This document shows, piece by piece, positions 1 to 64,000 of a stretch of DNA of 64,000 bases. Both the position numbers and the translations under genes were made by a program. How positions within the stretch are numbered: position 1 is the first letter of the stretch; each line of letters opens with the position of its first letter. Origin of the DNA: Tubulanus polymorphus (lineage: Eukaryota > Animalia > Nemertea); contig NC_134026.1 of the NCBI RefSeq assembly GCF_964204645.1, positions 29,794,150 to 29,858,149 of the forward strand. The letters run 5' to 3'. A model generated the notes under the pieces. That model was not told the origin of the DNA. It saw only the letters and a list, made by a program, of their open reading frames with translations, and searched no databases.

Positions 1-3000
1 GCTGTTTTTGACGAGCCATAACTATCCACTTCATTGCGCTCAAGATTCTTCTTTTCGGCTTCTTCATCTTCGATATCAGATATATCTAAGCGTTCTCGCG
101 TTTCGTGTCTTGTCCAAAAGGTTAATCTAACCAACTACAAACGAACAAACAATAATTGTTTAACATATGAATATTTGTATTCGGCACGATTGGCGTTCAA
201 AATCGAGTCGCGTACCCGATCATCTGGTATCTCTTTAGTAACTAGGCTGATTATCGTTGTAGAAATTGCGACAACGAAAAACAGGATGATACCGAAATGA
301 AGATAATGAACATCTTTGATAATGGACGGACGTGTGTCTAGATGTTCCTGTCCGCATGGTGGAACGGTGTACGAGAATTCCCAGCCGAATCTGATCATAC
401 CAGTAACTAATCCGATCATCAATCCCCAGAATGCGCCCTGTAATAGTGATGATGAATACAATTATAGAAATTTTCAAGATAAGTATTCGCCTTTCATTTC
501 ATGTGCGCAGGTTCGGGATCTTATCAATCTTATCCCAAACATACGCAACGTACATCCAAAATTCCATGCAGCCGAAATGTGGATTTTTGGTAGAACGTAT
601 ATTTCCTAAGGGCCAATCGCTTTCGTGGATATCACACATATTATAAACAATTAATTGTTCAATACCTGTTCATTAATCCTCTTCCAAAGTACAGCTAACA
701 CATAAACAGCACAAATAGGAGGAGCGAGATAACTAGTGACGGCTTGAATATAGTGGAATAACTCACTACCAGATTGTACTACTGGAATCCAAGCGATACC
801 AACACCCACTAATACCAAAACAAACACTCTGTGTAAAAATAAAGTCAAATGTCGAATTTTCTTAAGAGATGTTTTCATTTTGAAAAATTACAATATGTCT
901 ATTTAAGTATTATACCTTCCAACAATCATAAGTTCCACATCGGACGCATTTTTTCGCATACGTTTCCAAACATCTATGGTGAATATGGTACTTCCGCTGT
1001 TGAAAATGGACGTCAACGACGACATAAGAGCGGCCATCATACATGCCAACATCATTCCACGAGCTCCAACTGGCATCAGTTTCAACACAAGCATCGGATA
1101 TGCAATATCAGAACATCCTCGTTCTTTACCGCAGTATTTCTTACATGACTCAGGATCAGAACAACCAACGGTATCTAAAACACACCACGATCATCCGCAA
1201 ATCAAGCATATAAAAAAATGGGTCTTGTGATTAATGAACCTTTTTAGTTTTACCTGGGAACAGAATACGAGCCATCATTCCTGGGAAGACGAGCAAAAAC
1301 AAAGGTAAGAATTTCAAATATCCCGCTAATATAGTTCCACCTTTAGCATGAGACAGATTCTTCGCGGCCAGCGCTCTTTGAACTATCACCTGAAAACAGA
1401 GACGCAGAAAAATATCGTTACAAAAACACTCGATAACAATTAGTTTCACTAAAATAATATGGGTCTTGTCGAGGTAGTTTGTTACCTTTACTTACATTTT
1501 GGATCCAGGGGATACGAATTAGAATATGTTTATACAAACCTGATCAGAACACCAATACCACACACCAGATACAGTTAAACCAAATATGACTCCTGTCCAC
1601 GGTAGATCAGGAGAATTTACATCACGAAATAGATGAAACGCGTCGGGATTAGCTAATCCACACGCAGTGGTACTATTTAACGAGGTTGTGGGAGCAGATT
1701 CAAAATACTTTAGCGCCAATTGCTGAAAACCGCCAACTTCAACAAAACCTACACAAAATATGATATACGTATAGACTCGAATAGAATTGAAAACTTCCGA
1801 TTGTTTGATAATCGATGATTAGATCTGAATTGTTTAGATTCATTTTGATAGTTCGTGATTGTAAGTATGGGTTGCTGGATGCAATCAAACCTACGTACCT
1901 TGCTCGTGTCATCTGCGGAGATTTGAACTGATTGAAAGGGGTGAATCGAAATAGTACTTACCTCCTATGATAGCGTATTGGGAGTTAATCGTCATATCGT
2001 ATATGAGCTAGAATTTTGAAGAGATATTATTTGAACAGTGGATTCGGGGCTAACCTGATCAGAACACCAGTACCATACAGATGATATAGTCAAACCAAAA
2101 ATGACTCCAGGCCACGGTAATCCTCCGTCACTCGCTGATCGAATCAAGTGCATTGCATTACTTGGAGGAATTCCACATTTTTCATATGTTCTGTTTGATT
2201 GGTTGAAATATTTCGATGTCTCTGGCCATGCCGTGTAATACGCGTCCACTAGATTTTCATATCCTCCGACTTCATTGAATGCTGCGTAAACATGTGATAT
2301 CACATAACAGAATATCAGAGACTGCAAACTTTTGATAAATCAGTGTTTTTTAAACTGAATGGATTAATTCGTGGGAGGGAGTTAGATACCTTTGCCTTGT
2401 TAGATGTCAGAGGAAACCCAAAAGCATTAAGACGAACCTCACCTTGTGCTAAATACGTTAGATAAAACATGTTGGTGATGTTTGCTAGAGAACGTCCTTA
2501 GTATATTGGGTAGAGATATACAGAAGATAGTAGTGAATTAAAGGTAATTTGAAGAAGTTATATTTGATAACTTAATGGTGCCCAGGGCCCAGTTTCACGA
2601 AAAAGTTTAAGCCTAAAACGGTTAAGTTTGAATTGTTGTCCTCATTGAAAACATGAAGTAACCAATGGAAAATTACACCAAAAATTTGAGTTTAACTTTT
2701 TTGTGAAACTGGGCCCAGAGTGTTAGTGCGAATGCAAGCTAAATCATATGTCAAAAATCGATTCAATCATCACGGTAGTTTTTTAGCTATAATTGATATA
2801 CATTTTTAACACACATACCTAGAATCATCAGAACAAAAGCGCCAATAATCATAATAATTGTTTGAATGAAATCAGTCCAGATTACAGCCGTCAGTCCACC
2901 TTTAAAAATAGTAAAATATATACCATAAAATGCATCGATATTACCGGTATGAGATCGGTATCAAAATATCATCGGAATTAACATAGAAATCAACCTGTTA

Positions 3001-5540
3001 TTGTAAATATAGCTGAGATTGCCAACAGGATCACTATTGCTACATACAAATTGAATTGTAACGATTGTTGGATAAAAACTGCCCCCGCGTATAAATCAGC
3101 CTGAAAAAAATAGATAAGGCATATATACCTCAATTATAAATTCATCCAGTAGGATGAGTGTGAAGGCCGTATTAGATTCACGGGATTTTTTGATTTAGAC
3201 TGATGCGGTATTTTTGTGCTTTACTGCTAAAAATCATCAGCTCGCATATACATTACGTATACTGCTAGGCTATATGATACATGGAATTCATTAAAAGAAT
3301 TCTCGGAAACAAGGAACGGGTTTTCAGGTATTATGTCTCGTGACATGCTTGATCTATTAAAAGACAGTCAAACCAGATATTATCAAAAAAGCACTTCATC
3401 GCAGCCATTTACTAATTCATAGGACAATAGACACGTCTGAATTTAGTTGATCAAGTACGCACAACTTGACTCTTCAGAGAGTATAGTCGTGTAGTGGGGA
3501 GGACAACTTAATTCTACCCGGGAATTTCCAGATTCTACTAAAAAATCTACAATTCAATCGTAATGCTAAATGCAATGGACGTACTGATATCTTTGTAAAT
3601 ATATACAGCAGCAAAGCTAGAATCGCCAGATACACGCGAATTCTTTGACCTCCAAATCTCTTTCTCAAATATTCGGGCATCGTAAAAACCTGCAGAATAT
3701 AATAGAATTTCATTAACCTAGATCTACGTATGCATAAAACTGATTATTCGGTGATAATAAAACATTATTGCCTGTCAGGTAGATATAGCTTTAAAAAAAA
3801 CAACGATGAAATTGTCAGTGTATGCCAACTATTTGTCGGTAACTTACCCCAGCAGCGATATAAACAGGTACGAATATCCATCCTAACAGCAACAGAATGA
3901 ATATTGCCTGCAACATTAATATTTAGATATTACATTGATTATAGTTTTCTAAGATTCATTAAATTATTCTTTGATTTTTATTACACAATTCAAACACAAT
4001 AGTATCGGTAGATATTGAATATATTGGTGAAGTAGCAGGCAAAACATACGACAGTCCATTAATGAAAATGCAGGAATATATTAGCATGAACTGACGAGTT
4101 ATTCTTTGTTTTCATACGGAATGTAAAAGCTACCAGGTGATGCCACTCTATCGGTGTACGAAATTATCATAAAGATTCATGATTACATTCAGTTCGAACA
4201 CAGCAATTCCAATACCACTTGCAGCACCCGAACCTGCCAGACCAACGAAATGTCCACTGCCGATATTACTCGCGAACAGTGAACCGCCCACCTGAAAAAT
4301 ACAGAATATCCCGAAATTACTAATTCGAGTGGTTTTCCATCAAAAAACATAGATTTAAAACGTGTCAATGATAATTATATTGAAAATAAAATTATCTCTA
4401 CTCATTTACAGGTAAATTTTGTGGCGAAGGTGTTCTGTTTTGATCTACGCTATAAAGGCTTCAACTAAATGTTTATCAGCTTAATCAATAACGTACGTGA
4501 TCCACGTTTATATCAAGTTCAATTAGAATTGGAGATTCTACGTTATTTCCATTGACTTCATTGAACAGCAGTAGCCTACATAAAACTATACAATATCACG
4601 TAGAGTACTGTGATCTTATATCGATCAAACAATATTGACGACCGTTAACATAATCGGGGAGAACAGAAAGTTTTAGAGGCTTGGTGGAATTTACTTCGTG
4701 AGCAATCGAATCTTATCAAACCTTATTAACTTATCTTCTTATCTTACTACATGAAACATGTAGGATAATACGGTACTCAGAACATTATGCATATCTAAGA
4801 CTAGTGTTATTCGTCGAGAAATCCATTCGCCCTTTTGTAGCTTAATTACTTCACGAGGAAGGCATGAATTATATTTTTACGAAAACTGGTTTGAAAATCA
4901 AGTTTTAGTTGAATCATATAGACCTACTGTTAATAAGGCAGTTCAACATGACCCAATTGAGCGGGTCATGGACTGAAAAAGCCTCATGAATTTTTGTCAT
5001 GAATAAAAGCTAGATTTATTTATTATAGGCGTTGTTCAAATTCTTAGAAAGTAAAGCTCGGAGGAAGTTCAGTCAACAACAGTAAAGATACATGACAAAG
5101 AGTCCAGAAGGCTTACCAACATCCAGTGCATATTTCTTCCAGCAAGGAAATATCCCCCGACGCTTCCTCTGTTTCTCGTAGATGACTTAAAAGAGGAAAG
5201 ATATTAATGCTTCTACAGAACCAATTTTACTTAGATCTATTTATAGTAGATTTATAGTTAAGCCCAATCTTTCCAGTGGAAGCTTACTAAACATCAATTC
5301 ATATTCTTGAAAAACGATAATATTACTCGTAAGAAATGAGATATTTCCGACAGATGTGAAATAGATACCGGTACATAATTGATCTTAAATCTCAGCTGCT
5401 TGATTGGAGAATTCAAATCCAGTATTTCTTACCCATATTCCGAATCCAAGAATGATAACAAAATAAAGTACTATCACAACAATATCCGGCCATTCTAGAT
5501 TAGTCCCTTTTAATAATTTCTCCTCTTCAACCGACGGCAT
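1..5540 (-). CDS. Sodium/glucose cotransporter (SLC5A, SGLT/SLC5A9-10-like); multi-exon, 3' end outside window
   Basis: ATG at 5540 ([27 protein letters not shown]). Exons encode SSS-family motifs [111 protein letters not shown] introns. Confidence 0.93.
1540..1748 (-). other. SLC5A alternative exon B (209 nt) of a mutually exclusive pair
   Basis: tttgtgtag|GTTTTGTTGAA...GATCAG|gtttgt; encodes (G)[69 protein letters not shown]; same phases as exon A. Confidence 0.85.
2055..2281 (-). other. SLC5A alternative exon A (227 nt) of a mutually exclusive pair
   Basis: tttacgcag|CATTCAATGAA...GATCAG|gttagc; encodes (A)[75 protein letters not shown]; phase 1 in, phase 0 out. Confidence 0.85.
2586..2715. 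mobile_element. MITE, PIF/Harbinger-like (copy 1)
   Basis: TIRs GGCCCAGTTTCAC...GTGAAACTGGGCC flanked by CAG on both sides (3-bp TSD); near-identical copy at 34548-34676. Confidence 0.8.
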
Positions 5541-5827
5541 TTTGTAGCTTTAATGGTTTCTTTTCATTTGACTACTGTAACCTTATGAATACATTCGTCG
5601 ACAGTGACAGGACAGCCCGCGAGTCCCGATAACCAGTTTCACAGTGACCGTACACTGCTGACACCTACCGGCAGCACTGAGACCGTACACTGCTGACCTC
5701 TAGCGCTGAATCACAGCTCTAATGGACGTCAAAGAGCGTCGTAAATGAAGTAAAGAATATCAAAATGTTTATCATCCTCGTTTATGTCATTTAGAACTGT
5801 TCGCAAAAATAAGACTGATTGATTGAA
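5541..5827. promoter_or_regulatory. Bidirectional promoter region SLC5A/CACUL1
   Basis: Divergent ATGs 287 nt apart; 17-bp direct repeat GACCGTACACTGCTGAC at 5646 and 5681. Confidence 0.6.
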
Positions 5828-7824
5828 ATGATGGATGAACCAATGGATGACGCAATGTGTGATTCGACAACCGGTGAAATTGAATCATTTATTGATGGCG
5901 CAGCAGCAAACTCTGAAATTGAGCTGGAGGAAGATGCGGCTTCTTCATCTCTTGTTGTTTCATCGCCACCGCAGCATGATGATGAATTAACCCCTAAATT
6001 CTCTGTCCTGAAACCTGGTTCAGGCAGTATGAGTAAGTGTATTTCATTTTTATCATCAAAATTCATGTCAATTTCTGCCGAAGCCTGAACCTGAAGGATG
6101 ATATCCTCCTTGGTTGTTAAAAACTGAATTATATTTTTGAAAACAAAACCCTTCTTTCTTATTTTCTAGTGTTAATGAAGATTTCCGATGAAGATTACGA
6201 GAAAAAATATTGGCCGCGTTTGGACAGCGCGATTAATCAGTTATTGACAATGAAACCCGGAGAGTATATACCGATATCGTATGAACAGATGTATAGTTGT
6301 GTTTATAAGTGCGTATGTAAACAGTTCTCCGAACGTTTATACAACGATTTATGCCAGAAAATTACTACACATTTACAACAAATCAGCATTCAACTACAAA
6401 CATCAGTAAGTAACACAGTGAGCTCAAACTCCAGCTTAGCTAGTCGTGGAATAATCGTTATGATTATGAGTTAAACTTAATGAATTGAATCCCTACTTTG
6501 AAATTGGAACTAATAGAGATGACTAATGAAATAATGGGACAATTTATCTGATGACGACTTAGATTATATTTAAGAATCTAGGTTTCAGGCAATACGGTCC
6601 ATTTCTCAGTTGAAAATATGACTTTATATGTTGAAACATTGAAAATGAACTATAGTAAACCTCACCTATTTCCGGACAAACTGGGACCGGCAAAATTGGT
6701 CCGAGGTAACCGAAATCCGAGTTAACAAAAAATACGTAAGGAATTTCCTTATGTATTTCCTCAGTCAGAAAAAAAATGATTTCGTTTTGAGTTTCAGTAA
6801 GACAAGGTTTACAATAGTTTTCACTTCATAAGTCAAACTCATTACTGTGGAACTGGATATTTATTTCACAAGGTTCTTATTTGTGTTTCTTTCACAGTCA
6901 CATGACAGTAAATTATATATAAAAGAATTTCACAACGCATTGAACCAATATTTGAAGGCTCTCGGTGGAATTGTACCTATATTCAATTACATGGTAAGAG
7001 ATGAATCAATGTGTTGAGAATGCTTCTGGCGCCAGACTTCATTACATGTGAAATTTTTTTTATTTTCAGAATCGTTTTTATGTCGAGAATAAATTGCGCA
7101 CGGATTTGAAAGTTGAATTACTGAAATTATTTGCAGACTACGTTGCTGACAAGCACGTACCAGTAATACTGCGTAAGTCAAAAATTTGAATGAATTTACA
7201 ATCTGAACTGAAATCTTGTGAGGTAGTTTTTAGTAATGATTGTATGAATTGCAGCGTTAGTTGTAGAAGCCTCCTCTGAGCCGTTTACATTTCCTCCTGC
7301 GATGATGTCAACACTTGTCAGAAATTTGTATTCTCTAAAACCAGGTAAGGCATCGTTTTCATGAAATATGCTTCATTTAAGATATTCAAACTCGCTCGTA
7401 AACTATTTCAAACATTATGATTGAACATCCATTATTTTGAATATTTGTATTTGATAGAATTCTCACAAATGAGGCCGCACTTATTTGCCAAATATATCCC
7501 GAATGTGATGCCAGCTACAGCTGAATCGGATTTAACTCAACTAATAGAAGAAACTAAGCGTATGCAGAGAGATTTAAGGACTCATCCGCTTTTCATGAGG
7601 TGTGAAATATCTCGCAATTATTACAGTGCATTCATTGATAAATATTGAAAGAAACTTGAAAGTTATTACAAAAATATATTGCAGCGGAGATCAAAGCAAA
7701 AAACGTGGAATTGAAGATGATGCTCAAAGTAAGTATTGATCATTACATTTGATAATACCCATCCATATGAATGAATATTGGAGTATTTTATATTGCAGTG
7801 TGTACCGGTATTCCGATGTCATGA
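5828..7824 (+). CDS. CACUL1: CDK2-associated and cullin domain-containing protein 1
   Basis: Exons encode [82 protein letters not shown]; stop TGA 7822-7824. Confidence 0.9.
6651..6816. mobile_element. Tc1/mariner-like MITE, apparently nested in an older MITE (about 6596-6858)
   Basis: TA-TAGTAAACCT...AGGTTTACAA-TA ends; shares TCCGAGTTAACAA and CAAACTGG (inverted) with the element at 14937-15064. Confidence 0.55.
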
Positions 7825-8900
7825 CGTCTCTCCCACGCATTACTATACTACTCACAGATTACTTATAAATGTGGACGAGTTTAGTACTACTAATACTACT
7901 ACATCACTGCTTTATCCGTGAATCTGAAAAAAGGAATGTTAGAAACAAAACGACCCTTCCTTTTACTATTCGTTATTATATTACTAGTGAACGCTAATCG
8001 GATTAAAAACTTTGAACGCTAGATTTAGCAGATATTCAGACAATCATCACTTCTGGGATCTGATGAATCCCTTTTGCTTTGATCAAATCGACTTGCATTA
8101 TGTGATATGAATGAGTTGTGTATGAATTGAAGTAATTGTTTTTATATTAATTGTACCCGGTACATTAACTACGTGTATTTGATGAATATACATCATGTAT
8201 GTATCGATAATTGTTGATAAATAAATAACATGTATCTAATACTAAATACTAAGTGTTTACGGTTACTTAATCATCATTTCATCTTATAAGGTGCCTTTCC
8301 ATTAGATGAACTGACTCCGGAAATGCGAGTCTGTTACAATCTGCTGACCTCCAGACATTCAGCAGTTGTCTCTATGGGTATAAATGTTCTTTAAAAAAAT
8401 TTGATTCTATTACAACTTTGAACTATCTATAACTGATCTTCGCAGGGTTTTGCCTGAAAGTGGATAGATGTGTATTAAAGATCGTGACATAACGATGCCT
8501 CTTAAATGCATCTAGTTGGCTTCATTTAAAAAGATCTGTCATAAGCGCTCCCTCGTAAGTGAACTAGATCTGCCAAAGTTTCCGATGGAGAATTTAACGC
8601 TTTGAATCCAGCAATGATGAGACTGATTTCACGTACATGTGCGCAGATTATTTATTTCAATATTTGTAAATTGCTTTTAACACGGATACATACAATAATA
8701 TTCGTATACCATTATATATACATTCAGTATACATGTCTGTACATAATTGAACATTGATACAATATTTCAAAATTGCGGTTGTTAAGTACCTGTACCTACG
8801 AGTGAAGCAAGCAATATGAGAATCGATAAGCTATCACAGATATAAGCACCACATTGCTCAAACTATGATTTATTTCAATCTGCTGGTAACTCTCGGCTTC

Positions 8901-8954
8901 TCTCCAAACACTCCAAGCCCCGGCTCTCCAAACACTCCAAGCCCCGCCTCCCAA
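8901..8954. repeat. Short 24-bp tandem duplication in the presumed HTT 3' UTR
   Basis: CTCCAAACACTCCAAGCCCCG twice, then a partial third copy. Confidence 0.7.
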
Positions 8955-9923
8955 GTCCGATACAAGAAAACACAATCATAGAACATGTGATCATTTATAC
9001 ACAACAAAACAATGTGACTATTCACTACATAATAACCAGTATTAAATCATATATTCATTTCATGATTTTCCAGGAGATTCTATTTCCTTGAACTCCCTTC
9101 ATTAATGCATAAGTCGATATGCAGAAACCATTCAACAAGAACTAATCTATCTCAGTATGTTTAAATGCCATACACTGATCAGTATGCCCACTACAGTATG
9201 ACATGGTATTCAACTGGCAAAAAGGGCAATCAGAAAGAACTGCAATATCTTTCAAAAGGACGCTAACAATTCTGACCGTGGCACTGACGACATGGTCTTT
9301 AACTTCTTCAGTTCCGTTCATTTTTCATCAAATCATATCTTCTAGCCATTCTACATATAAAGTATAGTAAACACTCTAAGTACAGATAATAATTCATCCA
9401 TTGAGTTGACAAACAATCATACATCCAATCAATGTCATAAGATGGTCATGTTAAAGAAACAACAAAAATTCTGTACTTCGTAACGTGTAAGCAGTATTTT
9501 GTTGGTCCATGGGAAAATCACAGAAAAATGATGAAATAGTTGAGCATTTAATGTGCAAACATCAAACCATACATAATCTATATACTGGAACATGTAAATT
9601 AATAAATAAATAACATAATTTTCTCACAAAATGGTTACTGACATCAAACAAACCATGAGTTATTTCATCTCATCATACGGCAAGCGAATAACCAAGACAG
9701 ATGAAATAAGTTATATGCTATTCTAAAATATATCCATTCAAAAAAATGCATTCTCAGTTTGGAATATCAAGAATTAAATTTGAGTCTTTAACAATTGAAT
9801 GAACGGTACAGCGACATCATTAGGGCATTATTTACACTAATATTCATAAAATACCATTGATAACTGTGCGTTTTCAACCGGTTCGACCTCCCGTTGATAT
9901 AAGAGATGAATATTCACTGATTA

Positions 9924-12900
9924 TCATTGTTTGATAGAATCGCGTCTGACGTTATGTAGACAGTCCATCAGATCACTGTACGGAGTATCGGGTAATGCTA
10001 CAGTTTGGAATGTCTGTAAAAACGCGCGTCGTTGAGTCTCATCTGTCAACTGACCGCGGAAATCTAGCGCCGAAAGACAAAACAATCTACGATCGACGGC
10101 ATCGAGACGTCCCATACGTTCAACTATATGCGGTAATCTAATCATTCAATCATCAAGGAATGATAAATAAAAACCGTCCGATTTACCTGATATTTCTAAT
10201 TGTAGTAGTTTTCAACGAAAATTAGAGTAATTTAACATAAAAAATAATAGTTTAATTGAAAATGAACTAGAAATTATTTCAAGAGTATTTTGATATTTTT
10301 GGGAGTAGAAACTACTCTCAAATAGTCGCATGCAAGTCTGATAAGAGGAAATTTTAAAATGGTATTTGTTGCAATCAATATGATTGAAATAAAAGGATAC
10401 AGTGCCCTCAGCCATTGGTTCGTAGATGAACTGATGAAGAAACAAGTAAAACTCCAAACAGCCATCGAGATAGGGGTACGCTGAGTGAAATTAGACAACG
10501 ATAGCATCACCCAGTCTCTTACTAATGTATGCTGACGCTGAGAATGTAATGTATTAAACACCTAAAATAATTAAAGAATTTATAATCAGTAATTGCCAGT
10601 GATATAACAATAGAAAAAGAAGGTCACACTTAACTCTTAACTCACAATTACAGAACTGGATCCTGATCATTTCATTATTCTACTAACGGCATTTGCCATC
10701 AAAAGAAGCTAACATAAATATTTCCTACATTACATTACCACCGGTGATCATTCTAGAAGATGATTTTACCTGAAATACAACTTTAGCCATCAGCTGCGGA
10801 TGCGGTTGTTGATTTGATAAGAATTCACCGATCACTTTATTCATGATATCTTGCGGCGGAAAGAAATCAGTGAGGAATGTTGGTAGAATACGCGTGATGA
10901 CCTGAGCTTCATGCGGGAATCCTTTACGTATTCGATCGAATAGAACCGTCACACGTTCCATAGCTGCGATTAGTGATTCCGGATCGGGAATCATCTTCGT
11001 ATTTCCATTCTGATAATCGGGTTCGGACATGAGAACTACGGGACTCCACTGATCGTTGCCTTTCCCTAAAACATCAATGATTAAATGCTAATGAATCACT
11101 CTAAGTTAACATAGGCCTTCAGTGTATGTCCGGGGTACAAAGCAAAACATTGTGTGACAGAATTTAGAAAATTGGGTCGAAGAAAATTGATACCCTGTTT
11201 TCATTTCTGCTGAGCTTAAAGTTGACCCAGCCAGCCGCCTATTATACCCTGTACATTAGTCTTTTGAAAATAGCTTTAGATACCATGACTTTTTCTACAA
11301 ACTCGGGTAATTTTGAAGTCGATTCCATAATTTTACATTTTCAATTCCTTTACCTTCCATTAGTGCTATTAACTCTGTAGATATTTACCTGAGTACATGC
11401 ATGTAAGTAATAGACCTAAAGCTGACATCATTCTTTGCGGACTCGGTAAACAGATTCTATCAACGCTCAGTTTGATAAGAGTATCGGCATCTTGAATACC
11501 GAGTACGTCTGACAATAGTAACCTCTCTAAACCACGCATTAGAGCTAAATACAGACATAACGGTAAATTCTCATCGGATGAGGAAGCTGCTGATATTGCA
11601 TACTGAAATATATACATTTAACATAATCATTTAATATTAGAAAATCAATCGCGGATACTAAAATACAGTTTCATGCGATCATTTCAAACCTGTAAAACCC
11701 TGACTGTAAAATCAGAATCTTTGAATTCATCTTGGAAATTCTCAACCAAGTAGAAAGCAGTGGACCACAAAACCATCATGTGCTGCTGACTTCCAATAAT
11801 ACTAGATTTCACAAATGATTAAAAATACTTAATTAGATGTGTCTAGATGAATATTAACACTAGTTATTAATGAAGTACTGACCTCGTAGTGCTGCCAAGC
11901 TGTTTAAGAATGTATTCAGTAAGATGAGGCACCAATGATTTATTGATGTCTGAAACACTGGTACCTCCCTCTAATATATATAAACTTCCATATAAGGCTC
12001 CAATTCGAGTAGGCAAGTGAGTACTGCGCAGAGCTGATTCAATAATCTTTATTATACGATCTGTTGTCATTTGTTCCTATAATCAAAAATATCTAATTGT
12101 AATGTTCGAATATTGCGATTAGGTGTTTTTTCAGGATTACCGGTAAATGAAAATATTTACAACAGTTCCAACTACGGCAGCAGCTTTACACAAAGCAACG
12201 ATCAGATATTGGTTACTGAGTTCATCCTCCAACGGATGAAGTCTTTGAACTTCGAGAAGCGTGTCTAAAATCATCTCAAACTGCTGACGATCAGTGAATA
12301 AATCCGATAAGGCCAACATCTATAAAACATCGAACAAATATTATACAAACAACTGTTCAGTAGAAATCACTTAGAAAAACTGATAGATAAATTCTTCGTT
12401 CATTGATAATGATTTACAGTGGAAAACCGAAATTCGGACTTTTAAATGAATTTTAACGTTTCTGTATATTTAACTCTTCATCCGCGACTCATTGCGAAGT
12501 TTAACCTTGTCATCAAAAACTATTTTCCTGAAACACTTACCGATTTCAGAACCTCATTTAACTGCATCAACGGTGTTTTTGGATTCGCATTCGGTGCTAA
12601 TAACTGTTGGTAAAGTTCCATGAGAAACTGTAAACAGGAATGGATATCGAGACCGCTGATTGATGAAGAGCGTTCTTTCATTAGAGTCGGACTCGGAGGA
12701 GAACCTTCAACGCTGTCATCCTCGTCGAAACTGACGTCTAACATTCCAACCAACGACCAAATAGATTCAACTGATAACTACGAGACAAACAAACAGTTAG
12801 TAAAAACAGTTGAAATGCACACGAAATGTAATGTAAGTAAAGTAAGATTACCTGACCCAGTCCGAAACCTTCGTATCCTATATCTCGGTCTATATTATTG

Positions 12901-15900
12901 TCAAATAGATATTTCAGTTTCTCCGAAGCGTGTCCCATTTGAAGGTACGGGTGATGCGTAATAATATCCGACCTTAAACAGATAAAGCAGCAATATTTCA
13001 GTTTATCAGTTAACCATCAGAATATAGGGACACAGTTTTAGGGCATTTCAGGGACTCGTACCTTTGACGACTTAATGTATAGATTTCTCTTTCCACCATC
13101 CCTCGAATAATTGCCAGTTTCTTTCCACATCTGAAATCATTTTGATAAATTTCCCTCATCGATGTTTTCTAATGCGTAGAGTACTGATGTCTATAGGCAG
13201 TAAATGAATAGTTACCTCGTATATAGAAATGCTAATGGTTTATCTCTGGGTCTGTGCTCGAATAGACTGTTACACGGATTACCGGAATTAGGAGTCATAG
13301 TCGACTGTACGAGTAACGCCGTAATACCACGAATAGCGAGTACAACGCACTGAGTTCTCTCAATCTCTTCCTACAATTCATCACTCAACATTTAGCATAC
13401 ATTAAATACCGGTAACACGAAGTCTGAAGCCGAGTATCCGTTCAAATACTACCTCGACTGATAGACGTATCTCCTCTTCGCCGTAGTGGACAGGATTTAT
13501 CACCCCTAATAAACACATCCACGTTTCCTCGAACTGTTGCCGATTCACCCATCCGAGCGTATTAATACGATAAATAAACTCGCGCAGAACTTCTTTCTCT
13601 TGCAGGTAATCTAACGGCAGAGGAGGCAATGCGGTTTTCGAGTCAGGATCAGGGGTAGGTAACCAACCCATACGCCATACGAGCGGAGGAACCCGAGCGT
13701 AACAGTTGACCAGCGGTAGTCGAGCTAAACCTATACATATAATAAACACTGGTCAGATACAGGCAGTAGATTAAATACTTATACGAGTAAAAATTCAAAC
13801 TATACTTTACCAATAATACAATTTCTCAGTGGAGACACCATGAACTGCGGTATTTTATTTTCTCGATGTCTTCCTTCCGTAGATAGATGTACTTTCAAAC
13901 ACTGTACGAGTTCTGATATTTGTCCGCAAGCGTGCAATAAGTAATCCGAATCTAGAAAAAAAAACCGCTTAACTTGAGACGTCGATTCAACTAAACGAGT
14001 GAAACGAATATGCGAAATTCTTTCGATTAGCTACCATCAGTTTGATCATCCTGACTATCCTGACGATTGATTATAACAAGTTTCTCGGTAGGAATTACCA
14101 ACACTGTATAAGAAATACAATAGACATTACAGTTATCTGTTTCAATTACAGCTACTTTTGTGTTTGAGAAATAATAATTCACCTGATGTTAGTAATTGAT
14201 GTACAGCGTTTATAGCTGAACAAACCCAAGTATTATATTCGGGTTGACTCAATAGTGAAGATAGTTGTGTATTCTGTAGAACTAATGACAGACATTGTAT
14301 TGATGTCTGAATCCTGTCCGATGATACAAGTTGGTCGTGCAATAACTTCCAATGTACCAACTGAAATTTACAGCACATTTACAGCATAGTTTTAGAAAAT
14401 TCCAGAGATTTCGTTGCTATCAGTTCTCGAAATCGATGAAATGATTTATGCATACCTCTAATGATAAAACGGAGAATCTGACGATGTCTTTTGCCGGTTC
14501 TGGTTTAATCTCTGCCTCCGAGAACAACAAAGACAACGAGATGAGATACCGAACAAGCGCGCTCAGAATATGAAACAGCGTTTCTTCGCATGACGTTTCG
14601 CAGAACACGTCCTCCATTTTCTCGCGATATCTCAGTTTACGTGAGCTGATATGATCTCGATACGTGATAACCTGATGAGGGTTCGGTATCAGGTTCACGT
14701 GTGTATTGATACGTCGAAACATCGTCAGTTTCGTCGCCTTTAACAATGGATCCATGTATTGTTCTATCGAGACGGCTTGTTGGAATGAAGTAGCGCTGTC
14801 TCGTGATTTATTAATCGTTATCAGTGATTTATGGACACCCAGTGCAACGCAAGACTCCAAAATAGACAAATTAAACTCCTGAAATATAAACAATACACGT
14901 TTTGGATAAAAACATCTATACAGCTCTAAGAATATACAGTAGCTTCACCCAATACAGACTTTTGACTTTTGCCGAAAATGAAAATATTTTCTTATTTCTA
15001 AACTTGTTTTTCCAATTGTTAACTCGGACTTCACCAGTTTGCCCGAGTTGGGCGAGGTTTACTGTATGTACATGTTCGAGGTTTTTACCTTGACAGTAAT
15101 TATTTGATGAATGTCATTATAATCCAATCTTTGAAGTAACATTGCGCATTCTCGAGGTCGCGGAGCGCTGCTGAAACATTGTTCCTTCGTTATAGACATA
15201 AACCATTCCTGAAGGGTTACATCATATATAAGTGTAATCCATGAACGGTATTCATACAACCAGTATTCAAAACTGAAATACTTACCCTGTTTAGGACGAT
15301 ATCGTTTGTACTGGATTGTGTAAGTACGAGAGGATGTGTTTTGTCAGCGGACAGAGTATTTTTACTCTCAGGACATAAAAGATTTCTCATTTTTGTCAGC
15401 AGTGATGAAAGTCTCGGATGTCTTAAGGTAAATGAAGCAATATTTAAACAAACAGGTGTCTGAGCTTGAATATTCAATAACCCGTACAATGATAAATACC
15501 TGATAACTAAACCATTAGACTTCATGAATTGTAGAAGTTTCTCTATATCCTCTAACGGTAGTTGATTATTACTATCCTCAACTTTTTCAGCGAGCAGCAT
15601 TTCAACTCTTCGACACGCGATCGTATCACAGATTCTCGCTACAGCCATGTGTTGAGTATGTAAGAATTTATCGATGAGTAACGTGAGCAGCGTTCCGCTC
15701 TGACTCAGGTGAATCGCTTCTAAACATTGTAACGTTTTCTTCACCATCGACGGCTGAAAATACCGAAAATACATACGATCTTAGTTCTATAGCCAATCTA
15801 ACAACTTAAGACTAGATCTTCATGGAATTTCAGAATCAATCAAAATCAGTTTAGATAGATATTTGCCTAAATAAGGAAAGGAACCGCATTTTCTTTACAA

Positions 15901-18900
15901 CGGTTTCTAAGAAGTTAAAAAATGGTCCGGAAACAACCAGAGAGGAACATACCCGGCCGAGGTTCTCACATCTCGAGTGTATAGCCTGAATGAATAATCC
16001 ACTCGCTGCTGAATTTCTGTGAATAGCGCTGATGAAATCTTGCACCGGAGGTTCGTAAGCCTGAGTTATTAAATCACCGACATGATTTATAATCACCCAA
16101 ATCATATGCTCCGCATCAGTCAAATTCTCACACTGAAAATAACACAATCAGTTCGTGAAAATTTCATTTGATCAATTTCTCATCTTACACATCATAGCGG
16201 ACCCTAAACCCTTACCACATAATCACAAAACAGCATCAGTCCACCTCTACGTACGACTTCTTGAGAACAGCTCAATGTACCGGGTTTCGACGGTTCTGCA
16301 GGTGGATTTGAATGACTGAAACAAAACAGACACGTCTGTCAACTGTGAACGATCATATATGCATTTGAACAGTGAATTATTTAGTTGAATTACCTCGGAC
16401 TGGACATCATATATTTCTGTGGAGTTTGCATGACTCGACTCCACCATTCCTGTTTATCGTAGTTTAACAGTATCAATATATTACACCACTGTAACGTGAA
16501 TGTAGGGTATTTTTCGGACAGCAATAAGAAATATTCATTGATCTGTTCGATGCTGTAGAACGAACACGTCGTCTTCTGACGAATAATACGCATCGTCGCC
16601 GTGGCAACACGTCGAAATTGACCTGCAAAAATCAAATAGGTAAGACTTAGATTGAAATTGTTTGATTTTATGCATGATCTAACAATCTTAACAAATTCTC
16701 CTGACTTCCCCCCGATTTTTAGCTCTTTTATAAAAATTCCTTGATTTTTTCCCCAATTTCCAGGTAAGCGGCCACCCTGAAGTGACTGTCAGTTCATGAG
16801 CGAAAAACCCACAAAGTTATATTACATGATTGTGGTATTTTGCTAATTCTTTTGATATATTGATTACAAACCTGATTGAAACATGTGAGTCATATAGAGT
16901 AATAGATGTGATAACTGTTGCCGTAGGAACATACTGTGTGCCTGTCCCGATAACAAGCAAGTGCATAAACGACTGAGTTCAGATGACACAGCACCAATCA
17001 CCTGCATCAATAATCTATCAATCAAATAAACAACTATTAGTGAAATCAGAAAATGTTAAAATGTCATTTAAATTGAATAAATAGATTTTGTTTCAAAAGT
17101 TTATAAATCTTTTGTCTATTTTCATCCCCCTCAACTGTCTGAGCTACAATCAGAGCATTAATAACAGGTTTGAGGTTTCTTATCATTTGAGAGGACAGAG
17201 AAAACAAACATTCGACTGATAGACTCAGTGACCACCAGGATTCGAACCCATGAACCCTGGATTGAGAAGACTACTGACCACTCAGACCCTGAGTATCTAT
17301 ATGTATTCAATATCGCTATAGTGAATGAATCTAACCTGGCGAGTAAATCCTCTGGTTGTTGACTAGAATCCGACTGTGTTTGAGATTGACAGTCAGTTTG
17401 ATCACGTCGTCCCATGTGAACATCAACCGTACACGAATACAGTTTCACCGATAAATTCAACTCTTGTAAACGTGATAAAACCGTCTCTTCTTTAGACTGA
17501 GATATCAATACTCTTAATATACTCAATACCATACATAACCATTTCTCCAATTGATTCACGCACGACTAGAAAATAAAAATCATTCTCAATTCAATCGAAA
17601 TCATTCTAGAACGACTGATTTTAAATTCCGATATCCGGAACAAAATCTTAGGAACAAAATCGATAATTTTGAAAGATAAGTTAATTACCGAGCACACATT
17701 CAAAATTTTGTTGTGGGTGTTTAATGTTTAAGCAAAACTTACCAAATCATACGGATCAGAGAAAAGAATTTTGAGTATAACATCGACAGGTCTGAAAACA
17801 CTTGGTGCAACTGATTCGAATAAACGATGTAAAACATCCAACGCGAGTTGACTGTCGATGTTTATTTGTTGTTTCGAGAGCATCGGTAAAATGACGTCGG
17901 TGACTTGACGCGAAAGTCTCTTCCATTTGTCTTCACTTTCTCTGTGACACTGATTCAATACGATAATCACTAATTCCAGAACCTTCAAACAATCATAACA
18001 ACATTCATTTTATTGTTTCAAACTCGTCGACCAGAATGATAAAGCGGGTTCGATTATTACAAACGGAGACCGACCTGATAGTAATGTATGAGTCGAAGTA
18101 ACATCGAAACGACGACTTCCCTTTGTGTATCTAAATCTTTACCGGCGTCGATTTTATTCGTTCTCATAATGAACAGATCGTGAACAATCGGTTGAAGAGC
18201 GGGAATCGCTAAAAAACATACAACAAATTACTAACCCTATCACCAACCTGTGGAGAAGATAATTACATTGCAGTGCGGTGTATCAGGGATTTACAGCTAT
18301 ATAACCTCTAAGCGCAATGCGCAGTATTGTTATGGTAAGCGGATGATACATTTTATAGTGGGGGGTACACGCATTAAACAGGGTTAATACAGTACAGAAA
18401 GTTGATGATTGCTGTTTGCTGCTGCTTACCGTGTGTTGTTGGTTGTTGACCACTGGCCATGATCCCGTCACAAAGTTGAATAACTTTAGGCATTCCGATG
18501 ATTGTTTTCGAATGATAACGTTCGTAAGATAGTAGAATCAGAAAGTGGAATATATGCGGGATCAGACTGTCCGAATTTCGGATCTGACCTTCTTCGATAT
18601 ACTCGAACTGCTTGATTACGAATCCGATGAAAATCTAGAAATATAAATCTTCGTGATGAGAAAGTTGTCTACAAAATGAGCGCCTCGTGGGAAGTGCCTC
18701 TTCTTACCTGATCAGAATCGAGTAAACAGTAATTAACGCGTAGTTGCACTAATTGAGCCAGTAAATCTAACACTTGTTCCTGTAATTCTAGCGAACTCGT
18801 AATCGTGTACTGTTTCAATGCTTTAATAACGAGTGGTTCGAACAGACGGATGTACGACGCTATCGAATTCTTATCCGTTTTACTGCCAGGTTTCAATATC

Positions 18901-21900
18901 GCCGGAACTTTACGCTCAGCACGCTTACGAAGCCAACCAATTAAACTGATGAAAGTAGACAAATAATATAAAGGGTGTAAAGGAAGGTTAACCTAGCAGG
19001 GTGGCCAATCTATAGACTTCATTACATCATTATATAACCAGCTGCCTGGTGAACATCTCCAGCCATATAAAATTGATATGTTGGTGATGATTTACTACTT
19101 ACGTTCCGGTATCGTCCTGGTCGACGGATGTTTTGATATTGCACCCGGCTAATGATTGCGTAAACTGTGTGTAAGGCGTCGTAAAACAACTGTGATACAA
19201 TCCCGGTTTCATATTCGACGATAGATGTCCCGGTTTTATCGGTTTTCGTGTCAGCACTGCCATCTGTTGGTCGTCCCACTGACTAGCGAGATTCGTACCG
19301 AATAAAGACTTCAACAACTAAAATAGAAATTACATCATCAATAAATTGCGATGATTTAAAAGCAGAGCAATGAATTCCGACAAGTTTCATTGAACTAGTG
19401 GTTTATTCATGCAGTGAGTGTAGATTTTTTAGAAAATAGTGCCATATAAGAAATAGAATTAATCATTATCATTCATTCATTCAGAAGATGAATAAATGAC
19501 TAGCTTTAAAGATACTTTAAGAACTTTTTTTTTCAACCTTAGCGTGGAATTGTTATATCATTGTTACAATAAATGTGGATAATACCTGCTGTACACAGAG
19601 TACTGTAGATATGGATTCTAATGTAAACGTCACTTTCAGGTAACTGAGGATTTCCTCAACATGGCGCCCGATTTCGGTAAGCGTACCGATCTCCAACAAC
19701 TGCGAAAATACTCGTAAAACAGTCGCCAGAAAACTACCAAATTTATCCGACGATCCAACCTGCAGATCTAATGATATCTACAACACGAATTAATTATCAC
19801 ATTCAGTATTATATATCTAAACATTTCAATCATGACGTTCACACAAACACACATACCTTGTAATTCGAGTAAGCTCCTTTCAGGATATCATAAAGCTTCA
19901 TATAATGAGGGTGGTTGTAAAATGTTCCGATTCCATCCTTTTTGTTCTTTTTGTCTTCTTTGTCATCTTTTTCTGTAATCGCACGATTAAATCGATAATA
20001 AGTTAATGGTTTACGCATAACCAAGTGAATCTAAACTGGGTGATCTCAGCGGTGATACCTGGTTTGCCTTTCTGTACCGGGCGACCCGGACGTTTCATCT
20101 CACCCGCCAGATGTTTACTGCTTTTACTTTTACCGGAGCCATCATCTTTACTTTTAGGTTTTATCTTAATCGGACTGAGAGTTGGATTCGGTAGTGAAGG
20201 TAGGGAGGGTTTAGAGGAGGGCGGTCCGGGTGATTGCTCATCAACTACGTGAGCGCAAACATTCAATACTCTGAAAATACATATGTATCGAGTGTATTCA
20301 CTTAAACTATTCATCATCAATGAGAATCACTGAAATTACTCGGCGAAATACCTAATCAAATGTATAAGAAGTTTATCGGCTACATTAACGAGAGTTCTAT
20401 CACCGAGCACGACCCAGTGGTTGTCACCATCAATATTAGTTTTTGTACTGTCATCCAGAGGAGTCAAACAGCGTAGAGCGGCCCCTAAATTCATAGATCG
20501 TCATTAGCAAGAGCTTTTTCAAAATTGTACGGTAAAAATCGAGATGCCACTAGGGCGAGGCTTACCAGAAAATAGATTACCAGACAAGAGCAGAATATCT
20601 TGGTGAGATGATATATCAAGTGATACCGATGACGACGTTAACAGAGAAATTATCATCGGCAAGTAACCGGTTCCACAGCAACTGATCTGTTCGTTTATAC
20701 TCGTATTCATAGCACCTGACGTCAATGATGGCACACTACAAACGAAAGATCATTAGTTTAAATCTGAAACATCAGTTTGAAGATGATCTATCAATGGCTA
20801 TTAATTCAGTACCTGGGTGCGTTCCCGATAAACGATCGAGTCGAGTATTTTCTCATCGACACATTAGATGGCGCTCTTTCTCTTACAGGCGTCGCTGTCA
20901 TCGGTAAACAGCACCACGCCTCGCTGTAGCGGGTAGTCAGGTATTTTTGTGATAAATGACACAAAGCCCGACAGCAACCAAACTGTGAATGAAAATGATT
21001 ATAACGGATTGAATTCCTGATAACAGGACAGAAAAAGAAGCACATAGAAGACAACGCTTGCCACAGAGACAATTACTCCAATTATCGCGTGGCCTTTCAG
21101 AATTCATTCACTGCCACATAGAAAATTAAACGCCCGTACAAGATCCAGGCCAAGATTTCAGTCTACTGTTATGAAACTTACTGTCATATATTTGGAGGTT
21201 GAACGAATCAGATTTTTCATGATTAAAGAAACCACTCTGGATAAATTCGCTTCGATAGTTGAGGAAAATTTCGAATATGGATTGAAATGAAATGGTTCGA
21301 CGAGGCCATGAACGAGAGCTGGTGGAGATTGAGACCATTCCTCTAATACTGGATCCAAATATTTCTCCGTCTGCTCCTTGGCTATGGCTATAATCGGATC
21401 ATATTGCGGACTGTGAACTGGATAGAACAGTTTAGGTACTAATCTGAAAAATCAATGATACATTGTGAATATGTTTTTATTTTCGGTATTTAGTAAAATC
21501 ACTGAATAAAACATATCCTTCTCACTTGACAATAGATTGCGAAGCAGCATTGCGAACTCTAGCATCGTCATCTCCTAACAACTGCATTATAACGTGTTCT
21601 AACGTTCTCTCTTGAACTCCAATCACCTGAAATAGAAATAAATCATTCCCTAAGTATTACACAATACCTGAATAAATAATGTGAAATCAAAGAAAAACTC
21701 TTACACCAACAAAATGATTGTCCTCTTTGATCAGATTTGAGCATTTCCTCTCCAGGAAGAAAACCACTTTGAAATCTAAACGCGACAATAATTCCAACAA
21801 TTCAACCTGAAAAACAGCGAAAAATAATATTCACAATCAATATTATTGTTACCGTATATTATGTAAACATTATCATCATTATTTATCAAACGAACGAACA

Positions 21901-24900
21901 AACGATATTTCAAATATAAGAATAGATACAAACCTTGACAAGCCAGTAGGGATTATCTTTGAGGGCGAGAAGCGATAGAACCATCGACAGACCGAATTCA
22001 CAATGATTACTGTGTAGAATACTAGGTAAGCACGTATGTAAAGCAGTCATACCGAGACGAGTGGCGACTGATGAATCATCGCGTATTACTGACATTAACT
22101 GATTGACTATATGATGAATAGTCAGCGAACCTGTCAAATACATATGGCAGAATCCCAATGATTGTCAAATTCATGTAGCGGAATCTCAGTGATTGTCAAA
22201 TACATATGGCAGAATCCCAATGATTGTCAAATTCATGTAGCGGAATCCCAATGATTGTCAAATGCATGTAGTATAATCCCAATGATTGTCAAATGCATGT
22301 AGAAGAATCTCAATGATTGTCAAATACATGTAGAAGAATCTCAGTGATAGTCAAATACATGTAGTATAATCCCAATGATTGTCAAATGCATGTAGAAGAA
22401 TCTCAATGATTGTCAAATACATGTAGTAGAATCTCAGTGATTGTCAAATACATGTAGTAGAATCTCAATGATTGTCAAATACATGTAGTAGAATCTCAAT
22501 GATTGTATGTTAAGAAACATGAGAGTTATGTTGTTAAATAGTTTAGCAAGAGACTTACTAGTTGTAACCTGATTCACCGATTTCAACCAAATGTCGTAAT
22601 TGCCCTGGGATTCGAGCATGACAGCGTGTATGAGGTTCCCCAGCAGTAACGCCGTCAATCCTTTTAGTTGAGGATCACAATGATTTGCATAGAGCAATAA
22701 ATCGGTTACTTCTTGGCAAGAATCTATAATGCGATGTTATACTTTTAATAATCAGTTTCTTCAGTAATGCAGGGAGCGATCATTATGTTGACGGACGACT
22801 TATCCAGTATTAGTTTACGAAGTATGAAACATCTTCGGAAATGCTAATTGTGACTCAAAAATTGAGACGACTTAAATAACGCAACAACTTTCTGAGTTTG
22901 ACTGAATTGTGGCACTTACCATCATCGATATCAACGTGTAGTCGCTGGAAAAATGATTTCGGATAAAAACTGACGGCAGATGCCACGCAACCTAACGCTA
23001 ATGCTTTCACGCTAACACGAACAGTTCGATCAGGCATCAATCCGAGTTTAAAACCAGTCAGTAAGAATCTACTCGTCAACAATCGCACGCAATAATTCAC
23101 AGGAATCGTGTGAACATCGGAGAATTCACCGATCGACGAATCACGAATCGGAGTTTGAGTCGGCGACGTTTGACTCGACGCAGGAGTAGCGACATCTAGT
23201 GTCTGAAATGGAAAATATAAAATGCATGGCGAGTTCCAACATATCCTTATTTTCTTAGCCAAGATATCCTCAGAGGGGGCTGTTTCTCCTCGAGAGGTTC
23301 TTTGCGCCACTTGTCACCAACAAAAAGGAGGTTCCTGATTTTCCTAATATCACTTACCTCTAATTCATTTCCATTGATCATATCCTGACTGACTCCTTTT
23401 CTAAGTTGTGGTTTAGGTTGATGAGAAGGGCTGGATTTATCGGTAAGTGTATCAGCGCTGCTGCTCGCTGATAAACCTTCGCGAACCTCTCCTATTACTA
23501 TATCGGAATACGTCGATTCTGACATGATGATACGATTCTCTTCATCACCTGGTAAATCTATAATCTCCGAACTATCCAATTCATCGTCCGCGTTGTTTTC
23601 GGAAATATCGGCGGCGGACTCCGAGGCGGCGTCGCCGAACACGTCATCGGCCATCACGGGACTCGAACGATCAGTCGATCCGGAACCGCTTTTATTGGAC
23701 TGTCGATCGGCGTCGTCGTCGAGACCGGCGTCGTCACCGACAGACGGAACTCGACTCGATTGACCTGAAATAGCTTAAAACAATAAACAAACAGAACAAG
23801 CCGTCAGATTAAACTAATAAACACCAAGCAAAAACTAAACACTTTACTGAGCAAAACCATACTGGATGATTTAACAATATATTCCAAAAGTTTCCAAGTT
23901 TTGACTGAACTTCATCGACAGAGAAATGAAACAAAAAACAGTTTATGTTTGCAACTACCAGTAAATAAAAATAACTAAAGGCATCAGATTGATGGAATTT
24001 TTACTTTTTTTTTCACACCATTACAATTGGCTTCTTTTCACATTTTCGCAATGAAATGCACAATAGCTTAAGCGGATACTAATCACAATCTGGACATATT
24101 AGATATTTTAGCTCCATGGTATAGGGATGTATGGTATCAAAAGGGGAACGAAGCATTTTGACCGGACACTTCTTTTCATATTTTCAAATCAATCTGATTC
24201 CAATCATTGATTAAATCAAAGAAAATAAGCACATCGAAACCCTACAAATTGCGAATTAATTCTCAAATTTTTGTTGAAATTCCGTAACTTACTTAAACGC
24301 CTATTTTCATTGGTGCGCACATCATCCGGATATATACTCGTACAAATAATACTCCCTCTAGTGACTAGAACCTTCACTAAATCAGGTGGTGGCGTACGCA
24401 GGAGTTGTTGAAGAGTTTCCAACGAAGCAGTCACTACATTATGATCAGTATGTCCGCTGTAGTGAAGCAATAATTCATAGATCTACAAAATATCAATGAG
24501 GACACGGTGTGAAAGTCAATCAGGTTTAGAAAACTGCATTTTTCTTCAATTCTCACCTGAATAAATTGTACGGTACCAATCTTCAGTTCTTGTTCATCGG
24601 TCATAACCCCGAAGCTGCCTTTTAAACTGAGATCAGCCTTGTCAGCGGTGACCAGGTGTGGAATTAGATGCCGTAGTGTGAGAAACACGCCCAGTAATAC
24701 ATGTACGTGCACATTCTGATCAGTAACAACCGGTATCAACATATCTATAAAATATTCATTAATCTAAATCCTCTAGTATTTCCAGTAATGAAGACTCCCT
24801 CCAACTCGATCATGGTAAGCATGAATCAACCAGGTGGCGATAGTGTGCATTAGGGAAACGATGACATATTTCTTCTAAGATTCGATTAGAATTTATCCGT

Positions 24901-26833
24901 ATGCTATGAATGACACATGAAAACCTCCAAATACCGGTATAAACCTTCAAAACCAAGGTAAAGTTTATCTAGAGACTGTGTGGATTCATCCAAGTTCTCA
25001 ATTGTCTAATCTGTCTAATTTTTCTATGTGGGAGGCTAAAAATCTAGATGAAATGTAACTGAAAATGAGCTTAATTCTAATCAAGTTATCCCACTGCAAA
25101 GCAATACAAGTCGGATAGCTAGTCAGCATGGATAGGGTTGTCTGAAGATTCTGCTAACTTACCTAATAGTATATTCAACAGCCAGGAGAAGAACTGCATC
25201 GGTTTCCTCGTAAACTGACAGATAAGAGTTAATGAACTAGCCGCAGTTCGTCTCGTACACGCGGAGTTCGAACGCAGATTCGGTAGAAAAGCTTTCAGTA
25301 AAATCTACAAAAATTAACATCAGTTTAATCATCCTATAGCTGTTTACTTCAGGGTTCCTACAGATCAGTCATTTCAGGATTAAAGGAGTTTCGGGCATAT
25401 TGCTCAAATTAAAGGAGTTTGAAGCCCTTTAAAAACATTTTCAGTTTAGGAATTTTCAAGGAATCGAGGTGTCATAGGGACCCTGTACTAAATAAATATG
25501 ACAAAATGTCTTTAATATCACTGACCTTCACTTCTGAATCGTTAGTGAAACCCATCAAAACTGGACAAATACGTTGCATCGTAATCGCTAAAGTTTCCTG
25601 TACAGATTCTTCAGTTCGTCGACAGATTCTCGCTATACACGGCATCAGATTCACTACATACGGCCTATAACACAAATAATAATCATGAAACATTCTATGT
25701 TGTAACGATATTACGCTTAAGATGAAAAATAGAGTCCGAAAATTTTTCCTCGAGCTTGAAATTTATTCATCATTTCGACTATATGCTTCCTGAAAGTGAC
25801 TATAAGGATACAGTTGAAATGTCAGATAAACAACCTTTATCAACTAGCAGCAAATCTACAGGAATTATCTGATAATTACCTGCATTTCTGAGGTCTAATT
25901 AAATGACACATATCCGCAAATCTCCACAAAGCAGCTCGCAGACTCCGTGATGGGCCATTCTTCTTTATCTCTTTATACAGTTCAACTTGAAGACGACCGA
26001 GATTAGTGTCTAACAAAGTCTAGAAATAAATCAAACCCAATCCATCAAATCAGTACGCCGAACCTTTTACTAGTTATTAACTCACCAGAGGAGACTTTTT
26101 CAAGCATTTTTTGAAAATAGGATAAATAGAGCCCAGTTTTATCTAGAACCTGGAGTTAACTGCAAAGTTGAAATTGGGGTATAAATTTGCCCAAGTAGTC
26201 TTAAGATATAAACGGTAAAATAGAGATGTACCTTGATAGTTCTATTCAAACATTCATCGGCAACCATACGAACGTCACTCTCTTTATCATCGCATAACAT
26301 CAGAAACGTTTCCATCGCAATTCCGAGAAATTTCGGAAAATCTGCCAATGAACGTAGATTACTAGCGCATATACTATCAGCTACTACATTACAATTCAAC
26401 GACTTCTCTTTCTTTCCTAAAGGTTGATCTTTTTTCCTGCAATATCAACGAATTATAAACAGTCATATCCAGAGAAGTAGAATAACTACACTCAAATCAA
26501 ACGTGGAGTATAGATTAAAAACCCTCTCTGTACAGATTTATAAGTTTTAAAACCAAGAAATAAAAAATTACAAGGAACATCTAAGAATGATCTTAAGTGA
26601 GAGTTCAAAACGTTGTGTCATTACATCTGTTACATAGTTAAATATCCAGAGAATTTAACGTTGTAATCTGTATTAATGTAAGGTTGTCTGATATAGTTTA
26701 GTTACTGTACTTACTTGATATTAGAAGTAGTCGAACTACTGACTGGAATCTGAGGATCATCAGGTTGTTCTGTACCGGGCTGGAACACCTTCAAAGCCTC
26801 AAACGCCTTTACTAGTTTTTCCAAAGTAGCCAT
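9924..26833 (-). CDS. HTT: Huntingtin, full length, many exons
   Basis: Starts [18 protein letters not shown]. Contains [137 protein letters not shown]; stop at 9924. Confidence 0.97.
10138..10400 (-). other. U12-type (minor spliceosome) GT-AG intron, last intron of HTT
   Basis: Donor GTATCCTTTT at 10400, branch-like TTCCTTGAT at 10160-10152, AG at 10139-10138 without a long pyrimidine tract; joins WLRAL|LPHIV in frame. Confidence 0.85.
14937..15064. mobile_element. Tc1/mariner-like MITE in HTT intron
   Basis: TA|CAGTAG...TTTACTG|TA ends, TA target site. Confidence 0.6.
17215..17290 (-). mobile_element. Degenerate tRNA-derived SINE head in HTT intron
   Basis: Minus strand GGTCTGAGTGGTCAG (A-box-like) ... 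GGGTTCGAATCC (B-box); no intact cloverleaf. Confidence 0.5.
18232..18387. mobile_element. piggyBac-like MITE remnant
   Basis: TAACCCT...AGGGTTAA ends; internal ACATTGCAGTGCGGTGTAT recurs inverted near 57700 in a PPTC7 intron. Confidence 0.45.
22132..22503. repeat. 31-bp minisatellite, 12 copies, at the 3' end of an HTT intron
   Basis: Unit approximately TGTCAAATACATGTAGNAGAATCYCARTGAT, head to tail without spacers. Confidence 0.95.
25350..25485. mobile_element. hAT-like MITE (CAGGGTTC...GACCCTG)
   Basis: TIR-like ends CAGGGTTCCTA / TAGGGACCCTG; related to 47218-47612. Confidence 0.55.
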
Positions 26834-27531
26834 AATATCAGCGGTGAGTGCGCTCGCTGGATAAAGATTAGAATAGCTAACTTAATTACCTATCGTTCAT
26901 CATCCTTGACCTTTTGCTTATACAACAACATTAACCCCTCAAACCTTCCCCAGTCTCTTACCCTTAAACATGTCATACCCTAATTAGATTGGAACTATTA
27001 TGATAAATCTGAATGCAATAGGCCTAATATTAGTGTAGCAGGTGTGAAGGATTTAAACACAGACTAAGACAATTATTTGATAGAGTAAAATATTTAGCAA
27101 TTTATCGTTCTTAAACATTGACACTTATTTGTGATCATACCTCGTCTAATGTAGCATCGCTTCAATAGTATTTCAAACTTGCTTTATTGATATTATAGCT
27201 CAGGATTGATAAACAAGCAATATATTCCTAAATTTTCAGGCGTACATCTTTTTGACATTTATAGGGTGGCAGCACTGTCCGGTGGATTAATTGAATTGAA
27301 TTGGGTTCAAGTAAAACTATGGGTCAAAGTAGTGGCAGCACTGTCTGGTGGGTAAAGGTAAAATAGATGCGTATGCGGGCGGGCAGGCAAGCGCCGGATG
27401 GCCGAATTGACTGCTTCTTTGCCATTCTATCATGATAAAAAGGAAGCTTTCTTTTGCACTTGCCCCAGAAAAAATTCTCGAGAAATGCTCGTCGGCGTCA
27501 AATAAACAATGCTCATGACCCGCACGGAGAG

Positions 27532-27596
27532 ACTCAGTGGCTCAGGTGGTTAAAGACATAACCTAAGGTTTTTCCAGTGATTCCGGGTTCGAATCT
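27532..27596 (+). mobile_element. Degenerate tRNA-derived SINE head or tRNA pseudogene
   Basis: A-box TGGCTCAGGTGG and B-box GGTTCGAATC at tRNA-like spacing; acceptor and anticodon stems do not pair. Confidence 0.5.
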
Positions 27597-27805
27597 TTAT
27601 TTTCCCTTTGGACTTTTTCAATTTTGTTTGGTTTATAATTTCCCGTGGGTTTCTTCATCAAACTTTGATGTTAAACTGCGAGTTTTTTTTTCCAGTCTGA
27701 GCATAACCCAGGATCAGTGACTTAGCGCTGCATTTCTTAATTTTGTTGAGATAATGAAATGCTCACCAGGGTACCAAGCATAACTTGTTTCAGAAAAACT
27801 GAGAA

Positions 27806-28034
27806 AACTGGCTTGTCATGTCGTCAAAGTACAGGAGGCTGAGTGTGAAAATCACATCTTTATGTTACATGCGGTGCATTTTGGTTGTTCGAAACACAAC
27901 TTTTAGAATAACCCTCGTGAACCACGTGTTGCCTCCTTTGCAAAGAGGTCAATAAAAAGCAAAATGGCGTAAAACCAAAAATGGTTTTATCATTATTTTT
28001 ACACAGTACAATTTTTCGAAATCTTTATTTAACG
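27806..28034 (-). pseudogene. Vestigial 3' fragment of a third GPCR copy (last codons plus 3' flank)
   Basis: Diverged duplicate of 28057-28290; reads VK*RFRKIVLCK versus VNEKFRKIVMCK of the intact gene. Confidence 0.6.
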
Positions 28035-28242
28035 TTATTTCTGTATTGAACGCTTCAACTGGCTTGCTATGCTGTCAAAGTACCAGGAGAAGAGGCTGAA
28101 TGTGAAAATCACATCATTACATTAAGCGCCGCAATTTGGTTCGATTGATCACAAAGTTTAGACTTACCCTCGCAAACCACACGTTGCCACCTTTCCAAAA
28201 TGAACTCAAGAAAAACAAAATGATGTAAAATCAATAAAACTA

Positions 28243-29226
28243 TCATCGCAATTTTTTGCACATTACAATTTTTCGAAATTTTTCGTTAACAATGAAATAA
28301 ATGAAGAAGTTTATGAGTGAGTCAATTTGGCTTAACAACATTCCGATATACATTTGACCGGCTGAAATATCATCCAGCACTATCATGTAGCGTAGTATAA
28401 ATGCTGCATTTGGTGTTTCAAACAGAATAAAAGCTACGATAACCATCGCAATCATACGTGTTGCTTTGACTACAGATTGCCGGCTGCCCTTTTGGTTCGT
28501 TGTCTGCCCCATATCACGTCGACGGAAATATTTGATGAGAAAAACCAAAAGGATTAAATTGATTACGATAAGACATGTGAACGGTACAATGAAGGTGAAT
28601 ACGACTATTGATATTATGTGAACGAGTCCTGTCATAAGACCATATGTATGGTAATACGACTGATGAAAAACATGAGCGCAAGACATTTTGTGATAAGCTT
28701 TCTTGTACATAAATATGTAGAAACTTCCACAAGTAACAATGACATACAACATAATTGTGACACATCTCAAATATTTTTTCGTAAGCCATAGTCCTGATTT
28801 CAGTGGGAAGTAGACCGCGAGCAGTCGCTCAAGACCTAGAAATACTATCAACCAGTTTCTAACAACCATGAAAATATGTCGACAGGGAAACATTAACGCA
28901 TCAACCTCCGGTAGATAGCTCTTCCAATTTCTGTACTTGTAATATTCTCCGAATCGCCAATATCCCAACAGCACTCCGCTTTGCAATGGCATCGAGACAA
29001 GTAGAAACAAAGCATCGACGATGGAGAGCATTTTTAAAAGGTAGTAACCAGAATTGAACGGCAATTTTTGCAAAACGCAATGGGAAACCACGTTCAAAAC
29101 GAATCCGACAAACTGTATCGGTAAACCTACAATTGTCTCGTATATCATTGCATACTGTGTCGAATCGTGAATTCTACAGTCGTGGTAAGGATCGACAGTC
29201 GTCGTGATGGTTAAAGTTGTATTCAT
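28243..29226 (-). CDS. Intronless rhodopsin-class GPCR (FMRFamide-receptor-like/putative chemosensory), copy 1, 327 aa
   Basis: Seven hydrophobic segments, N-terminal NTT sequon, ERLLAVYFPLK (DRY variant), FILFETP, INFFIY..NEKFR. Confidence 0.88.
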   Translation of the reverse strand: MNTTLTITTTVDPYHDCRIHDSTQYAMIYETIVGLPIQFVGFVLNVVSHCVLQKLPFNSGYYLLKMLSIVDALFLLVSMPLQSGVLLGYWRFGEYYKYRNWKSYLPEVDALMFPCRHIFMVVRNWLIVFLGLERLLAVYFPLKSGLWLTKKYLRCVTIMLYVIVTCGSFYIFMYKKAYHKMSCAHVFHQSYYHTYGLMTGLVHIISIVVFTFIVPFTCLIVINLILLVFLIKYFRRRDMGQTTNQKGSRQSVVKATRMIAMVIVAFILFETPNAAFILRYMIVLDDISAGQMYIGMLLSQIDSLINFFIYFIVNEKFRKIVMCKKLR

Positions 29227-29898
29227 GGTAGCAATTTCAAACGTAGCTGTACGCCTTGCATATATTTTTCATCCAAACAGCACTGTTCTTTTTACTCTTC
29301 TCAATCTCCAAATCTCCCTATATATTCAGAAACGCATATCATTTCAGTTCGTAAATCCATAAAGCTTGAACAACGAACCAATTTCTATGTGTAGGGAAAA
29401 CTACATTTGCATGCATTGAACGTGTCTTGCAATGACAACCAGGAAAGTGAAAGCATCGACTATGAAGTCATTAACATGGTGAGACTGATGGAATATGGGA
29501 TTCAAAGGATGAAGAAACGATTTGACTCCCATTCTTCTATTATTTTTCTGGAATCTGATCAGTCAACATTTTACATTCTGTATTTCGAACCCCGTCGAAT
29601 ATCATGTGTCAAATATACATACGACCAAGCTGACTGAGTTGTAAATTATGTCATGGAAAGTGGGACAATCATCACAATTTTATTCTACATACAATTAAAA
29701 AGTACTCAGAAATACTGTAGTTTGCGGCCTCTCATCAAGCTAAAATGATTCAGATTGCGAGCAGTCCGAAATATACCTGATAAATTGAATTATTCTAGTC
29801 ATTCTAGATTTACAAAACTAAGTTTGTCGTATAATCATCACGTGTTTTATTTAAGGAGCTGTACCGTAATTACCGCCGATCATCACCCAACAGATATT

Positions 29899-30087
29899 CC
29901 TACTGTGGCATGCGTGTAATACGTTAGTTCTCATATTGACCGCTAATGTTGTATATAGAGACAGCACCTAACGGTCGATATTTGACACAATTGTTATACC
30001 TACTGTGGCATGCGAGTAATACTTAGTTCGCACTTTTACCGCTAATGTTTTATAGAGGGGCAGCACGTGAGAGTTGATATCTGACAT
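29899..30087. repeat. About 100-bp diverged tandem duplication between the two GPCRs
   Basis: CCTACTGTGGCATGCG..TAATAC..TTAGTTC..ACCGCTAATGTT..CAGCAC..GATAT.TGACA at about 29899 and 29999. Confidence 0.8.
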
Positions 30088-30794
30088 TGTCGGGTCTGTT
30101 TCACATGTATAATTCCGAACTTTCGATATACTTAAGTTATTTACAATATTCTATTCTCCTTTTGACAATTTACAACCTAATCGTGATTGGTTTTTGTATC
30201 GTGAAAAAACAGAAGAGCAGCAAATAGTATTTACAAATAAGTTTTGCATCGCTGCTGAGGAACGCAATGACCATAACGCTTTCACCACATTAATGGTAGT
30301 CAATCTGATAGTCAATTTATTCTAAGTTCTTGCGCTCAAGGGCTGAATCGCAGGAATCTCATGTTGGTTTTCGCAAAACCGATGTCTCGTTCACTTGGAC
30401 GATGATTTTTCACCGCTCAATTTCGGACCATTCCGTCATTGCAGCGGCCAGCAATGAACGTTAACAATCAGTCATAGCGTTGCTTATTCATCCATTGATA
30501 CAATTGGATTGTTTTTGTCTTGAATAGCCTTCAAATATGGACACCTTACTTTTTGTCGCGAGGATTTATGAAGGGGTGAAAAACACTAGAAATACAGTAG
30601 AGCTCAGTTTTTGTGAGGCAGGGCAGCAGAAAGCCATAATTCTATCATCGTTAACCGTACGTCATATAACGAGCTGTGCATTTTTGCTAGCAGAGGTCAG
30701 AACAGCAAAAATGGCGCGAACAACCAGTTGATATGGCTATTTCAAAAAAGAATTCGTTATGACTTTTCATTAAGTAAAATTTTCGTAATCATCA

Positions 30795-31778
30795 TCATTT
30801 TTTGCACATTACAATTTTTCGAAATTTTTCGTTAACGATGAAATAAATGAAGAAGTTTATGAGTGAGTCAATCTGGCTGAACACCATGCCGATATACTTT
30901 TGACCGGCTAAAATATCCTTATCACCCTGCCCATATATATAACGCAGTATAAATGTTGCATTTGGCGTTTCAAACAGAATAAAAGCGACGATAACCATCG
31001 CAATCATACGCGTTGCCTTGACTACTGATTGTCGACTGCCCTTTTGGTTCGTTGTCTGCCCCATGTCACGTCGACGGAAATATTTGATGAGAAAAACCAA
31101 AAGGATTGAATTGTTTACGATAAGGAAAGTGAAAGGTAAAATAAAACCGAATATGACAATTCCCATCAGGTGGGCGATTCCTACCATGAGATCATATCTA
31201 TGGTAAATCGACTGATGGAAAACATAAGCGCAAGACAATTTCACATTAATTTTCTTGTACAAAAATACGTAGAAACTTCCACAAGTTACAGTAACATACA
31301 ACATAATTGTGACACATCTCAAATATTTTTTCGTAAGCCATAGTCCTGATTTCAGTGGGAAGTAGACCGCGAGCAGTCGCTCAAGACCTAGAAATACTAT
31401 CAACCAGTTTCTAACAACCATGAAAATATGTTGACCAGGAAACATTAACGCATCAACCTCCGGTAGATAACTCTTCCAATTTCTGTACTTGTAATATTCC
31501 CCGAATTGCCAATACCCCAACAGAACTCCGCATTGCAATGGCATCGAAACGAGTAGAAACAAAGCATCGACGATGGAGAGCATTTTCAGAAGATAGTAAC
31601 CAGAATTGAACGGCAATTTTCGCAATACACAATACGAAACCACGTTCAAAACGAATCCGACAAACTGTATCGGTAAACCTATAATTGTCTCGTAAAACAT
31701 CGCATACTCTGTCGATCTTTTTATTTTACAGTCGTGGTAAGGATCGACAGTCGAGCTGATGGTTAAAGTTGTATTCAT
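30795..31778 (-). CDS. Intronless rhodopsin-class GPCR, copy 2 (tandem paralog)
   Basis: Colinear with copy 1; start placed at MNTTLTI (31778) by alignment. Confidence 0.88.
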   Translation of the reverse strand: MNTTLTISSTVDPYHDCKIKRSTEYAMFYETIIGLPIQFVGFVLNVVSYCVLRKLPFNSGYYLLKMLSIVDALFLLVSMPLQCGVLLGYWQFGEYYKYRNWKSYLPEVDALMFPGQHIFMVVRNWLIVFLGLERLLAVYFPLKSGLWLTKKYLRCVTIMLYVTVTCGSFYVFLYKKINVKLSCAYVFHQSIYHRYDLMVGIAHLMGIVIFGFILPFTFLIVNNSILLVFLIKYFRRRDMGQTTNQKGSRQSVVKATRMIAMVIVAFILFETPNATFILRYIYGQGDKDILAGQKYIGMVFSQIDSLINFFIYFIVNEKFRKIVMCKK

Positions 31779-32687
31779 GGTAGCAATTTCAAACGTAATT
31801 GTACGATATAGTGCGTATTCCACCAAACAGCAGTTCTTCACTCTACTCCGCCATTTATATCAGTATATATATACGTATAGATGTTCGGAAACGTAGATTA
31901 TTTCACAATGATATAACATCCATAGATAGAATAGTGAATGAAGCTCAGAGAAAACTACTTTTCATGAGCTTCTTACAATCGGGTTAAATCATTTGTACGA
32001 AATATTTGACTTGTACTATTATAATCATCAGTTTATGTGCATTTATATATTTTTTTGATCACCGTCAAATGTCACTGTTATTTTTCTAATTGTAATTGCT
32101 TTTGATGCCCTTCGTACCTTAGCATGTATTTATTTTGTATATCCTATTGACTTTGTTTAATAAAATTTATTTGTACTACTACTCAATATTTGAGTCAACC
32201 CACGTCATTTATGTGTCTCCTAATCGTCGTAAATCATTTCCATCTTGAAACTCGCTCAAACAATTAGTCCAGTGCAAGCCTGGCTGTATACTGAGACCCC
32301 AAGCTGGAAAATGAAAAAAAAACTCCAGGAACAACTAGAAATTATGTTCAAATGACGTCGCAATTCGTGGTAAAAAATATCATTGCCTTTTGGTGGATGG
32401 TTAATTCAATTAATCGTTACACGTGTTTCCGTTCCCTCAAAAACGATGATTGTTCTCAGTATTTCAGAGATAGTTCTCAGTATTCAGGACCAGACAAAAA
32501 AAAAAATTTTGTAGTAGCCTAGTTTCTATAACACTAATGGCGGGTATTCCCCCACCAAGTCACATGAATCTGATTAGTCACCATTTTCCACTATCAACAA
32601 GAACACCTGCATTATTTCCCCGTCGAATATTATAATTGTGCTACAAAGCTTCAAAACAAGTTGTGTTTGCTGAAATACATAATAGAG

Positions 32688-33674
32688 ATGTTGTTTATTT
32701 ATGCTGTTAGCTGTTTTGTTTCAGGTAACTGATTATGGAAATTGTTCATTGTCTCGTCGAAAGAAAATTCATCTCTTCGGTATCTATAACATTTTTCTTT
32801 ATACAGTGTTTATTGTCGCGGTAAATGGAGACAGTTTATGTTGGAATCGATCAGGAAAATGTCAAACTCATTCCACGCCATGTGCTGGTCCATCTGCTTC
32901 AAATCTATGTTCTGATTATGGTGAAACGTGTTGCCTGCCGCGATACTGTAACAGTTTGAATGTGATAGGGCGCCAGGAATGGAATGCTCGACCCCCGAAA
33001 TCGGTCAGTTATCTGAATGGTCCTATGCCTATGGTATTCATACATCACACAGCTATGGATTTCTGTTATAATAAAACATCTTGCAGTAAAGAAATGAGAA
33101 TTATACAGAATTTACACATGGACGGGAGAAGTAGGTTATGGTTAAGTGGAGTTATTCTGAGTGTTTAGAATTCCGCGGGTTATGAAACATCTCCTGGTAC
33201 CTGATGTAAGGTAATAAATAGGAAATTCCAAAAATGTTAAGAAAATATTCAGAAGTCGAAATCACCAGGAGACATTTCATGAATGTTTATATAATTCATG
33301 CAGACGCTTCCTATGAATAAATGATTTGTATTTTTCAAATAGGTTGGGATGATATTGGATACAGTTTTCTGGTCGGTGAAGATGGTAGAGTTTATGTGGG
33401 GAGAGGCTGGGATCGAGTAGGAGCTCATACTAAAGGCTATAACACCAGATCGTTAGGTATCAGCGTAATGGGTAACTTCATGAAGAGACGACCGAATAAT
33501 GCGGCATTAGATACAGTAAAACTTATCATCAGATGTGGCATCTATCTACAGAAAATCAAACCAGATTACGATTTATTCGGTCACAGACAAGTGAGACAAA
33601 CACAATGTCCGGGCGATTATTTCTATAATTTGATTAAGGGGTGGCCACACTACAAAACCACACCACCAGCCTAA
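32688..33674 (+). CDS. Secreted peptidoglycan recognition protein (amidase PGRP) with N-terminal six-Cys domain; 3 exons
   Basis: Signal peptide MLFIYAVSCFVSVFIVAVNG across intron 32725-32806; PGRP domain IGRQEWNARPP, FIHHTA, WDDIGYSFLVGEDGRVYVGRGW, GAHTKGYN, GHRQVRQTQCPG with His/Tyr/His/Cys catalytic set. Confidence 0.92.
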
Positions 33675-34285
33675 TTACATATTCGGCCACTTCATTGATA
33701 ATGAAACTAAATCATATCCTTGAAATATCTGTCTTGGTTTCCACTGATATCTTGTGGTTGTCGGTGTTAGTTGATGAATAATTCTCGGAGCAGTTTGACG
33801 AATACAAACAAAATGATTAAACTAAGGCAATGATTGATATATTATTATTATTATAATATGTATTATACAATGATTTATGCTGTAGATTCATTTACTGACA
33901 ATAAGATACAAACATTAATTATATACATTATGTAAACATCTTTATCTTTTCAAATAAACCTCAATTGTTTTCTTCCATTGTGACAGCTATTTGTTAGGAT
34001 AACTGCTTTTTTTACTGGAGACAACATTAATTTTACATAGAATTATATAACATGCTAAGGTTTACCAATATAAAAGTACATTGTTTTACGCATTAAATAA
34101 ATTAGCACAATTGCAGAATTGAATTTAGGAAGGCAGGTATCAGGTTTACTCTGCGAGAAGTTCCCCACACCAAACACCTGCCGATTTAACATATCTATCA
34201 AGTAAATACAATTCTAATCAGAATTCTATCATTTTTGTCTCAAACGATCCGCGATAAAAGTCAGTTTAATGAAAGATGAATTGTT

Positions 34286-35800
34286 TTATGATTTGCGATA
34301 TTCTATTCGTTCTACTTTCACTTCTTCTCCTATCAGTTGATAAACGTAACAAACAACTGTTAACTGTTGAATATCCAGTAATACAAACGATGGCATCACA
34401 TTTCTGAAACAAGAAAAATACAACAAACTCATTTTAGAACATCATTTCACAAAACTGAGAAGAATTTACATATGATATATGAAACTTTCAGTCTACAGTT
34501 TACAAGTACAAACAACAGTCAATGACTTGTAGTGAGTTTGACAACAGGGCCCAGTTTCACGAAAAAGTTTAAGCCTAAAACGGTTAAGTTTGAATTGTTG
34601 TCCTCATTGAAAACATGAAGTAACCATTGGCAATTACACCAAAAATTTGAGTTTAACTTTTGTGTGAAACCGAGCCCTGTACTACAGAAAGATTTTAACA
34701 ACAAAAGAATCCAATCTCTATGGCTTGGTGGATACGCTATTTGCTTATCAAGTATTCCAGGAGTTTGTATCTCAAGGATAAAATCTTAATCATAAGAAGT
34801 GAATCAGTTACTTACGTATCTAATGCATTATAAGCACCGGTCGCTGAACCAGGATTTATGAAAAACTTATTTTCATGTTCAAATGCCTCGAATTTATGCG
34901 TATGACCAGAAATGAGGATATCGACGTCGAGCTGTCGTTGGATCATTGCCAAACTTTCATTATCACCCCACGGCACCACCTGGTGGCCGTGACATAAACC
35001 AATACGAAACTGTCCGACTGTTACGACTTTCTGTTCGGGATAATTCATATTCTGAAATTAACATCATTCAATATCAATTACTTGGTATTCACATTTTTCC
35101 AGGCTTTTTACAGATCAGAGGGTATCCAAAATTCCATAATATTCTCCCTTTCCCCGGACCCTTAAATAAAAATTCTCTAATTATCTTCTAAGATATCCTC
35201 AGTGGGGGTTGTTGTCTCTTTTCGAGAGGTTCCTAATCCTTGTGCCACTTGTTACCAGCGAGAATAACAAGACACCAAAAATTCCCTGATTTTCAAGAAA
35301 ACAGTCAGAATTCCCAGATTTCCCCTTGTGGGGAAAATAAATCTGGAACTACGTAATAAGTAGGAACTCCTTGTGAATCTTATTCTAATAAATCTAGAAA
35401 TAGAATTATTGGTTTTAATTAATAAATTACCTCATCAAAATCACCTCTCACAACGTGTACATCACTAGCGAGTGTTTTCAGATAGTCATATGATTCTTTA
35501 GTACACAGATTCCCCGTGCAAAGGATGTGTTGTATTTTACCCGGCACTAAAAGTTTTTTGAATTTTGCCGGAACGCTGTTACATCTGTGAGGAATGTGAA
35601 GATCGCCGAGAACTAAAACCAACTACAACAAAAAATATCAATACAAATCGATGATGTTCAATAAAATCACCCTGAAGTGAAGAAATTGAATTGATGAAGG
35701 TTTCCGAATTTAAATGGATCTAATTTCGTTTCTATAGAAGTAAAAACCTTTACTCGAATCTAAACGCATTATGATCACAAATCAAAACAATATTTACCAT
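34286..35800 (-). CDS. VPS29: Vacuolar protein sorting 29 (retromer subunit)
   Basis: ATG-only first coding exon (35798-35800), [61 protein letters not shown]. Confidence 0.97.
34548..34676. mobile_element. MITE, PIF/Harbinger-like (copy 2) in VPS29 intron
   Basis: Nearly identical to 2586-2715; flanks CAG/CTG. Confidence 0.8.
35100..35350. mobile_element. hAT-like MITE family member in VPS29 intron (relatives at about 23240-23345, 48009-48188, 53455-53620, 62965-63195)
   Basis: Shared internal GATATCCTCAG..GAGGTTC..GCCACTTGT..CAAAAATTCCCTGATTTT and CAGG..TTACAGATC / ATCTATAAGAACCCTG ends. Confidence 0.6.
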
Positions 35801-36070
35801 TTTTAGAGTAATCTATCGCTAATTTGAGCAGAAATTCACAATTTAGCGACAGTTTTTGGACTTTGTGGGTTTTACTTCCGGGTTTTTCTTCCTATTTCCG
35901 GGTTTCGATACAGCTTCGCTGATTGGCTCGAAATGTCTAGATGCCGGTGTCTCGACCAATCACGGATCAGGTAACAGCGAGCGCTTGGTTTCAGTAAAAG
36001 CGTCAAAATGGCGGCTGAAATGAATTTCTATTTGTGGTAGGGCCTAAAAGAAACGCGATTCAGTGGAAGA
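35801..36070. promoter_or_regulatory. Bidirectional promoter VPS29/RAD9
   Basis: Divergent ATGs 270 nt apart; ETS-like TTCCGG at about 35876 and 35896, opposed CCAAT boxes at about 35922 and 35956, YY1-like AAAATGGCGG at about 36005. Confidence 0.7.
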
Positions 36071-39000
36071 ATGAAGTGCATTATACCTGGAAACAACGTT
36101 AAAGGTTCGTCTCGATTTAAACGTCTTCGTCATCAGAAAAATACGGTTTACTTGATTTTATGTCTTCGAGAATGAAGACGAAAAGTTCTTGAAATATGAT
36201 TTTTGATGACCACGGACGGACCGGCACCGCCAACACTTCACTCTGACTCTCTGTGCTTGGCTTGGCTTACCTTGTTTCCTTGCTATTCTATAACCTTGTT
36301 CTTGACTTGCCTCAGTACACGAGCTAGCTGTCAGCTAGTTCACTATCCTCACTATCCTGTCACGTCATTTGCAAATGAATATTTCTTTAAATTATAGTAT
36401 TTGGTCGTGCCATTCACTCCTTGTCAAAAATTGGCGAAGAACTTTATTTGGAACCACTTGAAACAGGCGTAAGTTGTTTGAGTCTGAGAAACTGCAGGGA
36501 TTAACTGAATCGTTATATTCTCTTTGCTCATATGTTTTTTTAGTTATCGGTAAGAACCGTGAATTCATCCAGATCTGCCTACGCTTGTTTCTTCTTCTCA
36601 CCGACGTTTTTTCATCATTACAACGACGGCAACAATGAAAACAGCGACGAAATATTCAAATGTAAATTCACGATGAAAGTAAGTTAACAACAACAGAAAA
36701 TTTGTAGATATGCGTAAAGTTTCATGAATCAAATTTTTGGCTAAGTTACTTAATTGTAATGATGATTTATTTTGTCATGGGCTTATAACAGAATAAATCT
36801 CAGAGCTCTTTAAAATAATTCAAAAACCAGATACCTATTAGATATGAAATAAGTCATGATAGAACTCTCTATATAAGAATGTTTTATGGATAATTTAAAG
36901 ACATTAAATGATGGTAAAGCCTTAACTTGTTCATACTCTCAGTAAAGTAAAACTGTCTTCAGATTAAACAATACAAGAAGCTGAACTGAGATCGATGATC
37001 AATGTTAATTAACTCAGTTTTGATGGTGTATTTTCAGTCTTGTTTAACAGTATTCCGATCGTTATCAACTATAGAGAAATCTGTCGATCGTTGTAAAATA
37101 GTTCTCGATTCTGCTGAGAATCGAATGGTGTTTCAACTTTACTGTCATCATGGTGAATATTACTGCACGCGCTAGATACAGTCAACCCTTGATTAAATGT
37201 CACCAAAGTTTCGAATATTGGAGTTATCATTGCCAAAATCAGAACTTGGAAGCTCAGAATAACTTGGACCATAGTCTAGTACCTAGCCGTCTTGTTAGAG
37301 AACCGTTACAACGACTGGTATTCAGTCTAACTTGGACCAGTGAAATTTGTCAGAATTGGGTAGAAAATAAGATTGGAAATCAGAATATAAGTTTGCTCCT
37401 CCCAAGTTTGTCATAAGTCCAAGTTTGGTTAGGTTTATACCGTTAAGCTCAAGTTTTTTTTTACAAAATTCTGTTTTATATGATAGATTATGTCTGTTTA
37501 GGTATCGTTAAAACGCATAATCTGACGTACATCGAATGCGAAAGTTTGGAAGCTGTATTTTCTAAAGATCGCAGTAAAAATGTATTAACAGCTCAATCGA
37601 AGTAAGAATTCCTCTTGGAGGTCAATAAAATTATCAATATAGATTTATTTATCTAACTGATAAAGTTAATCTTCATGTAGATTGTTAGGTGAAGTTGTCG
37701 CGAGTTTCCAAACTTCACAAGAGGAAATAACTCTAAGCATCAACCCAGAAAAAGTCACCTTCAGAAATTATGTTGATGACGAATTAGGTAAAATTCAATT
37801 TATGCAAGAATCCGTTCTATTCATTGTATCGGTGTTATGTATTCAAATGTATTTGTTGATTTTTAGAACCAAATAAAGTCATTCACACTGAAATGAATCT
37901 CGTCCCAGAAGAATTCGAAAGTTTTCAAGTCGGACTCGATACGTCGATTACATATTGTCTCAAAGAATTCCGGGTGAATATCATTAAGAAATGAAAATTC
38001 TTCATATTTCACACTAAAATTCATGAATGTGTATTTTTCTATTTCAGGCAATTTTGTCCTTTTCAGAAATTGGAAATTTGCCTCTTTCGCTACATTTTGA
38101 AGCTGCCGGAAGGTCTGTGTTAATTAACTCTTCATTTTTTATATTTCTGATAATTTCTGTCTTGAAAATGATAACGGCGTATTTTCCAGACCAGTAGTTT
38201 TTACTATAGACAGCGATCAAACGTTTGAAGCTAATTTTGTGCTAGCGACATTAGCAGAATCACGAAATAATAATAACAACAGTAGCGCCAGTACGTCTAT
38301 TAGTAGAACACAGTCAGTCAAAAAGATAAACAGATCCACTGCGACACCAGCAAATAAACTCAAATCCATGTAAGTTAAACTACTATTCATACAACTAGAA
38401 AACTTAACATATTGATGAGAAATATCAATAAAAGATATTGTTATCTATTATAGGAGCCATGCTGCTGGGACATCATCAGTATCTAAACCTGCTCGAAGAT
38501 CACTATTACCCAACAATGAAACTCCTCTGGTGTAAGTTATCAATTAAGCAGCCGGGTTCACTGTTAGAATGTACTGTGGAGTTAAATGAATTCATTTTGT
38601 TTTGAGTTAAATCTGGACACCGGTAAATATGGCTGCTCTGTGTTCTTTCAGGAATAAACCCTCAACATCAACTTCGAAACCGTCCTATAGCAAGAAACCA
38701 GTTGATACCGGTTTAAACAGTAGACCAGTTGATACTGGTAATGGAGATAATAACGATAAAGAAATAGAAAGTTTAATGAATGATGCTTTATGTGATTGGG
38801 ATGCAATAGAAACTGATGTATTAAAATCGGCAGGCGATGCTACTAAACATAGACGCCTATTACCGGTCAATGTAAGTGAAAATTCAATTTGTTGAATATT
38901 TCCTTTCAAGTTGTTATCAATTGACAATGAATAACGAGATTCTCGTTTTATTTTAGGATATGAGCGATTCAGATGAGGAATTAATTCCGGGTACTCCACC

Positions 39001-39377
39001 ACCTAAGAAGGTACATATTCCTATACAGTAGACTCCACCTTACTCAGTAGCGTTGGGACTGTTAATATCTCAAAGAGTTTATCACATAGCGAACTGAGAA
39101 TTGGGGAAATTGAAAGTTTAGATCTCATTAAAATTCATTGATTTGAGTGACATTGAGTAAGGACCAGTCTACTGCACATGGCTTTTGAAAGAAAAAAGTA
39201 CACTTAGTGTATGACATGTGTTTGTGTAGATTCTTATATCTTTGTATTTGATTTCAGTTCAAGTCACTGTTTTCTGGTTGGTCTCTGAATGGTGAGGAAG
39301 ATGAGGAGGCAATAATTAATAAACCAACAACTGTGCTAGTAGAGAATACTGATGATGAAGATGATGACGAATCATGA
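36071..39377 (+). CDS. RAD9A: Cell cycle checkpoint clamp subunit RAD9 (9-1-1 complex)
   Basis: [88 protein letters not shown]; stop 39375-39377. Likely pro-ortholog of RAD9A/RAD9B. Confidence 0.93.
39026..39174. mobile_element. Tc1/mariner-like MITE in RAD9 intron
   Basis: CAGTAGACT..CCTTACTC ... GAGTAAGG..AGTCTACTG inverted ends; similar element at about 53914-54077. Confidence 0.6.
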
Positions 39378-42206
39378 TTCAGAGACTGCTGTGATAAAAC
39401 CTGATGCTACAAATACTACTTTGTTTTTCACCAATCCAATGTAGAATTGAATTTTAATTCGAAATATATAGTTTTTTTTTTTATGATGAGAGTTTTCTGT
39501 GTGAATCCTTTGCTTTTCTTGTCTTTTAAGTTTTGGAGTCAAGAAGGGTAGACACCCCTGAATGAGATATGGCTGGAGGGCCCGAAGACTAATTAGATGG
39601 GACTGTCAGTCGAGGACCGGTCAGGGCCATTTGACCCGCAGCTCTCCTCTGGGACACGATGACTAGTTGTGGAATTCACTAATGAACTGATGAAGACAAA
39701 AGACATGACAAAAAGAATCTTTCTTTCCCCATCAGATTTGTTTTATTTAACAGTACTTTTACTATTTACAAGGTCTCAATATTATTTCAGTTGTTAAGAC
39801 TTTAAAGGGCGTCATACAAACTTAGAGCATTCAGGATTGCTGCATTATTATTAACATAAGCCAAGCTTCAATCGATAGAACAAACTAATAAAAAAGAGCG
39901 GAATTTAAACCATTGAATGGTTATCAAACAGCTTTGATTGTAGCGTTAAGCGTGTTCTTTTTTCAATAGAAAGATGCGACATTTTAAGTAGAAATCATTT
40001 CATGATGACAAAAATATCATAAATTTCATTAAGATTAGGAAGAAAACATATGAACATCTTTTATTATTTTAAAATTCTACACTAAGTGTTTGTAACGTGC
40101 GAACCTGAATGCTCATTTCAGTTCCTGAGTAAAATTAAAACCAATGCTCCTCCTAGCTTACAAATCTAGGAGAGCCGAATCAGACCCGTTCTACTCGGAA
40201 TATGAGTAAAGATCAGTGATTCAAACTCGTATAAATTGAGAATATTTTACTCTGAAACTGACTTAACCCTCACCCATAGATATACGTACTAATAGAAAAT
40301 CACACCTGCAAAATCTTACTGTAAATGTTGACCTCATATTTGACTGAATTACGTTTTCTAAAACATCGCATTTTATTTCAATCGACCGCACATTTTTTTC
40401 TAAAACAATTATTTTACTACTGCCATTTACTGGAATCGATACAATTCTAGAAGATATACGGAATAAAAAACAGCAAACTTTCAAGAAGAAACTACCTTCA
40501 ATAACAACTAAATAATTCATTACAACTAAATAATAACCTTCAATCAGCTAACAAACTGTTTATTAAACCATTAACAGTCTTTTCACTCTAAGTTGAGAGT
40601 GCAATAAATTGCAGAAAAGCTGATTCATACATTAATAATTCATGTATTCGCACACGCTGGATAACTGATTTAGAAAATGCAGTCCAGACAGTTTTCTGGG
40701 GACTATAACACTATCGGACCTAGCGAAAATAGTACGTAATTAATAGTAGTTACAGTAATTAATAATAGTATTATCATTATTATCATTATTAGTAATAACA
40801 TTGGTACATTTAGTAGTGTAATAGTTTTCGGACAACTATAATATTATGTAAAGAGAACGATATTCAATAATGACTTCCATAGAATCTAACAAAAATATTC
40901 ATACAGCCACTACTTGAAAACGGCAGCTTTCGTGATGCTTTTACAAATGAGGTCACTGTATTTTAATTTTGACACAAAACTAACCGTTGATCACGCCACT
41001 GATAATAATATACCTATAGCAAATCTGAGAACTATTCGGACACAATTCAGAAATATTGAGACGTTTTGAATTCAAATGTTTGAATGGTAAATAAAGGTGT
41101 AAATAGTTCCCACTGATACAGTGATTACAATGAACAGTTGTTCATTGAGTTTTAAACCACGAGCACAGATCACACAAGAGAAGAAATGACCCGGACCGGA
41201 CTGAGTCAAAGATTGTGCCGAATAAGTGAGTGCATTCACACTTAAATCATTCACTTGTTACTAAAATCATATCAAAATGATGCTGTGGCAAGTGAGGTAA
41301 ATCACCTCCAGAACCAGCTAGCATTCACACGCAATAATCGAGCTGTACTAGAATTTCGCATGGGCCAGGTCTGGCGTTTTGGCCAGGCCAGATTCCGCTA
41401 ACAAGGCACGGACCCATTTGGCACCAATGTGAATGATTGGACAAATTTAGCCGGTACCAGATAAGGCCAAATCAATCTGACCCGGGTCAAAACACTTGTG
41501 TGATCGCCACTTTAAGCGTGAAAGAAATGATAAAATCAAACTAGATTTCCACCGATATAAGAGAAAAATCAATAACTAGCACGGCATTTGGCTCTATAAA
41601 CCATCATAATCATCATCATCCTCAGAATGGAAACTGTCAAACGAACTGGCAATGTTTGAATAATGTGTCATACACATACATAGAATCTGCCTGTGTTTGA
41701 TCGAAGATAGAATAATAACATAGTGTGTTATATGAATGAAGCCCCTAACGTAAGCGTCATATAAAAACCTTTAATCGAATCAATTATTTTAGTACAAACT
41801 TGTATGACAAACTTCATTTAAAACATTTTCAAAACATAATTATAAATTTCCCGATCTATTTGATATTTCGTGACCGGATCAAAGCGTTTATAAATAAATG
41901 GATCTAAGATAGACATTTACACCTGTAAATCTACGAATTTTGAAGACTGGATCAAACAACTAGAATTAATCGGATTCAAATCGGCTCCATATGAAACATG
42001 TTCAAGTGTCACAGTTACACAGTTAAAACTAATACACGAACTGCAAACTGCCGGTAAACTAAATGAAGTGAAACAGCTCGACTTCTACAATAGAAATAGT
42101 TCATTCACTATTGCAGAGTCAGTCATATCTGACAATATAAAAGATATATACATTTCTATTATCTAAGATAAGTTTTTCCAACACGGAGTGATATAATAGC
42201 GGAAAC

Positions 42207-42315
42207 CTCTCGGAGGATTGCTGTCCCCTGGAGGATAACTGTTCCTCCTGGAGGATCGCTATACCCCTAAAGGATCGCCAACCCATTCAGGATAACTGTT
42301 CCCCCTGATGGATCC
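42207..42315. repeat. Degenerate tandem repeat of about 20 bp (about 5 copies)
   Basis: Units resembling TGGAGGATNRCTGTYCCYCC. Confidence 0.65.
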
Positions 42316-43057
42316 TACTAACTGATAAATTATATCCCTATTGTTCAAGCGTTTTAACTGCGTTAAAATTCTGCTCATTTTCAGTACAGAGAGAATGTTT
42401 TTATTTCGTATAAACCATTATTATCCACTAGAAAGCAGCACCACAGAACCAATGTTCAACGACAAAACATCATTTTCATCCTAAAAATATTCGGAGGATT
42501 TTTTCCGTGAACCCATAATTGAGATCTACAACTGATTACGAAGCCATTTTCAAAGCAGTATGACTTGTTCACTGTTTGAAGCCACGCGGCAATATTTTAC
42601 TTTAAAAATTGCTCAAACAATCATCACAAAAGTTACATTTTGTGCGTCGTCAACTCAGTACTGACTGATTCGAGTAACACCTGGTGTCATTCTGATACAC
42701 CATCTACATAAAATTTCAACCATTACGATAAAACAACCGAGAATTCTTTTTAAGAAAAGGTTTGATAAAAATCAAGAAACAAGTCATTTGTTTCTATGTA
42801 AAATCTGTCAAGTTTCAGGTTGTTTTTATTGTATGGTTTTACTTCTCAGTAATGACAGCATACGCAGTAAACACATCATTCATTCACACCGAAATGCTGA
42901 AAATATTGCCTCTTCTCATCTCCAATTTTCACATAAAAATGTCTCTTTTGACTCGCAGAATAAAATTCCTCGCAAAAATCACGGTTTCCTTTTCATCGTA
43001 GTCTCACAAATAAAATAATCCTCAACAAATGATAAATAAATTCTATAATCACTGATG

Positions 43058-46000
43058 TCACTGGCTCCCGTGATAATCTACACCTCGCGTAAAACCAAAT
43101 CCACTCACTAGGTGGGGCTGGTGATAATGTTCAGCAGTTGAATCTCGATCTGAAAAATGTTGTAACGGAAAAATCGTTATAAATAAATGAAATCGAAACA
43201 TGATATGAATTCTAGTTCTCCAAACTACTTTAGACAACATTTTCCTCAGATCTCACGGGACTGAGATAAACAAATTCGGTTCAGTCAGTGAGGTGGATTG
43301 GGATAAAACTTTAAATATCTAGTTGCCCATGGCAAGCAATAATCTGAGGCAATCGGTTATACCATACTGAGTTTGTTTGAAAGTGTTTTCACGGTGGCTA
43401 CTTGACTTACTTTAATTTGACTGACTATATTCGATATGCAGTTTTTAAACAAAAGAAAATTCCCCGACGACTTTTCCCTAATTTCTAGGTACGTGGCCAC
43501 CTTGGTTTTTATCGGTTTTGGGTACTGACTCACCTAGTTCATCGGTTGGTCTTGGTTCTAGCTGTGATGATTCTGATGAAGGAGTAATCAGAGACATATT
43601 AGTATACTGAAAACAAATACCACAATTGTTCATCTCGCTTCAATAGAAAATGGTCGAATGAAACTAACGTCATTTTACCAATATTCTAATGGTCAGGATG
43701 AACTATCGATTGATTGATTGATTGATTGATTTATACTTACAGGTTGTGAATTCTGAGGCAACCACGAGTCTTGTACAGAGTACGATAACGGATTGTTCCA
43801 TGGACTGCGTAATTGTTGTTGTTGACCGTTCGCTGTTTGGTCCTGAGCTTGCTGTTGATTACTTGGACTGAGTTGACCGCGTGCGGCTGCTACGGCAGCT
43901 GCGGCTGCATTCGTCGTATAAGACGTAAATAACGGATTATTTGTCGTATCATCCGCCTGTGCTGCTGCAGCTGCGAACTGATGGTTCGGGTACCAGATTT
44001 GCGTTTGCGCTAATTGCGGTACTTGTTGCGCGTGCGATTGCGGTTGCGTTTGATAGAAATTCTCCTGATTTTGCGGATTGTAATTCTGCTGCCCGAAGAA
44101 TATCGGCGCTTGCTGCGGATCGCGACTGAAGTAGATATCGTTCGTCCTCTGTTGTTGGTCGAACGTCGCTTGGTCCTGTCCGGGGTAATGCCCCGCCGGT
44201 GTAGCGTACTGATCGGTGAACGCTTTATGCTCGTGATTGAATCCCGTATTCTCTAACGAGCGAAGCTGCTGTTGTTGCTGTTCGCGGAATAAATCGTACT
44301 GTTGTTGTTGCACCGGTGCCTGTTGTTGTTGTTGCTGTTGTTGCTGTTGTTGTTGTAATTGATACATCGTAGCTTGTAAACCGGTTTGAGCGAGCATCGG
44401 TTGCCCGAATATTCCGGCAGCCGCTACGTTCACGTCCTGCTGACGAGCGACGTTCAACAGGTCGTGTTGTTCTTTCTGCTCTGTCGTGTATCGCGGGTAG
44501 TATAATAGACTAGGAACGTGTTGCATATGGAGTAGATTTTGTTGTTGAGTTGTCGGTTGTCCCGGTTGTAACGCTTGAGTTAAAGGCATGAATTGGCCGG
44601 CGGAAGTAGCTATAGACTGGATAGGACTGGGAATTGTATCCGGATGATGCGGTGATGATTGGAGATCGTCGTGGTGGGGAGATCCGGTATGGGGCATCTG
44701 TTTAGCGGCTTGCTGTTTTTGAAAACGCGGCGGCTGTTCTTTTGGCGGAGACTTTTTCTTTCTGAAACCGAGGAATTCGCGAGACTGAATGAATGCATCG
44801 CCTTTTCTAGGAGATGGTGTGCGTTGTTGTAAACCGTTATCGGGCGACTGAGGGTTAATCCCGGTCGTCGATGGGTTGAAAGCTCCGAAATTCGGAGGAG
44901 GAGGCGGCATTCGCGTTTTATCGATCAGAGAATCGTTACTCATACGCGGATTCATTCCGAACGACTGACCGAAACTTTGCGACTTCGGAGGCATCGGAAT
45001 CGGTCTCGGGGGCATCGCGGGCGTCTCATCATCGAGAGGAATTTGACCCGCGAATAACGGACCCTTTCCCCCGAGCCCGATGTTCATTTTATCGTCGTGC
45101 GAATTGGAATCGGGTTTCATGGCGCCCGATTGCGGTCTTTGTAATATATTAATCTGTCCGGGTTGAGGCGGTGGGCGGTGCTGTTTATGCCAAGGTTGAT
45201 TTGAATTAAACGAATTATTTTGCGGAGGCCCGCCCATATTTCTACGATCGTAATGATTTTGTTCACCGCTAGGCGGCGGTACGGACAAATCGGGTTTCTG
45301 TCCGAGATTCGAATCGAACAATTTCGTAACGGGGCCTCCTTTCATTACGGGATCATTATTTCGCGGAGAGAAGCTAGGGTCAGTTCTACCTAAAGAACCG
45401 GGGGTTTGTAGGTTTTTACGAATGTCAGTAGAAGTTGACTCGTGAGTCGTATACGATGAATGACTATTAACGGGAGGAGATTTCATGTGATCTTTCATGA
45501 AATGCGTTCCGGGCGGACCTCGCGGAGGAGGGTGGTGCGTAGCGGGAGTTCGAATCATACCGGGATTAAACGGTCGATGATTTTGATTGATCGATGCGTT
45601 GTGAGGAGGGGGAGGATGAGGATGAGGGGCAGGAGGATGAGACATCAGTCTGTGATCGTATCTCGTTCTCGGCTCGGTGCGTGCTGGAGGTCCCGATATT
45701 CGAGCGTCTTGAGACTCGCCCGTCCATTTAGGAGGAGATTGCGGACGTTTCGTAGATTCTTCATCAGTTTTATCGTTATTGCCTTCTTTTTCACTTACAT
45801 TCTTTGATGTCGTTTTTCCTTTTTCTTGCGGCGTCTTTTCTTCTCTTTTCGACTCGTGCTGTTTTGATTTATCGCCGCTGTCTTTTCGACCGTCGTCAGA
45901 TGATGATTTCTGACGTTGTTGATTTCTCTGATGATTTCCGCCCGTTCTGCCGCCCGGATGTCCTCCACCTCCTTGATACGGCGACCGCATGTTCTGCATC

Positions 46001-49000
46001 GGACCGCCGAATCTTTCCGGGGACGACCTTGCTCCACGACGAGGGTCGAATCCCTAACGATACAAAACACATCTCGAGTAAAACTGTGCTCGACTTCAAG
46101 TGAGGAAAGCGAATTCAAATTGATGTTAAATCAGGGTTTATACGTCATTCCATTCATGAGGAACTTTTGAGGAGTATTCAGAGATAATATCAAAATTCAA
46201 AGATGTTTAAAACAGGTAGCCACTGTTAAAGTGGAAATGCTTGAGTTTATGCGTGATCTAGCGACGAATTTCGCAATTTTTACAATATACCTCGACTTTT
46301 CTAAAGAAAAGAAAATTCCCCGACTTTTCCCAGATTCCCGGGTAAGTTTTCAACAAATCAACAACTAGTATGAACCCTGACTATGAAATACGTACCATTC
46401 TGTAATACGAAGGTTGAAGGAATGGATTCAAATGTCGGTTCTGATCGTGAAATGGAAAGCCCATCGCGGGCATACGCATCGCTGAATTATAGAACACATT
46501 ATGCGGGTGATTGTATCCGGGCCAGTTCGGGCGAGGTGGCGTACCCATCTGACCTCTACCTCCACGGTAACCACGATTATCAGCAGATCGCGGAGTTCCT
46601 GAATGACATGAAGGATATTATTACAAATACACGACTATGAATACAATACATTCAATAATATGACTATATCTAAATACCTCTTCGATAATCTTTATTATCC
46701 TCTTTTTTCGGCGTGTTATTCTTATTATCCTTTGAACTTTTATCCTTATCATTCACTTTCTTGTCTCTGGAATTATAACATAAACGTCTGCCGGTGATTA
46801 TGAAATATCAAACCTAGTTATAGTAAGTTCAATGAGGATTGATGAATGCCAGCTGATACTGCCCGACAACGTGCCACAAACCTCTCCTTCCGGGCAATAA
46901 CTATCTGACAATCGCGGGCGAAGTGACCGATTTTTCCGCAAGCGCGACAACCGCGATCGTTTGGAGGGGAACCATCGACGAGCATATTCACATCGAAGAA
47001 ATAATCCTAGAAAAATAAGAAATATCTCGATCAGAATATTGGCACTTACAGATCCGACAGAGCTTCATCTAGAAGTTTTACTCACTAAGAATGTCTTGTA
47101 TCCAGACGGTGGTTTATCGACCGGTATTGATTTACCGAATAGATATCGTCCGTTGATTAATGCTGTCATGATGTACGTATTCACTGTAAACAAACGAACA
47201 ATCATACGTCATTAACACAGTCCCACTACAGATAAGTCATTCCTGGATATAAGGAGTTTTCAAGGAGAAAATTTCATATTTTTCGCAAGTGTTTGCATCA
47301 CTTTTATATCCCAACAACTGAAGACTCCTCCTAAATCAATACTGTTTATCTCATGAATTCACTGGATTTATACGCAGATTTTTATCATTGACACTAAGCA
47401 AAATCAATTTCTAATTCGGTAACAGCTTAAATTGGTCCCAACTATATCGACTTAGGCGTAGTCTAATGTACAACTTCTAAAGTATCTAATTGCCTATTTC
47501 TCAAAATTGAAGGAGTTTTAAAAGATTGACATTTTGCTTAAATTAAACTAGATGCAAGCAATTTGAAAAGCATTTTCATTTAGGAGTGAATCAAGGAGTC
47601 GTAGGGACCCTGCATTAATAACGCAACCCAACAGAGATCAATTCTACAGTTATCGATATAATATGACTTTAGGGTTTACACATTGGAAATGAACAAATTT
47701 AACAGGCTGCAGTAGAATATAAAACGTACTCTTTCTGGATAATCCAGCTCCGAGATTGTGACTCAAATCAAACGGATCCTCAATCGCGATCCCTTTTCCG
47801 TTCCACAATTTCTCGAATCGAGTCAACGGCTTCAGGTGACGTATACAGATAACGTTATCCTTGAAATTGAATTCTTCCGTGTAAAACTTCAACAATCCGA
47901 ACCATAATTCACCGATTGACTGTTTATTCTTGCCGTAGTCGTCCCACACATCCTTCTATACATTACAAATAAAATCATACTCAATTGTTGGATGTCTTGC
48001 GATTCAGTCAGAGTTCTTACAGATCAGAAAAATCCAAAATTCCCCGATTTTTCCAGCCTTTTGCCCGGAAATGCCCTGATTAGATCTAAATATCCACTGA
48101 GAGGTTCACTACCTCATTCATCACCGGCAAGAACAAGAAGACACCAAAAATTCAAATTCCCTGATTTTTCGATTTGTAAGAACCCTTCCTCCATACCGTA
48201 TATAGACGTCTCTGAAATATGGATGTGATAAGTCATACTTACCAGTTTATCTTTCTGATCAAAGAACCAAGCATCAGCTCCCTCTATTATCACTTTAGGT
48301 CGAGTCTCGCCCTCGTATAGCTGAAATATTCGAATACGTCATTGATAAATCTAACGTACACGTTAGTTTGAGTAACGTCTGATAATGAGACAAACCTCTT
48401 GTAAGACCGGTATAACTGGAGGTTGACACTGCTGTAGATAGTACAATACCATCAGTATATAGGCGTAGGAAGACAGACTACCGCGTGATGCGTCACCAAT
48501 ATCGCAAACCTGAAATATATTCATGTACATATAGGTATATACAGAGTAACTGTATCTGAATCATTCATTCATTCAATCAAATTTACCTTCGCGAACACTT
48601 TCATGATGTAACCCATTATCTTAACACGATCATCAATATCTGCGTATAAAGCCAGCATCTTTGTATTATACAAAGCCTACAAACAATAAAAACAAATTAG
48701 ACAAACGTTCTGCCGTGTTTTATCGACTGTTTCTATAAGTCGTTGTTACCAGTGTATTGTAGAGACTAATGTCGCCCTCTATCTGCGACTTGCGATGTTT
48801 AAACTTCACGATCGGCACTTTAGCAGTAGTTATCGGCAGAATGTTGTAAAGACCTTTGTTTGTTTTTAGTTTCACGGCGAGAGCTTCGATTATATCAACG
48901 CAATTCAAACTCTACAAATAAAATCATCTTCCATTCAATAAAATCTCACGATTGATGACGAAAATAAATATCTACCGAGGCAATACATCGGTTTACTCTC

Positions 49001-52000
49001 AGTCATCGTCTCTTAGATTGAACGAATCACTGTCACAGCAATCAATCGATTGAAACAGTTCATTCGATTAAAAGTAACGAACCTTAGCGGAATCACAGGA
49101 TGCCAGAGTCATACAGATATCGAGGTCACTGTTCTTAAACCCGAAACCATTACAAGACGATCCGAACATACACAGATTACATTCTGTGAAATAAAACATT
49201 ACAGCGATACATGTTTAAACAAACAGAATAACAGCATGTATTCATATCATTATAATTGTATCAGTGCAAGAAGAACCCGGTATTGTTAAGTCAACCAAAT
49301 GTTCAGATATTTTCAGACCCGACTACTTGATATCTGTAGTAATAATAATAATAATAATAATAATTAGTGCTTATATAGCGCCTTTCCAATGAATGCTCAA
49401 AGCGCTGTCACTCAATTATTACCCAGCTTCTGTTACCAATCCAGTACATTCTTACTCTCCCTGGGGAGATGCAACACCGATACGCTGCAGAGCGATCAAG
49501 GCATCGTCAGCCAGTAGCAATTGTGAATTAATGCCTTGCCTAAGGACACTACAGCACAGCCGGGGTTCGAACACACAACCTCCCGATTGGGGGGCGAGCA
49601 CTCTACCACTAAGCCACACTGCTCCACGTAGTAGGAGTCTGAGTAGTAAACTAGTCATTTGACATCAAAAATAGTGGTTCAATTGAGAATGAACAAGAAA
49701 TTATTCTGATTTTGAGAGTATTTTGATATTTTTGGTATAGCTAAGCTCTCAAATAGAGTACAGACTACTAGTCGTAGTCGGGTTTGAAATCTGTAGTAAA
49801 ATCAGCTCAGAATGAAACATCTGTAAAGTAAACTGTTTGTTACCTGGATAAATTTCTCGAATGAAATTCTCTAATTCCGATATGATTTCTTTTCTCTGAT
49901 TATTTTCCTTCTCGGTCGGAGTGAAATCGCTGGGAACTTGACGCAAGATTTTATCGAGCAGATTTTTATACTGTTCGGTTAGAGGTTGAAGGGGTCGAAT
50001 TTCCGGTAAACTTTCGTCGGGACATGCCGCTTTTAAATGACCTTCCTTTTGACAGATGCCACAAATAATGGCCGGTACCTGAAATAATGAAATTAAAACA
50101 TTTCATTTATGAGGTATCCTTTCAACCGACTGACAGCCACTTTCTACCAATTTAAAAATCCCCTCATTTTTCCATGTGATAACACAAAATTCGCCCAGAG
50201 TGAATCCAAGGAATTTCTAGGTTTAAATGTTATAATTGGCCTTATCCGAATACCCTGAGTTTTCCGGTTTTTTTTTTTTATAGATTTTTCTGATTCCCTG
50301 AGTTTTCCACCATGTATCAATATCTAATTCAGAATTTGACAGATCCTTTATCAGAGCTAAACTTGCATTAATCAGTCATAGTAGTTAGGACCAACATTTG
50401 TTGATAACTTTGTAATATGAATTACAAATACAGTTTACAGATTAACCACTGACCCATGAAGACTTAAGTAATCAGTTTCTATTTTGATTTCGACTGATAT
50501 CAAAAAATTGAAACGTACCTTTCCATCCGTGAGAAACTTCTGATCGAATCCGAACACGAGATTATCAACTTTTAAATTATCCAAAAGCTGTGTTTTAAAC
50601 GTGCCTTCGTCGCCCCGCCCGTCCGGTTTACTGTCGCTAGACGAGGCGCCATCATTCACGAACAACTCCGGATAATCATCCACGGCGGCATCCATCAATT
50701 CCGTTAGATCCTCGTCTTCATCTTCGTCATCTCCGTACCGATCGATGCTACCCGTGCGTCCGAATTTGGATCGTAAAGTCGCGGCGGGGGTCGGCGATTC
50801 CAGTTCATCCGACGCATCTTTATCAACGCTCGTTTCATCTTTCATCACTGAACTCACGTATTTCGAAGCAAACTTATCAATTTTAGCATCTTCATCATCC
50901 TTTAATTCTTCCTCCTCGTCAGCGGAACTCTTCTCAGTTTTCTCTTCGCTTCCTAATGTTTTCTGATCAGTATCTGATGATTGCTTATCCTCTATCTTAG
51001 GTTTATCTGTTGCTGGCGCTACTTTCTCCTCTGCTCCTGGTGCTACTTTCTCCTCTGCTCCTGGCGCTACTTTCTCCTCTGCTCCTGGTGCTACTTTCTC
51101 CTCTGCTGCTGGTGCTTTGTCGTCCGTTGCTGGCGCTACTTTCTCCTCTGCTCCTGGCGCTACCTTGTCCTCTGTTGCTGGCGCTTCTTTCTCCTCTGCT
51201 CCTGGCGCTACTTTCTCCTCTGTTGCTGGCGCTACTTTCTCCTCCTCTGTCAATTGTTTATCCACCGCTGCTTCCTCCTCTGTTTCACCATTCTCAGTTA
51301 TAACTAAGTTATGCATCGCGTCGGAAATAACGTTACTCAGATTCTCTTTATCTACGATATCGGTGAGAGCTTCTTTAAACGATTCCAACACGATATCCTC
51401 GACTTTAGTTTCTACATGTTCCGGTGCTGCCTCTGATGTACTGTTCTCCGTCGACGAATCGATGCCATTCACTTTCGGCTGATCGGATGTAAAAGACTTT
51501 TTCAATTCACCTACGACAGATTTCACCGTATCCGCGCCTATTGGTTCTAATTCTTCGGATTTATTTTCAATTTCGCATGATTTTTCTTCCGATTTCGCGA
51601 TCGATTTTTCTTCGACTTTTTTCTGATCTTTCTTCCGATCTTTAACGAGCGCCGAAGGCAAACGTACAAACAGCGGTCCCGATTTAGTTTGCGGTATTCC
51701 GAAGTATCGACACGCCGCTTTCAAACGGTCGTGGATATAATCAAAGTTTTTACTATGACTCACGCTGCGAGATACATTTCGTTTCGTCGTGAACGGATCT
51801 AAAAATAAAACGAAACTGAATCGTGATCAATGCTGAATTATATCGACTCGATTATCAATCTGATTTTCCAACAATCTCCGTTTTACCTTCTATCGCCAAT
51901 TTTTTACAAGACCACTTCTTTTCGTCCCTGGTTACGTTTCTCGCCAGACGGATCGATATAACGTTGTTACTCGTGTCAAACTCGACGCTATAAAATCGCA

Positions 52001-55000
52001 GCATGTTCACCCATAATTCAGCGAGACTTTCAGTGTTTTTACCCATATCTGACCAAACATTCGACTAAAACAGAAACAATTTCATTCATTAATAACACTG
52101 TACATGTATTAATATGGCCTGATTTTGCTGTTTCACCAAATTCAAGGCCTGTATGTCAGAAAACATGATTTCTAAGTATTAAATACGGGATCAATTCGAT
52201 TACAGAATTCCATCACTGGACGCTTGAGCGCCTTAGTGATGTCATTTAGAATAACTCCCCCTCCCCTGACAGCTATGGTAGCAGCACCATGGTTCCACGG
52301 TTCACAGTTAAGTCTGTGTATTAGTTCAAAAATTGGTTCATTTCCCATGTTTTGACCTTAAAGTCAAATCTTAACCGCTGACCGTGAAACTTGGTGCCGA
52401 AGTTTAAAAGGCTTACCAGGTTAGGTATATCATCAAAGTAATAACAATCTTTGCCTTCAATGATAACTTTAGGTCGTTCCGTAGCACCTTTTGGCAATAA
52501 CTGAAAGTAGAATAGAGCTATTATAGATAACAGCACACGCACGTACAGCAGGCTCCGTACAGAACTTAAACCTACCTCCTGTAAAACTGGTAGAACAGGT
52601 TGTTTAGTTTTCTGAAGGAAGTATATGACCATTAATCCGTAGGAATAGGATGGTAACGTGCCTTCATGCTGCATGTCCATCCGACACAACTAAATATAGA
52701 AAATAAAGACGTTAACATAATATAATCTACAGTCAAACAAGTCGTCATAAACAAGATGATCAGTACGTTGATCGCTTGTCCAAACGGCAACTTTCATCGA
52801 GGAAATTGTTCTAGAAATTCACAAATTACGACTCATAAATAGTGATAACTTCCGAAATTAGGACTCAAAAATAGTGATAACTTCAGCAATGTGACAACTT
52901 ATCCAGTGAGGACTTTAAAAGCAAGTTTGACTGTTTAGTATAATTTGACTTAATCTATGGTGAAAACAAATAGATACCTTAGCCATATATCTCATAGCGA
53001 CGCCGAGAGTTTGAACTCGTTTATCAATACGATTATAAAGACCGAGCAATCGAGTCGTTTTCTGCGACAGTTCGTTACCGATACACATCTGACCGACAGC
53101 ACCACTGACCGGATCGGTTAAATAAATACTGGGAATTTTAGCCGTAAAATCACTTCGTACATCTTTATATTTATCTGTTCAATGAATAAATGTGATAATA
53201 AATTATTCTGAATAATTGAAAAACACAATCAATCGAATGAACAGGATAAAATCAATACATACCATTGTGCTTGAGTAAATTGAATATCGTCACTAGAATT
53301 TCTGCAGGATTTGAACCGTGAGGCATTTCTATATCAATGTTTATATCACTGGTCTTTAAACCAAAACCATTCGCCGATGATCCGTACATAACTAACCTTA
53401 TTACTGAAAAATATAGATTAGCAAATAAACCACTCGATGACATTGCGTGAATGCTGGATATCCTCAGTAAGGGCTGTTAGTTATCAAGAGGTTCTTTGTG
53501 CCTATCATGACGCGCAAGAACAACAAGATTCCAAAAATTGAAAAAAATAAGTGTCAGAATTCCCCGGATTTTCCTTGCAGGGAAAAATAAACCCGGAATT
53601 CTGTGATCTATAAAAACCTGGCAAAGTAAACAAAATAGCGAACTAACCGGGTAATTTGGTTTGAACTAATTTCTCTAAATCAGCGACGAGTCTGTGTCTA
53701 TAAGCGACATCGGCTTCTGTTAAACCAAACTCTTTATGAATACGTTGTAGTAACTGTTCAAGGGCAGAAACATGAGGTGATGAAAGTGCTGGCAGATTTT
53801 TCAGTAGGTAATCCTGTTCCCGAGCCTAAATAAGAGAACAATTATCATCCTTCTAAAAGAAGATTTTGAGGTACATGCAACATAAAATCTCCTATGTATT
53901 ACTGTACACAGAAGTAGACTCTGCTTTACTCTGCCAGTACTGGCCTCTTGGTAAACCGCTCAATTTCGAATTTTAACACAAATTTTTTACAAAAACCTTC
54001 TATTTCCCTGATTCTAAACTCAGTGAAATTTTTAGAGCAGTCCCGAATACACTACCGAGTAAAACAAAGTTTACTGAAAATCCTTGTTTTTGCTTTCACT
54101 TTTCAATGCGAAAATGCATCATATTTTTGCCTCTAGTTTGATACGAACCTCTTTGAGTTTTTTATGACGTTTATCTTTCATGTGTCGCTCACAGATTAGT
54201 ATCGAATCACAATGATATTCACATAAACGACAAAAATACGCGGCTTTTGGGAACTTTAAAGATCGCTATAAATAAAATCAATAGATTAGAAATATCGAGT
54301 GATTGGTATTTATTAATGATCAGGGGCCTCAGTTCCTGAGCGCTTAGACCAGTATTACAGCACCAAACAGTTCGGCTAGTTTGGTCTGATGAAATGAGTT
54401 GCGATTGAAAATAATCTTACCTTTTTTAATGGATGGATTTCATCTTTCATCAATGGAAGAAGTTTTTCGGGTCCGGGATTTTCGGAATCAAGAGGAGCGT
54501 ATGGATTTTCTATTAAAAAAAAAAAAAAAACCACAAAATTTTCAAATGTGTTTTGCGAAAAATTATATGTCTAGCCTGACTCATTTCACAACGAGATGAA
54601 ATTAATCACATACCTAGAAATTTACGCTGAGCTTCTTGCCCGGCTGCGCATAAATTAACACCTGATTGATTCTGATTCGCTTTTATCAATGAATCTAAAT
54701 TAGTTGATTTAACGCGATGTGCGTATTGATTTCCATCTTCTTCCCCGATAACAAACTCATTTCCAAATCCTTTCACTTTTCTTTTTCCTTTGTTTCGAAG
54801 TTTTCCTTTTTTGTTGGCGGTTTTTTTCGCAGCGGTCGCCGACTTCTGTTCGGGTTTATCTTCGGCGCGTTTTGATTTGGAAGCCGATTCACCGGGAGCT
54901 AACTGCGCGTCGCCGTGAGGTCCAGATGTCTCATCCTCATCTGGTTTCTTTTCCACACTGTCATGTTGTCGCTTTTTTGGACTCTTTTTTGCTGTAAGTT

Positions 55001-55672
55001 CATATTAAAATTTGTCAAATTCTTAAGTCTTAGGTCTATTTATGTTTGTCTGGGATTGTTTTTGGGGATATTTCACTTTTTGAACAGATACCTCTATTTT
55101 TACTTCTTTAACTCGTGAATCAGAGAAAAGAGACTCCATTTTATGAACAAAATCAATTCTAACAATGTTTCCAGTCCATGCTTACCATTTAAAATTTGTC
55201 ATCAAGAGTCATGGTTCATAGGCATGGAACCATAGGAACACATCGTTGAAAATTGAAGATGTCGCTTGTCTACATCTAGATATCGATGCCTGGATTTATT
55301 CTCAGATTCAAATAAAATCTATCCATAATTTTCTCGAATTAAAAAAATTGCATTAAACTGTTTGAACCCTTAAGATCAATCCAAGTTAATCAGAGATAAT
55401 TTTCGATGTGAGAGGCTGAATATCTAAGATGAAAACTAATTGAAAATGGAGTTAATCTGATCGAGTTGTTCTACTGTTTTGCACGCCATCTGGTGGGATA
55501 GCTAATGCTATGGTATACAGGATGGGTTGAACGTACTTTCTTCACTGTCATTCTCTTTGCCTTGATCACTTTCCTCGGTGTCATTCGAAGAATCCGATTT
55601 CTGTTTATCATCTTCAGACTTCATTAAGATCTTTTTCAAATCCTCTTCTATTTCGGCATTACTCATAGCCAT
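43058..55672 (-). CDS. TUT7: Terminal uridylyltransferase TUT4/TUT7-like (ZCCHC11/ZCCHC6 pro-ortholog)
   Basis: C2H2 finger FCRLCEYHCDSILICERHMKDKRH; degenerate NTase YGSSANGFGLKTSDINID; CCHC CGICQKEGHLKAAC; active NTase FGSSCNGFGFKNSDLDIC, AKVPIVKF, GDASRGSLSSYAY, IEDPFDLSHNLGAGLSRK; CCHC CRACGKIGHFARDC. First ATG and last exon tentative. Confidence 0.93.
43708..43730. repeat. (GATT)n microsatellite just inside a TUT intron
   Basis: GATTGATTGATTGATTGATTGAT. Confidence 0.85.
47218..47612. mobile_element. hAT-like non-autonomous element in TUT intron
   Basis: Ends CAGTCCCACTAC / GTAGGGACCCTG; 8-bp flanks CATTAACA / CATTAATA (one mismatch). Confidence 0.6.
49342..49627 (-). mobile_element. 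Full-length tRNA-derived SINE in TUT intron
   Basis: Minus strand: A-box TGGCTTAGTGG, B-box GTTCGAACC, core GTGTCCTTAGGCAAGGCA, tail AGCGCTTTGAGCATTCATTGGAAAGGCGCTATATAA, (ATT)n end; GTAGTA direct repeat at 49336 and 49628. Confidence 0.9.
51008..51244 (-). repeat. Coding 24-bp tandem repeat (about 10 x EEKVAP[GA/AT]) in TUT4/7 linker
   Basis: Visible in DNA and in ORF 50435-51763. Confidence 0.92.
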
Positions 55673-56054
55673 TGTTTGACAATTTACTGAAAAATAAAGA
55701 TCGTAGATTCTAAATCGAGGCTCCAATAGCAATGTGCCGAGGACTGGATTTTGGTATATTCTGGACTGGTATTGTGAAAATACTACTATATTAATTGCGA
55801 GCACCTTGCATGCATGATTAAGTACAACTTGAAGTTTCAGATGTTTGAGGCCCTAGCGGGTCTGTTCATAATTCCGATTAATTTTGAACTGCATTTTATT
55901 CATGTGGCATGAATGGCACTAATATTTGTGGCAAAAGCATTAGGACTGGCAAGATGGAATAGACACTTGCCATGATAGGCCTCTATATTAAAATCAAAAT
56001 CAGTCATCATTATAACATTGTCTTAGATAGAATGATTCCTCATTAATAATTAGC

Positions 56055-56268
56055 GGTAAAAGCGCAGATCCGCACCTCTCGTGATTGACGCAATCTGCTG
56101 TATGACAGAATCCAGGCTAAAATCTCTATACTCTCTCTAGTGAAGATATCTTAAAATTAGCCATTGACAATGTACTGAATTGCTGATGACATTTTGAATC
56201 TTAAACAATGATATTTAAGTAATTGATTGAACCGTTTACGCGGAGAGGTGCAGATCTGCACTTTTACC
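56055..56268. mobile_element. Mutator-like (MULE) MITE
   Basis: 26-bp TIRs GGTAAAAGCGCAGATCCGCACCTCTC / GAGAGGTGCAGATCTGCACTTTTACC with perfect 9-bp TSD ATAATTAGC (56046-56054, 56269-56277). Confidence 0.88.
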
Positions 56269-56619
56269 ATAATTAGCATCAAGACCACTGTCCTGCTTTT
56301 TCTTTCCACAAACTTTATGTTTCACTTTCTTTTTTTTTGAGTACTATCTCGCACAATCATTATCATTGCTAACAACTACAAACCAGTACATGAGCAGAGC
56401 ATACATAAACAACACAACTGTTGATAGTAAGGATTGTGAATATTTTCCCACTTTGCTCACAAATGAATAAGGGCTCCAAGAAGGAGTGTGATTGAGGAGG
56501 AGGCTGAGGAGCATGTGTGAATCCTGTTGAACAAAAACAGTTTGAAGAACCTCAATTCAAAGCTGAATTCTACCTATCAATAAATAGCAAATTTACAAAA
56601 ACTGCACTTTTCTATATAC

Positions 56620-57164
56620 CTTGGAATATCTATTTTTTCAGGGGTTATTTTGTCCTAATTTAGCTCGCGTATCTTCACAGAAATGCGAGATTTTATTCCT
56701 GCAGAACTGAATCATAAATCCGCCATCACAGATCGGCCATCTTAATACGAGCCAGCGCGCCAGGGTTTCTGGGGGATTAACAATCAGTTTTTTCGTGTAT
56801 AATCATAGAATGTTTATCAAACCTATCAAAAGTAATAAAAAACAACAGGTCGATTTCTGTTTTATTGATTGTATGAAAACAATAAATTGATCAATATAGG
56901 AATTATCATAGAATAAATTATGATTGAATTGAAAGGCTCGAAGCAAAAATGAAAATGAGGATTAGGAATCAAATACGCATCCCAAGATTCTGCTTACCCG
57001 GAGTTGAATTGTGAAGTGCACACTGGGAAGCGAGTAATGCCTGTCCTCCATGTGACCTTTACTGTGGTTATATAGTGAAGCATGGCCGCCATTTCACGTG
57101 CGAATAGTCCGCGCTATATCTCTCTAATTATTCGCTACTGTCTCTAGTATGACGTGAAAATACG
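56620..57164. promoter_or_regulatory. Divergent promoter region TUT4/7 / PPTC7
   Basis: CpG-richer patches with YY1-like CGGCCATCTT (about 56734) and GCCGCCATTT (about 57085); probable non-coding TUT exon donor near 56619. Confidence 0.5.
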
Positions 57165-59481
57165 ATGCAATCTATAGTAGTATATGGAAGACTTTTAGCC
57201 AGGGCTATAGCATCTGGAATTCATAATGAAATTCCCTCATGGAGAAACAGACAAACTGCTGCTGGATATCACTTAGTAACCGCTTCATCAGGACATGGCT
57301 ATCATCATAATAATACATCACCTGCACAGTTAATGAAAAAATGGTCTTTTGGCGACGATGCTTGTTTTTTTGCCAAACATAATTTAGCTGATGTTATGGG
57401 TAAGTGAACCACATTAAGTCAATAATTTGGCTTACATCCCTTTATTGACTCTGTGTGTTTCATTCAGTGAGAGTGAGTGGGCAGTGGTGGATGTCGTCAG
57501 CAGTGGTGCGTAAAATTCTTACCCAAACAAACCCTGACTTGTAAGGAGATAATTTGTGAATCCCAATGCGTCGTATAACGGATACCCCAATTACTACACT
57601 GCCGCCATCTTTCAATGCCGAATGGAGATAATAACTAATTCATATATACATGGTCGGATACACCGCAGTGCAGCGTATAGCAAAGACGATCACGGAATTA
57701 TACACCGCACTACAGTGTCAATACCATGAAAGGGTTGAAAAGTCTGTTTCTTGAACTTGCTATTTACTGTACTTCTTTTAGGAATTGCTGATGGAGTTGG
57801 TGGATGGAGATCTTATGGAATAGATCCTTCTCAATTTTCCTATGCACTTATGCAAACGTGTGAACGCATGGTCTGTCAAGGAAAATTCCGTCCCAAAGAA
57901 CCAGCTGGCCTCATAGCTTCGAGTTATGCCGAAATTTTAGAACAAAAAAATCCTCTATTAGGTCAGTTACTATAGAAATGCTGGGACAGACTAATAATGC
58001 AAATGCCAAATGGGCAACCATTTTACTTAGTCCTTTGCATTTGATTTCATCTACATAGTTCATTACTGTTAGAATAGAAAATACTTGCGCCCGAATAAAT
58101 CAATTATTAATGATTCCAATCACTCAATGTAGAAATGAATTAAAAGTATAGGTCTATTTGGTGGGTCCTGTGAGATTGTCATGCCACTGAAAGAGGGTTA
58201 TTTTTCTATATTTTCAGGTAGTTGTACTGCGTGTTTAGTTTCTTTACATAAAGAAGATCAAATATTGTACACGGCTAATTTAGGTGATAGTGGATTTTTA
58301 GTTGTACGCAATGGTAAAGTTGTACATAGATCTGAAGAACAGCAACATTATTTCAACACTCCATTTCAACTAAGCATTACTCCTCCTTTAGGAGTTCAAA
58401 TGATGATTAGTGATAGGTAAATTCATGAGCATAGGGTCAAGTGAAACTTGCTTTTAAGTCGTAATTGGGAAGATCATTATTGAAGAACTACTTACTTAGT
58501 AAATTGAATTGAAAATTGAAATTTAATTAGCTTTCAAAGGTAGTGACAACTAAAAGAATCAATGTCATATCGACTCAATTTGATTGTAATTCACATATTA
58601 AAACTTAAGTCTGAAAATGTTATTTGTGATGTTGTACACTGTGTATTTGGATTTTCAGTCCTGAATCAGCCGATAGCACAGCATTCCCAGTTGAAGAAGG
58701 GGATATAATAGTACTGGGTACTGATGGTTTATTTGATAACCTCACTGATGAAATGATTATTGAACATCTTAGATCTCATAAAGTATGTTGTATGGATTAC
58801 AGCTCAGTAATATTAGTTCTTGTACAGTCTTTGATTTCATAGAAAATGAAATAATTTTCTTTTTCAGACGAATTCTCTAAGCACGATACAAAACGCGGCT
58901 AATGGATTGGTTAATATGGCAGTAACGAAATCTTATGATCCGGAATATATATCTCCATTTTGTATAGCAGCCCGCGATGCCGGTATTAACTGCCTAGGTC
59001 AGTAAATAATACTTTAGTAATAGTTTCGGTTTAAATTCTAGGCCAGTACGACAGTCTAAAAATAAGACCCAGCTTCCAAAGCAATTCTGATCAATTGAAA
59101 TTAATCATACAATTTAATCACTCAGTATTTGAATGCTAGACTTGACAATAAAACGAGACCCTGCTCTAACTCAACCATAGTTCAACAGAAGAAATGAACT
59201 GATTGCAACTCGAGTTAAATTCAACCGTGGTATTGTATCGACCGGGTGATTGTTATTTTCAGAATAGCTTTGATAGCTAGCGTAAAAAAAAGTTTAATCA
59301 TATCAAATAGATGCCACCATTCACTATTATAAGATCTTTGGATAAGATATGCAGCTATCTGAAATTATCATAATCTTAATTATGTTAGAAATGATTGTAT
59401 TATTTTCTAGGTGGTAAACCGGATGATATAACTGTATTATTGGCAAGTGTTCAAACTGGTGAATTGATGTGCAGTAGTTGA
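57165..59481 (+). CDS. PPTC7: Protein phosphatase PTC7 homolog (mitochondrial PP2C)
   Basis: [80 protein letters not shown]; stop 59479-59481. Confidence 0.96.
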
Positions 59482-60418
59482 TTTGATTAAAACCGCATAG
59501 ATCTATGTGTAGAGAACAGTAGTTATAACTAGGCTGACTTCTACCTGATGACAATCTTCAGTCGAATGTACAGTAGTTTGAAGAAAAATATTTTTCCTAA
59601 GAAGATGATTGTAGTGAGTGTTTATGAAAGATGCACAACAAGAGATATCATAGAATATGAAAAATGAAAGTTCGCAGAATTATTGGAACTACAATTGGAG
59701 ACATTCGAAACAATATGTCGTTTTATGTAAATTCACTAATGTCTGTAATATTTGTGTAATTTATGTGATATGGGGAGATTTATACCAGCTGTAAAAACTA
59801 TGACATGAATATTCTAGGCTCTGTCTATTCAGTGTGAAGAAAAGAGAATGATCTGATATCTTATTTTGTATAATTCCCCCATTGAAAACGGTAAGTGAAC
59901 AGGCCAAAATTGAGTTAATTATTAGAAAGTCAATATAACTTAACTACTGGTAGAATGAAGTATCAATTATAGTCATAAAGCATAAGATAATCTTTTTTGT
60001 TCTATACTGGTTGCTGTGATATCTAGATTAGCATTTTATTCTCAGTAAAAGTAATTTAACTGTTCTGAACAGTTTTAATATTCATCGACCGAGTGTATTG
60101 ATAAATAGGCTATCATGATTGGTAAGGCTCTCTTCAATGTGGCTGCCGCCTGTCAGGGGATTGTAAATAAAAAATGTAAATGTGAAATTTTGCAATAAAT
60201 TGTCTTGATATACGAAAAATGAGGCTAATATTTTTATTGTGGTTGGCCCGGATTTGGAGAGCAGGCCGGACTGGTAGTGGGTAGTCGATTGTTACATTTT
60301 GATCTGAGGAGGAAGAAATTGTCGGAGTGGCCCATGCTTCTATATCAGGAGGTGCTGACATCTATAAGTCGTAATGTGAACTGCCATACACAATTCTCGG
60401 TATTGAATTGGTAATACA

Positions 60419-60966
60419 CTAATGTCTATTTATTAATTGATGAGACCTGTTTTTCTTGGATATTTTGCTTACTTTTTGGGGTACATACCTCATTTATGTC
60501 TTAACAGAATGCCAAAAATCGCGGACAACAACTGAATATCCGATATATTTCCAGTTCTGTACCATTTAGATGGATTGGCAAAAAGACTCCTTAAGTCCAG
60601 TTGAATGAGAGAGAAAATCCTCCATTTTGTGAAATTTCTTGAATTTTTACATTGTCACCATGCCTACGAAATGAAGTTATTTTTCTTGTGGGGTCTCAAC
60701 AACTAAATCAGGGTGGCGTAGGCATGGTAACAATGTTCAAATTCAAGAAATTTGACAAAATGGAGGATTTTCTCTCTCATTCAACTGGACTTAAGCAGTC
60801 TTTTTGCCAATCCATCTAATTGGTACAGAACTGGAAATATATCGGATATTCAGTTGTTGTCCGCGATTTTTGGCATTCTGTTAAGACATAAATGAGGTAT
60901 GTACCCCAAAAAGTAAGCAAAATATCCAAGAAAAACAGGTCTCATCAATTAATAAATAGACATTAG
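60419..60966. repeat. Long inverted repeat (250-bp arms, 48-nt spacer); foldback element or hairpin
   Basis: 60419-60668 is the reverse complement of 60717-60966 with about 6 mismatches counted by eye. Confidence 0.95.
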
Positions 60967-61110
60967 CTCAAGGTCGCAGATTGACTGGACTGTCATCATT
61001 TCATTCCGTTTTTAGAACGTCCAAGTCTAAGGTGGATATCAATATGCAGGTCACTGGTAAATGTTTGATCCTGTCAATAACTTAATGCTTTTTTTATTGC
61101 AGTTCAAAAA

Positions 61111-62316
61111 ATGCTTGGTGAAGGCTCAAGTGTTCAACAAAAACCGAGAAAATGCGAGAATTGTGGCGAACACTCGGTGTCAATAGTAGATGATGGTCAA
61201 TTAGTTTGCACAGAGTGTGGTTTTGTTGCTGATGACAAAACTTTTGAATTGGACACAAAGTGTGATAATTTAACATATTCTAACATTGAGGCTAAAAATT
61301 CACTTCCAACGCAGTACTATCAGAGAACGAGTTTCAAAAAACGTCCAGCTGCCGGTGAATTACATGGTTTAAAGACAGTACGAGATCTATCGAAACTATT
61401 GAAATTCAACTGGGATCATATTTCAGCGATCGAGAAAATGTATCAGAACTTTTATTCGACAAAATATAAAGCGGTTGGTCTGGAAACGAAGGAAGCGCTG
61501 GCGACGTACTGTGTTTATGTCACCTGTAGACAGCAGAATTATCCTATCATGATGCGGTGGATTTGTGCAAAATCCAATTGCAGTTTTGAATTATTTTCGA
61601 AAGTTTTCAGCGAATTACAAAAAACTCATCCTCCAAATTTACCGGTTGAGAAATTAGAGGATTATCTACCGTTGATTTGTAATAAAGCCGGTTTTGATAA
61701 ACAGATTGAAAACCTAGCTCTGGAAATCATCGATTTCTGTCAGGATACATTTCTCAAGTGGTCCGTGTACGGAGCTGTCATATATGTTATCGTACCAGTT
61801 TTATTTATAGCCTGGAAAAGTTGCGACGTCGCAAATCGTAGTAAAATCAAATTGAATAAATTCTGTCAACAGAATCTAAAAAAATTTCTTTCCGCGAAAC
61901 AAAAGAGATTCCCTGCATTCGACATTATTGAAACGGCGTTGAGAAGCTTCGCTGAAGAGATACCGTGGCTGACCAGTTCCGATGTAGAGGGTCAAAAATA
62001 TCTTTACCATATCCGAGATATATTAAAGTATAAGAAATCGTTGCAGGCTTCAATGTCGATGGAAACTCAGAATACGATCATAGCGATGAGAAATAAACCA
62101 AAACGAAAATTACCGGAGGAAACTGCGAGTGTTTCTCCTCCGAGTGTCAAATATTCACGTATTGAGAACATCGATAGCTCAGAATTGACTAATGATGATA
62201 TTCCTGATTCTGATTTACACCGTTACATCAGAAATGCGAAAGAAGTTGAATTCAGAACGAAAATATTGAATAAAATTAAATCTGAATCGGAAACTGAACA
62301 ATCAACTGAAACATAG
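61111..62316 (+). CDS. BRF2: Transcription factor IIIB 50 kDa subunit (BRF2-like); possible short in-frame upstream exon with ATG at 61044
   Basis: TFIIB zinc ribbon CENCG...LVCTECG, cyclin-fold ALATYCVYVTCRQQNYPI, EEIPWL, DILKYKKSL, C-terminal DDIPDSDLHRYIRNAKEV resembling the BRF2 TBP anchor; about 400 aa. Confidence 0.85.
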   Translation: MLGEGSSVQQKPRKCENCGEHSVSIVDDGQLVCTECGFVADDKTFELDTKCDNLTYSNIEAKNSLPTQYYQRTSFKKRPAAGELHGLKTVRDLSKLLKFNWDHISAIEKMYQNFYSTKYKAVGLETKEALATYCVYVTCRQQNYPIMMRWICAKSNCSFELFSKVFSELQKTHPPNLPVEKLEDYLPLICNKAGFDKQIENLALEIIDFCQDTFLKWSVYGAVIYVIVPVLFIAWKSCDVANRSKIKLNKFCQQNLKKFLSAKQKRFPAFDIIETALRSFAEEIPWLTSSDVEGQKYLYHIRDILKYKKSLQASMSMETQNTIIAMRNKPKRKLPEETASVSPPSVKYSRIENIDSSELTNDDIPDSDLHRYIRNAKEVEFRTKILNKIKSESETEQSTET

Positions 62317-62380
62317 TTTTATTCACTGCTTTAACATAAGAAGACAATTTGTATCAGTTAGTACATTGGTTTAAGAACTT

Positions 62381-64000
62381 TTAAAAACTTTCATCAAAGA
62401 ATTCCTCCATCAGTTCAAAATTACCGAAATCCTGCGCAGGATCCTGAAACAGTGATCATTTTTATGAGTACAAAATCTGTACAAACTTATTTTGCAATGT
62501 ATCATTAGTCTGTCTCTTAGCCCTGTAGTTATTAAAGAGCAGAAAAGTTCAAGCTACAGTATTTCAATCATTATTTTACCTGTGTTGAATTTTTGCTATT
62601 TGATGCATTTATAGAAACTGTATTTTGCCTTTGATTGGATGTATTCAAACCTGAAACCTATCGAAATTGATTTTGTACATTATTTCATGACATAATAAAA
62701 TGTCGATATTATTTTCTATGTATTAGTTGATTAATACCTGATATGAAGTAAATGCTGGTTGAGGTTTTACTGATTGAGTGGAAGCCGCCTGAGTTTGCCA
62801 CGATTTTCTCTGCATTCTTTGTAATTCTTGCCACAGTTGATTACACTGCGTTTGCTTACTGGGAATGTTGTATGATTCAATCTCTGCTCGAAGCCTAGTA
62901 TCCGACACATCACAAACAATTCCTTCATCATTTTGTCCATTTATTTCACTCGGATCATGACCTACAGGGTTCTTACAGAGCAGGGAATTCTGCTGGGAAA
63001 TTCAGTCATTTCAAGGAATTCCAGTCTGATGTAATGAAAATCAGGGAATTTTTGGTGTCCTGTTTAAATCCTGCTTGAGTGACACAAGGAACCTCTTGAA
63101 AAGAACTGAGGAAATTATTCAATCAGGCCTAGGAATTTTTGCTCTAGGGTCGGAAAATCAGAGGATTTCAGATTTCCAGATCTATAAGAACCCTGGACCT
63201 AAATTAATATCCTACCTGACAAATTCAGAATCTGTTTGTGGTAATTGATCCAGTTTTTCTTTTTCTTTCTGGAAGTCAATTGTTGAGCTCATAATATCAT
63301 GTAACTGTTGTCTTGATTCTAAAAAAAAATCACCTCATATCTTCAATCAACGCCTTCGACCCCATTTTACGTTGATACTACAACCAGATTGAAAGGATGA
63401 ATTAAGAAATTTCAGTTTATCGACAAAACGAACCTTTCACTCGATTTTGTAGAGTTTTTAAATTATTCTGTGCTTGATTTCTCTGCTGTTGAAGATGAAT
63501 GATCGTTTCTTTTCGAGATTGAATTACAGCTAATTCACCTTCAAGAAAATTAAAGATAACCTAGAATGAAATTAAAGCCTCCAGAAAAACCAAATAATTT
63601 ATTACCTTTTTTCATATTTTTAATCTGTTGTTTGAGATTTTCTATTTGTTCACGTTTTTTATTCTGTCTCTCGGATTTACTATCTTGTGTCAAGCTGAAT
63701 TCATCGGTAAAATTCGAACATTTCCGACATAGTTTTTCCTGTTGGGATGTTATATCGACTTTAATTTTAGCCTATAAAATGTAACAGCACATTTTTCAAA
63801 ATTGTTCATGAGCAATTCCTAATAAGAAAAGAGATATTTGAATTTCATTTACAAAGTTATTTAGTTTATTTCTTATGAATAAATCTTGTTTGAAAATAAT
63901 TTAAAAAATACATTGTTTTACCACTTCAGATTTGTAAGCATGAATTTCTTTTTTCACTAATTCACATTTATCAGTCAGAATTTCTTCTTTTCCACTGATG
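62381..64000 (-). CDS. CCDC172: Coiled-coil protein, CCDC172-like; 3' exons only
   Basis: Spliced exons read QQEKLCRKCSNFTDEFSLT...KEKEKLDQLPQTDSEFVRLRAEIESY...LWQELQRMQRK, resembling recalled CCDC172 [22 protein letters not shown]; putative stop at 62381. Confidence 0.6.
62965..63195. mobile_element. hAT-like MITE in CCDC172-like intron
   Basis: CAGGGTTCTTACAGA ... TCTATAAGAACCCTG TIRs; GACCTA repeated on both flanks. Confidence 0.7.

Follow-up and report, generated by a model that had tools for sequence, protein, structure and literature searches.

The analysed stretch of Tubulanus polymorphus DNA, in the following called the window (64,000 nucleotides), contains an SGLT-like gene of the SLC5A family with a probably mutually exclusive exon pair; the pair is real, expressed and under selection. 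The gene lies on the minus strand, fills the first 5.5 kb of the window with its ATG at 5540 and continues beyond the window edge. Six sequencing runs were compared with it, all of them as assembled contigs and none registered as RNA. Two of these runs from different studies (X2 and X5) were treated as transcript data, because their contigs show the GT-AG joints of the gene. The following features were identified:

5433..5540, minus strand: coding exon 1, ATG at 5540; joint 5185/5433 in runs X2 and X5
5117..5185, minus strand: exon 2; frame and splice joints
4187..4291, minus strand: exon 3; frame and joints; carries the N78 and H83 equivalents
3848..3907, minus strand: exon 4; frame and joints
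3585..3689, minus strand: exon 5; frame and joints
2995..3100, minus strand: exon 6; frame and joints
2819..2899, minus strand: exon 7; donor joined to A (2281/2819; X2, X5) or B (1746/2817, cut +2; X2)
2055..2281, minus strand: exon 8A, 227 nt; encodes Ser at the T287 equivalent, two sequons and a long outer loop; protein P0002 (680 aa); both sides joined in X2 and X5
1749..2054, minus strand: intron between the copies, 306 nt, GT-AG; RNA pairing not above shuffles
1540..1748, minus strand: exon 8B, 209 nt; encodes Gly at the T287 equivalent, one sequon and a short outer loop; protein P0001 (674 aa); joined from exon 7 in X2, where one contig spans 1538-1751 only
1254..1389, minus strand: exon 9, common; frame and joints; carries the K321 equivalent
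916..1174, minus strand: exon 10, common; frame and joints
666..828, minus strand: exon 11, common; F453, Q457 and T460 equivalents; corresponds to the segment swapped in Daphnia isoforms
216..437, minus strand: exon 12, common; carries the C511 equivalent, the partner of the loop cysteine
1..134, minus strand: exon 13, cut at the window edge

Structure of the duplicated exon

All introns of the gene are of the GT-AG type. The seven exons upstream of the pair add up to 634 nt, so that exons A and B are entered in phase 1, and both are left in phase 0. The two exons (227 and 209 nt) are homologous and intact and each has a length of 3n+2. The acceptor of exon A ends with CAG and its donor reads GTTAGC; the corresponding sites of exon B are TAG and GTTTGT. 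With exon A alone or exon B alone the frame is open up to the window edge, and with both exons or neither of them a frameshift leads to early stops. The two peptides are identical at 35 to 37 of 69 aligned residues, depending on the alignment. Nucleotide identity is 57% overall and 85% over the 3' 68 nt, and the final 15 nt are the same in both exons. In one DNA-like run a single contig covers positions 1100-2611 with 0 differences, so that the exon pair is not an assembly duplicate or artefact.

An earlier note on this DNA had proposed the two exons as alternatives of an SGLT transporter. Reconstruction of the frame bears out its exon coordinates, lengths, phases and intact AG/GT borders, as well as its statement that inclusion of both or neither shifts the frame, since both forms meet early stops. 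In its junction list the start of exon 9 had been placed at 1390 and has to be moved to 1389; the other coordinates stand. Its assignment of the T287 equivalent (Ser in A, Gly in B) agrees with the alignment to human SGLT1 (7wmv), which also places the C255 equivalent, the loop cysteine that the note had seen as kept, in both exons. The same sequon counts were obtained, two in A and one in B.

Splicing of the two exon copies

In X2, exon 7 is joined to exon A (contig depth 297) and also, skipping A, to exon B (contig depth 172, shorter side of 25 letters), where contig depths are not to be read as expression levels. The joint between exon A and exon 9 is present in X2 as well. X5 contains one contig of 2373 nt with exon A only, and splicing of exon B was seen in one run (X2) of one study. 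Runs X3 and X4 showed no splice joints, and X6 had no match to the gene region. No joint from exon A to exon B or from exon 7 to exon 9 is among those listed for the six runs, in which joints come from X2 and X5 only and contigs lose rare forms.

A joint from exon B to exon 9 is not among the listed joints of the X2 and X5 contigs. The X2 contig over 1538-1751 consists of exon B and flanking letters that are shared between the introns and exons 7 and 9. It ends at 1538, two letters beyond the donor, where the intron and exon 9 both read GT, and no X2 contig lies over 1420-1483 in the intron behind exon B. From the database model P0001 and the RNA contig ending at the B donor we infer that exon B is joined to exon 9. 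Since the last 15 nt do not differ between the two exons, the piece expected for this joint would be very short and could have been dropped in contig cleaning.

The mutually exclusive use claimed in the earlier note is thus supported by the joints from exon 7 to A (X2, X5) and to B (X2), by the lack of an A to B joint among those listed and by the presence of both isoforms in databases. Among the junctions it had named as a check, 2819>2281, 2819>1748 and that from A to exon 9 were recovered; neither 2055>1748 nor the junction from B to exon 9 is among the listed joints.

Several ways in which the exclusion could be enforced were considered. Steric exclusion is unlikely because, in the 306-nt intron, the nearest branch-like motif lies 71 nt before B, too far from the A donor. 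Exclusion by spliceosome type is unlikely, all sites being ordinary GT-AG. For docking/selector RNA pairing, 0 of 5 intron pairs were better than 60 shuffles (18 to 51 of the 60 shuffles were as good or better), and the inverted repeats in 1254-2899 are short, save for one repeat element. The remaining candidate is the frameshift of transcripts with both exons or neither, which would then be removed by nonsense-mediated decay.

Protein isoforms and fold

Both isoforms are found as protein models in NCBI/UniRef, P0001 (B, 674 aa) and P0002 (A, 680 aa), on one 31.9-Mb contig. They differ solely in residues 212-273 and are exact matches to the isoforms with exon B and exon A, respectively, as an automatic annotation and not as a description. 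The SSF domain (PF00474) is present at full length in both isoforms (452 and 454 bits, profile 1-406 of 406). The AlphaFold2 models are confident, with a pLDDT of 84.3 for B and 85.5 for A, and the top 15 PDB matches of the B model are all human SGLT1 or SGLT2, with 7wmv (human SGLT1) as the best one (TM 0.82/0.92).

In the alignment to 7wmv, the equivalents of the sugar-pocket residues N78, H83, E102, Y290, W291, K321, F453, Q457 and T460 (SGLT1 numbering) are kept. N78, H83, E102, K321, F453, Q457 and T460 are all encoded in common exons, and the equivalents of Y290, W291 and the loop cysteine C255 are retained in both A and B. Within exon 8, position 287 is the sole known pocket position that differs between the two copies. 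With its SSF domain, SGLT fold and pocket residues the gene belongs to the sugar branch of SLC5A, and Na+/sugar cotransport is predicted for its products. No orthology to one named vertebrate SGLT was found in the quick constant-exon tree (calculated without SGLT1 and SGLT4), in which the gene sits apart from SGLT2, SGLT5 and SMIT2. As it falls into a spiralian clade apart from the vertebrate sequences, the database label 'SGLT4-like' of its relatives is uninformative on the substrate.

Among 204 near-identical pairs from 242 database proteins, P0001/P0002 are the only pair that differs in just this block, and no exon-8 isoform pair was seen in 12 additional proteins aligned by eye. Some candidates were rejected as cases of an exon swap. 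Bugula P0059/P0060 differ over their whole length and were classified as tandem paralogs, Haliotis rufescens X1-X3 differ in multi-exon blocks, and Ixodes P0003 and Tegillarca P0004/P0080 contain long insertions or represent fused models. The near-identical internal repeats of P0243 are likely an assembly or annotation duplicate. As a separate observation, P0379 suggests that an arthropod-like gene may have a pair of exons 8 as well.

Selection on the two copies

For comparison with relatives, 227 proteins of 450-800 aa were dereplicated to 146, of which 144 remained after removal of the two isoforms. Thirteen positions of the segment show the same residue in at least 97% of these 144 relatives, and exons A and B each keep 13 of 13. 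The pN/pS between A and B is 0.44 (bootstrap 0.30-0.63). The comparison indicates that both exon copies are under purifying selection. At fourfold sites, 10 of 18 differ, which suggests a distance of ~0.5 per copy, with a wide error as there are 18 sites only. In a simulation of neutral decay, a copy was still open and equally conserved in 12.5% of the cases at distance 0.2, in 0.48% (0.0048) at distance 0.4 and in 0 of 20000 at distances of at least 0.6.

Exon A is nearer to the relatives than exon B, with a mean of 61% compared to 48% over the 40 closest ones, and B is farther in 39 of these 40. By the same values, A resembles the one version annotated in molluscs and brachiopods more closely than B does. 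Concerning the age of the window duplication, the segment tree rejects neither a clade of A and B (p-AU 0.245) nor a clade of B and Lineus (0.238).

Tandem copies in other animal genes

Metagenome contigs were scanned with both exons, which resulted in 77 loci. The helix motif occurs in more than one copy at 4 of the 77 loci; most of the other loci are too short or intronless to tell. These represent four other animal genes in which this exon is present two or three times in tandem:

L001: copies at 2982-3217, 3804-4015 and 4622-4833
L012: copies at 1163-1410 and 1572-1804
L019: copies at 443-693 and 2200-2438
L034: cut first copy ending at 83; further copies at 960-1183 and 1878-2089

Every copy in these loci has AG and GT ends and a length of 3n+2. 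L019 is overlapped by L017 and L024, which have identical exons there and contribute its exon 7 and later exons. Among the 12 loci of the constant-exon analysis described below, seven intron-bearing genes had exons 7 and 9 both located; several copies are present in L001, L012 and L017+L019, and one motif is found in L020, L021, L027 and L030. Across the genes the exon has a length of 209-251 nt, and wherever the first copy is complete (four genes) it exceeds the later ones in length (75-83 vs 69-79 residues). A search for the exon pair in related species had been named as a check in the earlier note; the exon cluster, which the note describes for this gene, is not confined to the source animal.

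12 of the 77 loci entered the constant-exon analysis, from which L034 was excluded because of too few columns. In the resulting tree, the window gene, L001, L012 and L019 belong to one spiralian ortholog clade (SH-aLRT 95). Within it, the window gene forms a group with two flatworms, Lineus longissimus and one further sequence (94), annelids are the partners of L001 (94), and L012 pairs with L019 (100). Outside exon 8, the window gene matches Lineus longissimus at 80%.

The tree of the exon itself was calculated by a careful method with 49 rows and 75 columns. Here, the first copies of L012 and L019 pair with each other (100/97) and so do their second copies (100/97), which are joined by the single annotated exon of Lineus (96/94). 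In L001 and L034, the third copies (95/87) and the second copies (87/80) form pairs. The DNA of such copy pairs between species is 63-65% identical, with many third-position changes (151/239 and 138/212 columns). As the copies pair by position across species, the clusters are older than speciation within two lineages. Window exon B shows no supported grouping with any later copy and is placed beside outgroup-type short loops. Taken from these trees, the five multi-copy genes represent about three lineages and not five origins, and the cassette occurs in three or more branches within a single spiralian ortholog group.

Position 287 and the possible function of the exon swap

In the proposed mechanism, exon 7 is spliced to one of the two tandem-duplicated exon 8 copies, and the outcome would likely be two full-length transporters, for which a difference in sugar affinity or selectivity is predicted. 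In isoform A, Ser287 would keep the hydrogen bond to the C4 substituent of the sugar, as expected for a standard glucose carrier. In isoform B, which combines Gly287 with a shorter and singly glycosylated loop, this bond would be lost. Isoform B could then bind glucose with lower affinity or accept a wider range of sugars, a shift towards human SGLT3 and SGLT4 with Ala287.

The role of this position is known from the human transporters. In SGLT2, S287 binds C4-F of 4FDG, and SGLT3 with Ala at this position has a much lower affinity for 4FDG (PMC12322204). The T287N exchange in SGLT1 lowers the affinity for glucose below that for galactose (PMC11061222). S287T mutants of SGLT2 had no measurable uptake, which made an analysis impossible (PMC12322204). 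For SGLT4, the range including mannose and fructose was attributed in a review to H83L, T287A and Y290C together (PMC12605011).

Codon 287 is TCT in exon A and GGT in exon B and holds two of the four non-synonymous differences of the last 22 codons. The first copies carry Ser287 in 5 of 5 genes; the later copies (n=7) carry Ser (4), Gly (2) or Ala (1). Thereby, a copy without a hydroxyl at position 287 exists in three of the five multi-copy genes, namely window B (Gly), L034 copy 2 (Gly) and L001 copy 2 (Ala). These data make a sugar-switch function of the exon pair plausible, and the chance that splice choice changes sugar affinity or range appears slightly better than even. Against it counts that position 287 is variable in any case, with Ser in 91, Ala in 44, Gly in 6 and Asn in 3 of the 144 relatives, and that the SGLT4 companion changes H83L and Y290C are absent from both isoforms. 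As a general purpose of the cassette a sugar switch is less likely, because L012 and L019 keep Ser287 in both copies and most differences between A and B lie in the outer (extracellular) loop, which makes up about three quarters of the exon.

This distribution of the differences leads to a credible alternative, to which we assign a smaller probability, well below even. Both exons would be functional, but the swap would mainly concern the glycosylated, disulfide-tethered loop, so that both isoforms would transport the same sugars but not be equal in targeting, stability, turnover, kinetics, inhibitor sensitivity or partner binding across tissues (e.g., gut vs body wall). The greater length of the first copy in all four genes with a complete one fits this explanation, as does the conservation of the L012 and L019 copies between species (100/97) with Ser287 in both. 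The loop cysteine of SGLT1 participates in a disulfide (PMC2151483), and its partner cysteine is kept in exon 12. However, in the window gene a change of two bases within an otherwise very conserved stretch of the helix affects a documented sugar contact, and Gly or Ala at position 287 is found again in later copies of L001 and L034.

It is unlikely that exon B is spliced but redundant or non-productive, either as an equivalent copy under weak selection or as a regulatory dead end lacking a joint to exon 9. Such a role would agree with the missing joint from B to exon 9 in the listed X2 and X5 contigs, with X5 showing A only and with the larger distance of B from its orthologs. Furthermore, read-through into the intron behind B hits a stop after six codons. 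However, B retains all invariant residues up to its donor, the X2 contig of B stops at 1538 with no contig over 1420-1483 in the following intron, and conservation of later copies from one species to the other is seen for L012/L019 and for L001/L034. A pseudo-exon in decay, or an assembly duplicate derived from a second haplotype, is a very improbable and largely refuted explanation of exon B, for although the age is uncertain with 18 fourfold sites and neutral decay at distance 0.2 leaves such a copy in some of the simulations, one DNA-like contig spans both exons without a difference, the copies share 57% of their nucleotides, pN/pS excludes 1, the simulated chance almost vanishes from distance 0.4 onwards and exon 7 is spliced to B.

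Comparison with known systems and significance

Mutually exclusive exons are a known feature of other transporter genes. The isoforms of NKCC2 and CAT-2 differ in substrate affinity. Tandem duplicated exons of this type occur in SLC12A1 (NKCC2 exon 4 a/b/c), SLC7A2 (CAT-2A/2B) and SLC25A3, and they are enriched in Drosophila transporters and channels (PMC8373072). As in these three genes, the copies in the window are homologous internal exons of a transporter gene of which probably one is used at a time, and the cluster of three in SLC12A1 has a counterpart in L001 and L034. In contrast to them, the present gene belongs to the SLC5A family and to an invertebrate lineage, its exon is long (209-251 nt) and contains an extracellular loop together with the sugar-site helix, and it is known here from sequence.

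With the human paralogs SGLT1, SGLT2 and SGLT3/4/5 the gene shares the Pfam SSF domain, the fold, the pocket residues and a variable position 287. According to the alignment, this position is Thr in SGLT1 and Ser in SGLT2, and it is Ala in SGLT3 and SGLT4 (PMC12322204, PMC12605011). In human, position 287 thus varies between genes, whereas here it varies between splice forms of one gene, with Gly being rare (6 of the 144 relatives).

A related case was found in Daphnia. The RefSeq SGLT isoforms X1 and X2 (D. magna XP_045030640.1 vs XP_045030641.1; also D. pulicaria, D. pulex and D. carinata) differ in their protein records in one block, 422-477. The ends of this block match exon 11 of the window gene; it holds the F453/Q457/T460 helix, and one form has Gln for Thr460. 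Like the window gene, the Daphnia pairs represent one SGLT gene with one homologous block, exon-like borders and sugar-site residues. Unlike it, in these protein records the swapped block corresponds to a different exon, that of the F453/Q457/T460 helix.

In the full-text literature, screened by title and start of abstract and with subscription journals mostly outside, no description of mutually exclusive exons, exon duplication, or Daphnia or invertebrate splicing was found for SGLT/SLC5A. The SLC passages of the overview of such exons name no SLC5A gene (PMC8373072). Within the literature searched, this is apparently the first mutually exclusive exon pair for SLC5A. It adds this family to the transporter families with such exons, the mechanism itself being of a known kind.

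A wider reading is offered tentatively, since we regard it as rather doubtful. Invertebrates may diversify the sugar specificity of SGLTs by splicing as well as by gene duplication, so that a single gene would be able to switch from carrying glucose to carrying or sensing other sugars. As part of the same joint claim, several spiralian lineages would keep an old cassette in which the loop and the 287 helix exist in two to three versions, and Daphnia would independently swap the other sugar helix. Annotations of such genes with a single isoform may hide alternatives; Lineus, for example, is annotated with only the later-copy type. As the isoforms are identical outside one 70-residue segment, the exon pair would provide a natural swap experiment on two open questions of SGLT biology, namely how position 287 sets sugar selectivity and which role the glycosylated outer loop plays.

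Likeness of exons A and B and features around the transporter gene

Over the 68 nt at their 3' ends (2052-2119 and 1537-1604), exons A and B, the tandem copies of exon 8, share 85% identity, compared with 57% for the exon as a whole, and the final 15 nt do not differ at all. Of the fourfold sites, only 2 of 7 differ between the copies in this 3' part, compared with 8 of the 11 that lie upstream. This likeness may reflect partial gene conversion or a constraint on splicing. In Bugula neritina, divergent stretches of two SGLT paralogs (P0059 and P0060), whose contigs are equally long, alternate with long identical ones. Because the identical stretches sit between divergent ones, the protein sequences suggest gene conversion between these tandem genes.

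The following features, among them a MITE-like element in intron 7 (between exon 7 and exon A), were located in the window:

2585-2716: MITE-like element in intron 7; inverted arms of 26 nt, 92% complementary, 80 nt apart
5712-6387, plus strand: spliced transcript, GT-AG joint 6032/6170, seen in run X2 (taken as transcript data)
14420-23774, minus strand: huntingtin exons, with a Htt_bridge match at 15217-15780
28243-29268 and 30795-31859, minus strand: two tandem intronless rhodopsin-family receptors
61081-62316, plus strand: BRF2-like TFIIB gene

The depth of the MITE-like element in the DNA-like run X1 is about 80,000, compared with 45 alongside, and the element is therefore present in very high copy number. 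The plus-strand transcript and the transporter gene, on opposite strands, are arranged head to head, with less than 200 nt between the transcript and the gene's ATG. We take the frame at 32686-33168 to resemble a peptidoglycan-recognition protein and those at 43693-55004 a terminal uridylyltransferase; no Pfam match was found in the two frames scanned within these regions.

Exon-8 arrangements in relatives

P0379, a database protein of 101 aa, is an open frame that links parts of two exon-8 copies: the end of one, with Gly at position 287, is followed after some 24 codons by the start of the other. The first part of the protein shows 77% likeness to the metagenome locus L007, which is near Daphnia-type sequences. 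Judged from this frame, P0379 may come from an arthropod-like gene in which a very short intron separates two tandem copies of exon 8. In loci L021, L023, L025, L027 and L029-L031, to which bryozoan proteins are nearest, an additional intron, close to the loop cysteine, interrupts the exon-8 region, in which one helix copy is present.

Variation at an exon-11-like block in Daphnia

Four Daphnia species have RefSeq isoform pairs, each from a single SGLT gene, whose members differ solely in the block of residues 422-477, by 24-27 substitutions:

D. magna: P0104, P0123, P0086
D. pulicaria: P0087, P0138
D. pulex: P0137, P0139
D. carinata: P0105, P0140

The ends of this block coincide with those of exon 11 of the window gene. 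At SGLT1 position 460, one isoform has the usual Thr and the other Gln. In SGLT2, the C6-OH of the sugar is bound by Q457 and S460 (PMC12322204). Among the matches listed, all 6 full-length D. magna members from transcript assemblies have the usual form. The block is likely to be a second mutually exclusive pair, independent of the exon-8 pair.
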